Shown here piece by piece: positions 1 to 64,000 of a DNA stretch of 64,000 nucleotides; within the stretch, counting starts at the first letter, position 1; each line of letters begins with the position of its first letter. This stretch comes from Dehalococcoidia bacterium (lineage in GTDB: Bacteria > Chloroflexota > Dehalococcoidia > Lucifugimonadales > UBA3495). The stretch covers positions 1,161,798 to 1,225,797 of the forward strand of contig OZ244811.1 of the NCBI GenBank assembly GCA_965220105.1, read 5' to 3'. The notes beneath the pieces were generated by a model. That model was not told where the DNA came from and searched no databases. It was given only the letters and a program-made list of their open reading frames with translations. Made by a program: the position numbers and the translations under genes.

Positions 1-915
1 GACTTGATGGTCCCGGATCAGCTGGTGCGAAAGACGGTGTTGGTAGCCTGTCATGCTGTCCTGGCGCTTCTGCTCAACTCGTCGGAGCTCGGCCAGGGTC
101 TTGAGGTAGTTCTTCGAAGGTCGTTCGATCCAGCGAAACCGCCGCTTGTTCTTGCCGGCCCGTGTCTGCTGGCTGGTGAACCGAGCGCGGCCGTCTTTCA
201 GTACGGCGTCGCGTTGCCGTTGCATCTTGCGGAGCAGACGGTGCTTGACCTTGCGGTGCGGGCGGCTGTCGAAGCCTGGTAGCTGCAAGATGGTGCCGTC
301 ATCACTGACGGCCGTGATGTTGTGCTTTACGCCGGGGTCGATGCCTACCGACTGCTTTGCCGGTTCGCCGAGGTCTTTGGGTTCCTGCTGATATACCAGC
401 GATACGACCAGCCGGCGTGGCTTCAGCGTGATCCTGATTGCCTTTGGTTGCTCTCCTTTGGGCATCGGCTCGTCGGTCCGTAACCTGATGGAGGAGAGTC
501 CTTTGATCTGGACGGTGGCCCAGCCGTTCGGCTTTACTTTGAGGTGCTCGACGCTGGGCTCGGATATCTCGAGGGTGCGGTTCTGGTACGGACTTGCGGT
601 ATTGGGCCGGCCGACGTTGGGATGCTTGAAGTAGGTGCGGTAGGACTTGTTTACTTCGCGGGCGACCGACTCCAGCAGTTGGCGAGTGTACTTGTTGAAT
701 GTCGGGGCGTGGCGATGCAGGTCAGTGAGGTGGGTGTTCTGCAGGCTCAGGTTGAAGGCGTGTCGATGTGAGCCGTGTGCCGTGTCCCGGTGTCGGATCA
801 GGGCGTTGCGAAGGTGGCCCATCTTCAGCATGGCTTGTTCGAGTTGTCGGTAGCCAGCCCTTGAGGTGGTGGCCCGGTACTGCAGTGTGGTGGGTTGTAT
901 TCCTGATGCCTTCAT
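1..915 (-). CDS. tnpB: TnpB-like (IS200/IS605 OrfB) RNA-guided nuclease, 3' part cut off by the window edge
   Basis: Absent from the ORF track because it has no stop inside the window. My minus-strand translation from the ATG at 915 is open to base 1: MKASGIQPTTLQYRATTSRAGYRQLEQAML...KQSVGIDPGVKHNITAVSDDGTILQLPGFDSRPHRKVKHRLLRKMQRQRDAVLKDGRARFTSQQTRAGKNKRRFRWIERPSKNYLKTLAELRRVEQKRQDSMTGYQHRLSHQLIRDHQ. GIDPG is the RuvC-I motif and the overall layout is typical of TnpB. The + strand track ORFs at 4..965 are antisense to it. Confidence 0.8.
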   Translation of the reverse strand, partial: MKASGIQPTTLQYRATTSRAGYRQLEQAMLKMGHLRNALIRHRDTAHGSHRHAFNLSLQNTHLTDLHRHAPTFNKYTRQLLESVAREVNKSYRTYFKHPNVGRPNTASPYQNRTLEISEPSVEHLKVKPNGWATVQIKGLSSIRLRTDEPMPKGEQPKAIRITLKPRRLVVSLVYQQEPKDLGEPAKQSVGIDPGVKHNITAVSDDGTILQLPGFDSRPHRKVKHRLLRKMQRQRDAVLKDGRARFTSQQTRAGKNKRRFRWIERPSKNYLKTLAELRRVEQKRQDSMTGYQHRLSHQLIRDHQV

Positions 916-1051
916 GTCCTTATGTTACTTCCCATCTGAGCTGTGGAGTAGCGAAATCGCCTTGAGTCTGGCTGTTCTGGGTTTCCAGAGGAAACGCATG
1001 TCTGACTGGATTTCGTCTTTTTGTTCATGCTGCTCTTTGCCTTGCTGTCGT

Positions 1052-1483
1052 TTACCCGATGCTGATTGAGTCGTTCCAGAAGTCTCCGATGGTGCCTTCG
1101 AATCTCTCCCAAGTTGATCTGACGGTGGGGAACTCGGGGGTGTGGTTGTGAATGTACTCTCGTATCCGGCGGCCCATGTGGTCGGACAAATGGTCGGAGA
1201 GTTTTACTGAGCTTACTTTGGGGAATGAGTCGTCTTGGTTGGCGATTAGAAGGTTTGGGTTGTCTGGATTGGGAATGAGCACCCGGTGCTTGTTGCAGAT
1301 CTCGTCTACCGTACGGAAGGTTTTCGGGTCTGCGTCGGTGATCTCGACGATGACGGTGTTGTTGATTTCGCCCGGTTTACTGGTTACTGATCTCGGCTTG
1401 ATGCCTGTCAATTTCAGTTCTCGGCGAATTGATGCTGCTGTTTCCTTGGCCCTCGATGTGGTGTTGACTGACATTTGGTTCAC
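1052..1483 (-). CDS. hypothetical protein (143 aa)
   Basis: Track ORF with locally lower GC than its surroundings and no recognisable motif. Two minus-strand terminator-like hairpins lie just upstream of it. Confidence 0.4.
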   Translation of the reverse strand: MNQMSVNTTSRAKETAASIRRELKLTGIKPRSVTSKPGEINNTVIVEITDADPKTFRTVDEICNKHRVLIPNPDNPNLLIANQDDSFPKVSSVKLSDHLSDHMGRRIREYIHNHTPEFPTVRSTWERFEGTIGDFWNDSISIG

Positions 1484-1538
1484 CTCCTTGGGGTGTTTTG
1501 CGTTTTCCCCGTGCTATTCGCCCGTCCGTAGGTCGGGC

Positions 1539-1580
1539 GCGAAAAGGCCTGGGGTGCTCCCTTTCGGGGGAGTACCCCAG
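1539..1580 (-). terminator. rho-independent terminator-like hairpin (minus strand)
   Basis: 13-bp stem ctggggtgctccc / gggagtaccccag (1 mismatch) at 1549-1580. On the minus strand it is followed by gccttttcgc (T4). Confidence 0.45.
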
Positions 1581-1594
1581 ACCCCTTGGAGGTT

Positions 1595-1634
1595 CCAAAA
1601 GCGTGCGGGCGCTCCCTTTTGAGGAAGCGCCCGC
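1595..1634 (-). terminator. rho-independent terminator-like hairpin (minus strand)
   Basis: Stem gcgggcgctcc / ggaagcgcccgc at 1605-1634. On the minus strand it is followed by acgcttttgg (T4). It sits in tandem with the previous hairpin, downstream of the basic ORF 1690..1989. Confidence 0.45.
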
Positions 1635-2159
1635 CGGTTGGCTGCTGGGCTGATGCCGGTCAGGTTATGGCGATGGTGTTTCTTGTTGTTCAGTCCTCGT
1701 AGTCCCGGGAGGTTTCTCGACTGCCGCGGCTGAGCGATTTTTTGTGCTGTCCTGCCTCATTGCTGGGTTGTGTCGCGCTTGTTGGTTTTATGGGGCTTCG
1801 GTGGTGCGCCGAGGCGGGCTTCCTGTTTTGGCCAGGGGTTTGAGGCTTTGGCGTCGGATACTTTCTTTTGTGTGGCGTATTGAGATGACCTATTGATTTT
1901 GACCGGTTGTCTTGGCCAAAGACGTGCTCTCGCGGTCGTTTTAGGCTTGGATGCCCCAGAAGTCCTGAAAGGCGCGTTATCGTGGTCACAGCTCGTATTC
2001 GTGCCCTCTATGGCGATTTCTCAGCGATATCGGATGGTTGATTTTGGGGTGGGCGAGTTATGGCGCTGTGGCCGGGATACTGGCGTGGTTCTGGAAAAGA
2101 AAAGCCCGACCGCCTCTCGGCAGGTCGGGTTGGCTGGCAGTTTCCGCCGGCGTTCGCCG

Positions 2160-2594
2160 TTATTGTTGCGGCGGGTCTTCCGGCGTAGGTTGGGGCGGCG
2201 GTTCGTCGAAGGGCAATCCCTTCGTCTCTGCCTCCGCTTTTCGATTCGCCCAGTTCATGGTTTCGTCGATCCCTTCGGCTCGGCCTTCGGCTGTTCCTCT
2301 GGCTTCGGCGTTGGTCTCGATGGGACGGACTAGGAGATCGTACAGTTTGTCGAGGACGCGCATAGCGAATATCCTCCTGATTGAATACGCTTGTCTCCAA
2401 GCGGTGGTGATCAAGGCGGACAGTATCATCGCGATGGCCACGATGGCGAGCACCGTCTGGCCGAAGTTGATTGTCGCCGTCTTGACGTGTTCGGGTGTGA
2501 GGGTTTTGGCTTGGATGACGTCATCGTAGGTGATGTACGCCAGAGCGACAACCGACATGGAGATCACCATTGGGAAAAAGATCTTCGCCTGCAC
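2160..2594 (-). CDS. hypothetical membrane protein (144 aa, two hydrophobic helices, Pro/Glu-rich tail)
   Basis: Track ORF with hydrophobic segments IFFPMVISMSVVALAYI and TVLAIVAIAMILSALITTAW. No family was recognised. Confidence 0.45.
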   Translation of the reverse strand: MQAKIFFPMVISMSVVALAYITYDDVIQAKTLTPEHVKTATINFGQTVLAIVAIAMILSALITTAWRQAYSIRRIFAMRVLDKLYDLLVRPIETNAEARGTAEGRAEGIDETMNWANRKAEAETKGLPFDEPPPQPTPEDPPQQ

Positions 2595-2813
2595 GCTGGT
2601 GATGCTCCATATTGCGACGCGCTCATCTCCCCCTCTTGCCTTCAGGGCTTCGTTGGCCTTGCGTATGGCGAGCGCTAGTGTCCTGTATTCGTAGTTCGTC
2701 GTCTTATTCCGAGGCTTTCCAAAAGGACAGAAAAACGCATTCGTGCTTGAAGCAGAGTAACAGATCGGCGTAGGTCGGCCCTTTATTTCCCAATGAACTA
2801 CGGATACACCACA

Positions 2814-3525
2814 CTAGAAACCGGGCCGGAAAGCCCTGATTTGGAAGTGGAGTTGCGGCAGTAAAGCCGAGACGAACAAAATCAGGGACCATAGTTGTCC
2901 GAGCCGGACGGCGCTGAAATTGGCCGCCGCATTGGCGACCACAGCGCGGACAACATTGCGGACGACGCGGTGGCCTGCTGCGCCGCCATCGGTACTGCCC
3001 AACAGCCCGATTTTGCCCGCCACCAGGGTCAGGTTGGCCACCGTGGCCGCCAGATACAGCTGGAATGTCGTCTTGACCCTACCGAAGTAGCGGGACTGGC
3101 GGATTCCCAGCTGGACCAGCCGGGCCAATCTGTGCTCCACTACCACCCGTCGCGCTCGATACTCGTCGTAGTCGGCGCTCTGCTGCAGGGCCCGGGCCTG
3201 TTGCAGCAGGGCTTCCTGGGGATGGATCAGCACCCGTCGACCCTGCCGGCCTTGGGCCGCGATGCACTGGGAGCGCAGTGGACATACCCGACATACCGCT
3301 CCATCAAACTGGAAAGCCTGCAATCGGTAAGTGCGACCGGTGCGGTCAGTCCGTTTTCCCGCCGGCACGATGGCGTGGGTAACCTGTCCCGCCGGACAGG
3401 TGCAGCTGCCCGCGGCCAGGTCAAGGTGAAAGTCATTCTTGGGAAAGTGTTTCCGGTTGGGCCGGCCCGGCGCTTTGGCCACCAACCGGCGTCCCGCGTC
3501 GGCGAAGGTCTGGCGGGTCCCGCCG
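2814..3525 (-). pseudogene. IS5/IS1182-type DDE transposase, C-terminal fragment, truncated by the IS701-family insertion at 3526
   Basis: Track ORF 2814..3485 contains ...CTCPAGQ...FDGAVCRVCPLRSQCIAAQGRQGRRVLIHPQEALLQQAR...YRARRVVVEHRLARLVQLGIRQSRYFGRVKT..LAATVANL, the typical C-terminal region of this transposase type. The frame stays open upstream (GDGGTRQTFADAGRRLVAKAPG) right up to the inverted repeat at 3526. Confidence 0.6.
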
Positions 3526-3536
3526 TCCCCTTAGTA

Positions 3537-3754
3537 TTACAGTCGCGCATATGGTGAAGGTCTCTGAAGGCGTCTCCGGTAATGACACTGCATGGCCCGA
3601 GCCTGATGCCGCCGTCTCCACCACGACCATCCAATGGTCAGGGCAGGACTGCCGCGAGGTAGCCACCGCAGCCGGCATAGCAGCCGTCTGACCTCGGGCA
3701 CGGTCAGTGGGATGAGCTCTCCCGGGAGCACATCGCAGTAGAGTACCGGGAGGT
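3537..3754 (-). pseudogene. IS701-family transposase, C-terminal piece (separated from the rest by IS256)
   Basis: The track ORF 3537..3731 reads LPGELIPLTVPEVRRLLCRLRWLPRGSPALTIGWSWWRRRHQARAMQCHYRRR. This is the characteristic IS701 C-terminus (SxWRRRHQARARxCHY). Confidence 0.7.
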
Positions 3755-5083
3755 GGTGTAAGAGTTAGGCGGTTGGCAAAACGCTGACCACCGCGTCATC
3801 CTTGTGGAATCACAACAACCCAACCAAGGAGAACGACGGTGGTCAAACACAGCATGGATCTTTTGGAATTATTACGCAAGCGTGGTATGGACGGAGACGT
3901 GGACTTTCTGCGGGAAGCACTGCGGGTCCTGGTGGACGGCATCATGGACGCCGAGGTTTCCGCCCAGATCGGCGCTCAGCACGGCGAACGCAGCCCGGAG
4001 CGGGTCACCTACCGCAACGGCTACCGCAACCGCACCTGGGACACCCGGGTCGGCACCATGGCGTTGCACATTCCCAAGCTGCGGGAGGGCAGCTACTTCC
4101 CCAGCCTGCTGGAACCGCGGCGGCGCAGCGAGAAGGCTCTGCTGGCCGTCATCCAGCAAGCCTACGTGGAGGGAGTGTCCACCCGTCGGGTGGATGACCT
4201 GATCAAGGCCCTGGGTTGCGACGGCATCTCCAGCAGCCAGGTGTCGCGCATCTGCGAGCAACTGGACGAAGTGGTGGAGAGTTTCTTGGGTCGGCCCCTG
4301 GACGGCGGCCCCTACCCCTACGTCTGGCTGGACGGCCTGACCCAGAAGGTCCGTGAGGGCGGCCGCATCGTCAACGTCTGCGTGGTGGTGGCGACGGGGG
4401 TCAATGCCGACGGGCAGCGGGAGGTCCTGGGTATGGACGTGGGCGCCAGCGAGGACGGCGCCTTCTGGCTGGCCTTCCTGCGGTCGCTGACCGCTCGTGG
4501 CCTCAGCGGGGTGGAGCTGGTTACCTCCGATGCCCACCAGGGGCTGAAGAACGCCATCGCCGCGGTGTTTGCTGGAGCCAGCTGGCAGCGCTGCCGCACC
4601 CACTTCATGGCCAACCTGCTCACCCGAGTGCCCAAGCGTGCCCAACCTGGCGTGGCCACCATGGTGCGCACCATCTACCAGCAACTGTCTCCCGCCGAGG
4701 TCCACGGCCAACTAGACCGAGTAGTGGAACAACTCCGGGAGCCCTTTCCCCAGGTGGCCGAACTGCTGGCGGACGCTGCGCCGGACATCCTGGCCTTCAC
4801 GGCCTTCCCAGTGGCCCACTGGCAGAAGCTCTGGTCCAACAACCCGCAGGAACGGCTGAACCGGGAGATAAGGCGCCGGACTGACGTGGTGGGCATCTTC
4901 CCCAACCGGCTGTCGGCGCGGCGCCTGGTGGGCGCGGTGCTGGCCGAGCAACACGACGAGTGGGCCGAAGCCCGCCGCTACCTCACCATCCCCAACGCCG
5001 CCGGCAACGAGGCACTGCCGGAGCCCAATATGCTGGACGCAGCGGCCTGATCAACATCAACGAGGATGACGCGCTTTTACACC
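3755..5083 (+). mobile_element. IS256-family insertion sequence (about 1.33 kb), boundaries approximate
   Basis: The left end ggtgtaagagttagg (from 3755) matches the reverse complement of the right end ggtgtaaaagcgcgt (ending 5083). It holds a single mutator-type transposase gene. I could not identify a clean 8-bp target duplication. Confidence 0.7.
3839..5050 (+). CDS. IS256-family (mutator-type) transposase
   Basis: 403-aa track ORF: MDLLELLRKRGMDGDVDFLREALRVLVDGIMDAEVSAQIGA...RNGYRNRTWDTRVGTMALHIPKLREGSYFPSLLEPRRRSEKALLAVIQQAYVEGVSTRRVDDL...VWLDGLTQKVREGGRIVNVCVVVATGVNADGQREVLGMDVG..SEDGAFWLAFLRSL..RGL. The true start may be the ATG at 3854. Confidence 0.9.
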   Translation: MVKHSMDLLELLRKRGMDGDVDFLREALRVLVDGIMDAEVSAQIGAQHGERSPERVTYRNGYRNRTWDTRVGTMALHIPKLREGSYFPSLLEPRRRSEKALLAVIQQAYVEGVSTRRVDDLIKALGCDGISSSQVSRICEQLDEVVESFLGRPLDGGPYPYVWLDGLTQKVREGGRIVNVCVVVATGVNADGQREVLGMDVGASEDGAFWLAFLRSLTARGLSGVELVTSDAHQGLKNAIAAVFAGASWQRCRTHFMANLLTRVPKRAQPGVATMVRTIYQQLSPAEVHGQLDRVVEQLREPFPQVAELLADAAPDILAFTAFPVAHWQKLWSNNPQERLNREIRRRTDVVGIFPNRLSARRLVGAVLAEQHDEWAEARRYLTIPNAAGNEALPEPNMLDAAA

Positions 5084-6322
5084 TATTGACGGGACGCTAC
5101 CAGCATCGCCCCCTTTGCCAGCGCCACCATCGGCGTAGGACCGGGTCACTTCAAGGAAGGCATGGACCAGTAACGCCAGGGTGATGTGACGGTACCACCC
5201 GACCCACCGCCGCACCGGGTATTCGTCCAACCCCACCTCCTGTTTGGCCGCTTTGAAGGCATCTTCGATGATCCACCGGGCGCCAGCCACGCGCACCAGT
5301 TCCGCCAGCGGCGCCTCCCCTACACCAAAACAGGCGTAGTAGGCCAGGTCCTCAGGATCGGTGATGCTGCGACGCGCCAATAGCCAATGCCCCTGAGCCG
5401 GCTCTGACCAAGGCCGTAGCGACACTCGGCTCCAATCGTAGCGGCGTGGCCTTTGCTACCGTCCCCAGCGCTCAGACGTTGCCACTGGTCATCGGGTATC
5501 TGCTCGGCCAACCGCCGCGCCGCCACCGGCGCGGCGCCACGCTCCGTGTCGGTCCACAACGGCGCATTACTCTTCACCGCCAGCACGTATGACCGCCAGC
5601 ACGTAGGGTAGGCCCTGCTCCTCCAGCCATCGGCGCAGTCGGCGGTCATTGCCGTACACCGTATCCCCAGTTACCCAGGCAAAAGGCACACCAGCACCTG
5701 TGGCTCGTTCAATCATCCCCTGGGCCAATTGTGCTTTGGTATTGTGCTTTGCTACGGAAGGCTACCGCTTCCGCCACCCCGGCTTCCCGCCGTCGCTCCC
5801 AGTCCTCCGCCCATTCCTGGGGCAGGTAAAGCTCCCGATCCAGCAAGGCTGGGCCATAACGACTGCCATAGGCCAGGACCCCCCGATCTGACAGTTCTCT
5901 ATCTTCTCCGCCGTGCCGCTGTACTGCCGCTTTACCCCCACCGACTTTTGGCCTTGCTTGAAGAACCCCGTCTCATCCACTACCAGCACCCCTCCCGGAT
6001 CGCCCAGATGCTCCACCACGTACCCTTGCAGGTCGTCCCGCACCCGGTCCGCATCCCAGTGGTACACCGCCAGCAACCGCTGCACCCCATCGGGCGTGGC
6101 GTCTCCAGCGTATTCGGCCAACTGCCATCCATTCTTGCGCTCCACCGACCCCAGCAATCCTTTCAGGTACGCCAGCACCCGCTGACGAGACTCACTGCGG
6201 CTGAAACGAAGCGCGATACGCGCGTGCAGCGCCTGGAGCCCAGCCTCCCAGTCCAGTGCTTCCTCCAGGGCGTCCTCTCCCTCCAGTAATGTCTGACCCA
6301 TTTCCAACCCCTCCGCTCTCAC
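5084..6322 (-). pseudogene. IS701-family transposase, N-terminal and central parts, frameshifted
   Basis: Three overlapping minus-strand track ORFs in different frames (5762..6322, 5320..5649, 5057..5425). They read ...[82 protein letters not shown]... and ...[43 protein letters not shown]. Confidence 0.75.
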
Positions 6323-6393
6323 CAGTAGTCATGGGCCTACCCTACCAAAGGTAAGCGCGACTGTAATACTAAGGGGGATCTCAGCCCCCAACC

Positions 6394-6617
6394 CGTCATT
6401 CCCGCGACGGGAGACCTTTGCATAACCTCCCGTCATTCCCGCGAAGGCGGGAATCCAGAGTGTGCCCAGATACGGGAGAAGCCTTCACTCTTACCCTCTC
6501 CCCAAGAAAAAGGGGGTTTTGCAAAGGTCACCGAAAGCGGGAATCCAGAACTGTTCGAGATAGGGAACGTCACCGCTCACAAACATTTCTGGATTCCGGG
6601 TCAAGCCCGGAATGACG
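6394..6617. repeat. cluster of REP/MITE-like palindromic repeats (cgtcattcccgcgaaggcgggaatccag type)
   Basis: There are four copies or partial copies: 6394-6414, 6431-6458, 6533-6550, and an inverted copy at 6589-6617 (tctggattccgggtcaagcccggaatgacg). Each can fold as a hairpin (gggaatcc / ggattccc). Track ORF 6418..6615 (SFPRRRESR...) is just their translation. Confidence 0.6.
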
Positions 6618-6635
6618 ATAGTGTCGCAGTCATAA

Positions 6636-6656
6636 CCCCTCAACTCTGAACAGTTA
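6636..6656. repeat. solo copy of the right-terminal sequence of the IS66-family element
   Basis: cccctcaactctgaacagtta (6636-6656) is identical over 21 bp to 24341-24361, the right end of the IS66-family element. No matching left end is nearby. Confidence 0.5.
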
Positions 6657-6761
6657 TCACCTACTTTCTCAAGTAGAAGCGGGGTAGCGGGTATGCGATA
6701 ATGGGCCATCACCCTGGACCTGGGTTGTGCTGCCCCGGGAACTGGGCTTCAAGGAGATAAC

Positions 6762-7514
6762 ATGAGGCTAGAGGGAAAAGTCGCGCTCATCAGCGGCGGC
6801 TCTCGGGGTCAGGGCGCGGTTGAAGCCAAGTTGTTCGCTCAGGAAGGCGCCAAGGTGGTGATTGGCGACATCCTCGACGCCGAGGGGCAGCGGATAGAGG
6901 CCGAAATCAACGAGACCGGCGGCGAGTGCGTCTACGTCCACCTCGACGTTACTTCTGAAGAAGACTGGCGCAACGCCATCGGCCAGGCTGTGTCCCGGTT
7001 CGGCAAGCTGGACATTCTGGTCAACAACGCCGGAATTTACCCGCCCGCCTCCATCGAAGACACGACGGAAGAGTTATGGGATCGGATCATGGACATCAAC
7101 GGAAAGGGCGTGTTCCTGGGCACCAAGCTCGCGATCCCCGAAATGCGGAAGGCCGGAGGCGGGTCCATCATCAACATCTCTTCCGTGGCGGGCCTTCGCG
7201 CCTCCGCCGGAGCAGCCGCCTACGGCGCGTCCAAGGGCGCGGTGAGGCTGCTCACCAAGTCCACGGCCATCCAATACGCTGGGGACAACATTCGCTGCAA
7301 CTCGGTACATCCCGGCGTTATTGAAACCGACATGACTTTGCCCAACCTTCTCAGGGACGAAGACGCCCGTCAGCGCAGCGCCGACAGGGTCCCCCTGGGC
7401 CGCATCGGACAGCCCGAAGACGTCGCCTGGGGCGTGCTTTTTTTGGCGTCCGACGAGTCTTCCTTTATGACCGGTAGCGAACTCGTCATCGACGGCGGCA
7501 GGACCGCCAGGTAA
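6762..7514 (+). CDS. short-chain dehydrogenase/reductase (classical SDR, FabG-like)
   Basis: 250 aa with Rossmann motif ISGGSRGQGA, NNAG, catalytic S...YGASK, and PGVIETDM. An RBS-like aaggag precedes the ATG. Confidence 0.9.
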   Translation: MRLEGKVALISGGSRGQGAVEAKLFAQEGAKVVIGDILDAEGQRIEAEINETGGECVYVHLDVTSEEDWRNAIGQAVSRFGKLDILVNNAGIYPPASIEDTTEELWDRIMDINGKGVFLGTKLAIPEMRKAGGGSIINISSVAGLRASAGAAAYGASKGAVRLLTKSTAIQYAGDNIRCNSVHPGVIETDMTLPNLLRDEDARQRSADRVPLGRIGQPEDVAWGVLFLASDESSFMTGSELVIDGGRTAR

Positions 7515-7596
7515 TCTGGGTCCCTTGCCGCCCCAACCCATCCCCTGCCTGCGAGGGACAACTGAGAAAACTCCAGCACACCCAAGAGGTGAAACC

Positions 7597-8268
7597 ATGC
7601 GTCAGAGCGCGGTCAGTTTCGAAACCAGCGGGCTCAGGTTTGAAGGTGTAGTCGCAGTCCCCGACGACATCTCGAACCCGGTGCTTGGGGTTGTCATCTG
7701 CCACCCCGGTCCCCTGAACGGCGGCAACATGGACAACAACGTGGTCATAGCCGTGTCCTTCGCCCTGGTGGAAGCGGGTTTCGCCACCATCAGGTTCAAC
7801 TTCCGCGGCGTCGGCAACAGCCAGGGCGAACACACTCGCGGTGAGTTGGAACACCAGGAAGCTCTGGCCGCCGCGGACCTGCTTCGCAACTGGCAGGGCG
7901 TTGACGGCGCCAAGATCGGGCTGGCTGGTTACTCCTTCGGCACGGGCATAATCCTCGGCAGCCCCGAGCTTCAGGCCCAAGCCTCGGTCTACGCCCTGGT
8001 GTCGCCGGGAATCGCCAGGTTGGAGAATTCTCCCCTCCAGCGCACCGAACACCCCGTCTTCATTATCTCCGGCGATCGGGACCGCCTGATCGAGGCCCCT
8101 AACCTGGACGAAGTCCTCAAGTCCTTCGATCGCCCTGTTACCTGTGAATTTGTCCCCGAAGTGGACCACTTTTGGGTTGGACGCGAGCCGGGGTTGGGCG
8201 AGAGAGTGGCCGAGTTCTTCACCGAGCACCTTGCCAGCGTGCCCGCGGGGAGCCCGGGTGACTCTTAG
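7597..8268 (+). CDS. alpha/beta-fold hydrolase
   Basis: I take the internal ATG at 7597, preceded by agaggtga, in track ORF 7525..8268. It reads MRQSAVSFETSGLRFEGVVAVP...VICHPGPLNGGNMDNNVV...FNFRGVGNSQG with nucleophile elbow GYSFG. Confidence 0.8.
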   Translation: MRQSAVSFETSGLRFEGVVAVPDDISNPVLGVVICHPGPLNGGNMDNNVVIAVSFALVEAGFATIRFNFRGVGNSQGEHTRGELEHQEALAAADLLRNWQGVDGAKIGLAGYSFGTGIILGSPELQAQASVYALVSPGIARLENSPLQRTEHPVFIISGDRDRLIEAPNLDEVLKSFDRPVTCEFVPEVDHFWVGREPGLGERVAEFFTEHLASVPAGSPGDS

Positions 8269-8284
8269 CCACGGACAGTCTCCA

Positions 8285-9127
8285 ATGCCTCAAGACCATA
8301 TCGCATCCACCGTCTCCACAACCAGGGAATACTACGACGGCCCCGCCGACGAGATTTACCGGCTGGTTTGGGGCGACAACCTACACCTGGGAGTGCCATG
8401 CAACCCGGACTGCCCCCACCCCGAGGCGATGGAGCACACCAACGAGATCATGGCCGGTTTCGCCGGCCTGAGTCCCCACGCCAGGGTCCTGGACCTGGGT
8501 TGTGGCTACGGCTCCACAGCCCGGTTCCTGGCCCAGAGCCGCGGTTGCAACGTCACTGGGATTAACATAAGTGAAAAGGAACTGGAACTCGCCCGGCAGC
8601 GGGCCTCTGAGTCCAGACTGGGTCCCTTGCTAAAATTCGAGACCGGAGATTTCCACTCTCTCAACTACGAGGACAGGTCCTTCGACGTGGTGTGGAGCCA
8701 GGAAGCCTTTCTGCACGGCGCGGACAAAGGCCGGATACTCTCCGAAGCCCATCGGGTCCTGGTGGAAGACGGGTTGCTGGTGTTCACGGACATAATGGTC
8801 ACCTCCGGCGCCTCCCTTTCCGACAGGCAACGCATTTACGATCGGATCCGCTCCCCCGGGATGTGGGACGCCAATGAGTACCGCCTGGCCCTGGCGGAAC
8901 ACGGTTTCGACGTCCGTCGGGAAGAAGACTGGTCCTCGCACGTCGCGCGTTCCTACGGATGGGTAAGGGACCGGCTGCTGAGAGAGCGCGGGACGCTTCT
9001 GCCCCGGACCGGCGCCGAAACCATAGCCCGGACCCTGGACGGTCTCGCCTTTTGGGTTGAATCGGCCAACGCCGGCAAAATAGGATGGTCCCTATTCGTG
9101 GCTTCGAAGATACCCCATGCAACCTGA
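8285..9127 (+). CDS. sarcosine/dimethylglycine N-methyltransferase-like SAM-dependent methyltransferase
   Basis: The ATG at 8285 is in frame within track ORF 8144..9127. It reads TTREYYDGPADEIYRLVWGDNLHLGV, SAM motif VLDLGCGYG, FDVVWSQEAFLH, and C-terminal KIGWSLFVASK. This closely follows the halophile SDMT pattern as I remember it. Confidence 0.75.
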   Translation: MPQDHIASTVSTTREYYDGPADEIYRLVWGDNLHLGVPCNPDCPHPEAMEHTNEIMAGFAGLSPHARVLDLGCGYGSTARFLAQSRGCNVTGINISEKELELARQRASESRLGPLLKFETGDFHSLNYEDRSFDVVWSQEAFLHGADKGRILSEAHRVLVEDGLLVFTDIMVTSGASLSDRQRIYDRIRSPGMWDANEYRLALAEHGFDVRREEDWSSHVARSYGWVRDRLLRERGTLLPRTGAETIARTLDGLAFWVESANAGKIGWSLFVASKIPHAT

Positions 9128-9881
9128 ATCCCGCTCCCAGGTCTACCAGCGTCAGTACACTGACGCGTTCGTCAACCGCTGGGATGAGCTAATCGACTGG
9201 GAGAGCCGCCGAAAGTCTGAGAACGGGTTCTTTGAGAGAATCCTCACCGAACGCGGCGCCCATCGTGTGTTGGACATAGCCTGCGGCACAGGCTACCACA
9301 CCATCACCCTGGCCCAACGAGGGTTCGACGTCACCGGCTCCGATGGCTCCTCAACAATGGTGGCCCGCTCCCGGCAAAACGCCCTATTAGCGGGGTTGCC
9401 GCGGGTTTCGTTCATCCAAGCGGATTGGTCGGACCTGGCCGGCGCATTCCCGGATCCCGGTCAGTTTGACGCCGTCATCTGCCTGGGAAACGCTTTCACC
9501 CACCTATTTGAGGAAGTGGAGCGTGTGCGCCTCCTCGACAATATCCACCGGGTGTTGCGGCCTGGAGGAATCGCCGTCATCGACCAGCGTAACTACGACG
9601 CCATGCTTGACCACGGGTTCAGCAGCAAACACCTCTACTACTACCTGGGTAGCAACGTCCACGTTCATCCAACCTCCATCACCTCAGAAGCCGTCGAACT
9701 TAGCTACGACTACACTGACGGCGAGACCCATTATTTGACCGTGTTTCCCCTGCGCCAGGACTACCTGACCGGCTTGCTGGAGGGAGCGGGTTTCACCGAG
9801 GTCACCCGCTACGGCGACTTCCAACTCCACTACGACCGATACGCCCCGGACTTCATAGTTCAGGTGGCGAGGAAGCCCTGA
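9117..9881 (+). CDS. glycine/sarcosine N-methyltransferase-like SAM-dependent methyltransferase
   Basis: The ATG at 9117 overlaps the stop of the previous gene by 11 nt. It reads YTDAFVNRWDELIDWESRRKSENGFF...VLDIACGTGYH...ICLGNAFTHLFEE..R...VIDQRNYDAMLDHGFSSKHLYYYLG...YLTVFPLRQDYLTGLL...TRYGDFQ...APDFIVQVARK, which is the GSMT signature layout. Confidence 0.8.
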   Translation: MQPESRSQVYQRQYTDAFVNRWDELIDWESRRKSENGFFERILTERGAHRVLDIACGTGYHTITLAQRGFDVTGSDGSSTMVARSRQNALLAGLPRVSFIQADWSDLAGAFPDPGQFDAVICLGNAFTHLFEEVERVRLLDNIHRVLRPGGIAVIDQRNYDAMLDHGFSSKHLYYYLGSNVHVHPTSITSEAVELSYDYTDGETHYLTVFPLRQDYLTGLLEGAGFTEVTRYGDFQLHYDRYAPDFIVQVARKP

Positions 9882-9913
9882 CCAGGTAGCCCTGTTGAGG
9901 AGCCAAAGCGGCA

Positions 9914-10909
9914 ATGAAGGTCTGCTTTATCGACGTTACCCACTGGCACGCGCCCTCCTATTACCGGACTCTGCGCGAGTTGACCGGCGTGGCTACCCTG
10001 ACTGCCCGAAATTCCCAAACCGGGAAGGGCGTGGCCGAAGGGCTGGGGGCGAAGTTCTACGAAGACTACCGGGAAATGGTGCAGCGGGAGCGCCCCGATT
10101 TCGTATTCGCCCTGGGCCGACACTGCGAGATGGCGGAGACGGCGCGATTCCTCCTGGAGGAAGGGGTACCCTTCGCCATGGAAAAACCCATGGGTCTCAA
10201 CCTCAAAGAAGCGGAGGAGTTGACCGAGTTGGCCAGAGCCAAGGACGCATTCGTGGCGATCCCATTCTCCATCCGCCTGAGTCCCTGGGTACGCAAAGTT
10301 AGAGAGATGGAAGGGTCAGGCGCCGACTTTTCCCACGCCTCTTTCCGTTTCATGTCAGGTCCGGTTAGCCGTTACTACGAGAACGACAACCCCTGGAATC
10401 TGAGATTGGCCGAGGCAGGAGGCGGTTGCTTGATCAACATCGGGATTCACCTGCCCGACCTGTGCCTCCACCTGACCGGCAAGAGGGTCACCAAGGTTTA
10501 CGCTCGAACCAGCAACGACTCCTTCGGGGAGGAAGTCGAGGACTACGCCCAGGTTTCCATCGAGACCGAAGATGGGGCAGTCTGCTCCATGGAGTCCGCC
10601 TACGTGCACGCCGGACCGCCCTGGACCCCGCGGGTGGAATTCTCGCTTCATAGGAAATCCAGGCAATACCATTCCGAAGGAAAAGACCGGATGGTCTGGT
10701 TCGATAAGACGGGTCCGGGAGGGAGCCTCGACGGCGCGCTGGACAACAGCCCCTATTATCCGGTCTTCGTTGCGGACACGCTAGACGCCCTGAGGAACAG
10801 CCGGCCTCCGGTAGCCGGCATCGAGGACAACCTGAACGCTCTTCGTATCGTCGACGCTGCCTACCGTTCTGAAGCGTTGGGCACCCCTGCGATTCTCGAA
10901 CCAAACTGA
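9914..10909 (+). CDS. Gfo/Idh/MocA-family oxidoreductase
   Basis: 331 aa with an N-terminal Rossmann-like region (MKVCFIDVTHWHAP...), EKPMGLNLKEAEEL, and a C-terminal alpha/beta domain. Confidence 0.7.
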   Translation: MKVCFIDVTHWHAPSYYRTLRELTGVATLTARNSQTGKGVAEGLGAKFYEDYREMVQRERPDFVFALGRHCEMAETARFLLEEGVPFAMEKPMGLNLKEAEELTELARAKDAFVAIPFSIRLSPWVRKVREMEGSGADFSHASFRFMSGPVSRYYENDNPWNLRLAEAGGGCLINIGIHLPDLCLHLTGKRVTKVYARTSNDSFGEEVEDYAQVSIETEDGAVCSMESAYVHAGPPWTPRVEFSLHRKSRQYHSEGKDRMVWFDKTGPGGSLDGALDNSPYYPVFVADTLDALRNSRPPVAGIEDNLNALRIVDAAYRSEALGTPAILEPN

Positions 10910-10921
10910 GGTGAGGAAACC

Positions 10922-12058
10922 ATGAACGCCCTTAAAGACAGGACCGCCATCGTCGGTATCGGCGAGACCAAGTACACCCGCGATTCCGGCAGGACTGAGA
11001 TGAGCATGGCCGTCGAAGCCGCCAATAACGCCATCGCCGACGCTGGCCTAACTCCCCTGGACATTGACGGTATGTTCCGGTTCACCGCGGATTCCACCGG
11101 ACATTCCGAGCTGGCCGCCTGCCTGGGAATCCCCTGGCTGCGCTACTACGGCGAGCTGGGGCCGTTGGGAGGGGCTGCCTGCGGACTGGTGGCCCAGGCT
11201 GCGATGGCCGTGTCCCACGGTCTCGCCAAAAACGTGCTTGTGTTTCGGTCGGTCAACGGACGCTCCGGGGCCCGCTATGGCTCAGGCGTCGTCACCACCC
11301 GCCGGGGGCAAAAAAGCTCGGCCTTTACCGAACCATACGGCCTGCTGGTCCCCGGCCAGTCCAGCGCCTTACGGTTCCGCCGCCACATGCACGAGTTCGG
11401 CACCACCGCCAGGCAACTGGGCGAAGTGTGCCTCACCTTCCGCAACCACGCCTGCATGAACCCCAGGGCGATCATGTACGACCGCCCCATTACCATGGAG
11501 GACTACGAGACATCCCGGATGTTCTTCGACCCTCTCCGCATCTTTGATTGCGCCCTGGAAGCCGACGGAGCCAATGCCTTCGTGATTACTTCGGCGGAAA
11601 CCGCCCGGGACATGCCCCATCCTCCCGTATACATCTCCAGCGCGACCCAATGCCTGCCCGCGGAACAGGGCACTTCCAGCCGGTCGTGGGACGACAGCGG
11701 CGGCGTGCGAATGGCCCCCGAGCTATTCGGCACGGCGGGGATCACTCCCGTCGACATTGACGTTATCGGGTTTTATGACCACTTCAGTCCGGTGATCATC
11801 ACCAAGCTGGAAGACTACGGGTTCTGTGACCGGGGTGAGGGCGGCCCCTTCGTCGAGGAAGGCAGGATCCAGGTGGGTGGCCAGTTGCCGGTGAACACCT
11901 CCGGCGGTCACCTCTCCGAAGCCTACATGCAGGGCATGAACCAGATAATAGAGGTGGTTCGGCAGCTTCGCGGCCAGTCCTATGCCCAGGTGCAAGACGC
12001 CGAGTTTGGACTCGTTGACAGCGGCGACGGCTCCGGCGCCCTGGTGCTGAGGAGGTAA
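10922..12058 (+). CDS. thiolase-like protein (SCP-x / lipid-transfer-protein type)
   Basis: 378 aa: TAIVGIGETKYTRDSGRTEMSMAVEAANNAIADAGLTPLDIDG...NTSGGHLSEAYMQGMN. It forms the typical pair with the downstream DUF35 protein. Confidence 0.8.
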   Translation: MNALKDRTAIVGIGETKYTRDSGRTEMSMAVEAANNAIADAGLTPLDIDGMFRFTADSTGHSELAACLGIPWLRYYGELGPLGGAACGLVAQAAMAVSHGLAKNVLVFRSVNGRSGARYGSGVVTTRRGQKSSAFTEPYGLLVPGQSSALRFRRHMHEFGTTARQLGEVCLTFRNHACMNPRAIMYDRPITMEDYETSRMFFDPLRIFDCALEADGANAFVITSAETARDMPHPPVYISSATQCLPAEQGTSSRSWDDSGGVRMAPELFGTAGITPVDIDVIGFYDHFSPVIITKLEDYGFCDRGEGGPFVEEGRIQVGGQLPVNTSGGHLSEAYMQGMNQIIEVVRQLRGQSYAQVQDAEFGLVDSGDGSGALVLRR

Positions 12059-12065
12059 CCTGGCC

Positions 12066-12473
12066 ATGACCGCCGCCAACTTTCCCCTGCCCATCCCCAA
12101 CTTGGACAATCAGGTCTTTTGGGACAACTGCCGTGAAGGACGCCTGGTCCTCCGCCGTTGTAATGACTGCCGCCAGTTCGCCCATCCCCCCAAGCCCAAT
12201 TGCTCCTTCTGCGGCTCAGACAATCTTGAATGGGTGGAATCCAAGGGCGAGGGCAAGGTCTATACTTACACCATCACCCTTCAGCCGGTGAACCCAGCCT
12301 TCCGTGAGCGGCTTCCCTGGGGCATCGTAGATGTGGAACTCACCGAGGGAGTCCACATGATCAGCAACCTGGTGGACTTCGACCCGGAGCAGATCGAAAT
12401 AGGCATGAACGTGACCGTCGTCTTCGAACAGGTCAACGACGAAATCACCCTCCCCAAGTTCCGCGCCGCATAG
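12066..12473 (+). CDS. DUF35 OB-fold/zinc-ribbon protein (partner of thiolase-like enzymes)
   Basis: 135 aa: NQVFWDNCREGRLVLRRCNDCRQFAHPPKPNCSFCGSDNLEWVESKGEGKVYTYTI (CxxC...CxxC ribbon followed by an OB fold). Confidence 0.8.
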   Translation: MTAANFPLPIPNLDNQVFWDNCREGRLVLRRCNDCRQFAHPPKPNCSFCGSDNLEWVESKGEGKVYTYTITLQPVNPAFRERLPWGIVDVELTEGVHMISNLVDFDPEQIEIGMNVTVVFEQVNDEITLPKFRAA

Positions 12474-12621
12474 CCGACGCAGTCGCCAGTCTCCAGTTAC
12501 CAGTCGCCAGTAACTCTTGAATTAAGAGAAATTGCCCCAAATGGGTGGTAACAGCGCGGGCCACTGGATACACGGGTGTTAGTCGCTCGTGGTGGCTTCG
12601 GCCGCCGGGTCGTCATCTCCG

Positions 12622-12891
12622 TCAGTTGAGGCTTGGTCCCTGTCCGGCGTGCTCGGGGCCTAGGCCGGGGTGGTCGTCCAGGTCAGAGGCGTCGTCCATG
12701 TGGTTGCCGCGCAGGACACAATGACCGCAAACTCGGCAGACGGGATGTCTATTTTGGTACTTGGGATGGGGGATTTTGCAGAAGCCGCTTGCCGGCTCGT
12801 CGCAGCGGGGGCAGCCCTCGCAGCGGCCTTGGCGGTTGCCCTGCCCGGTCTGGGTGATGGTGCGGGTTTCCCGTTCTAGTACGGTGGTCAT
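12622..12891 (-). CDS. small Cys-rich protein (89 aa, two CxxCxxC motifs), unknown function
   Basis: The internal ATG at 12891 is preceded by aaaggtga. It reads MTTVLERETRTITQTGQGNRQGRCEGCPRCDEPASGFCKIPHPKYQNRHPVCRVCGHCVLRGNHMDDASDLDD... Confidence 0.45.
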   Translation of the reverse strand: MTTVLERETRTITQTGQGNRQGRCEGCPRCDEPASGFCKIPHPKYQNRHPVCRVCGHCVLRGNHMDDASDLDDHPGLGPEHAGQGPSLN

Positions 12892-13116
12892 GTGGTTTTC
12901 ACCTTTTGGGATAGGGATTCTGAATTTCAGGGAATTGTGGAAAGGGGCCTTCCTTGTAGTGGCCAAAATTGGCACTACACGTTTGTGGTGAAGCCGTGGA
13001 CGCATAGCGACCCCAGAGCCGCGCGGGAAGAGTAGAGCTGGCCAGCAACGTGATTTTTTGGAAGCGCCGCAGGACGCTGAGGCATTTCTAATTGTAGCCT
13101 GACGTGGGTGGCGCGG

Positions 13117-14211
13117 TCACCTTTCGCAGACGACGCCGTCACCGTCGCCGTCTCGGGCGCTCGGCACCATCAGCTTCGGGAAGCCTCGGCCGGTGCCTTT
13201 GCTGCCCTGCACTCGGGTTTCGCCGACCGCCTGCGCTGCGTCGCAGGAGCTGTACGTTCTTGCAGCCCGAGTAGCTGTGGACGGCACCGGTGTCGCCGTT
13301 GGCCGGGCTGGCGAACTGGTTGTGTTCGGCCTCTGCCCACCTTGGCTGGGCTCTCCTGCCAGTAACGTGGGGCGGTTCGGGCACGTGTTGAGCATTTCAG
13401 CCAGTGCGGCATGCTCCCCTTGGGTGACGGTAAGCACCCAGCTGTACTTGATGGTGATCCAGTCAACGGCGTACTGGCACCAGTAGGTGCGGTTGTCTGG
13501 TTTCCACTCTTCCGGTCCTCGTGCGCCCTTCGAACGGTTCGCGCTGGCCGTGACGGCAATCAGGTGCTGAGGGTCGTCCAGGTAGTTGGCGTATTGCTCT
13601 CTCCGATTGGCCGACCAGTTCCAGGCACCGCTGTCGTGCCCGTTGCCCAGCGGCACCATGTGGTCAACGTCGAGTTTGCCGGGATCGACTACGACGGTGT
13701 TGCTGTACGGGGCCAGCCATTCGCCGGTCGTCACCCTGCACTTCCTGTCGGTTCGATGGGCAACTGCGGTCCGGCTTTCGGCAATCAGTACCTCGTTGCG
13801 GGCATCTTGGCAATCCCGGTCGGCGTCGGTCCAGTGTTTCCAATCTTGGCGGTCGTAGTCCGGCAGCGTGGCTGGGACTGCTGACACGGTCACGCGCAGA
13901 ACCGTGGTGGTGGTCGCCGTAGGTTCCTGGGGCGCGGCGGTTTGCGCTGTTGCCGTTTCTGACTGTGCCTCTGGCGCTGCTGTTGGCGTCTGAAGATTGG
14001 GCGGCCCTACCGTCGCGGAAGGGACAGGCTGAGCCGGTGTGGTTTCGGTGGCGGTTGTCGTTGTTGGCAGCCCTGTGGTTGTCGTTGCCGACAAAGGTCT
14101 TGCATCGGTGCTCGTCTCGCTCCCGACTTGAGGGGGTGGTGACGTGGACTCCGACGAACAAGCGATCAGCAGAGCTGCGACGATCCAGATGAGGACAGCA
14201 GCAAATCTCAC
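13117..14211 (-). CDS. secreted lipoprotein nuclease: HNH/DUF1524-type His-Me domain plus C-terminal Excalibur Ca-binding domain
   Basis: Signal peptide and lipobox MRFAAVLIWIVAALLIACSS, then a Thr/Pro-rich linker. Nuclease core: DYDRQDWKHWTDADRDCQDARNEVL...VDHMVPLGNGHDSGAW...LIAVTASANRSKGARGPEEWKP. Excalibur domain: YSSCDAAQAVGETRV....PSARDGDGDGVVCE. Confidence 0.8.
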   Translation of the reverse strand: MRFAAVLIWIVAALLIACSSESTSPPPQVGSETSTDARPLSATTTTGLPTTTTATETTPAQPVPSATVGPPNLQTPTAAPEAQSETATAQTAAPQEPTATTTTVLRVTVSAVPATLPDYDRQDWKHWTDADRDCQDARNEVLIAESRTAVAHRTDRKCRVTTGEWLAPYSNTVVVDPGKLDVDHMVPLGNGHDSGAWNWSANRREQYANYLDDPQHLIAVTASANRSKGARGPEEWKPDNRTYWCQYAVDWITIKYSWVLTVTQGEHAALAEMLNTCPNRPTLLAGEPSQGGQRPNTTSSPARPTATPVPSTATRAARTYSSCDAAQAVGETRVQGSKGTGRGFPKLMVPSARDGDGDGVVCER

Positions 14212-14335
14212 GGTTCGATCTCCAAGGGCGTACTATCTGTGTTTGCCACGTGCCGGAATCACTCCTGAATTCCGGGCAAACGGCGGCAATTGTCTCACCA
14301 GTCCCTTGAACTGGCAACGACGCCAGGTGGTGGAA

Positions 14336-14986
14336 TCAGAAGTCGGTGGTAGTTCTGCCTTCGGGCTCGGAGCCTTCGTCCACGCGCTCCGGGCAGTCCA
14401 GGGCGCTGATGTCGCAGAATTGGCATTCCGGTCTGCTCGGCACTCGGGCGGGCGGCTGGTCGGCCGCCAGTCGGCGGATCAATGCTCCCAGGTTCTGGAT
14501 GAACTGGTCGTCCACCGCCTCCGCCGGTATGCGGACCGTGTGGTCCAAGTAGGTGGCCTGCCCGCTGAGTTTGAGAGTCCGGTACTGCTCGAATGCTCTC
14601 GGGATGGCGTACAGGTAAATCATCACCTGTACGACGTGGCTGGCGCTCTCCTGCCCGGTCTTCACGTCGACGATGACCGCCTGGCCGTCCCGCTGCGTGA
14701 TTAGGTCGGGCTTGCCCGCCAGCGTTGCTGACCTGCCGCGGAGCTGGAAGCTGTTCTGTCCCTCGATGTTCACATCAAAGCCACCGTGCTTCCAGTTTGC
14801 TTTTCGCTTGTTGAGGAGCGCGGTGTGGTTCAGCATCCACTGGGCTTGGTTGAAGTCCGATGGGACCTTGGTCTAGTCCTGGTGGTGGGCCTTGAACCAG
14901 ACGGCCCACTCGCACGAGTTCTCGCCGGTCAGCAACCTGGATAGGCAGGTGGCCGAGATGTAGGGGTGTTCGCGTCGCTGGGTCAA
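14336..14986 (-). pseudogene. Cas4/RecB-like PD-(D/E)XK nuclease with an in-frame TAG (14873-14875)
   Basis: Track ORF 14336..14836 has ...KPDLITQRDGQAVIVDVKTGQESASHVVQVMIYLYA (D...DxK, QxxxY) and a C-terminal CQFCDISALDC. Upstream, in the same frame and across one TAG, I read (TTG 14986) TQRREHPYISATCLSRLLTGENSCEWAVWFKAHHQD*TKVPSDFNQAQW-MLNHTALL. The total is 651 nt (217 codons). Confidence 0.7.
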
Positions 14987-15077
14987 GGTCTATTCACTGG
15001 AAGTGGGCTGGCGTCGGTGCTCTTTGGTCCAGTTTATTTCGGTGTCCGTCGAGCCCACAAGGGGCGCCTGTCATCAA

Positions 15078-15320
15078 ATGGTGAACCAGAGTACGATGGT
15101 GGAGGACTGCCGTCGAGAGGTGCGGCTAACGGCGCGTGAACGGGAGGTCCTGTCCAACCCGGCGTTGGGCTGGGAGACCAGGTACATTGCCGAGGGGTTG
15201 GGCGTGAGCGGGTACACGGCCAGGAACCACATCGAGAACCTGCGGACGAAGCTGGGCGCGTCCAGCCGTCTGGAGGCCGTCATGGTCGCCATGAGGCTTG
15301 GGATGCTGCCGTCAGAATAA
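15078..15320 (+). CDS. LuxR/GerE-type helix-turn-helix transcription regulator (small, DNA-binding domain only)
   Basis: LTAREREVLSNPALGWETRYIAEGLGVSGYTARNHIENLRTKLGASSRLEAVMVAMRLG. I prefer the ATG at 15078 within track ORF 15003..15320. Confidence 0.7.
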   Translation: MVNQSTMVEDCRREVRLTAREREVLSNPALGWETRYIAEGLGVSGYTARNHIENLRTKLGASSRLEAVMVAMRLGMLPSE

Positions 15321-15426
15321 TTCCGGGATTGCGGTGGGTTCCTTTGTTCTCAGGCGACGGGTGTTCCCAAACGTGCTGACCAATCAAGATCGACCATTTG
15401 AGGCTGAACAACATAGGAGGAAGCTG

Positions 15427-16281
15427 ATGGCGGAGCGGACCCTGACGATAGACTGCCAGGTGCATGCCTACGAGCGGAACAAGCCCGAACGCCCGTGGGT
15501 CGGGTTTCTGACCGGGCCGGACGAAGTTACGGGGGACGACATGATCGCGGCAATGGACGCGGTGGGCGTGGACGGCGCGCTGCTGATTTCGCCGTTCGTG
15601 CTGTACGCATACGACGCCAGCTACGCGCTGGAGGTGTACGCGCAGCACCCGACCAAGTTCGGGCTGATCCGGCCGTTTGATCCCAACTCAGAGACGATTG
15701 ACGCCGACGTGGAGGAATGGACGTCCACGCCGGGCGTGGTGGGCGCGCGCATCATGCTGGCGAACTCGGACTACGAGGCGGACCACGCGGGGCTGAACGG
15801 CATCCTGGCGGCCGGCGGGCGTGCCGGCGTGCCGGTGAACATCATGGCGGCGGGCAAGCTGCCGTTGCTGCGGGAGCTGGCGCAGCGCAACGCCGACACG
15901 CAGATCGTGATCGACCACGTGGGGTTAGCGCAGCCCTTCAACCCGCCGCCGCCGGTGGAACCCTTCGCCGACCTGGGCAACGTGCTGTCGCTGGCGGCGC
16001 TGGACAATGTGGCGATCAAGATCTCCGGCGCCGGCACACTGTCGCACGCGGGGTTCCCGTATCCGGACATCTGGGAGCCGCTGTCTCGCATCTTCGACGC
16101 GTACGGGCTGGAGCGGTGCCTGTGGGGGACGGACTGGACGCGGGCGGTAGAACTGCTGACGTACGAGCAGGGCGTGGCGGCGTTCCGGCTGACGGACACG
16201 CTGTCGGACTCTGACCGGGAGACGCTGATGGGCGGAGCGCTGTCGAACATCTACAAGTGGTCGCCGGCGGTGGTGGAATAG
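15427..16281 (+). CDS. amidohydrolase-2 (TIM-barrel metal-dependent hydrolase) family protein
   Basis: The ATG at 15427 is preceded by aggagga. It reads MAERTLTIDCQVHAYE...AMDAVGVDGALLISP...VIDHVGL...CLWGTDWT. Confidence 0.75.
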   Translation: MAERTLTIDCQVHAYERNKPERPWVGFLTGPDEVTGDDMIAAMDAVGVDGALLISPFVLYAYDASYALEVYAQHPTKFGLIRPFDPNSETIDADVEEWTSTPGVVGARIMLANSDYEADHAGLNGILAAGGRAGVPVNIMAAGKLPLLRELAQRNADTQIVIDHVGLAQPFNPPPPVEPFADLGNVLSLAALDNVAIKISGAGTLSHAGFPYPDIWEPLSRIFDAYGLERCLWGTDWTRAVELLTYEQGVAAFRLTDTLSDSDRETLMGGALSNIYKWSPAVVE

Positions 16282-16396
16282 GGCGCGTCCTGCGATCCGC
16301 CGGGAGCGGACCTCCCGCGAGCACAAGACGATCCTGCGACCCGCCGGAGGCGGACTTTCGGCAGGCTCACGATGAGCGGGGGTTGGGAATTGCGCT

Positions 16397-16424
16397 GTAG
16401 GGGCGAATGGTTATTCGCCCCTAC
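16397..16424. repeat. perfect 12-bp-stem hairpin (gtaggggcgaat ggtt attcgcccctac), REP-like
   Basis: It is a perfect palindrome seen directly in the sequence. Track ORFs over it (for example 16251..16499, ...VGANNHSPLQ...) are translations of the hairpin. Confidence 0.5.
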
Positions 16425-16978
16425 GAATTCGGCCAGGTGCCCATTGCCACGCCAATCGCGAAGGGGAGTATCGTCAAGGTCAGCGGCAAAACGTACCACT
16501 GAGGTGTTGCCTGAGGTTCACGGCTTTGCCGGTGGGGCCCCGCTTGGAGCACCGCCGGCCGCCTTTCAGGATTGACCATCATCCCAATGCCGCCTCTAAC
16601 TGGCGACGTTCATCAAACGAGCTAATTGCGAAACTGGCGCGAGCGTGCGGCTCTGTGGCGGAAATTCAGCGCGTTGTGGTGCTGGTAGTGGAACCGGCCG
16701 CCCCGTGGGAAGCAAAAGCCACCGTGGTAAATGAGCACGGCGGCAAACGCACGAGCTCCACACCCTGAATGGAGACTCGCATGCCCCCGCATTATTACAG
16801 CGCGGAGGGGTCTTGAGACGGGTCCGGAGGGACTCTCTCCCCACCTTGAGGACGGAAAAGAGCTTGTGCGCGTTTCTTCGGTGGTGGTGGCCGTTACGCC
16901 TGGGAAGGCCCGGACTTCGTTCGTGGAAATCGTTGGTGTTTATGGAGCGTGGCCTACGCTCCGGTGCCGCAGTGTGAC

Positions 16979-17727
16979 CTATATGACGGTGTAGCGGCTG
17001 GTAAGGGCCGTCTTGGCCCTTTCCTGGTCATCGGTGGTGATGGCCGCCGTGGCGTAGTTTTCTCTGCGCTCGATGATGTGGAAAGTCCTGATGTTGAGGC
17101 CGGCGCCCGTGAGTTCGCCGGCAAGGTTGGCCAGGGCTCCGGGCTGGTCCAGGAGCTGCACGAGTACAGCTTCGTCAGAGACTGCCTTGAAGCCAGCTTC
17201 GTTGAGGATGGCCAAGGCGTGGTCCGTCCGGTCGGTGGTGATGATCACCACTCCGTGCTGTCCCTCGTTCTCGGTCGTGATGCTGTTGAGGTTCACTCCG
17301 CCCTCGGCCAGGGTGCCGGCAATCTGGGCAATGACGCCGATGCGGTTTTCGGCCATGATCACGATGCGCTGCATCGTGGTTGCGTGAGCAGTCTGCTTCT
17401 GTTGCTCTTGAGCCGGCAGGCCGGTTTCCGCCGGCGGCATATCGTGTTCCTGCCGCGGTTCGGGACGGGGACTGACGCAGTCGTCGACCAGCCGGTCGAT
17501 GGTTTCGAAGTCAACGTGGGGCATGGTGATGATGTGGGCCACGTCGCCCTCGGGGGCAATCTGCCATTTGTCGAAGACTTCCTGCGAGGGGCGGTCGAAC
17601 ACCACGGTGGGCGAGTTCCGGTGTCGCCAGGCGCTGATGCCGTGTTCGTTGAACCGTTTCACGGCGTACTCGGCAGTGTCCAGCATACCGTGGACGGTCT
17701 CTCTCCATCCATCTTCGCCGTAACGGT
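16979..17727 (-). pseudogene. hdc: histidine decarboxylase (PLP-dependent)-ACT-ACT fusion gene, C-terminal half, separated from its N-terminal half by a 6.6-kb IS stack
   Basis: The minus frame reads ...RYGEDGWRETVHGMLDTAEYAVKRFNEHGISAWRHRNSPTVVFDRPSQEVFDKWQIAPEGDVAHIITMPHVDFETIDRLVDD (HDC C-terminus). A linker and two ACT-like repeats follow (IVIMAENRIGVIAQIAGTLAEGGVNLNSI..., VLVQLLDQPGALANLAGELTGAGLNIRTF). Confidence 0.8.
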
Positions 17728-17816
17728 GTAACTGTTCAGACTTGGTGAGGTGAATTGGCCGAATTGGGTTAGGAGATGGCTGGCGTTGGGGGTGGTGGTT
17801 ATGTCATATAGCTGGG

Positions 17817-18665
17817 ATGGAAGGTGCAATTGATCTCCGGACTGCCGACCGGGATGTGCTCATCGGCATCATCATCCGACAGCAGGCCATCATTGAACGC
17901 CTGGAGAAGCGGGTCGCCCAGTCGGAAGGCAAGGGCAAATCCGGCGGTTCGGGACGGATGCCCGGCCTGAAGCCCAAAGGCGACGGGAAGACGGATCAAC
18001 CCAAGAAGCCGCGCCAGCCCCGTCGCTCGGGCTTTGCCCGAACCAGAATGACGCCCGACCAGCGGATGGAGCACGCGCTGGAGCGGTGTCCCGATTGTGG
18101 GATCCAGTTGTCCGGGGGCTGGACCCAGCGCACTCGGGAGGTCATCGAGTTGCCCCAGGTTCCGGTGCAGGTAACCGAGCACGCCTATATCGCCCGCGCC
18201 TGCCCCCAGTGCCAACGGCGGTGGGTTCCCTCGGCGGAGTTGGACGAGGTGGTGATGGGCCAGCAGCGCCTGGGGATCAACCTGGTCAGCCTGATTGCCG
18301 CACTCCGGGAAGAGGCCAGGCTGCCCTTCCGTACCATCCAGTGGTACCTGGCCGCGGTGCATGGTCTGCACCTCAGCGTGGGCGCCATCGTGGCCGCCAC
18401 ACAAAGGGTGGCCGACCGAGCCCAGGGGATGATGACCGACATCGTGGAACGGATCCGAGGCAGTCCGGTGGTCCACGCCGACGAGACCGGCTGGCGGGAG
18501 GACGGACACAACGGTTACGTGTGGACCTTCAGCACCCCCACCCAACGCTACTTCCTGCGGAGGGGACGCGGCAAAACCGTGGTGGATGAGGTCCTGGGCG
18601 ATGAGTTTGCCGGGGTGCTGGTCAGCGACTTCTATGCCGCCTACCACCACTACGACGGCCCCAAG
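17817..18665 (+). pseudogene. IS66-family transposase TnpC, N-terminal 283 codons
   Basis: ...ERCPDCGIQLSGGWTQRTREVIELPQVPVQVTEHAYIARACPQCQRRW...VVHADETGWREDGHNGYVWTFSTPTQRYFLRRGRGKTVVDEVLGDEFAGVLVSDFYAAYHHYDGPK. It then runs into a foreign terminal repeat. Confidence 0.85.
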
Positions 18666-18668
18666 CTA

Positions 18669-18783
18669 GTAGACCAACCGCTTTGAAATGATGGGAATCC
18701 GTCTTCACGCCTTGCTTTAGACCGACTTCGCTGGAGAACCAGGACGAAGCCAGCAACTCATCATTTCAAAGATTTCGGACCAC
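18669..18783. mobile_element. 115-bp MITE with IS630-type terminal inverted repeats, flanked by TA
   Basis: The left end gtagaccaaccgctttgaaatgatgg matches the reverse complement of the right end gtggtccgaaatctttgaaatgatgag. TA is present at 18667-68 and 18784-85. It has no coding capacity. Confidence 0.7.
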
Positions 18784-18785
18784 TA

Positions 18786-20005
18786 GTAGCCTAACAGCTT
18801 TGAACTGACGGATAATGAGGTGAATTAAAGGAGCTAAAGAATAAGGTGCGGGGAGTGAGTGATGGAGAAGAAGTACAGGGTCAAACTGAGCGTGGAGGAG
18901 CGGCAGGAATTGAAGGCAATGGTAACGAGAGGGCGGGCGGCGGCCTACCGGCAGACCCACGCCCGCATCCTGCTGTTGAGTGATGAGGGGCAAGGGGACG
19001 GGGTGATGAAGGACGGGGATATCGCCCGGTCCCTCCAAGTTGGCCGGGCGACGGTGGAACGGGTGCGCCGCCGCTGCGTGGCAGAGGGTCTGGAGCGGGC
19101 CTTGGGGCGCAAGGAGCAACTGAACCGGAGGCAGAAGCGGTTGGACGGTCAGGGGGAAGCCCATCTGATTGCCCTGGCCTGCGGAGAACCGCCCGAGGGC
19201 CGGGCTGGTTGGACGCTGAAGTTGTTGGCAGAGCGGTTGGTAGAACGGGAGATAGTGGAGAGCATCAGCCCTGAAACGGTGCGCCAGACGCTCAAAAAAA
19301 CGAACTCAAGCCTTGGCTGAAAGAATGCTGGTGCATCCCGCCCCAGGCCAGCGCCGAGTTCGTGTGCGCTATGGAAGACGTGCTGGAGGTCTATCATCGC
19401 TCCTATGGAGACAACGAAGTGCTGGTGTGCCTGGACGAGACCAGCAAGCAGCAGGTAAGCGAGACCCGTCAGCCCCGCCCGTCGCGGCCTGGGGCGGCCC
19501 AGACCTACGATTACGAATACCAGCGCAACGGGGTGAGCAACCTGTTCATGTTGTTCGCGCCGCTGGAGGGGTGGCACCGGGTTGAAGTGACGGACCGGCG
19601 TACCAAAGTAGATTGGGCGCGGGTGGTCAAGCAACTGATGGACGAGGACTACCCGGACAAAGACCGGATCGTGCTGGTGATGGACAATTTGAACACCCAT
19701 CATCCAGCGTCCCTGTACGAGGCGTTCGAGCCGGCGGAAGCGCGGCGCATCGCCGAACGTCTGGAGATTCACTACACGCCCAAGCATGGCAGTTGGCTGA
19801 ACATGGCCGAGATCGAAATCGGGGTGATGGTCCGCCAATGCCTGGACCGGCGCATACCGGACCAAAGCGTCCTGCGGCGGGAGGTGGCAGCGTGGCAGCA
19901 GCAGCGCAACCAGGACGCAATACGGGTGCATTGGCGCTTCACCACCGCGGACGCCCGCATCAAATTGAAGTCCCTGTATCCATCAATTCAAAGATGTTGA
20001 ACTAC
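18786..20005 (+). mobile_element. IS630-family insertion sequence (copy A, 1220 bp), flanked by TA
   Basis: The left end gtagcctaacagctttgaactgacgg matches the reverse complement of the right end gtagttcaacatctttgaattgatgg. TA is present at 18784-85 and 20006-07. Confidence 0.85.
18859..20000 (+). CDS. IS630-family transposase, two frames joined by a putative -1 frameshift on A7 (19294-19300)
   Basis: Track ORFs 18859..19320 (HTH part ...ETVRQTLKKTNSSLG*) and 19362..20000 (DDE part). Slipping -1 on ctc aaa aaa a gives LKKNELKPWLKECWCIPP... The span of 1142 nt plus 1 equals 381 codons. Confidence 0.8.
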
Positions 20006-20085
20006 TAGGCTTTACGCATAATTTAGAAAAAGTATAAAGACAGGGTAAGCTGGCCTGACCCCACTTTCAACGGAAAGGCCCAGCC

Positions 20086-20991
20086 ATGCTCACCCTGCCC
20101 GATGCCATTGTAGCCGTTCTCGTTCCCTTCGCAACGCTGTTTACGAGCCCAACCTGGCGGAAAGCCCAACTGCTGCTGGTCGGCGCGATCCTGACCCCGG
20201 GCCAACGCACCGTGGCGGCGGCACTGCGCGTCATGGGCCGCAGCGACCAGCGCGACTACGCCCGCTACCACGAGGTGCTCAATCGGGCGGTGTGGTCGTC
20301 CCGCCAGGCAGCGCGCATCCTGCTGGCGCTGTTGCTCCAGCACCTGGATGGTGGCGACGGCCCACTGATCTTCGGCATCGACGAGACCCTGGAACGGCGT
20401 CGCGGCGCCAAGATCAGGGCGCGGGCCATCTACCGCGACCCGGTGCGTTCCAGCCGGTCTCAGGTGGTCAAGGCCAGCGGTTTGCGCTGGATCTCCCTGA
20501 TGTGGCTGGGCCACGTGCCATGGGCCGGACGCCATTGGGCCTTGCCGGCGCTCACGGTGCTGGCGCCTTCGACCCGTTACTACCAACAGCAGGGACGCCA
20601 GCACAAGAAGCTCACCGACTGGGCCCGCCAGATGGTCATGCAACTGCGCCGCTGGCTGCCCCACCGACCCCTGGCGCTGGTGGGCGACAACAGCTATGCC
20701 GTGCTGGATTTGCTCCACTGCTGCCAGTCCCTCCGTGAACCCGTTACCCTGATCGCCAGATTGCGTCTGGACGCCGCCCTGTATGCGCCAGTGCCACCCC
20801 GTCAACCTGGCCAGAACGGTCGCCCGCCATTGAAGGGCCCGCGGCGGCCGCCGCTGAAAGTTTTCCTTGCGCAGACGGATGTAACTTGGGCCAGCGCCGA
20901 GGTGGCCTGGTACGACGGCATCACCCGCGCCGTGGAACTCACCTCCCAGACGGCGGTCTGGTACCGCTCCGGCAAGCCCCCCGTCCTCATT
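20086..20991 (+). pseudogene. IS701/IS4-like transposase, N-terminal part
   Basis: MLTLPDAIVAVLVPFATLFTSPTWRKAQLLLVGAILTPGQRTVAAALRVMGRSDQRDYARYHEVLNRAVWS...LIFGIDETLERRRG...LVGDNSYAV...WYRSGKPPVLI, then the IS21 end. Confidence 0.75.
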
Positions 20992-21074
20992 TGATAGACG
21001 ACAATTAGTCCTGCCGGTAGCGACGACTATTTTTGCCGGTCGATATGGGGTAATCATTCGGTACGGAGGTACCG

Positions 21075-22577
21075 TTGATTACAGACCGACAAACCAGGCT
21101 ATTGAGGCAGAAACGTATGGAAGGCAAGACACAGGAAACGGCAGCGGCCAAGGCTGGGATGAGCGTGCGTTCCGCGCGCAAGTGGCAGAGTGGCCCATTG
21201 CCGTCGCAGGCGAAACCGGAGCATCGGTGGCGTACCCGGCCCGACCCCTTCGACGGGGTGTGGGAGGATGAGATCGAGCCGCTGCTGCGGAATGATCCGA
21301 CGGGCAAGCTGAAGGCAACGACAATTATCGACTGGCTGGCCGAGCAGCATCCCGGGCGGTTCAGCGCATCCCAGTTGCGCACGCTGCAACGACGATTACA
21401 GGATTGGCGGGCGCTGCATGGTCCGGATCAGGAGGTGTACTTTCCCCAGGTGCATCCGCCGGGACGGGAAGCCCAGTTCGACTTCACCCACTGCGGGGAA
21501 CTCAGGGTGTCCATCGCGGGCCAGTCCTACCCCCACCTGCTGTTCCAGCTGATCCTCAGCCACTCGGGGTGGCGCTACGCCGAGGTCGCCGCCGGCGAGA
21601 CCTTCCTGGCGTTGCAGCAGGGATTGCAGGCCGCCCTCTGGACCCTGGGCGGCGTTCCAGAGGTGGTGCGCAGCGACAATACCTCGGCGGCGACTCACGA
21701 ATTGCGCAGCAGCCGCGGCCGGGCGCTGAACGACAATTACGCCGCCCTGCTGGACCACTACGGCCTGCGCTCCACCCGCATCAATCCCGGCCAGAGCCAT
21801 GAAAACGGCGTCGCCGAGCACGCCCACTACCGCTTGAAGGACGCCATCGACCAGGCCCTGATGCTGCGCGGCAGCCGCGATTTCCACACCACCGACGACT
21901 ACGCCGACTTCGTCCGGCAGATGGTGGAGCGACGCAATCGCCTGGTGGAGGGGAAGCTGGAGCAGGAAACGGCTTGTCTAGGGCCCCTGCCCCCAGCCCC
22001 GGTGCCGGAATACGCCAACTACCAGTCCAAGGTGCGCCGGTGGTGCACCATCCAGGTAGCGGGACATAGCTACAGCGTCCCCTCCCGTCTCATCGGTAAG
22101 GAGGTGCAGATCCGTCTGTACGCCGACTGGGTGGAAGTGTACTACAAGGGCCACCTGGTGGAACGCATGGCAAGGGTGCACGGTGATGGGGAAGCCAACG
22201 TCAATTACCGCCACGTCATTGGATCGCTGGTGCGCAAGCCGGGAGCCTTCGCCCGCTACCGTTTCCGCGAGCAGCTGTTTCCCACCCTGCACTTCAGGCT
22301 GACCTACGACGCGCTCCGGGAATGGCGCGGGGAGCGTGCCGACGTGGAGTACGTGCGGATCCTGCACCTGGCGGCCACCACCATGGAAGCCACGGTGGAC
22401 AGCGCGCTGTCGCTGCTGCTGGAAGCGGGTGAGTCCTTCGACTACGCCGAGGTGCGGGACCTGGCCGAGCCCAAGGTGCCCGAAGCCCCGCTGCTGACTC
22501 TGTCCGGGAAGCCGGACCTGAAGATCTACGACCGCTTGCTCACGGTCAGCCTGGCCACGGCGGGGGTGTGCGCATGA
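21075..22577 (+). CDS. istA: IS21-family transposase IstA
   Basis: 500 aa with an N-terminal HTH (KTQETAAAKAGMSVRSARKW) and a DDE core (EAQFDFTH...VVRSDNTSAATH...ENGVAEH). Confidence 0.9.
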   Translation: MITDRQTRLLRQKRMEGKTQETAAAKAGMSVRSARKWQSGPLPSQAKPEHRWRTRPDPFDGVWEDEIEPLLRNDPTGKLKATTIIDWLAEQHPGRFSASQLRTLQRRLQDWRALHGPDQEVYFPQVHPPGREAQFDFTHCGELRVSIAGQSYPHLLFQLILSHSGWRYAEVAAGETFLALQQGLQAALWTLGGVPEVVRSDNTSAATHELRSSRGRALNDNYAALLDHYGLRSTRINPGQSHENGVAEHAHYRLKDAIDQALMLRGSRDFHTTDDYADFVRQMVERRNRLVEGKLEQETACLGPLPPAPVPEYANYQSKVRRWCTIQVAGHSYSVPSRLIGKEVQIRLYADWVEVYYKGHLVERMARVHGDGEANVNYRHVIGSLVRKPGAFARYRFREQLFPTLHFRLTYDALREWRGERADVEYVRILHLAATTMEATVDSALSLLLEAGESFDYAEVRDLAEPKVPEAPLLTLSGKPDLKIYDRLLTVSLATAGVCA

Positions 22578-23350
22578 TGGACACCAGCGTGATGCAGGAA
22601 CGCATCGGCCAGCTGTGCGGCCAATTCAAGCTGCCTACCATGGGGGCCCAGTCGGTGGCTCGTTTCACCGCGGCTGGCCACGGCGATGCCCTGGCCACTT
22701 TCCTGGAGGTACTGGAACAGGAAGCCGAGGATCGCCGCCACCGGCGCATCAGCCGGCTGCGTCAGTCGTCCAGGCTGCCCTCGGGCAAGACCTGGGAGAC
22801 CTTCGAGCACGACCGAGTCCCCCTGGCGCTGCAGCAGCAACTTGACCAACTGGCCCAGGGCAGCTTCGTCGAGCGCGGCGTCAACGTGCTGGCCTTCGGA
22901 CTGCCCGGCACCGGCAAGACCCACGCCCTGTGCGCCCTGGGCCACCGCCTGGTGGAAGCCGGACACTCCGTACTCTTCGCTCCGGCCTACCGCCTGGTGC
23001 AGGAGCTCCTCGCCGCCAAGCGCGACCTGGACCTGCCCCGCCAGCTGCGCAAGCTGGACAACTTCGACTTCCTGCTCCTGGACGACCTGGGCTACCTGCC
23101 CCAGGGCGCCGAAGAGTCCGAGGTCCTCTTCACCCTGATCGCCGAACGCTACGAACGCCGGTCCTTGGGCATCACCTCAAACCTGGTCTTCTCGGAGTGG
23201 GAACGCATCTTTGCCAACCCCATGGCCACCGCCGCGGCGATTGACCGGGTCGTGCACCACTCCGTCATCCTGGAGTTTGACGTCCCCAGCTACCGGACTG
23301 ACGCAGCCCAGCAACGGGGCCAAGCAAAGGAGGTGAACCGGCAAAACTGA
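22568..23350 (+). CDS. istB: IS21-family helper ATPase IstB
   Basis: Walker A GLPGTGKTH and Walker B FLLLDDLGY. It overlaps the end of istA by 10 nt. Confidence 0.9.
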   Translation: MRMMDTSVMQERIGQLCGQFKLPTMGAQSVARFTAAGHGDALATFLEVLEQEAEDRRHRRISRLRQSSRLPSGKTWETFEHDRVPLALQQQLDQLAQGSFVERGVNVLAFGLPGTGKTHALCALGHRLVEAGHSVLFAPAYRLVQELLAAKRDLDLPRQLRKLDNFDFLLLDDLGYLPQGAEESEVLFTLIAERYERRSLGITSNLVFSEWERIFANPMATAAAIDRVVHHSVILEFDVPSYRTDAAQQRGQAKEVNRQN

Positions 23351-23391
23351 TTGACGCCAACCGGCAAATATAGTTGACGCGGGACATCATT

Positions 23392-23847
23392 CGCTGGGTG
23401 CTGATCCGAGACCCCCAGGGCTCCTTCGCCACTCAGGCCCTGCTCTGTACCGACCCGGCGGCGGACCCGACCCAGATCCTGGAATGGTTTGTACTGCGCT
23501 GGCAACTGGAGGTCACCTTCCACGAGGTACGAACCCATCTGGGTGTGGAGACACAACGCCAGTGGTCCGATCTCGCCATCGCCCGCACCACGCCCGCCCT
23601 ACTGGGACTCTTCTCCTGGACCACCCTGGCCGCCCACGCGTTGCAGAAACGGCGCCCCATGACCCAGCGCAAGGCCGCTTGGTACGACAAACCGTCGCCG
23701 ACCTTCGTGGATGCCATCGCCCTGGCGCGTCGCCACCTGTGGCTGGCGTCGGAAGGTTTCTCACTGTCGGTCGCTGACCCCGACATTCAGGAACTCCCGG
23801 TCGCACTGTACCACCGACTTGTAGATTCCCTTGCCTACGCCGCTTGA
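23392..23847 (+). pseudogene. IS701/IS4-like transposase, C-terminal part
   Basis: RWVLIRDPQGSFATQALLCTDPAADPTQILEWFVLRWQLEVTFHEVRTHLGVETQRQWSDLAIARTTPALLGLFS... It is in frame with the N-terminal part once IS21 and one tcatt copy are removed. Confidence 0.75.
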
Positions 23848-23868
23848 ATTGCGTAAAGCCTAGCCAAG

Positions 23869-24354
23869 CAGCGCTGCTGGGCACATCTGCTGCGCGACAT
23901 CCACGACCGGCGCGTCCTCTACCCCGACGATCTCCCCTTGGTCCAGTGGGCGGAAGCCGTCCACCAACTCTACCAACAGGCCAAAGCCTTCACCCATCCG
24001 GCAGAGCAGCAGCGACGCGCTGCCCAACTGGCCCTGGAACGACGGCTGCTGGCGCTGTGCCGTCCCTACCGGGATGACCCGGCGTCGGCGCAGGCCAGAC
24101 TGTGCCGACGCATCAGTAACCACATCAAGGAACTCTTCGTCTTCGTGGCTGAACCCGACGTGCCACCAGATAACAACGCCGCCGAGCGCAGCCTGCGCCC
24201 AGTGGTGATCAGCCGCAAGATCAGCGGCGGCACCCGCTCGGAGCGAGGCACCGAGACCAAGATGGCGCTGGCCTCAATCTTCGGCACCTGGCGCACACAA
24301 GACCTCAACCCACTCGCCGCCTGCCAGCAACTCCTCGCTTCCCCTCAACTCTGA
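23869..24354 (+). pseudogene. IS66-family transposase TnpC, C-terminal part
   Basis: My translation from 23869 reads QRCWAHLLRDIHDRRVLYPDD...RLCRRISNHIKELFVFVAEPDVPPDNNAAERSLRPVVISRKISGGTRSERGTETKMALASIFGTWR. It continues GPK at 18665. Confidence 0.85.
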
Positions 24355-24362
24355 ACAGTTAC

Positions 24363-25217
24363 GTAACGGTTGATGGCGTACCAGAGCATGAGCGGGGTGA
24401 GGCCGTTGCGGGAACCGGACAGGGTGGTGTCGTTGACGCCGACGAGTTCGATGGCCCGGCCCAAAGTTTCGACCAAGTGCTTGCGTGTGACGACGATACC
24501 GCAGGGCAGGGGTGCGCCGATCAGTTTGTGGCCGCTGATGGAGATGCTGTCGATGCCGGCGTCGAACCCGAAGGGCTGTGGGTCATCCACGTAGGGTAGG
24601 ATCATGCCGCTGAGCGCCGCGTCGGCGTGGATGTAGTGTTCTTCGATGCCCAGCTCGTCAATGATTTGTCGGATCGCGGGGATGTCGTCCACGGCGCCGC
24701 GCATGGTGGTGCCGATGGTGGCCAGAATGATGGCCGGCCGGTCCCGATGGACGGTCAGCATGTCCCTGAGGTCGTCGTAGTCGATCTCGCCGTCGGGCTG
24801 CCGTTTGACGGTGGTGTGGGGCATGTTGAGGACGCGAGCAATCTTGAGGATGGAGTAGTGGGCTTCCTCGGAGAAGTAGAGCATACCCTCGGGATGGAGT
24901 TCCCGGGCCAGGTAGAGGCCGTACATGTTGCCTTCGGTGCCGCCCGAGGTGACGTAGCCCCAGGCGTCCTCTGGGTCCAGGCCCATGAGCTGGGCGAAGT
25001 GGAGGATGACCTCTCGCTCGAACTGGTGGGTGTTGGCCCGGTAGTTGGTCTGGTGGAAGGGGTCTCCGACGTTGTTGAGGGAGTGGCTGAGGAATGGGAT
25101 GAGAGGGGAGTAGTCGAAGCTCTGGTTGCCGGGGTAGCCCACCTGCCATTGCTCCGCGTCCTGGATTGTCTGGAGGAGTTCAGTCAGGCGGGTTTCGATG
25201 TCGTTCGGTGCGGTCAT
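24363..25217 (-). pseudogene. hdc: histidine decarboxylase (PLP-dependent), N-terminal 285 codons
   Basis: MTAPNDIETRLTELL...GYPGNQSFDYSPL..FLSHSLNNVGDPF...YVTSGGTEGNMYGLYLARE...HADAALSGMILPY...DSISISGHKLIGAPLPCGIVV...LSGSRNGLTPLMLWYAINRY. The 855 nt here plus 749 nt at 16979-17727, minus the 8-bp duplication, give 1596 nt (532 codons). Confidence 0.85.
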
Positions 25218-25274
25218 GGTTGCTTTGTCCTCGGCGCGCTAGATGTTGGATGTGGGAAGATACTTGTGTTTTGG

Positions 25275-25488
25275 AGTGTGCGTCCCTGCGTACGCGGGGA
25301 ATGCAAACGACGAAAGGGGGTGATCGGATGATATTCGGTGGATCCCTACGCGTGTGCGGGGCCAATCTGGCGAAACCTCAGCTACACGGCATTGCGTCCG
25401 GTGAATCCCTGCTCGCGCGGGGCCAGTGCCTTTGCCATCTGAATCTGCCTGATGCTCACCTGTGAATCCCTGCTCGCGCGGGGCCTTG
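25275..25488 (-). CRISPR. orphan, degenerate type I-E-like CRISPR mini-array (4 repeats, 61-62 bp period)
   Basis: Repeat cores start at 25278, 25339, 25401 and 25462. Two are identical (gtgaatccctgctcgcgcggggcc) and two are decayed (gtggatccctacgcgtgtgcggggcc; gtgtgcgtccctgcgtacgcggggaa). The reverse complement ggccccgcgcgagcagggattcac resembles the I-E consensus ...CCCCGCGCCAGCGGGGATAAACC. No cas genes are in the window. Confidence 0.6.
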
Positions 25489-25515
25489 TGTTGCCTCGGT
25501 TCGTCTGTCGAGAAA

Positions 25516-26556
25516 CTACTTGTCGAACACGGGCAGCGGGTTCCCAGGCTCGACGATCATGTACAGCACCGCACCCTCAAGGTCGGCAATTGTCACCTCC
25601 CCGGTGGCCTCGTCGCAGACCCAGCGAGTCACATTCCCCTTGGCGTCCTCGTCGTAACAGATAACTGCCGCTTCGTCGCTCTCCGTCTTTTCGACTGTGC
25701 CGCCCTCCGACATAGCATAGATCACCCACGTATCCTCTGGGGCCGTCTCCAGGTGCTCGGCAGGTATCAGCAGGGTCTCCCGCCCCGCGTCCCGAACATC
25801 GGAAAGGTAATCGCGCACGTCGTCCAAGGTGGTCGAATGGTGGGTGCTCTTGGGCAGCAAAACATTGGCCTCGGCCATCACCGTTTCGGTGAAGGTCAAC
25901 CACAGGGTTTTTGCGTCGCGGTGAGCCACTGCCTCGCCCTCTTCCGCGACATGGGCGCGCAACTTGCTGATGGACAGCGCCAACTTGGCCTTGCGGGGAT
26001 ATACATCTGTCCAGTAGGTGTCCTCCCCAACGGATTCGACATAGCCCTTGTTGTAATCGTCGTACTCCCCGTTGTCGTAGGCTTCCTTGGCGAATTTCTG
26101 ATTCTCCGCAATCTCATCCTTGGTTGCGGTGAGCCCCAGTTCCTTTGCCTTCTCGAACAACACCAGGTCTTGGATCAGTTTGGCGAGGGAGGCGGTCTCA
26201 ACACCCCACTTGGTTGTCACGCCGTACATGGCTTCCAAGTGCTTGGTCGGCAACCCCGTTTCGGGGCCAGACCCGTCCAGTTCCCGTTTCGCGATAGTCT
26301 CCATGTAAGTCGCATGGAGTTTCTCTTCCTTCAGGTCCGCCAGTGAGATGGACGACTCCCCAACCTTGGCGATCAGGATGTCCGAGTCCGATGCGTCGGA
26401 CGTACTGGTTGCCATCTGGCCGGCCTGGAAGTCGCTGCTCTGGAAGTCTCCCGCCCGCACGAGCAAGCCTTGAGCAACGAAAGCGGCGGCCCCGATCGTT
26501 GCGGCTGCGAGAATGGCCAGAACGACCATCTTCCGCTTCAGTCTGATAGTTGTCAT
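25516..26556 (-). CDS. exported/membrane-anchored hypothetical protein (346 aa)
   Basis: It has an N-terminal signal anchor (MVVLAILAAATIGAAAFVA) and lower GC than its neighbours. It is acidic, with a weak resemblance to SurA-N-like chaperone regions. No firm family was assigned. Confidence 0.6.
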   Translation of the reverse strand: MTTIRLKRKMVVLAILAAATIGAAAFVAQGLLVRAGDFQSSDFQAGQMATSTSDASDSDILIAKVGESSISLADLKEEKLHATYMETIAKRELDGSGPETGLPTKHLEAMYGVTTKWGVETASLAKLIQDLVLFEKAKELGLTATKDEIAENQKFAKEAYDNGEYDDYNKGYVESVGEDTYWTDVYPRKAKLALSISKLRAHVAEEGEAVAHRDAKTLWLTFTETVMAEANVLLPKSTHHSTTLDDVRDYLSDVRDAGRETLLIPAEHLETAPEDTWVIYAMSEGGTVEKTESDEAAVICYDEDAKGNVTRWVCDEATGEVTIADLEGAVLYMIVEPGNPLPVFDK

Positions 26557-26602
26557 GTGCTTCCGTCCTATTCTGTGTCAGGTTCCGAGGGTCTGCGGGA
26601 GG

Positions 26603-26952
26603 CTACCACAAGTCCCATTCGCCATGCAGCCACACGCCACCGTAGCAACCATTCCAGTTGCACAGCCTCCAGCTCATGTTGCCCTTGGCATCAACCGTGC
26701 CGTTGTTTGTGATCGAGACGGTGTAGTTATGCGATACTCTGCCTTGCCGGTGCCAGCCGCCTGGAATGAACGCCGGGTCGGGCCTGAAGAATGGCGACGG
26801 CTCCCGGAACAGGAAATTACCGTTGTGGTAAATCTCGACATTCGTGAAGGGGTCTTCGACATCTTTGTCGTTGTCGTTCCGGCGTAATCGGCAGAGATCA
26901 CACCGTTCGTCATGGCGACTGCGATGGCCAAGATTGCTACCATCAGGACCAT
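26603..26952 (-). pseudogene. possible small secreted protein with a frameshift near 26880
   Basis: Frame A (track ORF 26674..26952) gives the signal-like MVLMVAILAIAVAMTNGVISADYAG. The -1 frame continues NDNDKDVEDPFTNVEIYHNGNFLFREPSPFFRPDPAFIPGGWHRQGRVSHNYTVSITNNGTVDAKGNMSWRLCNWNGCYGGVWLHGEWDLW* (stop at 26603). The span of 350 nt is one base short of a whole number of codons. Confidence 0.3.
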
Positions 26953-27010
26953 CCAGACATGCCGCCGCTTCAGTCCGGATAGGACTCGGATCGGCTCAGG
27001 TGCTTGTTGC

Positions 27011-27352
27011 CTACCGTCGTGGTTTTCTTGATTGCCGGTGTTTCTCGGCGCAGTCGGAGCAACGGGTTCGGCCTTGGGTGGCGACGTTCGGGCAGTCCCG
27101 GCAGAGGCCGAGTTCCTTGCGCCGTTGGCGTTCCTCGGCGGCTCGTACCCTCCTGAGTTCTCGCTTCTGCTCGGGAGTGAGGCGTGGCCTGGCGGCTTTC
27201 GGGGCTGTCTTGCGCTTAGCGGTGGTTGGGGATTTCCGGCTCGGCTTGGTGGATTTGCGTTTTCTGGAGCCGGTGTTGCCCGCGTTATCCGGCTTGGGGA
27301 GGATGAAAACGTGGTGGAGGGTACTGCCTATTAAACGCGTGTGCGGGGACAA
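27011..27352 (-). CDS. basic K/R-rich protein with C-terminal CxxC...CxxC zinc ribbon (paralog family, copy 1)
   Basis: ...FILPKPDNAGNTGSRKRKSTKPSRKSPTTAKRKTAPKAARPRLTPEQKRELRRVRAAEERQRRKELGLCRDCPNVATQGRTRCSDCAEKHRQSRKPRR. The C-terminus is closely similar to ORF 37908..38102. Confidence 0.5.
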   Translation of the reverse strand: MSPHTRLIGSTLHHVFILPKPDNAGNTGSRKRKSTKPSRKSPTTAKRKTAPKAARPRLTPEQKRELRRVRAAEERQRRKELGLCRDCPNVATQGRTRCSDCAEKHRQSRKPRR

Positions 27353-28211
27353 CCTTCAGGAAGTGCCGCCTCTGTGGCCGGCGCCGGGAATACTTCGGCG
27401 AGTGTAACCGCCGTCTCGGGTCGGAGGTTCGGCAAGTCGCTGGGCTTGGTTAGCGATATGACTGCTCCGTCGCTGGTGGTTCTGTCGATGAATCCCAGGG
27501 GTAGTATGCGGGGCGCGGGCATGATGTCTCTTTTCCTTTCCATGGAAAAGGGCCGGCTAAAAGCCTGCCCCATCGTGGCGGTGGGTTGTCTGTCGTTTGA
27601 CCGTGCCGACCGCGGCCCAAGAGGGCTCTAGCGCTGGCAGAGGCGTCGCTGTTGGCTTTTCCCGTTGTGGGTCGGTCTTTCTCGACAATCTGCGTCAGCG
27701 TGCGGCTGCGGCGCTCTGGGTTTGCTGTGTTGATTCCCGCTGGCATGAAAAAAGGCTGGTCGGTTGACCCGCCCGTTGGAGCGTCCTAAGCAGGACGTTC
27801 GGCTGGCTACTGGCGCATCAGTCCGACATGATGCGTTCCAGCTTCCCGAGCAGTGCTTCTACGTCATCGAGCGCTTCGGCGATGTCCTGCGCGGTCATCC
27901 TGGGGCGAGGTCTGACCCGCTGACTTTTACGGATCTTGCGTGTTGCCGCGCCGTTTCGTGGGTAGGTTTTCGGTGTTGTACCAGTTGACCGCAATAGCCA
28001 GGAGGCGCTCTTGGGTTTCTTTGGAAGGATTGGTTCGGTATCCGTGTGCGGCACCCAGCAGGTGGGAGATAGCTGGCTTGGGCTTCCCGCGCTCAGTTCC
28101 GATAGTTCGCCTATGTTGGCTTCTTGGGAGACTTGAAGCCGCCCTGAGGAGGTTACGGGTCGCTCGGCGATGCTCTGCGTCGGAGTGGAGTGGGTCTTTT
28201 TTGGTCCGCTA

Positions 28212-28324
28212 GTACTCAGTCATACGAGAAATGGCAGTTGCTGAGAGGCAAGGTTTAGGGAACTGAGTGCGGAACTGACCGTGAATAGTAAAAACATCCT
28301 GCCATTTCAAACGTGACTGAGTAC
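28212..28324. mobile_element. 113-bp MITE (IS630/Tc1-mariner type), flanked by TA
   Basis: The left end gtactcagtcatacgagaaatggcag matches the reverse complement of the right end gtactcagtcacgtttgaaatggcag. TA is present at 28210-11 and 28325-26. The first 12 nt are the same as the end of the IS630 fragment at 45397. Confidence 0.7.
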
Positions 28325-28326
28325 TA

Positions 28327-28884
28327 AACTAAAGCCAAGGTGGGATGTACATTTGCAGGGCGTTGGGAATCAGGCTGTGTGTTGCGGGGGAGACCTTCGG
28401 CCCTGGATTGCAGTACGGTCCGGCAGCGCCTCTTGACCTCTTCTTTCCGACTGGCCAGGCCGGCGAGGAAGTTGCCGACCATCCCCTGCACCGCCGCCCT
28501 GGTCCCCAGGCACAGGTTCCCCGTTGCCTCTTCCCTGGCCCAGCCCCAGATAGCTTCATCGCCATTGAAGTCCGGACTGTAGCCTGGCAGGTTCACCAAC
28601 CCCAGGTGCAGACCGGGTGTCCTCAGATACTCCCGCACCGCCTCGCCCCGGTGCGCTGGCGCATTGTCCCAGATCACCATCAGCGGACTGGAGTGTCTGT
28701 CCCTCAGTTGCCTCAGGAAGGCGGCCGAGGTTCCGGAGTTGCTGTTGCCCTCCAGGTCCATCCACTCCACCTCGGCGGTCTCCAAGCACACCGCGGAATA
28801 GTAGCTGGCCTTCTCTCCGTACATAGGACTGGTGGAGGCCACCATGGCCGGCCCTCCCCTCAGCACCCACTTGCTTCGCAGTTC
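28327..28884 (-). pseudogene. IS630-family transposase, C-terminal DDE fragment with its terminal repeat (aactaaagccaaggtggg...)
   Basis: Track ORF 28324..28980 reads ...LRSKWVLRGGPAMVASTSPMYGEKASYYSAVCLETAEVEWMDLEGNSNSGTSAAFLRQLRDRHSSPLMVIWDNAPAHRGEAVREYL...LVNLPGYSPDFNGDEAIWGW. The N-terminal third is missing. Confidence 0.7.
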
Positions 28885-29529
28885 GGCATCGGTCCGGAAG
28901 GTCGCCGAGTAGAAGCCGAGATAAGCGAGACCGGCGGGGAATGCCTTTTTGTCACTCTGGACGTGGTTAACGAGGGCCACTGGAAAGAGGCAGTGGAGGC
29001 CACAGTTCAGCGCTTCGGCAAGCTTGATGTTTTGGTCAACAATGCCGGAATTTTCAAGTTAGCCAATGTGGAAGAGACCTCCTCCGAATTGTGGGATGAA
29101 ATCATGGGCATAAACGCCAAGGGAGTCTTCCTGGGAACCAAGTACGCTATACCCGAGATGCGCAAAAATGGGGGCGGCTCCATAGTCAACATTTCTTCCG
29201 TTGCGGGCTTGATTGGTACCCGCTACTCGGCTGCCTACGGCGCTTCCAAGGGGGCGGTGCGGCTCCTTACCAAGTCCACTGCAATCCAGTACGCCAAAGA
29301 TAATATCCGCGCCAACTCCATCCACCCCGGTGTGATAGAGACACCTATGACCGCACCCAATCTGTTAGCTGACGAACAGGCCCGGCAGATTACCATATCC
29401 CGCCATCCTATCGGCAGGTTGGGGCAGCCGGAAGACGTGGCATACGGTGCCCTGTTCCTCGCATCCGACGAGTCATCTTTCATGACGGGCAGCGAGCTAG
29501 TGATCGATGGCGGCCTAACAGCCCAATAA
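28885..29529 (+). pseudogene. SDR paralog lacking its N-terminal Rossmann motif
   Basis: The 3' part of track ORF 28345..29529 reads EGRRVEAEISETGGECLFVTLDVVNEGHWKEAVEATVQRFGKLDVLVNNAGI...YGASKGAVRLLTKSTAIQYAKDNIRANSIHPGVIETPM... It is colinear with residues about 42-250 of the SDR at 6762..7514. Confidence 0.75.
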
Positions 29530-29576
29530 AATGCGGTAACGTAACGAATATGACCCTTCGCCAGGTATTAGCCCGA

Positions 29577-31136
29577 TCAAGATTGGACGCCGATGATCTT
29601 GTCCCAGTCGGTTGACTGCTGGTAGGCGTAGGCGGCCCTCATGAGGAGCGGGTCGTCGAAGTAGCGGCCGACCAGCTGCATGCTGACTGGGAGACCAGCT
29701 GACGACTTGCCCACGGGAAGGGCGAGGGCTGGATGCCCGGTGTAGTTGAAGGGCAGGGTGTTGCGAGAGCCGCTCGAGTTCATCGTCGCCAGGTTCTCCT
29801 CCACAGCCTCCAGGTAGCTACCCGGAGTTTGGTTCTTGGGCGCCGTCATGATGCATGTGGGCATCACGAGCACGTCGAGGTTAGCAAGTACGGCGTCATA
29901 GGCTTTGATGTAGGTGGGACGCACATTCTGGGCCTTGGCGTACACCCGGCCGTGGTAGTTGCGCCGGCTCAACTCGGCGGCGATGAGCGACAGCTTGCTG
30001 CGTGGCGCAAGCACGTCGGCCTGAGAGGCCCACAGCTTGTTAATGGCGGCGATGACGGAGGCGGGGTAGTAGGTCCGGGCGAAGGCGCCGAAGAACCCAG
30101 TTTTAAAAATGGCAAGGGCGCCTTCGCCCGTGAGCGCGGCCTGGGCCGCGCGGATGGTGTGGTGCTCCGGGACGGACACCTGGGATACGTCGGCACCTGC
30201 CTCTGCGAGGACGTCGACCGCCGCCATCACCAGGTCGCGCACATCGGCCTCGGCATCGTCGAAGCCCTCCTCGAGCACCCCGATGCGCAGCCCGGACACA
30301 CCGTCGGCCAGCCGGCCGAGCAGGTCAATGCTGGTGGGGACGTCTCGTGTCTGGCGGGGATCGTAAGGGTCGTAACCCGCCGTGGCCTGGAGGGTAGCCG
30401 CCGCATCCTCCACAGTACGGGTCAACGGACCCGTGTAGTCGATGCTCTGGTCCGAGCCGAAGCTGATACCGAAATGCGACAGCAATCCGAAGGTGGGCTT
30501 GTGTCCGACGATGCCGGAGAAAGCCGCCGGGATACGGATGGAGCCGCCCTGGTCGCCGCCGAAGGAGATGTCCACCTCGCCGGCGGCCACGGCCGCGGCG
30601 GAGCCCGAGGACGAACCGCCGGTCACGTGATCGTGGTCGTGGGGATTGAGGGGACGGCCGTAGTCGCCGATGGCGCCGCCGGTGCCGAAGCCTCCACTCA
30701 GGCCGTTCATGACGTTCTTGCCGATGATCGTGCCCCCTTCCTTCAGCACCCGGGTGACGACAGTTGCGTCGAAGTCGGGGATGAAGCCTTCGAGGGCGAA
30801 GGAGCCGAAGCTCATGGGTATGCCTGCCACGGCGACGTGGTCCTTGTAACTGACGGTCTTGCCGGCAAGCAGACCTTCGGCCGCCCCTTCGATTCGGCAT
30901 TTCCACATCCAGGCGTTGAGCGGGTCTTCTTCCGCGCTCGGCCGGTACCCGGGCTCGCGGGCGGTAGAGACCATCGGAGGTTTGGGCTCCTCCAACCGGG
31001 CCTGCACGAAGGTGTCCAACTGTCCCAGGTGTTCCACCAGGTACTTCTGGTACTTAACGGCCTCATCGGGACTCAGGTGAATCCCCAACTCCTTGGCCAC
31101 GGCCACCACTTCATCGACGTCAGGTACTGCGTACAT
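29577..31136 (-). CDS. amidase-signature family amidase
   Basis: The ATG at 31136 (preceded by gaggagaag) lies inside track ORF 29577..31283. It has GGSSSGSAAAVAAGEV and GGDQGGSIRIPAAFSGIVGHKPTFG. The long + strand ORF 29733..31154 is antisense noise. Confidence 0.85.
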   Translation of the reverse strand: MYAVPDVDEVVAVAKELGIHLSPDEAVKYQKYLVEHLGQLDTFVQARLEEPKPPMVSTAREPGYRPSAEEDPLNAWMWKCRIEGAAEGLLAGKTVSYKDHVAVAGIPMSFGSFALEGFIPDFDATVVTRVLKEGGTIIGKNVMNGLSGGFGTGGAIGDYGRPLNPHDHDHVTGGSSSGSAAAVAAGEVDISFGGDQGGSIRIPAAFSGIVGHKPTFGLLSHFGISFGSDQSIDYTGPLTRTVEDAAATLQATAGYDPYDPRQTRDVPTSIDLLGRLADGVSGLRIGVLEEGFDDAEADVRDLVMAAVDVLAEAGADVSQVSVPEHHTIRAAQAALTGEGALAIFKTGFFGAFARTYYPASVIAAINKLWASQADVLAPRSKLSLIAAELSRRNYHGRVYAKAQNVRPTYIKAYDAVLANLDVLVMPTCIMTAPKNQTPGSYLEAVEENLATMNSSGSRNTLPFNYTGHPALALPVGKSSAGLPVSMQLVGRYFDDPLLMRAAYAYQQSTDWDKIIGVQS

Positions 31137-31335
31137 GAGGCTCTTCTCCTCTGACTGTAGACTTCCTGCTGTAGACTTCCTGGATCGGCGGGATTTGAAT
31201 CGAAATTTTCCATTTCCACCGGTCCCGGCCTTATCCGATGAAACGAGAGGAGAGTACGCCCGCCCCTGGAAGCCTGTCAACAATCATCCCCCCGTCTTCA
31301 GGTTCGATTTCACCCTTCCCCAGCTTATGCGAGCA

Positions 31336-31875
31336 TTATTCATCGTCATACAGAACCACGGTAAGCCACGGAGCGCCTTGCCGCAGAGGGGATCGCTCCG
31401 TGCCAACCTGGAACTCAGGGCAGGGTAACGCTCGTGGTGCGCGGGCAGGGTACCGTGAAAGGGCATTTTCCCCCTTGGTCAGGAATTCTAGCAATGCCGG
31501 ACCGCCGCTGGACATTGCCTCCCTGGCCCGTCCTATGGCCGGAACTATCTCTTGCGGGTCTTCGACTCTTTCGCCGTAACCGCCCAGGGTTTTAGCTAGG
31601 TTGGCGTACTCACCCTATAGGTTAGTGAAACCGAGCCGCTCTGCGGATACCGGATAATCTACGGAATAGCCGCTTAGAACGTGGTCGTTCAAGACGATGG
31701 TCATGATTGGAACCTGATGCCGCACCGCCATCTCTATGTCCATTCCGGACATCCCAATAGCGGCGGCGTCCATGATGTTGACCCCCAGCTTCTCAGGGGC
31801 TCCCAGCTTCGGCCCCATCGCCAGACCGAGGCCATATCCCAGCTGGGAGGAGTTTCCCCAGCCCAGGTAGCTTAC
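31336..31875 (-). pseudogene. thiamine-diphosphate enzyme (acetolactate-synthase-like), C-terminal fragment with in-frame TAG (31615-31617)
   Basis: My translation: SYLGWGNSSQLGYGLGLAMGPKLGAPEKLGVNIMDAAAIGMSGMDIEMAVRHQVPIMTIVLNDHVLSGYS...ERLGFTNL*GEYANLAKTLGGYGERVEDPQEIVPAIGRAREAMSSGGPALLEFLT. The first roughly 370 aa are absent. It starts directly after the stop of the ALDH fragment. Confidence 0.65.
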
Positions 31876-31882
31876 TTATTAA

Positions 31883-32685
31883 TCAGCCCTCTCTAATTAG
31901 CTGTCCGTAGGCCGGCTTGGCCGCCAGGCCAGTGCCGTCGGTGAATATCTGCTTAACTTTCAAAAAGTCGTCCAGCCCGTGGTAGCCCAACTCTCTCCCG
32001 ATGCCGCTTTGCTTAAAGCCGCCCCAGATTCCTTCCACCGGTTGGGCGTAGTTGTCCCAAATCCACACGGTGCCCGCACGAACGCGTCTAGCCACTCGGA
32101 GGGCCCGGGGATAATCGGTGCTCCAAACCCCGGCAACCAGACCAAAGTCCACCGCGTTAGCCAGCTCTATGGCCTCATCCTCTTCCTGAAAGGTAGTTAC
32201 AGTAACCACCGGTCCAAAGATTTCCTCCTGGCTTAGGCTCGAAGAGTTATCCACCCGGTCGAATATTGTCGGCTCCACGTAATAGCCGTGATCGTATTCG
32301 CCTCCCGTTAACTTTTCACCACCGGTAACCAGCTCGAATCCGGCATCTTGGCCCAACTTGATGTAATCCAGTACTATCTTTTCCTGACTGCTGGAAATCA
32401 GCGGACCCATGTCGGTGAATTGGTCTGTGGGATGGCCGACATCGATCTGACTCGTTAGCTCTAACACTCTGGAGAGGAATCGATCGTGAATCCCTTCGTG
32501 GAGTAATAACCTGGTGGTGGCGCCACAGGCCTGCCCGGCGTTGCGGAACATCCCGAAAATCGCCGCTCGCGCCGCCGCTTCGACATCTGCATCATCGAAC
32601 ACCACAAAGGGCGCCTTTCCTCCCAGCTCCAAACTAACCCTTTTGACTTGCATTGCGGCCTGAGCCGCGATCAGTTTGCCGGTGC
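31883..32685 (-). pseudogene. aldehyde dehydrogenase, C-terminal about 265 codons, 5' end replaced at a MITE insertion
   Basis: STGKLIAAQAAMQVKRVSLELGGKAPFVVFDDADVE...FRNAGQACGATTRLLLHE...EEIFGPVVTV. The catalytic ELGGK and the Cys motif are present but the N-terminal half is missing. Confidence 0.8.
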
Positions 32686-32687
32686 TA

Positions 32688-32833
32688 AACTAAAGCCAAG
32701 GTGAAATGCGCAGATGGCGGGGGTCAAACGACAGAGCCGGGTCATTCTCCAAGTACGGATGAAAGGGATTCACCCGCGCAACCCAGCTGATCATCATCGC
32801 CAATTAAATGTAGATCCCACCTTGGCTTTAGTT
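32688..32833. mobile_element. 146-bp MITE derived from the IS630-type element whose fragment ends at 28327, flanked by TA
   Basis: The left end aactaaagccaaggtgaaatg matches the reverse complement of the right end aactaaagccaaggtgggatc. The same 16-mer terminates the transposase fragment at 28327. TA is present at 32686-87 and 32834-35. Confidence 0.7.
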
Positions 32834-32835
32834 TA

Positions 32836-32967
32836 GCAGCAAGCAGCACCAATCGGAACCGCGCCCCAGCCGTTCTCAGAAGCCTGATGAACATCGCCGA
32901 CGGCGAGTTCCTCCTTGGCTTGACGTAGCAGATGGCGGCTGGCTACTTGGTATGTCCTCGGTGTCAT
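32836..32967 (-). pseudogene. N-terminal fragment of a HEPN/PaREP1-like protein (paralog of 36935..37321)
   Basis: My translation from the ATG at 32967: MTPRTYQVASRHLLRQAKEELAVGDVHQASENGWGAV..., broken at the MITE. Compare QAIERLQNGDIRDAAEKAWCAT in the full-length paralog. Confidence 0.35.
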
Positions 32968-32986
32968 GGGTGCCCTCGGTTCCTAT

Positions 32987-33877
32987 CTATTCCTGTGCCT
33001 CTTCGTATCCGTACGAGGTGGAGGACATCACCAGTTTGCGGGGGCTGTCCGTCTGATATCGGTTGTTGTCGTTTGCCAGCCGGTTCTGGATGGTCTCTAA
33101 CGACTCAGGTGGTGTTCTCTCGGTGTAGTACACCCTAACCACTGCTTCGTTCGGCACTCGAACCAGGTTGACTGGCTGCCCATGCCTGTCATTCTCTCCC
33201 GTCCCGATGGTCTCGTTCAATTCTACGATCAAGCGCCATTCGTTCTCGTAACGCCAATGGTCGCTTTTCAGCGACAGGAGCTTTGGCAAATTCGACCTTG
33301 GCCACGCTAGCACGATGGGCCCCGCGATGGGTGCGGTACGGTCGCTGTATTGCACTGGCAGTAACTCCCCATTCGCACCGGCAAGTTTGGCTATTGCCGA
33401 TTTGTCGTACCCGATGGCAAACCCGGAACCGTCAGTCGTGTAATGAGACCACATCAGTGGGTGCTGTGGGTCGACGGCGAACGAGACGATGCCGAACTTA
33501 GTAGAGACTTGTTCTGCGAACAACTGTCGGGTGAACAGGCTGCCATACCGTTGCCTGGCGTTGTGTACGTGCTCTTCCGTCACGGGAGTGCTTTCATTAA
33601 TCTGAGTGAGGGCCTCTGCTAGTAGGCGGTTCTCTTCTGATGCGTCCCGTATCACGTATAGTGCAGTAACCGCACATTCAAACGGGTCGTTCAAGGCTGC
33701 CGGCTGGGTCGCGCGAAGGGTTCCGTCACCCACCTCTGGGATGCAGGTCAGTGCCCGGTTGGCGGTCATGTATTTGTACAGGATATCCACGATGTTCAAC
33801 TTGGCTCGAAGAGGCTGGTTCGGTCTTGATTGCACGCCGTTTAGTCTGCTGTGCAGCACCGTGTGTAGCAGGACCAA
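32987..33877 (-). CDS. DUF2971-family protein
   Basis: LYKYMTANRALTCIPEVGDGTLRATQPAALNDPFE... then GIVSF...HPLMWSHYT..GSGFAIGY...DHWRYENEWRLIV, the DUF2971 pattern as I remember it. The gene begins 16 nt after the stop of the MmeI-like gene, so it looks like an operon. The start codon is uncertain. Confidence 0.65.
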   Translation of the reverse strand: MVLLHTVLHSRLNGVQSRPNQPLRAKLNIVDILYKYMTANRALTCIPEVGDGTLRATQPAALNDPFECAVTALYVIRDASEENRLLAEALTQINESTPVTEEHVHNARQRYGSLFTRQLFAEQVSTKFGIVSFAVDPQHPLMWSHYTTDGSGFAIGYDKSAIAKLAGANGELLPVQYSDRTAPIAGPIVLAWPRSNLPKLLSLKSDHWRYENEWRLIVELNETIGTGENDRHGQPVNLVRVPNEAVVRVYYTERTPPESLETIQNRLANDNNRYQTDSPRKLVMSSTSYGYEEAQE

Positions 33878-33893
33878 TCGGTAGCATTTGTCT

Positions 33894-36724
33894 CTACTGC
33901 TCGGCCGATGTTCCCGCCCGCTCCAGGTTCAGTGCCAGCAGCCTTTCGAGGATCTCTGTGTCGGTCAGGTCCGCCGGCCACCCGTAAGCGTCGGCCACCG
34001 CCGCGTCCAGCCGTGCGTGGGCGTTGTCCAACCATGTCGGCCGCTGGTTGTACAGGTTTGTCAGAGTTCGTTTCCGCAGCTCCGCCGCGCTGATCCCCGG
34101 AGGATTCAGCCAGCTCTCCCGCTTGTCGTTCAAGTCCGCTGCTGCCGCGCCGATGGCCTCTCGCTGCTCCTCCGTAGGACGCGGAAACGGGAACGTCTCA
34201 AAGCAGGTGGTTGGGGTGTAACGGAACCCAGATTCTACTTCCCGCAGTTGAGTCCCCATGCCTCGTGCCCACAGTTCGTGAAAACGCGAGTGCAACACGC
34301 CAAACGTGTAGTCGTCATCCTTTGCGATGGCCACCACTGCGCTATCGGCCAACGTTTCCGGGGCTACCCATGCAAACAACCTGTGCTTCGAGACTCTGGG
34401 AGTGACGATAAACCGCGACAGTGGGTTGAGAGCTTTTCGCATGTCTTGCCCTGAAGCACCTAATCGCCACCAGTTCTCTCGCCGCCGGCGGTCTCGGTTT
34501 TGCTCGCGGGCTGGCCTGACATGTTCATTGACGTACTCGAAAGGCGCTTCGAACAAGGCGGCTTCCTCACGTGCCATATCGCGGAAATCGATGATACACA
34601 TCCCCCGTGGACGGTCTGTTATATCCCGCCCGTTAACCCACGGACTGATTACCGCAGAATTCCCGAGGTTGTGAGGATTGGGGCGCGAAAGCATTTCCTC
34701 GGCCAACGCTCCCGGAATATCGAAGGGTCCGACTTTGACAGGTCCTTGAAAAGCCAAACGAAGGTTCGCACTTATTCGCTTGGCCCGTGTCAGATCCTCT
34801 CCGGAGGTCAGATTGGCATTGATAACGCTTACTCTCTCGCCATCCAGTACCCGCTCTGTTTCGGTTCCGTTGTCGAAAGCGACAATAGAAACGTGGACTG
34901 CGGCACCCTCCAATACCCAGGGATGATCTGACCAGGCTAGGTGAATATCGCCAGTCTCTTTGACTCGCTGTAGCACTTGTCGGCTAGCGCCACCGCGAAT
35001 GCCTTGCGTCGCCAATAGTCCTGCCCGCTTGACCTTTCCCTGTTCGACCATGGCTCGGGCTTTTTCGAACCAGTAGCACACTAGGTCTCCTGCCCCTGGC
35101 ACACGACCATCGTACAAATCGAACAAGGCTTCCACATATTCGTTGTTCAGGTTGCTCCGCAGGAGTTGACTCCCCAAAAACGGTGGGTTGCCCACGATGA
35201 ACTCCGCCGCCGGCCATTCCGGTTCCGCCGGATTGTCGGGGTCGGTTAGGTCCAGTATCGCGTCGGTCTGCCGTATTGTGTCCAGCGGGATCAGTAGCGG
35301 TTGCTGTGTGTAACGGAAGCCGTTGGCGTGGTGCCACTGGATATAGCCTATCCACAGCGCCGTCCGTGCCAATTCCGCCGCGTAGTGGTTGATCTCCAGT
35401 CCCAGCATCTGGTCCGGTTGCACCGACGGCGTCAGTCCGTGCCAGTCCTGCACCGCGGCGAAATCGATCACCTCTCGCTCCAGGTCCAGCAACGATCGCA
35501 GCGCGATGTACAGGAAGTTGCCGCTGCCGCACGCCGGGTCCAGCACTTTCACCGACGCCAGCCGTTGGCGGAACGCGTTCAGCTGCTCCCGCGCCGTAGT
35601 CCTCAGTGCTGTTGCCAGCGTGGTCAGGGGTTCAAAACCCGTCCTTTGTGTCGTCGCCAGCACAGCATTGGACTCCTGTTTCGAGTCCAGCAGCTTGTCA
35701 ATCGCGGCCCGCGCCTCCTGCCACTCTTGGCGTAGCGGCGTCATCACCACCGGTTCCACCACCAACTCGATGTCGTCGGCGCCGGTGTAATGGGCCCCGT
35801 CTGCGCCCGTTTCGATGCGTCCAGCGCACGCTCGAACAGCGTCCCGAATATGGATGGCTCGATGTCCCGCCAGTTCCGGTCGCACGCTTCCCCCAGCCGC
35901 TGCAGGGCCACCGTGCTGAGTTCTACCGTGTCCACGACGTTGAACAGGTCGCCGTTGAAGTGCGCGATCTCATCTGCTCCCGAGAACCCGCCTTTGGCCA
36001 TTTGGGCAAACAGGCTACGAATCGCCCGGTCGAAGGTCGCCGGATCACGATAGTGTTGCGCCACTATACGCGTGAATAGCCCCTCGGGCAGCAGCCCCGC
36101 GTCCTCCGAGTACAGGCAAAACACCAACTGGTTCAGGTAGTGAGCTAGGCGCTCTGTATCCTCATTGCGCGCCTCCATGTCCACCACGATGGATTGGAAC
36201 AGTGATGCCGTCTCACGCGTGACCGCGTCGACTGACCGCAGCCGATCCCGGTACCGTTGCGGCGCGAAGAACGCGTCCCGTACCAAGCCCAGCCGGTCCG
36301 GTTGCTCAAGCTCAGCGATCCCGACGTCGTACCGGGCGGTCTCCATGCCCGGGAAGTTGGTCTGGATCCGTATCGTCTCGAACGACGACACGATCAGCAG
36401 CGGTGGCGTCTTCAGGTGCACCTGGTAGCGGAGCAGCTGGTCGAATGCACTGTCCAGTTGCGCGTCCTGTCCCTTGAACTCCCAGCCGAAGTGCTCCTCG
36501 AAGTATGCGTCCGCAAACCCACCCGGCACCCACTTCTCAAAGGTGAACGCCTCCGGATCGCTATACGCTGCCGGCGTGGCGTGACCCACCAGGCCGCAAA
36601 GGTCGTTGAAGAACGACTGCGCTCCCTGCCGTTCGCCGAACCCGGCGTCATGCCAGCAGCCGGCAAACTCCTGCGGGGTCATTGTCGGTAATTGCGGTGT
36701 CATCCCGTCTGCGGGCTCCAACAT
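33894..36724 (-). pseudogene. MmeI-like type IIL/IIG restriction-modification enzyme (PD-ExK nuclease + N6-adenine MTase + TRD), 1-nt frameshift at 35795-35798
   Basis: Two overlapping track ORFs. ORF 35744..36724 has ...GFADAYFEEHFGWEFKGQDAQLDSAFDQLLRYQ (D..ExK) ...IFGTLFERALDASKRAQTG. ORF 33894..35885 has GAHYTGADDIELVVEPVVM..., DPACGSGNFL, and FIVGNPPFLG. One extra G in the run acgggg-ccc restores a single frame: 2831 + 1 nt = 944 codons. Confidence 0.8.
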
Positions 36725-36934
36725 ATCAGTGGGTACGACTCGTCGAAAATGACACGCGTCATTCGTTAGGGTGACCCACCTGTGCGGTCATCGGCTTTGC
36801 CTCGAGCTACGGCTTGGTTCTGTCATTTGCAACCGGTCCCTGAATTACTTGTCCGCCTTGGTTGAAAATGGCCGGAGCCCCTCTGTGGGGAAGGGCCCCG
36901 GCCGCAGCTAGGCTGACAGTTGAGTATCTGCCAC

Positions 36935-37321
36935 TCATCCAGTGGCGAGGGTCTGGGCGTCGTCGATATACGCGGCGGTTTCGTTGATGCGGCGCTCGGT
37001 CTGCTCGTTGCAATAGCCGGAATAGAAGCACATACCGTGCAGGTTGTGGATTCGGCTGTAGTAGCGACCCTGGAGCGTTTGAATTTCCGGGACGAGACGG
37101 CAGAGGTTGTCGAGGTGATCTGTGGTGGCCGCCGTGGTGGGCGGCTCCTCGCCGGTCCGGGCCAGGATGAGGGCGTCGGTGGCGCGCTTGGTGGCGCACC
37201 AGGCCTTCTCCGCCGCATCGCGAATATCGCCGTTCTGAAGGCGCTCGATGGCCTGCGCATGAACGTTGCGGGCGTCGGCGAAGAGTTCGTCAACGCGGTC
37301 TTGGATTGCGGCGGTGGTCAC
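36935..37321 (-). CDS. HEPN-superfamily / PaREP1-like small protein (128 aa)
   Basis: ...AQAIERLQNGDIRDAAEKAWCATKRATDALILARTGEEP...LQGRYYSRIHNLHGMCFYSGYCNE... This fits the all-helical pattern (AxEKxWGA...LH..FY) of PaREP1/HEPN-like proteins, recalled from memory. Confidence 0.45.
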   Translation of the reverse strand: MTTAAIQDRVDELFADARNVHAQAIERLQNGDIRDAAEKAWCATKRATDALILARTGEEPPTTAATTDHLDNLCRLVPEIQTLQGRYYSRIHNLHGMCFYSGYCNEQTERRINETAAYIDDAQTLATG

Positions 37322-37852
37322 TGATTGGCTTCCGTAGCTTGGTGGGCCTATCTTACCAGCGCGGGGTGAGTTGTGGAACAGAATCGGTTGTTCGGTCGGA
37401 CCTGTTCAGAGTCGCCTCTGCTCGTTCGAGGAGGGGGGTGGCCTTCGGCTGGAGACTCCATGAATGTAAGCACGCTCTAATCCTGGTCACTACTCGGTGG
37501 CTACGACGCGCTGGGCTCGGTGTGCCTGCCGGTGTTCTTCGGCGCAGTTCGGGCAAAGGGTCTTGCTGTCAAGGGCGTCGGCAAATGCATGGGAATGCTG
37601 ATCCTTGCGCCGGGGACACGGAGAGGCCCTGAGCGGGTTCGTAGTGGTTCTTTGCCTTTAGGCCGGAGACGCGCCTCTGTGCGGCTCTGGCGGCATCTCA
37701 CCGCATTGCGGCTCTGCCACGCGGGCGTGTGGTGAGTCCGGCGATTGCTGTGTGGTCTCCTACGCAGGCTCTGCCTCACTCGCGGATTTCTCGAGGTCGT
37801 GGCACGACGGACCCGCCGGAGGGTAATTGTTTACTCTCGTCGAAATAAAAAT

Positions 37853-37880
37853 GACCGCGGGCATCACGGTGCCCGCGGTC
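37853..37880 (-). terminator. strong rho-independent terminator (usable on both strands)
   Basis: Perfect 10-bp GC stem gaccgcgggc / gcccgcggtc with an 8-nt loop. On the minus strand it is followed by atttttattt, 28 nt after the stop of ORF 37908..38102. Confidence 0.7.
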
Positions 37881-37907
37881 AAAATCTTGTGAGCGGATTT
37901 ATCGGTG

Positions 37908-38102
37908 TCAGGTGGCGACGGTCCTGTCCGGCATTTCCTTTTGGATCGGTTGGGTTTCAGGTTTGCTCTGTCGGTCTCGTTCTTTGTGTCGCGCTTTCAT
38001 TTGCCGGCGTTTTTCCGTGCAATCCGGGCAATAGGCTGTGCCAGGTGTGGCGGCGCTTCGGCAACTGGCGCAGAGGCCGAGTTCCTTGCGGCGTTCGCGC
38101 AA
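37908..38102 (-). CDS. zinc-ribbon basic protein (paralog family, copy 2); the frame is open upstream to about 38260
   Basis: MRERRKELGLCASCRSAATPGTAYCPDCTEKRRQMKARHKE... The same frame upstream reads NWTIERTAEYVIPLPTFQVDLKKAYPPYAESDRKNPKTDEQRKQDRRDYEKRL with no ATG, so the 5' end is unclear. Confidence 0.5.
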   Translation of the reverse strand: MRERRKELGLCASCRSAATPGTAYCPDCTEKRRQMKARHKERDRQSKPETQPIQKEMPDRTVAT

Positions 38103-38261
38103 ACGCTTCTCGTAATCTCGTCGGTCTTGTTTACGTTGCTCGTCGGTTTTAGGATTTTTCCTGTCGGACTCAGCATAAGGCGGGTACGCCTTCTTCAGGT
38201 CGACTTGGAAGGTGGGTAGAGGGATGACGTACTCGGCGGTACGTTCTATTGTCCAATTTGG

Positions 38262-38476
38262 TGGACCTTGCCGTGCCGTCCTACAACATTGAGTCCTAGG
38301 CTTGGGTCACGGCGCCATTGGCCGCCAACGCGGGCGTCCGGACGGCACCCTATTTTGATGTGGGAGGCGGAGAGATCTGGATGGTCACCCGCTCCGTTCC
38401 GTTCCGGGTGCGGGACGCCGAGGGCGTCTTTGCCCTCATCAGCACCGATCTTCCCGTGGAAGACCCTGCCCAGTAA
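38262..38476 (+). pseudogene. 3' fragment of a Cache-like lipoprotein gene (duplicate of 46421..46930) with in-frame TAG at 38297-38299
   Basis: DLAVPSYNIES*AWVTAPLAANAGV.TAPYFDVGGGEIWMVTRSVP..VRDAEGVFALISTDLPVEDPAQ*. The intact copy has CAG (46592-46594) where this copy has TAG. Confidence 0.75.
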
Positions 38477-38951
38477 CGCCTGCACAGCGTCGACCTCTCC
38501 CTGTGAGCGATGAGGAGCGAAGGCAAGGATGGATGCGTTGTCGGTCAGCCAGTTCGGCGTTGGCGACAGGGTCGGCGCGGCGGCCGCTTTGGCTATGCCT
38601 TGCTTTCGCTGCCGTTGGTCGGGAGGTCCGGCAGAGTCCGCTGTTCCGTGTTGCTGCGGGATTGGGTAGCCTTGTTCTTTCGCGGCTTACTGGCTTTTTT
38701 CACTTGGCCGGGCACTTGGGCTACGAGTTCGAAGACAGTGTCTTTTGGGTTGTCCGCCTGGACCGTGGTGGTTTTGCCGTTTCGTGACGCCTTCGCTGGT
38801 TTTCGTTTGCGAGTCTTGTCGGTGGGCGCCGGAGAGCTGGCTTTTTTGGATTGGGGCGCACCTGATTTGGCTTTCCTGCGCGGCTTGCGGAGGGTAATCA
38901 CAAAGGTGGATTCAAATGTGCGCTCTTTAGATTCCCCCGCTTGCACGGGGA
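38264..38951. repeat. left arm of a roughly 690-bp inverted repeat (partner at 45941-46640)
   Basis: The reverse complement of 38264-38951 aligns by eye with 45941-46640 at roughly 90-95 percent identity with a few indels. For example, ggattcaaatgtgcgctctttagattcccccgctt matches aagcgggggaatctaaagagcgcacatttgaatcc. Confidence 0.8.
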
Positions 38952-39017
38952 CAACGCGTCGTCTAGGTGCCGGCTGCGGCTCTGGATGGGAATACCCCCG
39001 CGTGCACGGGTTCACTC
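38928..39017 (+). CRISPR. relic of two type I-E-like CRISPR repeats, 61 bp apart
   Basis: tagattcccccgcttgcacggggacaacg (38928-) and ggaatacccccgcgtgcacgggttcactc (38989-). The cores start at 38931 and 38992. They resemble GTGTTCCCCGCGCCAGCGGGGATAAACCG and the reverse complement of the 25.3-25.5 kb repeats. Confidence 0.4.
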
Positions 39018-39510
39018 AAGGATCACCCCCGTACATGTGGCGCCATCTGCTCCAGTCTCTCGGTGTCCCCAGATTTCCTAGCGCTGGTCGATGCAGCCAC
39101 ATCGGCATTGCTGGTCATCCTCCCAGATTGCAGACCCCAGCGGCTCAGCTGACGTCTAGTGCTGGGACCCGCGGAAACGCGTTCTCACCCCGTTTTGGAA
39201 GGCTGGACGACCCAAAACACCTGAAATAGCCCAAACCGCCATGAGAACGCGCATTCGTGGGGTCTATGGCGATTCTGTGGGACGATCGGATCGGCGTTTT
39301 TGCAACTTACGGCTGGCGTACCTCGGCCAACGGGATCCGCCGTCCCCCAATACCAGCAGACGTTTCGACGCAACCGCGCCACGCACCGTCCTTCAATGCT
39401 GATGTGGGAAAGGGATTGCGGTAAGCCGGGCTGTTTTCGCTATCTTTAGTCCATCACCCGCGACGTGCTCAGACAGTAACGGACACGCCGCCACATCAGG
39501 AGTGCACGAT

Positions 39511-39747
39511 ATGGACCAAACGCCCGAAAGGATCACCTACAGTGTGAAGGAAGCAGCCGCGGCCCTGGGAGTCAGTGAGTGGATGGTGCGGGAGGAAATC
39601 CGTGTTGGACGCATTGATTCCGTGAGGTTCGGCGCCCGTATATTAATCCCCCGCCAAGCTCTGGAACGACTCGTCGGCAACTCGGAACAGACCGACGACA
39701 AATCCAGCGCCGCGCCTGAGGAAGCTCACCAACCGAGGGCCGACTGA
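39511..39747 (+). CDS. xis: excisionase/MerR-type HTH DNA-binding protein
   Basis: The ATG at 39511 comes after aggag. It reads MDQTPERITYSVKEAAAALGVSEWMVREEIRVGRIDSVRFGARILIPRQALERLV, the classic excisionase-family HTH_17 pattern. Confidence 0.8.
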   Translation: MDQTPERITYSVKEAAAALGVSEWMVREEIRVGRIDSVRFGARILIPRQALERLVGNSEQTDDKSSAAPEEAHQPRAD

Positions 39748-40153
39748 GTTGAGACCAAACGTCGTGCGTTCGGTCTTGCCGACTGGTTCATCGACGGGAT
39801 TCGCGTTCTCACCGCGGGCAAAGAACCAAACCAGTTGGTAGGCTGCCGGATCCGACGGTTCTTGCAGGCGTCGTCCTGCCCGAACTATGCGCAGCTAGAG
39901 GCGCCGACGGCCGCATTTAGGGGCAAGCCTCCATTGCCTATACAACTTTCGAGTTGGAAAACCGCCGACCACAAAACTTCAGACTCAACAAGGAGGTGAG
40001 ATGTCATTCAGGGAGTTTCCGGCGGAACGGTTCAACGTTCTGGCAAATCCGTGAGGACGCTGCCGGTTGGTCCCGTCGGAAATCATCAGCCGAGCTGACC
40101 CGTTCGCGCCAAGTTCGTTAACAATTGGAAACCGATTGGAGAGGTATCACACC

Positions 40154-41281
40154 ATGAAAGGCACTATCAGGCAACGCAATCCAGGCTCCTGGGAAATCCA
40201 GGTGTTCCTGGGCCGTGACGCCAATGGCAAACGTATCCGCAAGACGTAAACGGTCCGGGGAAAGAAATCCGACGCCCAACGTCGGCTGCGCGAAATCCTG
40301 GCAGAATTGGACCGCGGCATCGCCCCTACAAAAGTCCAGTACAAGGTCGGTGAGTGGCTGGACAAATGGCTCCAGGAGAAAATCATTCCTAATCGCCGGC
40401 AGAAGACGATCGACCGTTACGAGGGCATCATACGGCTCCACATCAAACCCACCTTGGGGCACGTGGGGCTTTTGCAACTTTCCCCAATGCATATACAGGG
40501 GCTGGAGTCCAAACTCTTGGACGAAGGGATGGCGCCGAAGGGTGTGCAGGCGGTACACCACGTGCTCAGCGGTGCCGTGAAACACGCGTTGAGAATGGAA
40601 ATGATATTCAGGGATCCCGTGGCGCTGGTGTCGCCACCCACCGTCGCCAAGACGGAAGCGTACAGTCCCGAAATGGACGAGGTGCTGGCGCTATTGTCGT
40701 TGGCGGAAAAGGCGGAGGACCCTCTTTGGCCGTTCATCCACCTCATCGCTTTCACTGGGATGCGCCGAGGCGAAGCCCTGGCTTTGACGTGGGAGCATAT
40801 CGATCTGGACGAGGGAACTCTGCAAATATGCCAGTCCCTGGTCGTGACAGCTAATGGTGTGTCGTTGGAGCCGCCTAAGACGGCACGCGGGGAGCGGACC
40901 GTGGCCTTGGATGCACTGACCGTGGGAGTCCTGCGTAAGCACCGGGCACAACAAGAGGAACTAGCAGGCCAACTGGGTGTAGAGCCACCTGCGATCGTCT
41001 TCCCCCGGCGCGAATGGACCGGGTGGTCGCACCCCAACACGGTGATGCACGCCGTGGAACGGTTGGTAAAACGCGCGGGATGTCCAAGTGTTACGTTGCG
41101 AAGCCTGCGGCATTTCCACGCCTCGGTGTTGCTGGATGTGCGGCCAAACTATGCCGTGGCGGCCGAACGTCTTGGCCATTCAAGTCCCAAAATTACCATG
41201 GATATCTACGCCCACGCCCTCGAGGGATGGCAACAGGAAGCGGCGGATGCCTTTGCGAATGCCATGCAGCCAGCAGCCTGA
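40154..41281 (+). pseudogene. int: tyrosine recombinase/phage-type integrase with in-frame TAA (40247-40249)
   Basis: MKGTIRQRNPGSWEIQVFLGRDANGKRIRKT*TVRGKKSDAQRRLREILAELDRG... The two track ORFs (40067..40249 and 40307..41281) are in the same frame. The catalytic region reads FTGMRRGEALALTWEHIDL...LRHFHAS...LGHSSPKITMDIYAH. The total is 1128 nt (376 codons). Confidence 0.85.
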
Positions 41282-41405
41282 AAAATGCTGGACAAATGCT
41301 GGACAAATTCACAACAACGGACATAGCTTCACCGCATGAGGCCCGTAGGTTTGAGTAGACAATCTCAATTCACAGCAGTGTACAATACGCCAAAATACTG
41401 ATACC

Positions 41406-41428
41406 TTCGAATCCGCCCCTCGGCACCA
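41406..41428 (+). other. tRNA 3'-end fragment (T-loop, 3' T-stem, acceptor strand, encoded CCA): probable att core
   Basis: ttcgaatccgcccctcggcacca. The upstream sequence cannot form the 5' acceptor, D or anticodon arms, so it is not a gene. It lies 125 nt after the integrase stop. Confidence 0.6.
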
Positions 41429-41456
41429 TAATTTCATTATCTGAAAATCTATACTA

Positions 41457-42652
41457 GTACCGTTTCAATCTGATCTTGTCGGATAGATATGTTGGAGCTT
41501 ACGGCGAGCATCTTGGGTGGTAAACCGCCAGTCGATGGCTAATCTTGCTGCGTTGCGCGCGCTTTCGAGCGCCGCAACCTCTCGCCGCAGCTCCGCCTCA
41601 TCGCTGATACGGCGGTTCAGACATCCCCTGCTGAAGACGCTCAACTCGATCTCAGCCATGTTCAGCCAGCTGCCGTGGGTGGGAGTGTAATGAAACTCGA
41701 GGCGTTGGGCGATGCGCCGAGCTTCGGATGGCTCAAATGCTTCGTAGAGCGCGCCGAGCTGGTGGGTGTTGAGGTTGTCCAGTACCAGCCTGACCACCTC
41801 GGCATCAGGGTAGGCCTCGTCCACCAGCCACCGCATCTGGTGCGCGAAGTCCACGGCAGTGCGGCGCTCGGTCACCTCCACAGGTCTCCAGCCACCCCTC
41901 GGCTCACAGATCATGAACAGGTTCCGGGTCCCGTTACGCTGGTACTCGGTGTCATAGCGTGCCACCCGTCCCGGGGCAGCCTCCAGGGGCGGACGCACCT
42001 CTCCGGTCAATTGCCGGGAGGTCTCGTCGAAGCACACTACCGGACGCTCCGGATGGTACGCCGGTTGGTACAGGTCCAGCACATCCTCCATCCGCGCCAC
42101 GAACTCCCCGCTCACCTTGGGGATACACCACTCTTGCTTCTTCCACGGCTTGAGTTCGTTTTTTTGAGCATCTGGCGCACCGTCTCCAGGGAGATGCTCT
42201 CGGCAAACTCCAACTCCACCACCTGGTCGGCCAACAACTGGAGTGTCCAGTGCGTGTGCCCTGCGGGCGCGGCGCTGCACGCAATGGCGATCAGGTGCGC
42301 TTCCTGCTTGCCGTCCAGCTTGCGCTCCTGGCCCGGCCGCGGTCGGTCATTGCTGGCGGCCTCAAGTCCTTCCTCCACGTACCGCTTCCGCGCTCTGGCG
42401 ACCGTGGCCGCGTTGACCAACAGCACATCGGCTAGCTCACGGTCCCGAAGCCCCTGGTCAGCCTTGAGCAGCGACAGCGCACGCTTCACGGTGCGCACTG
42501 ACGCCTTGCCTCGCTGGGACACCTCATTGAGACGGGAGCGTTCGGCCTCGGTCAGCTCTACTTTATACTTGATGGCAGCCCTGGCTGGGCACTTCCTCAC
42601 ACAAAGCTCATGCCCAAGTATGGCTGCTTTCTTATATTCTTACAAATCTACC
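41457..42652 (-). mobile_element. IS630-family insertion sequence (copy B, 1196 bp), flanked by TA
   Basis: TA is present at 41455-56 and 42653-54, and the ends begin gtacc.../...ggtac-like. It contains ORFs 42112..42600 and 41465..42280. Confidence 0.75.
41465..42600 (-). CDS. IS630-family transposase (copy B), -1 frameshift on A7
   Basis: On the minus strand, ...ETVRQMLKKTNSSRG* in frame 0 becomes LKKNELKPWKKQEWCIPKVSGEFVARMEDVLDLY... in the -1 frame, at ctcaaaaaaacgaactcaagcc. 1136 + 1 nt = 379 codons. Confidence 0.75.
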
Positions 42653-42654
42653 TA

Positions 42655-43884
42655 GTACCCAGTCACATTTGTATTGATGGGTATAAGGACTTGAGCTTGA
42701 TGCGGGCGTCCTCGGTTGTGAAGCGCCAGTCCGCTCGAAACCCCTGCCGATTCCGCTGGTTTTCCCATGCCCCGGTTTCCTGCTCCAGGATTCCCCGGCT
42801 GGGGATACGGCGGTCCAGGCACTGCCCTGCCAGCACCCCCAGTTCTATCTCCGCCATATTCAGCCAACTGCCGTGCTTCGGCGTGTAGTGAATCTCCAGC
42901 CGCTCCGCGATGCGCCGGGCCTCTGCCGGCTCGAAGGCCTCGTACAAAGATGCCAGATGATGGGTGTTCAAGTTGTCCATCACCAGCACTATCCGCTCCC
43001 TATCGGGATAGTCCTCGTCCACCAGCTTCCGCACCACCTCCGCCCAGTCAACCCTGGTGCGCCGGTCCGTCACCTCCACCCGCCGCCATCCCTCCAAGGG
43101 CGCGAACAGCATGAACAGGTTGCTCACCCCGTTGCGCTGGTATTCATAATCGTAGGCCATGACTGAACCAGGCCGCGGCGGACGGGATTGCCGAGTCTCC
43201 CCCACCAGTTGCTTGCTGGTCTCGTCCAGGCACACCAGAACTTCCTTGTCTTCATAGCTGCGGTGATAGACCTCCAGCACGTCTTCCATGGCGCATACAA
43301 ACTCGGCGCTGCCCTGGGGAGGCAGACACCAGCACTCTTTCAGCCAGGGCTTCAGTTGGTTTTTTTCAAGGTCCGGCGCACCGTCTCGTCGCTGATGCTC
43401 TCCACTATCTCTCCTTCCACCAGTCCGTCGGCCAGCAGTTGCAACGTCCAACTGACTCGTCCCTCCGGCGGCGGCGAGCAGGCCAGGGCAATCAGGTGGG
43501 CCTCACCCTGACCATCCAACTTCTTCCGGCGCCGGTTCAGTTGCTCTTTGCGACCCAGGGCGGCCGCCACTCCCTCCTCCACACAGCGGCGGCGTACCCG
43601 TTCCACCGTGGCGGTGCCCACCTTCAGGGACCGGGCTATCTCCTGGTCCATCATTGGCCCCTCGGCCTGATTCTCATCGCTCAGCAGCAGGATGCGGGCG
43701 TGAGTCTGCTTATAGGCTGCCGCCCGTCCCTTGGAAACCAACGCCTTCAGTTCCTCCTGTTCTTCTACCGTCAGTTCTACCCGATACTTCTTCACCATCA
43801 CGTCCCTCACCACTTCCCCATTTGTTCCTGTATCTACTTGACCTTCACATCCTACCATCCATCAATTCATTGGTGGTAGGCCAC
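42655..43884 (-). mobile_element. IS630-family insertion sequence (copy C, 1230 bp), flanked by TA, abutting copy B
   Basis: The left end gtacccagtcacatttgtattgatggg matches the reverse complement of the right end gtggcctaccaccaatgaattgatgga. TA is present at 42653-54 and 43885-86. Confidence 0.8.
42663..43858 (-). CDS. IS630-family transposase (copy C), -1 frameshift on A7
   Basis: TLKKTN* in frame 0 becomes LKKNQLKPWLKECWCLPPQGSAEFVCAMEDVLEVY in the -1 frame, at ttgaaaaaaaccaactgaag. 1196 + 1 nt = 399 codons. It is about 85 percent identical by eye to copy A in the DDE part. Confidence 0.8.
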
Positions 43885-43898
43885 TAGTAACGGTACTA

Positions 43899-44716
43899 GG
43901 TTCTGTTGACATTTGATTATAATGGCCGTATGTCAAACATCAGATTATCACCAGAACAGTGGGCTAGGATTCTCGATTTCTTGCGTGGCTGCACCGGCTT
44001 GTACGTTGGACAGGAAGCGGATTGCCGGCGTTTTGTCGAGGCCGTCTTATGGATTAACCGCTCTGGGGCCCAGTGGCGACTGCTGCCGGCCGAATACGGG
44101 AACTGGAACACCGTCTACAAACGATTCGCCCGTTGGACTGACCAAGGGGTCTGGGAACAGATGCATCAACATTGCTCCGGCGACCCGGATCTGGAATACC
44201 TGATCATCGACAGCACGGTGGTCCGGGCGCACCCTTGCGCGGCGGGAGCTCCCCCAAAAAGGGTGGCCAGGCGGCCCAGGCCCTGGGCCGGAGCCGCGGC
44301 GGGTTCAGCGCCAAGATTCACGTGAGCGTGGACGGCTTGGGCAACCCCTTGCGATTCATCCTGACCGGCGGGCAACAGCACGACATCACCCAGGCGGAGG
44401 GTTTGATCGCCGGTTATGCTGGCGAGCACGTACTGGCCGACCAAGGGTACGATGCCCAGGAGTTTCGCCGACACATCCTGGAACTGGGCTGGACCTGGGT
44501 ATGATGCCGGTCATTCCGCCCCGCTCGAACCGCAAGGAACCCGCCGACTATGACCGGCATCTGTACCGGGAGCGTCATCTGGTGGAATGCTTCATCAACA
44601 AGATCAAGCACTATCGCCGGATCTTCTCCCGGTTTGAGAAGCTGGACACCAGATACCTGGGCTTCCTGCATTTCACCGCCGCTCTCATCTGGCTCCGGTA
44701 AAATGTCAACAGAACC
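43899..44716 (+). mobile_element. IS5-family (IS427-group-like) insertion sequence, 818 bp, 16-bp perfect IRs, flanked by TA
   Basis: ggttctgttgacattt (43899-43914) is the reverse complement of aaatgtcaacagaacc (44701-44716). Confidence 0.85.
43930..44701 (+). pseudogene. IS5/IS427-type transposase in three frames
   Basis: MSNIRLSPEQWARILDFL...RFVEAVLWINRSGAQWRLLPAEYGNWNTVYKRFARW...IIDSTVVRAHPCAAGAP, then a shift near ccccaaaaaggg to KKGGQAAQALGRSRGGFSAKIHVSVDGLGNPLRFILTGGQQHDI...LADQGYDAQEFR. A second break near 44500 precedes VIPPRSNRKEP..YDRHLYRERHLVECFINKIKHYRRIFSRFEKL. The first shift may be programmed; the second looks like damage. Confidence 0.7.
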
Positions 44717-44944
44717 TAAATACGGGTATCAATATAGACCAGGTCGGGCCATTTGCCGACATCGGTTTTGAGCGCGGTCCCAGACACAACGATTGACGCT
44801 GTGCGTGGTCGGAGATCCGCGCCCCGAATTATTGAGCGCCTGAAGCCTGTCGCCGCGCCGGGTGCCACACCGTTGAATCGGGTAACGATCCGCTCAGGAA
44901 ATGCGCCTCAGGTCGTGGTGTTCATTGAATTTCTGACTTGGTAA

Positions 44945-45396
44945 TTGCATCATGATAACGTTGACCGAACGGTGCATGGTGCGGCAAGAGCGGCGATGAT
45001 GATGAACTCCACGATGATCGCTGACCACGAGCCCATCGTTGTGTTGATCGACGGGGATAACGCGCAGCCTTCGCTGATCGGACAAGTGCTGGCCGAAACC
45101 GCTAAATACGGACACGTTGCGGTGCGGCGAATTTATGGGGATTGGACGGCTCCGCAGATGTCCTCTTGGAAAGACGCCCTTCAATCCCACGCAGTTCAGC
45201 CCGTCCAACAATTTCGATACACCACTGGAAAAAACGCTACGGACCGTGCGTTGATCATCGATGCTATAGACCTGTTGCATTCAGGCCACGTGGGCGGGTT
45301 TTGTATAGTGTCCAGCGACAGCGACTACACTCGATTGGTTACTCGAATCAGGGAGCAGGGGTTGTTGTTGATGGGTATCGGTCGTTCGCAAACGCC
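44945..45396 (+). pseudogene. NYN-domain (LabA/limkain-type) putative RNase, C-terminus cut by an IS630-type end at 45397
   Basis: IVVLIDGDNAQPSLIGQVLAETAKYGHVAVRRIYGDWTAPQMSSWKDALQSHAVQPVQQFRYTTGKNATDRALIIDAIDLLHSGHVGGFCIVSSDSDYTRLVTRIREQGLLLMGIGRSQTP. It then meets the terminal repeat TA-gtactcagtc. The true start is probably one of the Met codons at 44996-45002. Confidence 0.7.
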
Positions 45397-45955
45397 CATA
45401 TCCCTAGTACTCAGTCAACGTTGGTAGGGCATGGGTAAAACCGATGAAGTTTGGTTCTGGCGTCGAGGGCGCTGAACGGCCAGTTGATGGTGACGCCCGC
45501 TGCGTTGCGTTGGGTGTCGTAGGCTGTGATCAGGCGTTGCAGGGCGTCGTCGTCGGGGTTTCTCCCTTTGAGACAGGAGCGGGTGAGACAGGCGCGGGTC
45601 AACACGCTGAACTCGATCTCCGGCATCCCTTCGAAGTTCAGGACAGGATTCAGCCAACTGGCGTGTTTGGGCGTGTGGTGAAACTCCAGCCGCTGCACGA
45701 TGCGCCGCTCGGTGATGGCCAGGTGGCGCCAACCCGCCAGCGGCTCGCAGGTCACGAAGAGGTTGCAAGTACCGGCGCGCCGATACTCGTAGTCCTGCTG
45801 CCGCGGTCGTCCCGGCTGGGCGGGTAGCGGCGCCCTGACCTCGGCCGGCAGTTGGGTGGAGGTCTCGTCAAAGCACACCACCGGCCCTTGGGGGTCGTAG
45901 GGCTCGGCATACAAGTCCAGCACGTCCTCCATGACCGCCACAAACTCCCCGTTCA
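45397..45955 (-). pseudogene. IS630-family transposase fragment (copy D) with terminal repeat, internally deleted and 5'-truncated
   Basis: GEFVAVMEDVLDLYAEPYDPQGPVVCFDETSTQLPAEVRAPLPAQPGRPRQQDYEYRRAGTCNLFVTCEPLAGWRHLAITERR, a deletion, then QRLEFHHTPKHASWLN... The end sequence is gtactcagtcaacgttgg at 45397. Confidence 0.7.
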
Positions 45956-46640
45956 AGCGGGGGAATCTAAAGAGCGCACATTTGAATCCACCTTTGTGAT
46001 TACCCTCCGCAAGCCGCGCAGGAAAGCCAAATCAGGTGCGCCACAATCCAAAAAAGCTAGCTCTCCAGCACCAACCGACAAGACTCGCAAACGGAAAACA
46101 GCGAAGGCGTCACGAAACGGCAAAACCACCACGGTCCAAGCGGACAACCCCAAAGACACTGTCTTCGAACTCGTAGCCCGAGTGCCCGGCCAGGTCAAAA
46201 AAGCCAGTAAGCCGCGAAAGCGCAAAGCTCCCCGACGCCCCAGCAACACGGAACAGCGGACTCTGCCGGACCTCCCGACCAGCGGCGGCGAAAGCAAGGC
46301 ATCGCCAAAGCGGCCGCCGCGCTGACCCTGTCGCCAACGCCGAACTGGCTGAACGACAACGCATCCGTCCTTACCTTTGCTCCTCATCGCTCACAGGGAA
46401 AGGTTGACGCTGTGCCGGCGTTACTGGCCGGGGTCTTCCACCGGGAGGTCGGTCGTAATGAGGGCAAAGACGCCCTCGGCATCCCGCACTGGAACGGAGC
46501 GGGTGACCATCCAGATCTCACCGCCTCCCGCATCAAAATAGGGCGCCGTCCAGACGCCCGCGTTGGCGGCCAATGGCGCCGTGACCCAAGCCTGCGACTC
46601 GATGTTGTAGGACGGCACCGCAAGGTCCAAGGTGGCGTAG
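45941..46640. repeat. right arm of the roughly 690-bp inverted repeat (partner at 38264-38951)
   Basis: See the left arm. This arm contains the 3' 220 bp of the intact Cache-like gene and a K/R-rich open frame. Confidence 0.8.
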
Positions 46641-46930
46641 CCGTCGGAAGTGCGATAGACGTAGGGACTGGCAGTGACCTTGCCGTCCTGATCCAGGAGG
46701 GCCGCAGCACTGCCGTAGAACGCCGGGTAGGCATCCAGGTAGGCCCGCAGGCGTTCCGCATACGCGGCCGCGTCGGTGAGTCGCGCCACCGCCAACTCTG
46801 CCGCCAACGCATCAAGTGCGGAAACCACCTCGGCCTCCAGGGCATCCTGGGTGGGCGGGCTGGTGGCGCACGCGAGGGTGGTCGCCAGGGCCAGCAGGAG
46901 CAGTGAGGCAATCGCAGCACGCAAGTTCAT
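46421..46930 (-). CDS. lipoprotein with Cache/PDC-like extracellular sensor fold (169 aa)
   Basis: Lipobox MNLRAAIASLLLLALATTLAC, then ...YVYRTSDGYATLDLAVPSYNIESQAWVTAPLAANAGVWTAPYFDAGGGEIWMVTRSVPVRDAEGVFALITTDLPV, a Cache-type W..PY.D...G..M.T.S.PV pattern. Confidence 0.65.
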   Translation of the reverse strand: MNLRAAIASLLLLALATTLACATSPPTQDALEAEVVSALDALAAELAVARLTDAAAYAERLRAYLDAYPAFYGSAAALLDQDGKVTASPYVYRTSDGYATLDLAVPSYNIESQAWVTAPLAANAGVWTAPYFDAGGGEIWMVTRSVPVRDAEGVFALITTDLPVEDPGQ

Positions 46931-48228
46931 TCACCAAATGTTGGTCGGGACTCCCGTGCCCCATTGGGGGAACCTTCAGACTTCAAGGATGGTCCCAAAG
47001 AGGCGACGACACCATACCCCGACCTTTCAGGGACGGTCAATTCAGGCTGGCCCAGCAGAAGTTGCGCATACCAACCCTGACGTCCTATCCTCGCCAGTAG
47101 CCAAGTGCGAAACAAAGGAGCGACAACAACATGCCGCTGCGAGCAACCAAGCACCAGCCATGAAAGACATACCCGAATAACGCCACAGAAGGATCATGGG
47201 CGGACCGAACTGCACTTGAATGAAGAAAAGCCAGAACCGAGGCCCGTCGGACCGCTAACAATCGGTCGCATTAGGTTCACAGCCGACGGCTCGCCAATGC
47301 CCGGTAACCGAAACGTACGCGAATTCCTCAACGAACGGGCCGCCAAGGCCGAACAGGCTAAGAAGGGCGACTTCAACACGCCCAGGCCGTGAACGAACCA
47401 AACCGTTCTTACGGCACCCCACCCCGTCGCCACCGACGAAAACGGAGACGGCCGAGTGTAGGGCAGGCCTACGTGCCCGGCCGAAATGGGGCGACATCCC
47501 GCCAACATTCCGTCAGGAGTTGTGCCCTGTGCGATCGAGTGGCGTATGTCGGCAGCTGCCGCCGCAGCCGATTCACCTCACGAGTTCGTCAGAACTCTTC
47601 ACGTACAACGCCAGTCGGCCCGCAACTACATGATGCTGCGCGAAAGGCGCAGAGAGGCTCGTTTCCAGCCCCGAGAAATAATCCTCTGGACCTCGCTAAG
47701 GGGCTCTCCATAGCCCCAGCGCAAGAATTTGGGGCATCTACCAGCGTTTGGCATCGGCTCTGATGAGATAAGACCACCCAGTCGCCAAGCGCAATCGTCC
47801 GCCGCTGGCACAATGAAAGTGTCGCCGACTGAAGGCGACGCCGGCCGGTTCTGTAGTGCAGCCACAACTGCCTGCGTTCAAATGCCCCTGACACGCCCTG
47901 AATAACAAAAGGGCAGGGAAAACGCCCGAGGCTGTCAAGGGCGGCGGCAATTCGACACTCTACGGCAATGGCCGACACCGGCGAACGGTACGACCGTTGT
48001 GCGGGTTGCAGACTCCCGAGGAAATTTCGCTACTGAGGATTTGGTCAAACGGTGCTGAAAGCGTCAGGCCCTTGGGCTGATTACGGAGATCTGTCGGTAG
48101 ATCGGTCAACATCTGACCCGCCGGCTGGGGAATCAGAGTGGTGAAATCGCCTCAATGACTGAAGCCGCCTCAACGCAAGTGCCGGGCCTGTTGTAAGATA
48201 CGGATGTCCGCGTTAAGGAGCCTGGCAA

Positions 48229-48513
48229 TTGCACTGGAAATGGGACCCGAACAAAGACAGAATAAACCAGCAAAAGCACCTCGTCAGTTTCGACACCGCC
48301 ATTCTAGCGCTGAACGACCCCTTGTCCGTCACGGACGATGACCCGTATCCCTGGGAACCTAGGCAGCGGACGACCGGAATGGTGGACAGCGTTCTGCTTG
48401 TCGTGGTTCACACGAAACCGGAATTTAATTCTCGTTACAACGTGGAGGTTGGTAGAATCATCAGCGCACGCCGAGCCACTCCGCATGAGAGGAGAATCTA
48501 TGAGGAACACTGA
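48229..48513 (+). CDS. brnT: BrnT-family (DUF497) type II toxin
   Basis: TTG start 7 nt after aggag. It reads (M)HWKWDPNKDRINQQKHLVSFDTAILALNDPLSVTDDDPYPWEPRQRTTGMVDSVLLVVVHT...GRIISARRATPHERRIYEEH, matching the BrnT pattern WD..K...N..KH.vsF..A...F.D......D.....E.R....G......RIISAR.A...E...Y. Confidence 0.8.
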   Translation: MHWKWDPNKDRINQQKHLVSFDTAILALNDPLSVTDDDPYPWEPRQRTTGMVDSVLLVVVHTKPEFNSRYNVEVGRIISARRATPHERRIYEEH

Positions 48514-49588
48514 TCTGACTCCAAGCCAGGCGGCTGAGCTGGAAGCCCTCGCGGCAATGCCCGACGAAGACATCGACACGTCCGACATTCCAGAGATAAC
48601 CGAATTCTCCAACCCACGGCGCGGCGTGTTCGCCGGCTCGCCCAACGTCAAACTTGAAACCAAGCCGGTAGAGCAACCGGCGATGAATTCGTTCGGCGGA
48701 CCGTGGACCGCGGAGAAGCTGGAGATACTCAGGCTGTACCTGAACGCGTACACTACTGCCCTGAAAAATCGTTCCTTCGAATTGGTGTACGTCGACGCCT
48801 TCGCGGGCACAGGCGCGATTGACCTGAACCCAAAAGGCGCAGCTCAAAGGCTGACTCAGTCTTGGCTGAGTGAAGAGGAACACGCAGCGGTACTGGCCGC
48901 CAACGTCATAAAAGGGTCGGCACGCGTAGCACTCGAGGTGGACGACAAACCTTTCGACAAGCTCATATTCGTGGAACAGGATCCCACGTTTGCCGAAGAA
49001 CTGATTTCGCTGAAGGGCGAGTTTCCCAACCGTAACATCCAAGTCGAAAAAGGTGAAGCCAACCAGTTCCTGCGAAAATGGTGCGAAGCCCAGGACGCAA
49101 CACGTGGCGCCCCTTGGAGGAACCAGCGAGCGGTTATATTTCTTGACCCCTTCGCCACCGAGGTAGATTGGCAAACTGTAGAAGCAATCGGGCGCACCCA
49201 GTCAGTTGATCTATGGATGCTGTTCCCGCTCTCGACGCTGAGCCGGGTGTTGCCGGTACATCGTCAACCTGACGAGAAATACGCACCACTCTTGGACCGG
49301 GTTTTCGGCAGTCCAGAATGGAGAGAGTTGTACCGCGATAGGCCCCGGCAAATGACGTTCATGGCGGGCAACCCTGAGCACACCGAAATGGTCAGGGAAG
49401 ACCAGCAAGAAATTGTTGACCGGTACTTGGCAAAGCTGAAGACGGCCTTTGCAAGTGTCGCACCTACTACTAGGTGGTTCTGCAACCGCCGCAACTCGCC
49501 GCTGTTCGCGATGATGTTCGCAGCAGCAAACCCAGGGGGAGCTCCAATTGCGGTACGGATTGCAGACCATTTGCTGAGGCGTTGGTAA
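48500..49588 (+). CDS. tcmP: TcmP (three-Cys-motif partner protein) preceded in frame by about 45 aa resembling the N-terminus of a BrnA/DUF4415 antitoxin
   Basis: The ATG at 48500 overlaps the brnT stop (ATGAGGAACACTGA). It reads MRNTDLTPSQAAELEALAAMPDEDIDTSDIPEITEFSNPRRGVF. From the ATG at 48683 it reads MNSFGGPWTAEKLEILRLYLNAYTTALKNRSFELVYVDAFAGTGAIDL... (TcmP-like N-terminus with a MTase-motif-I-like DAFAGTG). Either start is possible. Confidence 0.65.
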   Translation: MRNTDLTPSQAAELEALAAMPDEDIDTSDIPEITEFSNPRRGVFAGSPNVKLETKPVEQPAMNSFGGPWTAEKLEILRLYLNAYTTALKNRSFELVYVDAFAGTGAIDLNPKGAAQRLTQSWLSEEEHAAVLAANVIKGSARVALEVDDKPFDKLIFVEQDPTFAEELISLKGEFPNRNIQVEKGEANQFLRKWCEAQDATRGAPWRNQRAVIFLDPFATEVDWQTVEAIGRTQSVDLWMLFPLSTLSRVLPVHRQPDEKYAPLLDRVFGSPEWRELYRDRPRQMTFMAGNPEHTEMVREDQQEIVDRYLAKLKTAFASVAPTTRWFCNRRNSPLFAMMFAAANPGGAPIAVRIADHLLRRW

Positions 49589-49591
49589 ATC

Positions 49592-50359
49592 ATGGCTCAG
49601 AATACCGGCATTGAGTGGACAGATTCGACTTGGAATCCCGTGACGGGGTGCCAAAAGATCAGCCCGGGCTGCAAAAACTGCTACGCCTCTCGCTTGGCGG
49701 CACGCCTACAGGCCATGGGCAATCCCCGCTACGTGAACGGATTCGAGGTCACCTTGCACCATGATTTGGTGACACTTCCGACGAAATGGGTCAAACCCCG
49801 AAAGATCTTCGTCAACTCAATGAGTGACCTGTTTCACGACGAAGTACCTCTGGGCTTCATCCAGTCGGTGTTTTCCACCGTCGTCGTCGCCGACCACCAC
49901 ACCTTTCAGGTCCTGACCAAGCGGCCAGAGCGCGCCCTGGAGATGGCTGACGAACTTCCATGGCCGGAAAACCTTTGGATGGGTGTCTCGGTTGAAAATC
50001 CAGACTACTTGTACCGTGTGGACACGCTCCGCTGTATCCCGGCGCAGACGCGGTTTCTGTCGTTAGAGCCACTGATAGAAGCCATCCCGGACATTAACTT
50101 GGACAGCATAGACTGGGTAATTGCTGGTGGCGAATCAGGGCCAAAGGCTAGGGAAATCGAGGAGGCTTGGGTTCAGAGCATCCGTGACCAGTGTGACGAT
50201 GCAGGAGTGCGTTTCTTCTTCAAGCAATGGGGCGGGACTAACAAAAAACGCAATGGACGGATGCTGGACAACAGAACGTGGGACGATTTCCCTCTCGTCA
50301 AATCTTGTCCACCTGCTGACGTAAATACTGTCCTGACAGGCAGGCTACAACCGGCGTAG
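49592..50359 (+). CDS. DUF5131 / phage Gp37-Gp68 family protein (three-Cys motif)
   Basis: The start is 4 nt after the tcmP stop. It reads MAQNTGIEWTDSTWNPVTGCQKISPGCKNCYASRLA...IFVNSMSDLFH...TFQVLTKRPER...FLSLEPL...DWVIAGGESGPKAR...FFFKQWGG. Confidence 0.8.
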   Translation: MAQNTGIEWTDSTWNPVTGCQKISPGCKNCYASRLAARLQAMGNPRYVNGFEVTLHHDLVTLPTKWVKPRKIFVNSMSDLFHDEVPLGFIQSVFSTVVVADHHTFQVLTKRPERALEMADELPWPENLWMGVSVENPDYLYRVDTLRCIPAQTRFLSLEPLIEAIPDINLDSIDWVIAGGESGPKAREIEEAWVQSIRDQCDDAGVRFFFKQWGGTNKKRNGRMLDNRTWDDFPLVKSCPPADVNTVLTGRLQPA

Positions 50360-50617
50360 GTCTCCGTTAGAGACTGCAGAATGCGGAAACGAGATTGGTA
50401 GCAGCGTTGATCGCTTTCTGCCGTCCTTCGGCCAAATCGCGAGTAGCGAAATCGCCTCGCATACCAGACGACCTTTCCGGTGTCCACACACAGGTATAGT
50501 GTACCCTGCCACCACAAATCACCAACGACCTCAGTTTCCTTATCTGCCGCCGAGCTGCCGTCACAGGCATCCAACGCAATCACCACTTGCTTGCGACACC
50601 CCAACTCACCGGTTCCC

Positions 50618-53600
50618 ATGCCCACCTATTCCCACATCACTCGCTACTACGACGAACTCTCCCAACTCATCGAGTTCGGCGGTGCGGACAACGAGGAAAA
50701 CATCCGCCCGGCGTTCCAGAACTGCCTGTCCGACTACTGCAAGGAACACTCGGAACGGTTCGTGCTCGTGCCCGAACTGCGCTCCGACCGCAGCAACAAG
50801 CCTGACGGGACGGTCCGGGACTCACTGCGCATGACGCGCGGCTTGTGGGAGGCCAAGGACATCCACGACGATCTAGACCGCGAGATCCGCAACAAACTGG
50901 GCCAAGGCTATTCTGGAGACAACATCCTTTTCGAGAACTCGCGCACCGCCGTGCTGGTCCAGGGCGACCAGGAGGTGATGCGGACCGACATGGCCAACGC
51001 GGCCACACTGGACGAGCTGATCCACAGGTTCCTGGACTACGAACTGCCGGAGATCCAGGAGTTCCGGGAAGCAAGGCAGCAGTTCAAGGATGACCTGCCT
51101 GCCGTGTTGGAAAGCCTTCGTGAAACCATCGTAGAGGCCGAAGCCGGCAACGCGGAGTACCAAGGGGCAGCACAGTTGTTCCTTGAACTGTGCCACCAGT
51201 CCATCAGTCCCAACGTCACTAACGACAACGTCAGGGAGATGCTGATCCAGCACATTCTCACGAAGGACATCTTCCTGCGGGTGTTCGCCGAGGATCAGTT
51301 CCATCGCGAGAACAACGTCGCCCGCCAGCTGGACGCCCTCGAGGGCACCTTCTTCATCGGCAACGTGCGCCGGCAGGCCGTTGACCGTTTGAGGGCCTAC
51401 TACGGCGCCATCGGTCGCGCCGCTGACGACATCGCCGAGTACGGCGAGAAGCAGCAGTTCCTGAAGGGTATCTACGAAGATTTCTACCAGGCTTACAACC
51501 CTGGCGCCGCCGACCGCCTCGGCGTGGTGTACACGCCCAACGAGGTGGTGAACTTCATCATCCGTGGCACTGACTGGCTGCTCCAAAAGCACTTCGGCAA
51601 AACGCTGGGCGACAAAAACGTGAACATCCTTGACCCAGCGACTGGAACGGGCACGTTCATCACAAACCTGATGAACCACCTGCCGGCGGACCGGCTGGAG
51701 TACAAGTATCAGAATGAGATCCACGCCAATGAGGTGGAGATTCTCCCCTACTACATCGCCAACCTGAACATCGAGTACACGTACAAGGAGTTGACGGGCG
51801 ACTACCTGGAATTCCCGAACCTGTGCTTTGTGGACACGTTGGACAACATGGACTGGAAAGGTGCCAGTGGCGCCGCGGTCCAGCGGCAGACGATGCTGAA
51901 CCTTGGTGGTGTCTCGGAAGAGAACTGGATCCGAGTGCAGGAGCAGAACGAGAAGCCCATCAGCGTAATCATCGGGAACCCGCCGTACAACGACCAACAG
52001 CGCAACTGGTACGACGACAACCCAAACCGTAAGTACCCCGAAATAGATAGGCGCATCCGCGAAACTTACGTCAAGGAAAGTACGGCTCAACGTACCCACC
52101 AGTACGACATGTACAAGCGGTTCATCCGGTGGGCGTCAGACCGTCTTGAGGACGACGGAATCATCGGATTTGTCAGCAACAGCGCGTTTTTGGACTCCCG
52201 GCAGGACGACGGCTTCCGCAAAGTCGTGGCTGAGGAATTCAATGAGCTGTGGGCCATTGACCTGAAGGGCAACGCCCGCACCAGTGGTGAGCGGCGCCGA
52301 CAGGAAGGTGGTAACGTCTTCGACGACAAGATCCGTGTCGGCGTGGCCATTTACTTCTTGGTGCGTCGAAAAGGAGTGAATGGATTCAAGGTTTATTACG
52401 ACGTAGTAGCCGATTACGCCAAGGCTTTCGACAAGGTTGCCTACATCAGCGAGCAGTCGATTGACGGTTTGGAGTTTGTGGAAATCAACCCTGATAGCAA
52501 GGCTAACTGGATCGACCAGTCGGACAGCGGTTTTGGCGAACTGACTCCAGTCGCCGACCGACACACCAAATTGGCCAAAAGTGCGTCGGATGAGCGGGCC
52601 GTCTTCGGCCTGTTCTCTGTGGGAATCAGCACGAACCGGGATGAGTGGGTATACGATTTCGACGACAGTTCCCTTTCCAACAAGATGCTGTTCTTTTGTA
52701 GAACCTACCAGAATGAGCTTCAGCGATTTGCGGCTGAGAAGCCAGACCCCGACTCGGTTGGCAATTGGGTTGACCGGTCCATAAAGTGGACTACCGAGCT
52801 GGAACAACATCTGGTCAAAGGCAGTACGATCCCGTTCACGACGCTCAGGCTCGTTCCGGGGTTGTACCGGCCTTTCGTGGCCAAGCATTGTTACTACGCT
52901 CCCGTAGTTACGCACCGCCGTTACCAGATACCTCAGGTGTTTCCCCATGACCTGACGGTGGAGAACAAAGTCATTTGTTTTCCCGGCAACGCAGCCAGCA
53001 ATGGCTTTCAAGCCTTGGCGACGGACAAGGTGTTCTCGCACGACCTGCTGAAAACGACTCAGTGCCTGCCTCTCTACTGCTACACGCCCAAAGGCGAGCG
53101 AGTCAGCAATATCACCGAGTGGGGATTGAGGCAGTTCCGTGAGCATTACGGCGACGACAGCATCATGGCTGAGGACATCTTCGCTTACGTGTACGCCATG
53201 CTCCACGACCCAGCGTACCGCTCACGATACGAGGTAGACTTGAGGCGGGAGTTTCCGCGGGTGTACTTCCAAGAAGATTTCGCTTGGTGGGCTCACCAGG
53301 GCCGGGAGCTACTGGACCTGCACCTAGGATTTGAGGCGGCGGAGCCATGGCCGCTGGAGCGGACCGACAAGGACAGCGTAACGCCGCCCCGGGTCATCCT
53401 GCGGGCTGATAAGGATCTCGGCATCATCACGCTGGATGGGCAGACGACGCTGACCGGCGTCCCAGCTGAGGCGTGGGAGTACCGACTGGGTAACCGCTCA
53501 GCGCTCGAATGGGTTCTCGACCAGTACAAGGAGCGCAAGCCCCGTGATCCGACTATCCGTGAGCGGTTCAACACCTACCGCTTCGCGGACCACAAGGAAC

Positions 53601-53698
53601 GGGTTGTCGACCTGCTGGGCCGCGTATGTGCCGTGAGCGCGTTCACAACGACCATCGTGAACGAGTTGGGTGTCAGGTCCTCAGTCGAGCTGGATTAG
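50618..53698 (+). CDS. single-polypeptide type IIG-like restriction/modification enzyme (N-terminal PD-ExK-like motif, N6-adenine MTase, C-terminal specificity region), intact
   Basis: The ATG at 50618 lies within track ORF 50480..53698. It reads ...FVLVPELRSDRSNKPDGTVRDSLRMTRGLWEAKDIHDDL (D...ExK), NILDPATGTGTFI (motif I), and VIIGNPPYNDQQ (motif IV). The long C-terminal part resembles type ISP/IIG target-recognition regions. The minus-strand ORFs 50873..52099 and 52136..53206 are antisense noise. Confidence 0.8.
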   Translation: MPTYSHITRYYDELSQLIEFGGADNEENIRPAFQNCLSDYCKEHSERFVLVPELRSDRSNKPDGTVRDSLRMTRGLWEAKDIHDDLDREIRNKLGQGYSGDNILFENSRTAVLVQGDQEVMRTDMANAATLDELIHRFLDYELPEIQEFREARQQFKDDLPAVLESLRETIVEAEAGNAEYQGAAQLFLELCHQSISPNVTNDNVREMLIQHILTKDIFLRVFAEDQFHRENNVARQLDALEGTFFIGNVRRQAVDRLRAYYGAIGRAADDIAEYGEKQQFLKGIYEDFYQAYNPGAADRLGVVYTPNEVVNFIIRGTDWLLQKHFGKTLGDKNVNILDPATGTGTFITNLMNHLPADRLEYKYQNEIHANEVEILPYYIANLNIEYTYKELTGDYLEFPNLCFVDTLDNMDWKGASGAAVQRQTMLNLGGVSEENWIRVQEQNEKPISVIIGNPPYNDQQRNWYDDNPNRKYPEIDRRIRETYVKESTAQRTHQYDMYKRFIRWASDRLEDDGIIGFVSNSAFLDSRQDDGFRKVVAEEFNELWAIDLKGNARTSGERRRQEGGNVFDDKIRVGVAIYFLVRRKGVNGFKVYYDVVADYAKAFDKVAYISEQSIDGLEFVEINPDSKANWIDQSDSGFGELTPVADRHTKLAKSASDERAVFGLFSVGISTNRDEWVYDFDDSSLSNKMLFFCRTYQNELQRFAAEKPDPDSVGNWVDRSIKWTTELEQHLVKGSTIPFTTLRLVPGLYRPFVAKHCYYAPVVTHRRYQIPQVFPHDLTVENKVICFPGNAASNGFQALATDKVFSHDLLKTTQCLPLYCYTPKGERVSNITEWGLRQFREHYGDDSIMAEDIFAYVYAMLHDPAYRSRYEVDLRREFPRVYFQEDFAWWAHQGRELLDLHLGFEAAEPWPLERTDKDSVTPPRVILRADKDLGIITLDGQTTLTGVPAEAWEYRLGNRSALEWVLDQYKERKPRDPTIRERFNTYRFADHKERVVDLLGRVCAVSAFTTTIVNELGVRSSVELD

Positions 53699-55015
53699 AC
53701 GCTGACGGTCGACGTGCCGGTCACTCCGACGGGTTTTGGTAACAGCCGCCCGAAACGCCACCAGAGGCACCAAGTCTGTACCGAGTGAACATCAACGAAA
53801 ACCGCCATCCGATCTTGCTGAAAAATCGCCATAGAGGGCACAAATACGCGCTGTGACGGCGTTTTTGACACTTGGACGACTCACAAGTCATCCGAGGCCC
53901 GAAACTGGCCTCAGAACACGTTTTCGCGAATCAACTCCGCCAGACAATCAGCAAGGTTCCTTTCGGAGCGGGTTACCCCAGTGTGGACCAATAAGAGGTC
54001 GCGAAACCCGTGCCATTCAGGACTACGCTAAGCGCAACCAACGGCGGCACGAGCCACAGTTTCAGCGCAACTCCCAGCCTGGACTTTGTACATTTGGTTA
54101 GTGTAGGCGAGGACGTCCCCGAAGTTGGGGAGCTCCCAATCCACATTCAAGAGCGGATTGCTCGGCTTGGCTCACGGCTTCACCGTGAACACGTACATCC
54201 TATGTCGGGTTTCAACCCCGACAGTGGAATATTTCAGTAGGCCAGCCACAGCACGAAGTGCGGCGATTCGGCCACGTATCTAAATTTTGTGCAAAGTCCA
54301 GCTGATGAACTCGGTCACCACCTGTGTTGGCACGTATTCGATGCGAACCGGGTCGTCCCTTTCAATTCGGCGCGACATCTCACCGATGGTGAACGGCGCT
54401 GTCATCATGGCGGTCAACACCCACGCCTCTGGCTACACGCCGGCGATAACCAGGTCGAAGATCCGGGCAACAGCGACGAACAAAGCCCAGAGCGTCAACA
54501 ACCCGACGCCACCGAGCGCCACCCGTACCGTCCAGCGATAAGCGTTCATCACACCTACGAACCCGCGGGGCAAATGTCAGAGATCCCCAACGGACGGCGA
54601 ATATAGCAACTGCCGGACCTGATACGCCACTTCAAGGTTCGCACGTTTGACCACATTTGGCCCATTCCACGTGGTGCCGACCGCCACCGGCCAACGGGGC
54701 AGTCAGTTTTTTGTCGGTAACCCGGGAGAGTCCAGCCAGTAGCGCATCAGGTCTTGGCTGGTGAAACGCGTCAACGACGAGCCGCGACGCCCACCCCGTT
54801 GCCTCAACCGGTCGTTCGAAGGAACCCAGGATCGGCTACTCGCCCACGACACACTGGGCGAGGCAGTTTTTTGAATCCCAAATTTCGGCAACAACCTCAC
54901 CGTTTGCCGTGCTCACGAATCGGCCTCGCCAAGCCCGGGATGGGGCTAACCGACATGAAAAAACGGAGCATTTCGCTACATTAAGTCCATCCACCAAAAC
55001 TGAGGTGCATGGACT

Positions 55016-58000
55016 ATGAGAATTCCGAGACTACCCGCCAGACCATGGGTTGCGGCCGTCGCCGTAGTGGCGACCGCAGCAATCCTGGTCGCAACGGGCG
55101 TGGGCCAGACTCACGCCACCGATCCAACCAACCCGCAGATCGACGAGAACACGCCCGGCGGTACCGCCGTGGGCACCCCCTTGAACGCATCGGCGGACGG
55201 TAGCACCGTCAGCTACGCGCTCTCCGGACCGGACGCCGCCAACTTCAACATCAACCCCGCAACCGGCGAGGTCAGTCTCGCCCAAGACGTGAGCCCCGAC
55301 TTCGAGGCCAAGTCCGAGTACTCCCTGACCGTGACGGCCATCGCGGACATCACCGTGCAGGTGTTGAACGTGGACGAGCCGGGAACCGTCGCCCTGTCCA
55401 CCGATGAGCCAGGCGCGGGAGAAACCATCACCGCGGTCCTCAGCGACCCCGACGGCAGCATAGCCAACGTCCGGTGGTCCTGGACACACTCCGACGGCGA
55501 CGACTGGAACGTCATCCCCGGCGCAACGGCAACGTCCTACACGACGACCACCGCCGACATCGGGCGCCGCATTGAGGCCACGGCCAGCTACGACGACGGA
55601 GCCGGCGTCGGCCACCAAGCCAACGCAGCCACCGCCAACCCGGTGCGTAACGACCCGCCGGTCTTCCCGGACGGAACGGCCACGAGGCAGGTTGACGAGA
55701 ACGCCACTGCCGGCACTCCCGTCGGCACACCCGTGACCGCCTCCGACCCCAACGGAGACGGAATCACCTACTCCGTGGCCGGCAGCGCCGACTTCACCAT
55801 TGACCCCAACACGGGGCAGATCTCGGTTGCTGAGGGCACAAGCCTTGACCACGAGGCCGGGGCGACTCACACCCTGACCGTCACGGCAACCGACTCCCAC
55901 GGCGACGCCGGATATGCCACCGTGACGGTGAACGTCGCCAACGTCGAGGAGACCGGCGCCGTAACGCTCAGCCATGACCGACTACGCGCCGGCGTGGTCA
56001 TCACGGCGACGCTATCCGACCCCGACGGCAATGTCTCAGGTGAGACCTGGCAGTGGAACCAGAGCGACGAACCCATCGACGGAGCCACCGCCAATTCCCA
56101 CACCGTTACGACCGACGACGTGGGCCACGTCCTGAGCGCAACCGTCCGGTACACCGACGGCCACGGCCCGGGCAAATCCGCACGCGCCGCCACCGCGTCC
56201 GCCATCGGCAACGACGCGCCGGCCTTCCCGACGAACACGTTCAGTCGCTCCATCGACGAGAACGCAGCTACCGGAACGGCGGTCGGCGAACCGGTTATCG
56301 CCACCGACCCCAACAGCGACACCGTGACCTACACGCTCGCCAGTGGGGACGCATTCTCCGTACGGGTAGACGGGACCATCGTGAGCAATGGGGTTCTCGA
56401 CTACGAGACCAGCGCCAGCCACACCGTCAGCCTGACCGCCACGGACGTACACGGCGCCACCGCAGACGCCGTCGTCACCATCACGGTGAACAACGTCGAT
56501 GAGGCCGGCGTCGTTGCGCTGAGCAACCAAGCGCCCAAGGTGGGCGACACCGTGACGGCCAGCCTGACCGACCCCGACGGCGCAACGTCGGCCCACTCCT
56601 GGCAGTGGCAACAAGACGAAGGCAACGCCTGGAACGACATCAGCGACGCCAACGCCGGCGACTACACCGTCGGGAGCGCCGACATCGGCCACCTGCTGCG
56701 TGCCGTCGTTTCCTACACCGATCCCCAGGGACCGGGCAAGAGCGCGTCCGCCCAGACGGAAAACGCCGTCGCCAACGACCCGCCCACGTTCACGACCGCC
56801 GACCCGATGAACGCCGCCGTGGCCGAGAACGCGCCACTGGGCGCCTTCGTCGGACAGCCCCTGCAGGCCACCGACCCCAACGACGACCCGCTGAACTTCT
56901 CCCTGTCCGGAACGGACGCGGAAACCTTCTCGGTTGACGCCGCAGGGCAGATCAGCATGACCGCCGTGCCCAACTACGAGGCTCGCAGTTCCTACCAGGT
57001 CACCGCCACGGTGAGCGACCCGGCCGGCGGCAGCGACGCCATCACGGTCAACATCGCGGTGCAGAACGTCGAGGAACCGGGTTCAGTAGCGTTCGACACC
57101 GACGCCAGCCCCGAGGTCAACATCCGGCTCACCGCAGCCCTGGACGACCCCGACGGCAGCGTTGCGGCCGAAGCCTGGCAATGGCAGTCCAGTGGTTCCG
57201 CATCCGGTCCCTGGGCCGACGTGAGCGAAGCCACCAACGCCGCCTACACGCCCAACGCCGCCGACGTGCACCGTTACCTGCAAGCCACCGTAAGCTACAC
57301 GGACGGACACGGCGACAACGTGGACACCGCGTCGGCGATCAGCGCCTTTGCAGTTACACCGGAACCCAACCGGCCGCCGCGGTTCGGCGAGCACACCGCC
57401 ACCTTCAACATCAGCATCAACGTACGCGAGGGCGTTAGGGTAGCCCCGCCGTTCACCGCAACCGACCCGAACGGCGACACCCTCACGTATTCCATCGTCT
57501 CCGACACCCCGGGCGCCTTCACCATCAACCCCGCCACCGGCGAGGTCCTGATGGGCAGCCTCGAGATCTCCGAGGGCGACACCTACACGGCGTCCATCAG
57601 CGTCAGCGACGGCGTCGATGGCGAGTGGCGGGAAGACCGCACGGCGGACGACACCCTCAGCCTCACCATGACGATCATCAACCCCAACATCGTCATCGCG
57701 CCGTCCTCACGGTCAGCCTTCCCCAAGGGCCTCTGGGTGGACGACGACATCGTGGTCACCACCAACGACGTCAGCGGCTACTCCAACCGCGACCAGGCGA
57801 TGGTCTACGACCGCGCCACCCAGCAGTATCTGGAAGACCGCGGCTTCGCGGTGGGCGGACGCAGCTATCCCTCCATACACGGGCTCTGGAGCGACGGCGC
57901 CACTCTCTACGTGCTGACTGCCGACCGGAACCGGAGCAACCCCAGGGGCAAGATCTTCGCCTACCGGCTCTCCGACGGAGCCCGTCAGAGTTCCAGCGAC

Positions 58001-58387
58001 ATCGCGCTGCACCGCAACAACTCCCATCCCTACGGGCTGACCGGACGGGACGGCGTCATCTACGTCGGCGACAACCGCGACGACAAGATCTACGCCTACA
58101 ACATCGCGAGCGGGAACCGCCAAAGCTCCAGCGAGATCAACGGCATCGACACCCTGAAACGGGACATGACCGCCCTCTGGACGGACGGCGAGACCATCTG
58201 GATCAGCTACTGGCTGAGCGAGTTCATCCGGGCCTACGACGTCGCAACCGGAGCGCGCAAGCCCGGCCTGGACGTCCAGCTGGCCTGGGAGAACGCCGGC
58301 CCGTCCGGCATCTACTCCGACGGCTTCAACCTATGGGCGCTGGACTCGGTCAACGACACCATCTACGGGTACGTCCTGCCCCAGTAG
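55016..58387 (+). CDS. large secreted adhesin-like protein: 5 cadherin-like domains alternating with 4 Ig-like DPDG modules, plus a C-terminal beta-propeller-like repeat region
   Basis: Signal peptide ...AAILVATGVGQTHA. Cadherin-like units read (ID/VD)EN...G..VG.P..A.DP(N/D).D..TY(S/T)L.....F..(D)..TG.(I/V)S.....LD.E.....Y.LTVTA.D. Intervening units read NV(D/E)E.G.V.LS......G..(I/V)TA.L.DPDG......WQW......W..I..A....YT....D(I/V)G..L.A.VSYTDG.G. The tail has repeats of the type LWSDGATLYVL...KIFAYRL, ALWTDGETIWIS...IRAYDV and GIYSDGFNLWAL...IYGYVL. Confidence 0.85.
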   Translation: MRIPRLPARPWVAAVAVVATAAILVATGVGQTHATDPTNPQIDENTPGGTAVGTPLNASADGSTVSYALSGPDAANFNINPATGEVSLAQDVSPDFEAKSEYSLTVTAIADITVQVLNVDEPGTVALSTDEPGAGETITAVLSDPDGSIANVRWSWTHSDGDDWNVIPGATATSYTTTTADIGRRIEATASYDDGAGVGHQANAATANPVRNDPPVFPDGTATRQVDENATAGTPVGTPVTASDPNGDGITYSVAGSADFTIDPNTGQISVAEGTSLDHEAGATHTLTVTATDSHGDAGYATVTVNVANVEETGAVTLSHDRLRAGVVITATLSDPDGNVSGETWQWNQSDEPIDGATANSHTVTTDDVGHVLSATVRYTDGHGPGKSARAATASAIGNDAPAFPTNTFSRSIDENAATGTAVGEPVIATDPNSDTVTYTLASGDAFSVRVDGTIVSNGVLDYETSASHTVSLTATDVHGATADAVVTITVNNVDEAGVVALSNQAPKVGDTVTASLTDPDGATSAHSWQWQQDEGNAWNDISDANAGDYTVGSADIGHLLRAVVSYTDPQGPGKSASAQTENAVANDPPTFTTADPMNAAVAENAPLGAFVGQPLQATDPNDDPLNFSLSGTDAETFSVDAAGQISMTAVPNYEARSSYQVTATVSDPAGGSDAITVNIAVQNVEEPGSVAFDTDASPEVNIRLTAALDDPDGSVAAEAWQWQSSGSASGPWADVSEATNAAYTPNAADVHRYLQATVSYTDGHGDNVDTASAISAFAVTPEPNRPPRFGEHTATFNISINVREGVRVAPPFTATDPNGDTLTYSIVSDTPGAFTINPATGEVLMGSLEISEGDTYTASISVSDGVDGEWREDRTADDTLSLTMTIINPNIVIAPSSRSAFPKGLWVDDDIVVTTNDVSGYSNRDQAMVYDRATQQYLEDRGFAVGGRSYPSIHGLWSDGATLYVLTADRNRSNPRGKIFAYRLSDGARQSSSDIALHRNNSHPYGLTGRDGVIYVGDNRDDKIYAYNIASGNRQSSSEINGIDTLKRDMTALWTDGETIWISYWLSEFIRAYDVATGARKPGLDVQLAWENAGPSGIYSDGFNLWALDSVNDTIYGYVLPQ

Positions 58388-58915
58388 GGCGGACCTACCA
58401 GAACGCCACCAAGAGGCGGGGTCGGGCATGGCTGCCCGACCCCGCACGTTCCGACCAGAAAACCAATCACCGCCTGCACAACCGGGACGTGAACCCACTC
58501 CACATCGCGGCCGACATACTGGCACGCCTCGTCGACCGGCCACTTTCCAGCGTCTGGCACCCAATCATCAACGAATGGGCTCAGCAAAGAGTAATACACC
58601 ACGCGGCACCGCGTTCGTGACCTCCCAATCACCAAACTGGTGCAGACCGACACCCGCGCCATCATACATGGCACGCCACACCGCCACATCGGGGACGCAA
58701 TAGACCAACGCGTCCACCTGAACCCGCCCAATTCTCTCAACAGAAAGGAGAGCCTGATCCTCCGGAGATGACCGAAATCCACCAGATGCCGGCAACAACA
58801 AAGTAGAACGACCCCCGGGAACGTCGGGCGACTGGCACGAAAAACAACCCAGCCAAATGAGATGGTTTCCCATACTAAAGCCGGCAAGAAAGAACTTGGA
58901 GAGAGGTTCACACGA

Positions 58916-59854
58916 ATGCACAAAGCAGCCTTCGCAATACTCGCCACCTTGGCCACAGTGGCCACCATGGCGTGCAGCTCACAAGAGCAAACACCCGCCA
59001 CGGCAGAATCAAGCAGCCCCACCATCGCGGAGAACGTCCAGCCGTCCAGCACAGAAACGACAAACGTCGAGAGTCAACAGGTTGAAACGCCGGACTCGAA
59101 AGCAAATATGGAAAATGCCGCTGGCACCGACGAAACGAAACCGATGGACCAAACGGAGCCAACGGCCGATGCCATGGAGCCAACAGCTCAGCACGTCAAA
59201 CCGATGGGACAGCCCACAAAAACGGTCAAAATGCCTGAGATGACGGACGCCGCCCCAGCGATGGGAAAGCCGTCCACGGAGCCGAAACCGACGCTTTATT
59301 CCGTGCAACCGGAACATCCGGCAACCATGCCCATCATTGCAGGGATGTCCCCAGACGACCAGAAATGCTTGCCGGAACAGGCAAAAACGTTGAACGACCT
59401 CACGGCGATTACGCGGAACCCCAGTGACCCGGCGGCAGCCGAAACTTTCCAATGCCTGAGCAGCGAGGGTCAGTTCCAATTATTCATCGCAACGCAACAG
59501 CCTGACCCAACGACCAGCGAGGCAAGCCTCCGCTGCCTCTGGGAAGGACTGGCTCCTCTCCACACCATGGAGGTATCCGACAGGAACACACTCGAAATTT
59601 TCGGAGCAATGCTCTTCGGCAGCATCGCAGTCGCCGCCTACTGCACCGACGAACAGCAAATGGAACAGATAGCTGCCCAAGAACCCGAAGCACACGCCCA
59701 GCTGCTCTACATGCAGTGCATGATCGACACCACCGGCGGGCCAGCGCAATTCATGAACCGCCTACTGGAAGACCCCGACGCCATCGCGATACTCGAGGCC
59801 GATGCCAACGAGCAATGCGAGGTTCCAGAAGTCCTGTCCCAGACGTCCAATTGA
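58916..59854 (+). CDS. hypothetical lipoprotein
   Basis: The ATG at 58916 lies within track ORF 58862..59854. Lipobox MHKAAFAILATLATVATMACSS is followed by a low-complexity T/E/P-rich region and a Cys-containing C-terminal domain. Confidence 0.65.
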   Translation: MHKAAFAILATLATVATMACSSQEQTPATAESSSPTIAENVQPSSTETTNVESQQVETPDSKANMENAAGTDETKPMDQTEPTADAMEPTAQHVKPMGQPTKTVKMPEMTDAAPAMGKPSTEPKPTLYSVQPEHPATMPIIAGMSPDDQKCLPEQAKTLNDLTAITRNPSDPAAAETFQCLSSEGQFQLFIATQQPDPTTSEASLRCLWEGLAPLHTMEVSDRNTLEIFGAMLFGSIAVAAYCTDEQQMEQIAAQEPEAHAQLLYMQCMIDTTGGPAQFMNRLLEDPDAIAILEADANEQCEVPEVLSQTSN

Positions 59855-59902
59855 ATGCAGCGGCCGCTAAATAGCTGAACACCACTAAATAAAGGAGGAG
59901 CC

Positions 59903-62773
59903 ATGATTCACGCCAACATACGACGAACACCCATCATATTCGCCGCCCTAGCGGCATTGGTGCTGGCTGTTGCCGCACTCGCACTCTACGCCCATCCGAC
60001 ACAGGCGCAGGACGGCTCCGCGCCGGATAAGCCCAGGGGCCTCGAAGCCACGACGTCACACGGCCAGGTGGTCCTCACCTGGGACGACCCCGACGACGAG
60101 AGCATCACCGGCTACGTGATCCTGCGGCGCATCCGCGTCAACAATCAAGGCGGCGACTTCAGTGTATTGGTGGCGGACACCAGCAGTGCGGCCACCACCT
60201 ACACCGACGACACGGTGGCGGCCAGCACCACCTACACCTACCGCATCAAGGCCATCAACCAGCACGGTACCAGCGAGCGCTCCCGCTGGTACCACATCGA
60301 CACCCCGGCGCCCCCCGTGCCCGACCAGCCCAGGGGCCTCTCCGCAGCGGCGTTCCACGACCAGGTGACCCTGACCTGGGACGATCCTGACGACGACAGC
60401 ATCACCGGCTACGTCATCCTGCAGCGCAACCGTGATACCAGCGCCGAGGGCGAGTTCACCGAACTGGTGGCGGACACCGGCACGGCGGCGACCACCTACA
60501 CCGACGGCACCGTGGCGGCGGAGACACGCTACACCTACCGCATCAAGGCGATCAACGAGCATGGGACCAGCGGACGGTCCCGCTGGCTCCACATCGACAC
60601 TCCGGCGGCCCCAGCGGCCCCAGTGGGCCAGCAGAACACACAGGAGAGCGCAGACCCGCCAACCACGACGGAACCCGCGGATGGCGACTTCGCCGACGGC
60701 ACGACGACCACCGGACGGGTGGCGGTGGGCGAGTCCATCGTGGGCCGCATCGGAACCGCCGACGACGTGGACTGGATCCTGGTGCAGGCCGACCCCGGCC
60801 AGTGGTTCACCATCACCCTCACCGGATATGGCGAGGGCGCTTACACCGCCCTGGAGACGCCTCACCAGCAGGCCTACCACCGGCCGGACGGCTCGGTGCT
60901 GGTCTCCGAGCACGCGCTGAACCAGGACCGGCCTCCCTGCAGCGCGGGCTGCACCCACGTCGAGGTCTCACAGGCCGGTTCCCGCTACGTGGCGGTGGCC
61001 TCCCTGATCGGCGACAACACCCACAACACCGGTTCCTACCGGCTGACCGTCACGCTGGAACGCGCCCACGAGGGCGTGGACGGCGGCGTGGACCTGGCGC
61101 TCGACGTGTCCGACGACGTCGACACCCGGGGGTTTCTGCGCATGCTGACGCCCGAGCAGTTCCCCGGTTTCAACCCAAGCTGGAACCGGGTGTTCGGCGC
61201 CATCCCGCCGCACGACGTCGACTGGTATCGCATCGACCTGGAAGCGGGCCGCGCCTACCGGTTCGGGTTGCGCCAGAGCGACACTGACCTGCGGCTCCGG
61301 CTGCGGGACTCCGGCGGGTCCGTCATCGGCTCAATCCGCTCGGGCCGGACCATCCACGCCGCGGCGTGCGCCGAGGGCAGCCATTACATCGAGGTCTTCC
61401 GGCCCGACGGCGCCCCGCCGGCCATGACCAACTACGTCGTCGAGGCCGCCCACACCGACGGCCTGGAAACAGAGGCGCTCCGGGGCAACCTGCCCAACAC
61501 CGGACAGGTCCAGCTGCACTGGCAGTGCTACGGCATCGCCGACTCCCACCAGGTGCAGTTCCGCCTCGACGGACAGTGGACGACCCTCTCCGCAAACGGC
61601 GGCAACCCGGCCGGCATCGGGCTGGAATATCTGAACGACGGATTTGCCGCCAAGGTAACCGGCCTGCCCACCGGCGACGACTACGCCGACTACGAGTTCC
61701 GCATCACGCGGGTGGTGGACGGCGTGGCGACGACGGACCACCAAGACGTTTCCATCGTGGTAATCCCGGACACTCCGGGCAACCTGCGGGGCGGCTGGAA
61801 CCTCCGTTACTACCCCGACGCACTCACCTTCGAGTGGGACGCCACGGCGGGCGACAACGTGGACTACGAAGTCCAGATCAAAGACCAGCAGGAAGAGCAG
61901 TGGATTGCCCTGGGAGACGGGTTGGAACAGCCGCCCGGCCTGATCCACCGGTTCGACGGGAAAACCCGCGTCAAGATCCTGGCGGCGTCCCCGCGCTACG
62001 TCTCCTACCCACAGCCGTCGTGGACCCGCGGTGAACACGTCCTCATGAGGGTGCGGGCCATCCAGTACGGCCAGGCATCGCCGTGGTCGGATGACTTCGA
62101 GGTGTGGTTCGCCGACCAAATGTGGCTGGCGGTCAGAAACCGCGACGGCGCGATGACCGCCGACGGTCAGGCCACGCTGACGTGGGGCGCTCCGGACTAC
62201 TTCGGAGACGGCGCCTTCCGGCCCATCACCACCTTCGTGATGTACCGCATGGACGGCGAATGGCTGCACCTGCTGCCCGGCCACGACGTGAACGGCGTCA
62301 CCGTCGCGGTGGTGAGCAACCGCGCGGTGGTGAGCGGTCTGCCGACCGGCTTGCCAAGCTACGAGTTCGCCATACGGCACCTGGGAAGGCACGTCCCCAC
62401 CTACGGCACGTCCCTGCTGATCCTGTCCGAATGGTCCCGCACCATCACCATCGCCACGGACCTGGCGACCCCCGGGCGGCCCGATGCTGAGCAGATTGGC
62501 AGCGGGCAATTGTCGCTCAGCTGGGATCCGGTGGCGGACGCAACCCAGTACCGGCTGCGCCTCTGGACGGTGGACCGCTGGGAGGAGCTGGACGGCGAGG
62601 ACGATGGCGCAGTGTCGGTAACGACGTCCGACACGACGGCCATCGTGTCGGACCTGCCCAGTGAATATTACTGGTACATCTTCGAGGTGCGGGCGCTGGG
62701 CCCCCACGGCGTCCAGCAGTCCGCCTGGTCGCCCAACATCGCGGTGTTCAACCAGCACCGTCCCAGCAACTAG
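59903..62773 (+). CDS. secreted multi-domain protein: 2 N-terminal FN3 domains, 2 pre-peptidase-C-terminal (PPC)-like domains, further FN3/Ig-like domains
   Basis: RBS aaaggagg, then the signal peptide. FN3 units read PDKPRGLEATTSHGQVVLTWDDPDDESITGYVILRR....G.F..LVADT...ATTYTD.TVAA.T.YTYRIKAIN.HGTS.RS. PPC-like units read GRIGTADDVDWILVQADPGQWFTITL and IPPHDVDWYRIDLEAGRAYRFGL. The long minus-strand ORF 61331..62785 is antisense noise. Confidence 0.85.
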   Translation: MIHANIRRTPIIFAALAALVLAVAALALYAHPTQAQDGSAPDKPRGLEATTSHGQVVLTWDDPDDESITGYVILRRIRVNNQGGDFSVLVADTSSAATTYTDDTVAASTTYTYRIKAINQHGTSERSRWYHIDTPAPPVPDQPRGLSAAAFHDQVTLTWDDPDDDSITGYVILQRNRDTSAEGEFTELVADTGTAATTYTDGTVAAETRYTYRIKAINEHGTSGRSRWLHIDTPAAPAAPVGQQNTQESADPPTTTEPADGDFADGTTTTGRVAVGESIVGRIGTADDVDWILVQADPGQWFTITLTGYGEGAYTALETPHQQAYHRPDGSVLVSEHALNQDRPPCSAGCTHVEVSQAGSRYVAVASLIGDNTHNTGSYRLTVTLERAHEGVDGGVDLALDVSDDVDTRGFLRMLTPEQFPGFNPSWNRVFGAIPPHDVDWYRIDLEAGRAYRFGLRQSDTDLRLRLRDSGGSVIGSIRSGRTIHAAACAEGSHYIEVFRPDGAPPAMTNYVVEAAHTDGLETEALRGNLPNTGQVQLHWQCYGIADSHQVQFRLDGQWTTLSANGGNPAGIGLEYLNDGFAAKVTGLPTGDDYADYEFRITRVVDGVATTDHQDVSIVVIPDTPGNLRGGWNLRYYPDALTFEWDATAGDNVDYEVQIKDQQEEQWIALGDGLEQPPGLIHRFDGKTRVKILAASPRYVSYPQPSWTRGEHVLMRVRAIQYGQASPWSDDFEVWFADQMWLAVRNRDGAMTADGQATLTWGAPDYFGDGAFRPITTFVMYRMDGEWLHLLPGHDVNGVTVAVVSNRAVVSGLPTGLPSYEFAIRHLGRHVPTYGTSLLILSEWSRTITIATDLATPGRPDAEQIGSGQLSLSWDPVADATQYRLRLWTVDRWEELDGEDDGAVSVTTSDTTAIVSDLPSEYYWYIFEVRALGPHGVQQSAWSPNIAVFNQHRPSN

Positions 62774-63278
62774 CAAGTCACCCAAGGGCTGGAGAAACCC
62801 GCAGACACCATGTACGAGGGGTCGCTACACGACCCCTCACAATCCCCGGCCCAACGACCCAACCGACCTACCGGGACGTCTCGCTACATCACATCCATCC
62901 GCCACACGGGAGGTGGTGAACCGTGGGAACGTCAACGCCAGACACGGGCCCGGGGACTGCGGCCGCTGCCACCCCTGCAAACCCAACGGTCATTGACCGA
63001 CGCTCAGGGGAACACGAAGGTGTTTGCACCCCGGCGACAGGGCATTCGTACCTCCGCCAGTGGTTCATTTAACCGTAAAAACTCGACGCAAATTCACTGT
63101 GCAGTTGTGTTGTTAGGCACTTACGCGCCAGATGCAAGCCCAATACATTATGTAAGCAATAACGATGTCACCAGATGTCAGCAGTCGGCAAATCGGCAAC
63201 GAAGAGCCACGGCGTTCATCTGAGATTTGCAGTACAGCACCGGCCTGTCAGACCAATGGCAAGAGGAGTCCAATCACT

Positions 63279-64000
63279 ATGAACCGACGCTCATTCTGCT
63301 CCAACTTGACCGCTCGGAGCGCGGCTCTCGCCCGTGCCCTGGTCGCATTGCCGACCAGACCAGCCACGCTGCCCCTACTGGCCACCGTCTTGGCCACCCT
63401 GGCCGTGGCAGCAGCGATGTTCGCAATCTACGTTTATCCGGCCCACGCCCAGGAGGGCTCGGCACCGGATAAGCCGACAGGCCTAGAAGCCACCGCGTCC
63501 CACGGCCAAGTCGTCCTCAACTGGGACAACCCCGAGGACGACTCCATCACTGGCTACGTCATCCTGCGCCGCGTCCGCGTCAACGACCAAGGTGGCGAGT
63601 TCAGCGAGCTGGTGGCGGATACGGGCAGTGCTGCAACTACCTACACCGACGACACCGTGGCGGCCAGCACCACCTATACCTACCGCATCAAGGCCATCAA
63701 CGAGCACGGGACCAGCGAGCGCTCCCGCTGGTACCACATCGACACCCCGGCGCCTCCCGTCCCCGACCAGCCCACGGGCCTCGAAGCCACCGCGTCCCAC
63801 GACTCCATTACCCTGACCTGGGAGGACCCCCAGGACGAGAGCATCACCGGCTACGTTATCCTGAGACGCAACCGCGATACCGACGCCAAGGGACACTTCG
63901 ATGAGCTGGCGGCGGACACGGGCAGCGCCGCTACTACCTACACCGACAACAGCGTGGCGGCGGAGACCCGCTATACCTACCGGATCAAGGCCATCAACGA
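63279..64000 (+). CDS. paralog of the FN3 protein (N-terminal part; runs off the right edge)
   Basis: Absent from the track because it has no stop in the window. The ATG at 63279 follows aagaggag. It reads MNRRSFCSNLTARSAALARALVALP...AMFAIYVYPAHAQEGSAPDKPTGLEATASHGQVVLNWDNPEDDSITGYVILRRVRVNDQGGEFSELVADTGSAATTYTDDTVAASTTYTYRIKAINEHGTSERSRWYHIDTPAPPVPDQPTGLEA... Long stretches of DNA are nearly identical to 60040-60330. Confidence 0.85.
   Translation, partial: MNRRSFCSNLTARSAALARALVALPTRPATLPLLATVLATLAVAAAMFAIYVYPAHAQEGSAPDKPTGLEATASHGQVVLNWDNPEDDSITGYVILRRVRVNDQGGEFSELVADTGSAATTYTDDTVAASTTYTYRIKAINEHGTSERSRWYHIDTPAPPVPDQPTGLEATASHDSITLTWEDPQDESITGYVILRRNRDTDAKGHFDELAADTGSAATTYTDNSVAAETRYTYRIKAIN

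What the first reader, a model, noticed from the sequence alone, without database searches (positions are those of the whole stretch)
16979..25217. A histidine decarboxylase gene split by a 6.6-kb, base-resolvable, multi-level nest of five transposable elements
All junctions can be read directly. (1) An IS66-family element (17728-24362, IRs gtaactgttcaga/tctgaacagttac) sits in hdc with the 8-bp duplication gtaacggt. (2) Its TnpC gene is split after ...HHYDGPK by an IS701/IS4-like element (IRs ctaggctttacgc.../...gcgtaaagcctag) with the duplication ccaag. (3) That element's transposase is split by an IS21 (20992-23386) with the duplication tcatt. (4) A 115-bp MITE and a full IS630 have both landed at the TA inside the first four bases (cTAg) of the IS701-like left end, giving TA-MITE-TA-IS630-TA. 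Removing each layer restores continuous reading frames: PPVLI|RWVLIRD, GPK|QRCWAHLL and YAINRY|GEDGWRE. For hdc, 855 + 749 - 8 = 1596 nt.
Basis: seen in the sequence. Interest (0 to 1): 0.6.

Follow-up and report, generated by a model that had tools for sequence, protein, structure and literature searches.

The report
Decarboxylase gene split by nested transposons
A histidine-decarboxylase-type gene in an uncultured Dehalococcoidia bacterium is broken by five mobile elements inserted inside one another; every junction checks out, but this is the ordinary result of many active transposons in one genome.

Summary
The 6,635-bp insert (17728-24362) is a single-ORF IS66-family element with an 8-bp duplication (GTAACGGT). 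It holds an IS701-family element with a 5-bp duplication (CCAAG). That element holds an IS21 (5-bp duplication TCATT), plus a 115-bp MITE and a 1,220-bp IS630 arranged as C-TA-MITE-TA-IS630-TA-G.

Removing the layers in silico gives:
- a 1,432-bp IS66 element 100% identical to an intact copy elsewhere in the same 4.37-Mb genome;
- a 1,459-bp IS701-like element 99.2-99.9% identical to 22 intact copies, each with its own 5-bp duplication;
- a 531-aa decarboxylase that aligns without gaps, at 93% identity, to intact 531-aa homologues.

Related genomes show the empty site with a single ACCGTTAC.

The gene scores above the NCBIfam histidine decarboxylase cut-off and carries two C-terminal ACT domains. 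Its substrate is untested.

- The two-frame IS630 transposase with an A7 slip site is conserved, so it is not decay.
- IS630-type elements here insert into CTAG and recreate CTAG at both junctions, which fits the recurrent TA-linked arrays.
- The nesting shows topology, not strict order of events.

This is known biology, so interest is low.

The parts
24363..25217 (-). 5' part of the hdc-ACT gene (codons 1-285, ending ...YAINRY). Its last 8 nt are one copy of the IS66 target duplication.
   Evidence: ORF. Restored 531-aa frame. NCBIfam histidine decarboxylase equivalog at 487 bits. 93% identical with 0 gaps to P0001.
16979..17727 (-). 3' part of the hdc-ACT gene. It starts with the second duplication copy, then codons 286-531 (GEDGWRE... 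through two ACT domains) and the stop.
   Evidence: Pfam ACT / ACT_8 hits at residues 400-523.
17720..17727 (.). 8-bp target-site duplication GTAACGGT, left copy. The right copy is at 24363-24370.
   Evidence: Relatives carry a single ACCGTTAC at the gapless empty site.
17728..24362 (+). IS66-family element with a single transposase ORF (ISBst12-like layout), 1,432 bp once its insert is removed. It now carries the other four elements. Its own parts are 17728-18665 and 23869-24362.
   Evidence: Restored element is 100% identical over 1,432 bp to an intact copy at G000:3550877-3552308, which has its own 8-bp duplication ACGGAGTG. Pfam DDE_Tnp_IS66 plus zf-IS66. NCBIfam at 276 bits.
18661..18665 (.). 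5-bp target-site duplication CCAAG, left copy. The right copy is at 23864-23868.
   Evidence: Most of the other full-length copies in the genome (19 of 22) have their own matching 5-bp duplication.
18666..23863 (+). IS701-family element, 1,459 bp when restored, with CTAGGCTTTACGCA ends. Its own parts are 18666-18668, 20008-20991 and 23392-23863. Its 453-aa transposase is split by the IS21.
   Evidence: 22 intact copies at 99.2-99.9% identity. The restored copy has one mismatch (position 788) to the majority copy. Pfam DDE_5. NCBIfam IS701 at 323 bits.
18669..18783 (+). 115-bp non-coding MITE of IS630 type, flanked by TA within CTAG.
   Evidence: 10 further copies at 99-100% identity, all flanked C-TA...TA-G. 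Its end motifs also appear in TA-linked arrays elsewhere.
18786..20005 (+). IS630-family element, 1,220 bp. The HTH frame is 18859-19320 and the DDE frame is 19362-20000 in the -1 frame. The A7 slip site at 19294-19300 joins them into a 380-aa transposase.
   Evidence: 4 further copies at 99.4-99.6%. A7 is present in all copies, in a 93% copy and in two diverged lineages. NCBIfam IS630 hits on both halves.
20992..23386 (+). IS21-family element, 2,395 bp, TG...CA ends, with istA 21075-22577 and istB 22568-23350. Flanked by TCATT at 20987-20991 and 23387-23391.
   Evidence: Removing it plus one TCATT restores the IS701-like sequence without a gap. NCBIfam IS21 at 201 bits and IstB at 224 bits. 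It is the only copy at 100%; the closest relative is 86.7% identical.

Best explanation
A 531-codon gene for a PLP-dependent, histidine-decarboxylase-type enzyme fused to two ACT domains was knocked out by a transposon insertion.

The structure:
- A single-ORF IS66-family element sits in codon 283-285 and made an 8-bp duplication.
- Its transposase gene holds an IS701-family element that made a 5-bp duplication.
- That element's transposase gene holds an IS21 that made a 5-bp duplication.
- The CTAG at the IS701-like left tip holds a MITE and an IS630. Each duplicated the TA, giving C-TA-MITE-TA-IS630-TA-G.

Shown: the junctions, the duplications, the element families, the identity to intact copies, and the empty site in relatives.

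Inferred:
- The events were sequential, driven by a recent burst of IS activity in a genome that is about 9% repeats. The near-zero divergence from sister copies supports a recent burst.
- IS interiors are neutral landing sites, so nests build up there.
- IS630-type elements here end in G...C. Each insertion into CTAG therefore recreates CTAG on both sides and invites the next insertion. In this case it also rebuilds the IS701-like left end.

The split IS66 and IS701 copies are dead on their own but could be moved in trans by intact sister copies. The IS21 and IS630 look intact. The MITE cannot move by itself.
For: - Junctions and duplications were read directly. Excision restores three open frames.
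- The restored IS66 is 100% identical to an intact copy with its own 8-bp duplication. The restored IS701-like element matches 22 intact copies, most with their own matching 5-bp duplications. IS630 has 4 more copies and the MITE 10 more.
- Family models are passed above curated cut-offs.
- The restored decarboxylase is 93% identical with 0 gaps to a 531-aa homologue. About 45 homologues have the same length.
- Gapless empty sites with a single ACCGTTAC occur in at least 8 related Dehalococcoidia genomes.
- None of 40 relatives shares the junction.
- 15 of 16 MITE/IS630 copies lie in CTAG.
- 11 TA-shared junctions between IS630-type ends occur in the genome, including a run of at least six MITEs at G000:1621368-1622108.
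- CTAG is six-fold depleted: 2,372 sites against 15,136 expected.
- IS630 is known to prefer TA within CTAG (Tenzen and Ohtsubo 1991, cited in PMC2170065).
- IS-within-IS insertions occur at the rate expected from IS genome fraction, and ISs lack self-avoidance (PMC12065110).
Against: - There is no read-level evidence. A population in which only some cells carry the nest, or an assembly problem, cannot be excluded directly.
- The order of events is not proven by topology.
- The enrichment of TA-linked arrays over the expectation from CTAG counts is a rough estimate: about 11 seen against about 1 expected. Local hopping could also produce it.
- Only 1 of about 25 IS701-like copies has an IS630-type insert at its CTAG tip.
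Confidence: 0.93

Rival explanations
1. Assembly artefact. A metagenome assembler joined repeat copies from different loci or strains, so the nest does not exist as one molecule.
For: The genome is a metagenome-assembled single contig. About 9% of it is repeats of at least 300 bp at 90% identity or more, and the window is 32% repeats. Reads could not be consulted.
Against: A false join through a repeat would not leave matching duplications of 8, 5 and 5 bp and TA at four layers. It would also not leave flanks that restore three reading frames and a gapless empty site. The IS21 innermost layer is unique in the genome, so it is not a collapse-prone repeat.
Confidence: 0.03
2. The structure is the same but the history differs. 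All or part of the nest was built elsewhere and then moved as a unit, mobilised in trans by intact sister copies. For example, the IS701-like element already carrying IS21 may have hopped into the IS66, or the loaded IS66 may have hopped into hdc.
For: The outer ends of both split elements are intact. An identical IS66 copy and 22 near-identical IS701-like copies could supply transposase.
Against: No second copy of any inner junction exists in the genome. The IS66 left part has only one other full match, the intact copy, and IS21 is single-copy. Long composites generally transpose less well (general knowledge).
Confidence: 0.07
3. The broken gene is not a histidine decarboxylase in function. 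It may be a related group II decarboxylase, for example serine-specific, regulated through its ACT domains.
For: Plant serine decarboxylases are nearly as close among solved structures (E = 1.7e-96 against 3.5e-110 for HDC). The ACT fusion is absent from characterised HDCs of about 376-380 aa (one search lists both forms).
Against: The NCBIfam equivalog model for histidine decarboxylase is passed by a wide margin, 487 bits against 305, over residues 6-370. The best solved match is bacterial HDC 7ERV/7ERU.
Confidence: 0.15

Closest known systems
IS-within-IS (nested) insertions in IS-rich bacterial genomes
   Same: Elements land inside other elements, leave their usual target duplications and inactivate the host element's transposase. 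The frequency follows the IS fraction of the genome (PMC12065110). IS-annotation pipelines explicitly handle nested clusters (PMC4072520).
   Different: This case has three IS levels and five elements from four families plus a MITE, all cleanly resolvable, inside one gene of an uncultured Dehalococcoidia. That is unusually tidy, but it is not a different kind of event.
IS630 / Tc1-mariner elements with TA duplication in CTAG, and Roseiflexus IS630 with slippage-dependent transposase
   Same: TA duplication and a CTAG target (Tenzen and Ohtsubo 1991 via PMC2170065). The transposase is made from two frames joined at an A-run, as reported for IS630 of Roseiflexus, another Chloroflexota (PMC5009743).
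   Different: Here the element ends (G...C) rebuild CTAG at both junctions, and TA-linked arrays are frequent. I did not find this point stated in the papers I read.
IS66 family, ISBst12 subgroup
   Same: IS66-type DDE transposase with a zinc finger, 8-bp duplication, and ends starting GTAA. The ISBst12 subgroup is listed as part of IS66 (PMC8024623).
   Different: It has no tnpA/tnpB accessory genes and is only 1,432 bp. Classical IS66 is about 2.5 kb with three ORFs (own knowledge of ISfinder descriptions).
PLP-dependent bacterial histidine decarboxylase (e.g. PDB 7ERV/7ERU)
   Same: Residues 11-368 align to the whole solved enzyme at E = 3.5e-110. The SGHK PLP-lysine motif is present.
   Different: It carries a linker of about 30 aa and two C-terminal ACT domains. 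This 531-aa form is conserved in Dehalococcoidia and is also found in Verrucomicrobiota, Armatimonadota and Planctomycetota MAGs.

Membership tests
IS66 family (ISBst12-like) | DDE_Tnp_IS66 transposase with an N-terminal zinc finger | tested here: met
   Pfam PF03050 at 1e-44 and PF13005. NCBIfam NF033517 at 276 bits against a cut-off of 180, on the restored 444-aa protein.
IS66 family (ISBst12-like) | 8-bp target duplication and inverted repeats starting GTAA | tested here: met
   GTAACGGT on both sides here, and ACGGAGTG at the intact sister copy. Ends are GTAACTGTTCAGA.
IS66 family (ISBst12-like) | tnpA and tnpB accessory ORFs of classical IS66 | tested here: not met
   The 1,432-bp restored element holds only the one 444-aa ORF. 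This fits the single-ORF ISBst12 subgroup rather than classical IS66.
IS701 family | IS701-type DDE transposase | tested here: met
   NCBIfam NF049999 at 323 bits against 170. Pfam DDE_5 at 5e-33.
IS701 family | 4- or 5-bp target duplication | tested here: met
   CCAAG here. Most (19 of 22) full-length sister copies have their own matching 5-bp duplication; three do not. The 4-5 bp range is reported for the family (PMC8024623 citing Siguier 2015).
IS21 family | Adjacent istA (transposase) and istB (AAA+ helper) genes | tested here: met
   IstA NF033546 at 201 bits against 160. IstB NF038214 at 224 against 200. The genes overlap by 10 nt.
IS21 family | TG...CA termini with repeated end motifs, and a short target duplication | tested here: met
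   TGATAG...GGGACA ends with a repeated ...TGCCGGT motif in both ends. TCATT duplication.
IS630 family | IS630/Tc1-type DDE transposase with an N-terminal HTH | tested here: met
   NF033545 matches both halves (model positions 3-108 and 129-299). Pfam HTH_32 and DDE_3. A fused 380-aa frame results after a -1 shift at A7.
IS630 family | TA target duplication, preferably in CTAG | tested here: met
   All 5 IS630 and 11 MITE copies are flanked by TA. 15 of 16 are in C-TA...TA-G.
MITE (non-autonomous IS630-type element) | Short, non-coding, terminal inverted repeats like an autonomous element, same target duplication, multicopy | tested here: met
   115 bp, 19/25 inverted repeat, TA flanks, 11 copies at 99-100%. 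Its right-end motif also flanks IS630-like elements of about 80% identity. Mobilisation was not tested.
Histidine decarboxylase (group II PLP decarboxylase) | Sequence membership above the curated equivalog cut-off, with the PLP-lysine motif | tested here: met
   NF002748 at 487 bits against 305, over residues 6-370. SGHK is present. Best solved match is HDC 7ERV.
Histidine decarboxylase (group II PLP decarboxylase) | Decarboxylates histidine to histamine | not testable with these tools
   This needs an enzyme assay. Serine decarboxylases are close relatives.

The most novel reading that the evidence does not exclude
IS630-type elements in this genome end in G...C and insert into CTAG. Each insertion therefore makes two new CTAG sites in a genome where CTAG is six-fold depleted. 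Insertion would then promote further insertion, building TA-linked arrays. The CTAG tips of the roughly 25-copy IS701-like element would serve as harmless landing pads, a form of IS-on-IS targeting that limits damage to host genes.
Probability: 0.35. Interest if true: 0.35.

Novelty: new member of a known kind. Interest (0 to 1): 0.2.

Why it matters
The main value is for annotation.
- It defines the exact ends, target duplications and copy numbers of five previously undescribed mobile elements (IS66/ISBst12-like, IS701-like, IS21, IS630 and a MITE) in an uncultured Dehalococcoidia lineage.
- It shows that two adjacent 'fragments' are one pseudogenised HDC-ACT gene.
- It documents very recent IS activity, since sister copies are 99.9-100% identical.

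It also gives a clean natural example for teaching or benchmarking IS-annotation software on nested insertions. It does not open a new biological question. The CTAG self-renewal idea is a modest mechanistic point that could be tested.

Tried and rejected
- Shared insertion in relatives: a 300-bp hdc/IS66 junction probe against 40 related genomes found only the hdc half or the IS half, never the junction. The insertion is therefore not old or shared at species level.
- Synteny around hdc in relatives: only the gene itself aligns at DNA level and the flanks do not. Neighbours gave no help on function.
- The CTAG at the IS701-like tips as a 4-bp target duplication rather than part of the element: rejected. 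All 24 copies carry CTAG at both ends, and most have variable matching 5-bp duplications outside it.
- The two-frame IS630 transposase as decay: rejected. A7 and the same frame arrangement are present in all 5 copies, in a 93% copy and in two lineages 68-78% identical. A systematic long-read homopolymer miscall (A8 read as A7) cannot be fully excluded.
- An intact paralogue that would make the loss harmless: the 62%-identical paralogue at G000:3379338-3380927 has a complete catalytic part but an in-frame stop in the linker before the ACT domains. Redundancy is plausible but not shown.
Full report
**What is there.**
I read 16700-25500 and listed ORFs, then located each junction by script. On the minus strand a gene starts at 25217 and runs to 24363 (855 nt, ending ...LWYAINRY). 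It resumes at 17727 and ends at 16979 (749 nt). A 6,635-bp insert lies between the two parts (17728-24362).

The insert has these layers:
- IS66-type element: ends GTAACTGTTCAGA / TCTGAACAGTTAC, flanked by GTAACGGT on both sides (17720-27 and 24363-70).
- IS701-type element at 18666-23863: ends CTAGGCTTTACGCA, a 14/14 inverted repeat, flanked by CCAAG (18661-65 and 23864-68).
- IS21 at 20992-23386: TG...CA ends, flanked by TCATT (20987-91 and 23387-91).
- At the left tip of the IS701-type element the sequence reads C-TA-[115-bp MITE 18669-18783]-TA-[1,220-bp IS630 18786-20005]-TA-GGCTTTACGC.

**Excision test.**
I removed each layer with one copy of its duplication. This gave:
- a 1,459-bp IS701-type element with a 453-aa ORF (junction PPVLI|RWVLIRD);
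- a 1,432-bp IS66-type element with a 444-aa ORF (GPK|QRCWAHLL);
- a 531-codon host gene (YAINRY|GEDGWRE), 1,596 nt with the stop.

**Independent confirmation from the same genome.**
The window lies in a single 4,368,549-bp contig. BLAST of the restored elements against it gave:
- IS66-type: 100% identity over all 1,432 bp at 3550877-3552308.
- IS701-type: 22 full-length copies at 99.2-99.9%, plus two at 87%.
- IS630: four more full-length copies at 99.4-99.6%.
- MITE: ten more copies at 99-100%.
- IS21: unique at 100%, with a full-length relative at 86.7%.

The flanks of those copies show an 8-bp duplication (ACGGAGTG) at the intact IS66. Nineteen of the 22 full-length IS701-type copies have their own matching 5-bp duplications outside the CTAG tips, so the CTAG belongs to the element. 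Fifteen of 16 MITE/IS630 copies have C-TA...TA-G flanks. In-silico repair produces sequences that exist intact elsewhere, so the reconstruction is right. It also argues strongly against a false join.

**Families.**
Pfam and NCBIfam place the proteins above curated cut-offs:
- IS66 transposase: 276 bits against 180, plus the IS66 zinc finger.
- IS701: 323 against 170.
- IS21 IstA: 201 against 160. IstB: 224 against 200.
- IS630: both halves match.

The IS66-type element has one ORF and no tnpA/tnpB. That is the ISBst12-like layout, a subgroup named in PMC8024623. The same paper cites 4-5 bp duplications for IS701 members.

**The host gene.**
The restored protein passes the NCBIfam histidine decarboxylase equivalog (487 bits against 305, residues 6-370). 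It also has two ACT domains at residues 400-523. Its best solved relative is bacterial HDC 7ERV/7ERU (E = 3.5e-110), and plant serine decarboxylase is next (1.7e-96).

A database search found about 45 homologues of exactly 531 aa at 84-93% identity. The alignment to P0001 is 494/531 identical with no gap. Genome records with these homologues are titled Dehalococcoidia MAGs. More distant HDC-ACT fusions occur in Verrucomicrobiota, Armatimonadota and Planctomycetota MAGs.

A 128-bp probe made from the two flanks with one duplication copy aligns without gaps to 14 related loci. Eight of them carry the exact ACCGTTAC once. None of 40 related genomes has the hdc/IS66 junction. So the gene was intact in the recent ancestor and is a pseudogene here.

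**How it most likely came about.**
The genome is about 9.4% repeats of at least 300 bp at 90% identity or more. The window is 32% repeats. The sister copies are almost identical: 0 differences for IS66, 1 for IS701 (position 788), and 0 for the MITE. This points to a recent burst of transposition.

ISs do not avoid each other, and IS-in-IS hits occur at the rate expected from IS genome fraction (PMC12065110). Insertions into an already dead gene or into another IS cost the host nothing, so such nests persist. This part is inference.

The topology does not fix the order of events at this site. Intact sister copies could have moved a loaded element in trans. However, no second copy of any inner junction exists in the genome.

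1. The IS630 transposase is in two frames joined at an A7 run (19294-19300). Reading one A twice gives a 380-aa protein with the family motif LKKNELKPW. The same A7 and frame layout are present in all five copies, in a 93% copy, and in two lineages only 68-78% identical. Frameshift or slippage use is known in the IS630 family, including IS630 of Roseiflexus, also a Chloroflexota (PMC5009743). The element is therefore probably functional, not decayed. A systematic long-read homopolymer error remains a small caveat.

2. IS630 prefers TA in CTAG (Tenzen and Ohtsubo 1991, cited in PMC2170065). Here the elements begin with G and end with C, so C-TA-[G...C]-TA-G recreates CTAG on both sides.
   - CTAG is rare in this genome: 2,372 sites against 15,136 expected.
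   - There are 11 junctions where two IS630-type ends share a TA. They include a run of at least six MITEs at G000:1621368-1622108 and another IS630-TA-MITE pair at 3590574/3590577.
   - My rough expectation under equal use of all CTAG sites is about one such junction.
   - The TA-MITE-TA-IS630-TA arrangement in the finding is thus a recurring pattern here, not a coincidence.
   - A side effect is that the terminal C of IS630 plus TA rebuilds the full CTAGGCTTTACGC left end of the IS701-type element at 20005. BLAST indeed extends to that base.

**What could not be done.**
No read-level check of the junctions or of population heterogeneity was possible.

**Verdict.**
The observation and the interpretation are both correct. 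The structure is a tidy example of a known process, made of new members of known IS families. Interest is low.

Noticed in passing
window 16979-17400 (ACT part), and loci L009-L050: The HDC-ACT fusion (531 aa, two C-terminal ACT domains) is conserved at exactly this length in many Dehalococcoidia MAGs. It also occurs at 47-62% identity in Verrucomicrobiota, Armatimonadota, Planctomycetota and Alphaproteobacteria MAGs. Characterised HDCs of about 376 aa lack it.
   Followed up: partly
G000:C1:3379338-3380927 (outside the window): A 62%-identical paralogue of the HDC-ACT gene has a complete catalytic part but one in-frame stop in the linker just before the ACT domains. This is either a split into two genes or a nonsense lesion.
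   Followed up: partly
window 13902-17314, and G000:C1:2514447-2517861: A 3.4-kb segment is duplicated at 95.5% identity elsewhere in the genome. It covers the last 111 codons of hdc and the genes downstream. The second copy breaks off inside the ACT region into unique sequence, with no recognisable IS end.
   Followed up: partly
window 25335-25485: Three CRISPR-like repeats of about 27 nt at 61-63 bp spacing lie directly upstream of hdc. The repeat occurs nowhere else in the 4.37-Mb genome (with up to 3 mismatches), so this is an orphan remnant.
   Followed up: partly
window 19294-19300, 42159-42165, 43360-43366: The same A7 slip site and -1 frame layout is kept in three diverged IS630 lineages (68-78% identical).
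   Followed up: yes
G000:C1:1621368-1622108, 2797716-2799300 and 1628149-1628511: Arrays of MITEs and IS630 copies are joined head-to-tail or tail-to-tail through shared TA dinucleotides. There are at least six elements in the first array.
   Followed up: partly
whole window: 32% of the window is repeated elsewhere in the genome at 90% identity or more, against 9.4% genome-wide. Further IS clusters lie at 2675-6017 and 41446-44720. The window is an IS-rich island. The DNA flanking hdc is not syntenic with relatives.
   Followed up: partly
G000 whole genome: CTAG is six-fold under-represented: 2,372 sites against 15,136 expected from base composition.
   Followed up: no

Follow-up and report, generated by a model that had tools for sequence, protein, structure and literature searches.

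A BrnA-type antitoxin segment fused to TcmP in a candidate mobile TcmP/DUF5131 cassette of a Dehalococcoidia bacterium

Four co-directional genes lie close together in the genome of a Dehalococcoidia bacterium, and the question they raise is whether they act as one DNA-modification or defence system or are separate elements that have come to lie side by side. They encode a BrnT toxin, a TcmP protein, a DUF5131 (Gp37/Gp68 family) protein and a large type IIG enzyme, and the sequence-only reading had taken them for a single module. We analysed them within a window of 64,000 nt, the whole stretch of DNA under study. HMM searches upheld all four family calls, and the lower GC content that had been judged by eye was confirmed by counting: 0.569 in positions 48229-53698 against 0.615 in the rest of the window, which places the region among the lowest 2% of equal-sized windows. 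The surroundings are less of a defence island than had been proposed, the window being an IS-rich mixed region with metabolic genes, in which a single MmeI-type methyltransferase and a protein with a NYN domain do occur.

Extent of the conserved unit

All four genes are on the forward strand. BrnT (48229-48513, 94 aa) starts at a TTG codon with AAGGAG 8 nt upstream, and its end shares 14 nt with the beginning of a 362-aa open reading frame (48500-49588) that contains TcmP. DUF5131 (49592-50359) follows, and 258 nt separate its end from the ATG of the large enzyme (50618-53698, 1026 aa). The overlap and the longer gap are thus as first described, but the gap between TcmP and DUF5131 is 3 nt, not 4 nt. 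Rfam searches (E up to 1) and promoter and terminator scans of 47-51 kb returned nothing beyond chance.

The four genes are not conserved together. The conserved unit is a cassette of 2.44 kb (48017-50459) that holds BrnT, the TcmP reading frame and DUF5131. When the region was compared by blastn with 11 related contigs, identity was about 99% (87% for one contig, L011) and was restricted to this cassette, beginning at 48016 (in the L001-type contigs), 48212 or 48064 and stopping at 50458-50464. These ends coincide with an imperfect inverted repeat of 33 nt, extending to about 47 nt, in which the left copy (48017-48049) is 79% complementary to the right copy (50427-50459) and weaker similarity continues inward to about 48063. 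Conservation with the 11 contigs ends at 50459, 158 nt before the start codon of the large enzyme, and none of the 10 other cassette-bearing contigs that were read carries that gene.

The enzyme itself, earlier called apparently intact, has PD-ExK and NPPY motifs and a full-length match to the PADLOC model REase_MTase_IIG (E=0). Its Pfam domains are Type_ISP_C, ISP_coupler and N6_Mtase; its translation contains PDG...EAK, DPATGTG (motif I) and NPPY; and its domain order runs from a PD-ExK nuclease through a coupler and an NPPY gamma-type methyltransferase to a C-terminal target recognition domain. Residues 8-1018 align to 7-1025 of PDB 7LO5/7LVV (E=0), of which 7LO5 is the type IIL restriction-modification enzyme DrdV, so that the two proteins, of 1026 and 1029 aa, match over their entire length. 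Enzymes of the DrdV type are single-chain proteins, characterised and solved as one polypeptide (bioRxiv 10.1101/2021.01.06.425610). Assignment to the type ISP enzymes LlaGI and LlaBIII was rejected: the large enzyme lacks the helicase-like ATPase translocase that lies between nuclease and methyltransferase in those proteins, and only the C-terminal ~830 aa are shared, with alignment limited to residues 588-1399 of LlaGI and 752-1571 of LlaBIII. An exact-protein look-up of the 1026-aa sequence returned no record.

The proposal that TcmP and DUF5131 supply or read a modification that the type IIG enzyme uses draws on the co-directional, closely spaced genes and on the low GC content of the whole region. 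It can also point to one of 80 Chloroflexota genomes (L051), the only one in which the enzyme has a homologue no more than 10 kb from the pair, where a 37%-identical protein is encoded 1 kb away. However, that homologue is on the opposite strand, the inverted repeat closes the conserved unit before the enzyme begins, the 10 other cassette copies are without it, and DrdV-type enzymes own both a methyltransferase and a nuclease and act alone. The four-gene module is thus largely refuted by the comparative data, and we regard it as highly improbable. The DrdV-like enzyme is an independent neighbour and no part of the cassette; we lean towards reading its adjacency as something that insertion or rearrangement brought about in a part of the genome that is variable and rich in IS elements, with no functional link.

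Several features suggest that the cassette is mobile. Among the related metagenome contigs its right flank is of five different kinds and its left junction of four, and an identical DUF5131 protein is encoded on at least 22 contigs. The terminal motif (GAGTGGTGAAATCGCCTC) has four matches in the window, where 0.14 would be expected, and motif and repeat searches placed an internal direct copy at 48136-48153 on the forward strand, about 75 nt upstream of BrnT. In one of four contexts (the L001-type) the cassette lies between direct repeats of 7 bp, CAAATCC, which fall in a locally palindromic sequence. No recombinase or transposase gene lies inside the cassette. A scan of JGI metagenomes with a 17-nt end motif found no cognate transposase with matching ends; it gave 120 loci, nearly all of them chance matches, and only the contig L149 and several sponge-metagenome contigs looked related. 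L149, an unrelated metagenome contig, has similar termini around a unit that carries TnpB. The TnpB-associated element family normally produces neither inverted repeats nor target duplications. The closest parallels are mobile insertion cassettes and passenger-carrying non-autonomous IS derivatives, with which the present unit shares terminal inverted repeats, cargo genes, the lack of an internal transposase and several insertion contexts, here at about 99% identity. The present cassette differs from these in having a flanking direct repeat in one context only and ends that resemble those of the TnpB unit. An integron gene cassette was rejected because the ends, which read ...GAAATCGCCTC and GAGGAAATTTC..., have no GTTRRRY attC core. 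We think it somewhat probable, as part of the explanation favoured below, that the cassette has been mobile, reaching several sites in the genomes of closely related Chloroflexota from sponges.

An antitoxin segment on TcmP

BrnT matches PF04365 over profile positions 1-77 of 77 (65.3 bits, cut-off 34.5, E 6e-18) and chain A, the toxin chain, of PDB 7VD7 (E 5e-12). It is a predicted toxin that, by these matches, belongs to the RelE/ParE-superfamily ribonuclease fold, and it is full length in all 11 cassette copies.

The gene that overlaps it begins with an antitoxin segment, which we call BrnA' (48500-48664). Where the sequence-only reading had put a bracketed BrnA' in front of TcmP, the segment proves to be a true in-frame fusion to TcmP and not a mere neighbouring remnant: BrnA', a 7-residue linker (PVEQPAM) and TcmP (linker and TcmP together, 48665-49588) form one translated protein of 362 aa from 48500. 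The first 55 residues match a stand-alone BrnA-like protein (P0241) at 100% identity and align to the PF14384 members P0260-P0265, and residues 9-44 can be aligned with the antitoxin chain (44 aa) of 7VD7, a structure in which a BrnT-like toxin is paired with precisely the antitoxin segment kept here. Searched alone against Pfam (E up to 1), the segment gave no match. The C-terminal ribbon-helix-helix (RHH) domain is absent; homology stops at residue 55 and TcmP follows. BrnA' is thus the putative toxin-binding N-terminus of a BrnA-type antitoxin.

The locus is otherwise built like BrnT/BrnA (brnTA of Brucella abortus; PF04365/PF14384), with the toxin first, a 14-nt overlap, a 94-aa BrnT and the antitoxin N-terminal motif ELxALAAMxDxxIDTSDIPE, but TcmP stands in place of the antitoxin tail and its RHH DNA-binding domain. 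Autoregulation by BrnA has been described (PMC11980606), and without the RHH domain regulation in that style cannot work in the same way here. Loss of the domain is also found outside the fusion: RHH-less BrnA relatives of 65-78 aa are present in the same habitat, and related contigs carry a plain two-gene locus of BrnT and a 76-aa RHH-less BrnA with the identical 14-nt overlap. The fusion breakpoint falls immediately after the conserved part of this 76-aa type of antitoxin. Known fusions in the BrnT/BrnA family join BrnT to BrnA, not BrnA to an enzyme.

Among the best 120 of 2177 TcmP matches, only two cover the N-terminal part (P0001 at 98% and P0002 at 88%). The new feature of this locus is therefore the in-frame, putatively toxin-binding N-terminus of BrnA on TcmP, found within those 120 matches only in this lineage. 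The reading frame is maintained in the 87%-identical copy (L011), and the internal methionine at TcmP is absent in both P0001 and L011. In comparison with L011, dN/dS is 0.29 for BrnT and 0.22 for BrnA', and 0.14 and 0.11 for the remaining two of the four segments; by this measure purifying selection is shown to act on all four. A 199-nt piece across the same junction is found on 37-kb circular contigs and shows that recombination of this DNA is frequent.

A second TcmP protein with an N-terminal extension, P0303, was also found. Its 125-aa extension matched no Pfam model; by eye only, it looks nucleotidyltransferase-like.

The TcmP/DUF5131 pair

TcmP matches TIGR04474 (167.6 bits, cut-off 53, E 5e-49) and, over its full length, the PADLOC model PDC-M41A (E 2e-83). 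It has VDAFAGTG as motif I and D-P-F-A after strand 4, which deviates from the DPPY of amino-methyltransferases; the aromatic residue is lost in the Gordonia homologue discussed below. The top PDB matches of its AlphaFold2 model (pLDDT 82) are 2OO3, which we take to be a DUF519 protein of the RlmJ family, and RsmD (2FPO), while a sequence search of solved structures gave only a marginal RsmD-like match. The predicted fold suggests a class I SAM methyltransferase like RlmJ and RsmD.

DUF5131 matches PF07505 (328 bits, cut-off 28.9, E 3.5e-98) and PDC-M41B (E 2e-112, full length), as well as TIGR04471 at 71 bits (E 8e-20), under the cut-off of 355. The three cysteines of its C20-x6-C27-x2-C30 motif are invariant in 42 homologues, and GGESGP is nearly invariant in the same set. 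The spacing of these cysteines is unlike the canonical CxxxCxxC of radical SAM enzymes, and searches with Radical_SAM (PF04055, E up to 0.01) and against the sequences of solved structures gave no match. The family is nevertheless entered in SFLD as a radical SAM subgroup (PMC9477430). The structural model (pLDDT 85) is closest in the PDB to spore photoproduct lyase, NifB and LipA (TM 0.33-0.47), and its other fold matches include MiaB- and RlmN-like enzymes; the matches are weak, with a Foldseek E of 2e-3, TM 0.47 and sequence identity of 11% for spore photoproduct lyase. Spore photoproduct lyase is a DNA-acting radical SAM enzyme. As in that enzyme and its relatives in SFLD megacluster 5, the DUF5131 model appears to be a partial TIM barrel, and it resembles radical SAM enzymes in its three cluster-type cysteines, which follow strand 1, and in its GGE-like motif; it differs from spore photoproduct lyase in its C-x6-C-x2-C rather than C-x3-C-x2-C spacing and in having no Pfam Radical_SAM match. 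The model thus suggests a radical-SAM partial TIM barrel like that of spore photoproduct lyase. The earlier proposal that the pair acts on DNA finds separate though indirect support, in the broader form of action on nucleic acid, from the predicted folds (2OO3 and RsmD for TcmP, spore photoproduct lyase for DUF5131).

TcmP and DUF5131 form a strict gene pair: they adjoin one another, in either order, in all 80 Chloroflexota species loci, and the SAM-binding motifs of their homologues are invariant. The pair had been thought to be known only as a conserved gene pair. This is slightly outdated, as it is already the PADLOC defence candidate PDC-M41, one of 145 PDC systems (bioRxiv 10.1101/2024.01.29.577857), although no function has been assigned to it, and our literature search found no reported activity for TcmP, DUF5131 or PDC-M41. 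Both PDC-M41 models are matched full length by adjacent genes here, as in the family definition; the present version differs in the antitoxin segment on TcmP, the preceding BrnT and the inverted repeats that bound the unit.

The immediate neighbours of the pair at 75 Chloroflexota loci are mostly housekeeping enzymes, and among these 150 neighbours each PADLOC defence model was matched at most twice; the Chloroflexota neighbourhoods are therefore a poor fit to defence. Nor is there a conserved third gene, the largest neighbour cluster being a housekeeping gene present at 14 of the 80 loci. BrnT was near the pair (within 10 kb) in none of the 80 species genomes. The TcmP family comprises about 4,100 clusters at 50% identity, and a pattern-limited scan gave 505 confirmed matches among 185,579 species genomes. 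Conjugative plasmids and prophage lysogeny regions also carry the pair, and it occurs next to Hna and next to BREX. On a Nostoc plasmid TcmP adjoins a canonical CxxxCxxC Radical_SAM protein beside BREX, and in the Gordonia phage Jablanski a distant TcmP homologue is paired with DUF5131, with the integrases on one side of the pair, the immunity repressor on the other and RelBE about 2.6 kb away. The defence system of Gordonia phage CarolAnn, which was also considered, is RexAB-like and unrelated.

Competing explanations and their consequences

The explanation towards which we lean, with modest confidence, is that of a mobile TcmP/DUF5131 cassette tethered to a toxin and addictive through the fusion, with the DrdV-like enzyme as a separate gene. 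The toxin-binding part of a BrnT antidote, from an antitoxin that had already lost its RHH domain in this lineage, would have become fused to TcmP, and the fusion protein would neutralise BrnT. The fusion probably turns TcmP into the antidote of BrnT, and the host would therefore be addicted to the cassette, since its loss or silencing would leave BrnT to poison the cell. TcmP would bind SAM and hold a nucleic-acid substrate in its RlmJ/RsmD-like pocket, while a [4Fe-4S] cluster on the three cysteines of DUF5131 would cleave a second SAM and start radical chemistry on the substrate held by TcmP. This would yield a covalent modification of nucleic acid with a role in defence or in the self-marking of mobile DNA.

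A tighter coupling, in which TcmP and DUF5131 sense or answer infection and the BrnA' tether releases BrnT as the ribonuclease effector of an abortive-infection system, is possible but doubtful. The fusion is in frame, has been retained over 13% nucleotide divergence under purifying selection, and is the sole route to TcmP in the two variants that have lost the internal methionine (P0001 and L011); moreover, the pair is a defence candidate without an obvious effector of its own, and another N-terminally extended TcmP exists in P0303. That extension belongs to no recognisable family, however, and any cargo fused to the antitoxin would be selectively retained, since its loss kills the cell. BrnT and BrnA' are missing at all 80 other loci, and the N-terminal part is missing in 118 of the best 120 TcmP matches, so that elsewhere the pair works without the toxin. 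In a variant of this kind, which we hold to be unlikely, the system would be a toxin-antitoxin hybrid with an enzyme as antidote: TcmP and DUF5131 would hold BrnT through BrnA', and a change of substrate or state, for example on phage infection, would free it. If true, this would be a direct link between radical-SAM chemistry on nucleic acid and a ribonuclease of abortive infection. Quite apart from such a link, the pair may introduce a modification of nucleic acid that has yet to be described.

The pair might instead carry out an accessory modification of rRNA or tRNA, with no role in defence or on DNA, and hitch-hike here with a toxin-antitoxin module. The predicted folds are compatible with this, the top matches of the TcmP model being rRNA methyltransferases and the further fold matches of DUF5131 including the MiaB- and RlmN-like enzymes, as are the mostly housekeeping neighbours. 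We consider it distinctly unlikely in view of the sparse distribution of the pair in the pattern-limited scan, its variable genomic location (no neighbour is common to more than 14 of 80 loci), its presence in the plasmid, prophage, Hna and BREX settings given above, and the fact that it was picked up inside BREX, DISARM or type I RM systems. It is improbable, finally, that the fusion is a functionless accident of a recent deletion next to an already inactive BrnT. Its restriction to one lineage among the best 120 of 2177 matches and the junction piece circulating on the 37-kb circular contigs would fit such an accident, but 11 copies have a full-length BrnT, both BrnT and BrnA' have dN/dS values under 0.3, the frame is intact in the 87%-identical copy, and the breakpoint spares the whole conserved part of the antitoxin.

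The toxin-tethered cassette that we favour has practical consequences. Removing the neighbouring restriction enzyme from the system should avert a misleading experimental design, and the unit, at 2.4 kb, is compact enough to clone in one piece. From the natural fusion one would expect BrnT and the TcmP fusion protein to interact directly, which is easy to assay. For the family at large, TcmP and DUF5131 are a widespread pair of no assigned function that recurs in the plasmid, prophage, BREX and Hna settings described above. While the chemistry of the pair is not revealed by this locus, the predicted folds reduce the field of candidate activities to SAM-dependent and radical-SAM reactions on nucleic acid.

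The cassette, its limits and its neighbours

Four co-directional genes lie on the plus strand as the sequence-only reading had described them: BrnT (48229-48513, 94 aa), a 362-aa BrnA'::TcmP ORF (48500-49588) that overlaps it by 14 nt, DUF5131 (49592-50359) and, after a 258-nt gap, a 1026-aa enzyme (50618, ATG, to 53698); only the gap before DUF5131, given as 4 nt, comes to 3 nt when the ORFs are read. The family assignments are borne out by HMM matches to PF04365, TIGR04474 (above cut-off) and PF07505 for the first three genes and to Type_ISP_C, ISP_coupler and N6_Mtase for the large enzyme, and the low GC is real (0.569 at the locus vs 0.615 in the rest of the window, within the lowest 2% of equal-sized windows). 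PADLOC models identify TcmP as PDC-M41A, DUF5131 as PDC-M41B and the large enzyme, over its full length, as type IIG.

Other copies contradict the claim that the four genes form one unit. The identical DUF5131 protein was found on at least 22 metagenome contigs, and all ten of the contigs displayed have the same BrnT and the same 362-aa gene 5' of it; the large enzyme is absent after the cassette in all ten, where an 80-aa ORF and IS elements mostly follow, and Uma2 once. By blastn, identity of ~99% is restricted to window positions 48016-50458 (48212-50459 in contig L005). In contig L002 the left flank is common back to 45954 and divergence begins 6 nt past the cassette end, and L011, a copy diverged to 87%, has the same right-hand end base. 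These limits of homology are the positions of an imperfect inverted repeat (48017-48049 vs 50427-50459, 33 nt, 79%), extendable to ~47 nt, whose right end lies 158 nt upstream of the large-enzyme ATG. In the L001-type context a 7-bp direct repeat, CAAATCC, flanks the cassette. Because no recombinase gene is present within it, we read the cassette as an apparently non-autonomous unit bounded by inverted repeats.

The same left flank is followed by the cassette in L002 (10896-20768) and then by other genes: Uma2, an EMARD_N/DUF7380 protein, a 972-aa type IIG enzyme (Eco57I/TaqI_C) different from that of the window, and a PLD-SNF2 helicase. The cassette's right end thus marks a point of rearrangement between two different sets of defence genes. 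Contigs carrying the cassette at an ABC-transporter site share distant segments of the window (L001 1-670 and 18283-20010 are 92-99% identical to 20798-23867 and 3736-5101), so they represent the same or a very close genome, arranged differently.

A motif search for the 17-nt end motif AGTAGCGAAATCGCCTC (≤2 mismatches) gave four copies in the window (947-963, 48018-48034, 48137-48153 and 50442-50458) against 0.14 expected. It recurs in contigs of accession prefix MKWU01, which we take to be a sponge metagenome, and L120, L127, L152, L164, L168 and L180 are also listed for it. On L149, a contig unrelated to the window, it lies at both ends of a 2.7-kb unit (9986-12718) that carries a TnpB-like gene, inside a 27-nt direct repeat. 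The motif may represent the end of a transposon, a site of recombination or a small family of repeats.

The stretch around the locus is rich in IS elements, with a frameshifted IS4/5-type transposase (43906-44701), an NYN-domain gene (44945-45427) and an IS630-like DDE_3 fragment (45411-45956); elsewhere the window has a single MmeI-type methyltransferase domain, as well as genes of IS66, Mutator and IS21 IstB type. At 55016-58387 and 59903-62770 lie genes for very large repeat proteins; these contain cadherin and fibronectin-type III domains, the internal DNA repeats measure ~560 bp, and GC is 0.67, well above that of the cassette-enzyme locus.

The large enzyme is a stand-alone enzyme of a kind already known. 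Its alignment with DrdV (PDB 7LO5/7LVV) runs from end to end (E=0, residues 8-1018 to 7-1025 of 1029); DrdV is a type IIL single-chain restriction-modification enzyme that methylates at single sites and cleaves once several unmethylated sites have come together (bioRxiv 10.1101/2021.01.06.425610). Only the C-terminal ~830 residues of the large enzyme have counterparts in the type ISP enzymes LlaGI and LlaBIII, and unlike them it is without a helicase. PDG...EAK, DPATGTG and NPPY can be read in its translation.

The BrnA'::TcmP fusion

Among the best 120 of 2177 TcmP hits, only two clusters, P0001 (98%, 43 members) and P0002 (88%), cover the N-terminal 62 residues of the fusion; the TcmP family comprises ~4,100 clusters at 50% identity, and of the 150 best nearly all measure 275-315 aa. 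The 55 BrnA' residues are 100% identical to a stand-alone protein, P0241, and have relatives both in a family of proteins 65-78 aa long and among canonical PF14384 BrnA antitoxins, whose ELxALAAMxDxxIDTSDIPE region they share. What they lack is the C-terminal RHH domain, the DNA-binding part of BrnA (PMC11980606). The fusion breakpoint, after ...ETK at nt 48664, retains the whole conserved part, and in PDB 7VD7, which also contains a BrnT-like toxin, the 44-residue antitoxin chain aligns to the BrnA' segment. In related contigs (L098-L102, 3730-4014 and 4001-4231) the arrangement is a simple locus of two genes, for a BrnT of 94 aa and an RHH-less BrnA of 76 aa, which again overlap by 14 nt; housekeeping genes (gyrA, enoyl-CoA hydratase) surround it. 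Such a mini-BrnA (65-78 aa, with no Pfam hit) departs from the usual pattern of this family, whose antitoxins normally have a DNA-binding domain.

Comparison of the window with the 87%-identical copy gave dN/dS values of 0.29 for BrnT, 0.22 for BrnA', 0.14 for TcmP and 0.11 for DUF5131, and BrnT and the reading frame are kept in 11 of 11 copies. The internal Met of TcmP is Thr in P0001 and L011; there, TcmP can therefore be made only as the fusion. A 199-nt piece (48466-48664), comprising the last 16 brnT codons and the first 55 codons of the BrnA-like gene, is 96-99% identical on L095-L097, plasmid-like contigs of 37-38 kb flagged as circular that have a D5_N primase and an integrase, a truncated brnT and a BrnA-like ORF with a different tail. 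This near-identity indicates active recombination of this DNA.

A different N-terminal extension, of 125 aa and no recognisable family, was seen on TcmP protein P0303 (L225, a 1.7-kb JGI contig). The P0303 gene and the end of another gene overlap by 4 nt; the product of that other gene is weakly like restriction endonuclease domain PF19778 at its C-terminus (E 0.18), and DUF5131 follows P0303.

The TcmP/DUF5131 pair elsewhere

When one genome per species was scanned, 80 loci were obtained, nearly all from Chloroflexota (Dehalococcoidia, SAR202, Caldilineaceae); isolate names, as we read them, suggest sponge hosts for several. TcmP and DUF5131 are adjacent in all 80, in that order in 26 and reversed in 54, and so are the conserved pair that had been proposed. 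Its proposed partners did not follow it: neither BrnT nor BrnA' occurs near the pair in any of the 80 loci, and a homologue of the large enzyme does so once, at 37% identity and on the opposite strand. No third gene is conserved across the 80 loci, the best neighbour cluster (14/80) being a housekeeping gene. Among 150 immediate neighbours the top Pfam families are alpha/beta hydrolases (11), IMP dehydrogenase (5) and gamma-glutamyl transpeptidase (4), and any one PADLOC model matches at most two. Judged by these neighbours, the pair is not embedded in defence islands in this phylum.

Elsewhere the pair occupies accessory, mobile contexts. TcmP occurs on 11 plasmid records, seven of them conjugative, is listed with Hna as a putative unit on S. 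meliloti pSymA, and is found in two Synechococcus phages, of which the one examined, Ssp-JY39, has DUF5131 convergent to it; DUF5131 occurs in 181 phage records. On Nostoc sp. C052 plasmid pC052_C (L093 5823-7885), a TcmP 37% identical to that of the window is divergent with a canonical CxxxCxxC Radical_SAM protein, which takes the place of DUF5131, and BREX-1 (PglZ, BrxL, BrxA) directly adjoins. In Gordonia phage Jablanski (L103 3492-5361), DUF5131 gp42 overlaps a convergent 374-aa 'methyltransferase', gp43, a distant TcmP homologue (hhalign 90%), between integrases and the immunity repressor and ~2.6 kb from RelE/RelB. Actinophages carry prophage-expressed defence genes in the integrase-repressor region. 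PDC systems, with 145 candidates, are defined by embedding in BREX, DISARM or type I RM (bioRxiv 10.1101/2024.01.29.577857); in the literature searched, PDC-M41 is not mentioned and an experimental study of DUF5131/TcmP was not found.

The TcmP model (pLDDT 82) has a class I methyltransferase fold, with 2OO3 (annotated Pfam DUF519, presumably the RlmJ family) as the best solved match (E 1.7e-7) and matches also to RsmD-type 2FPO and 2FHP. Its SAM-binding positions are invariant or nearly so among 32 homologues: motif I VDAFAGTG after strand 1, E97 after strand 2, D124 after strand 3 and, after strand 4, D154-P-F-A in the place of the (D/N)PP(Y/F) of amino-methyltransferases. DUF5131 is modelled (pLDDT 85) as a partial TIM barrel. 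Among solved structures it best matches spore photoproduct lyase (probability 1.0, TM 0.47), NifB and lipoyl synthase, and a viral library yields matches to other Gp37/Gp68 proteins and to many radical SAM proteins. C20, C27 and C30 are invariant, and GGESGP is invariant or nearly so. SFLD places DUF5131 as a radical SAM subgroup (PMC9477430). Two observations speak against this kinship: the Pfam Radical_SAM model gives no match to DUF5131, and its cysteine spacing is non-canonical. We see moderate support for a two-enzyme system, SAM plus radical-SAM, that acts on nucleic acid; its substrate and product we infer.

What the cassette may do

We lean towards seeing the cassette as selfish or accessory, addicting its host through BrnT and the fusion, with the pair acting as it does elsewhere and the DrdV-like gene a chance neighbour. 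The grafted BrnA' peptide of the fusion protein would neutralise BrnT, and the host would therefore be addicted to the cassette. TcmP and DUF5131 would together modify nucleic acid by SAM-dependent and radical-SAM-type chemistry, and the DrdV-like gene would simply have come to lie beside them in an IS-rich variable region. Recruitment of BrnT as an effector of the pair would be more interesting than addiction to the cassette; we consider it rather unlikely, with the in-frame fusion in its favour and the lack of BrnT near the 80 surveyed pairs against it. The four-gene module has the tight, co-directional packing on its side and the repeat-bounded copies that omit the enzyme against it, and we regard it as very improbable.

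The pair was already known as a candidate defence system, and the enzyme as a kind; what is new is the antitoxin-TcmP fusion and the cassette bounded by inverted repeats. The locus does not tell us what chemistry the pair performs; what it offers is a clean, testable interaction, together with the correction of a tempting mis-grouping.
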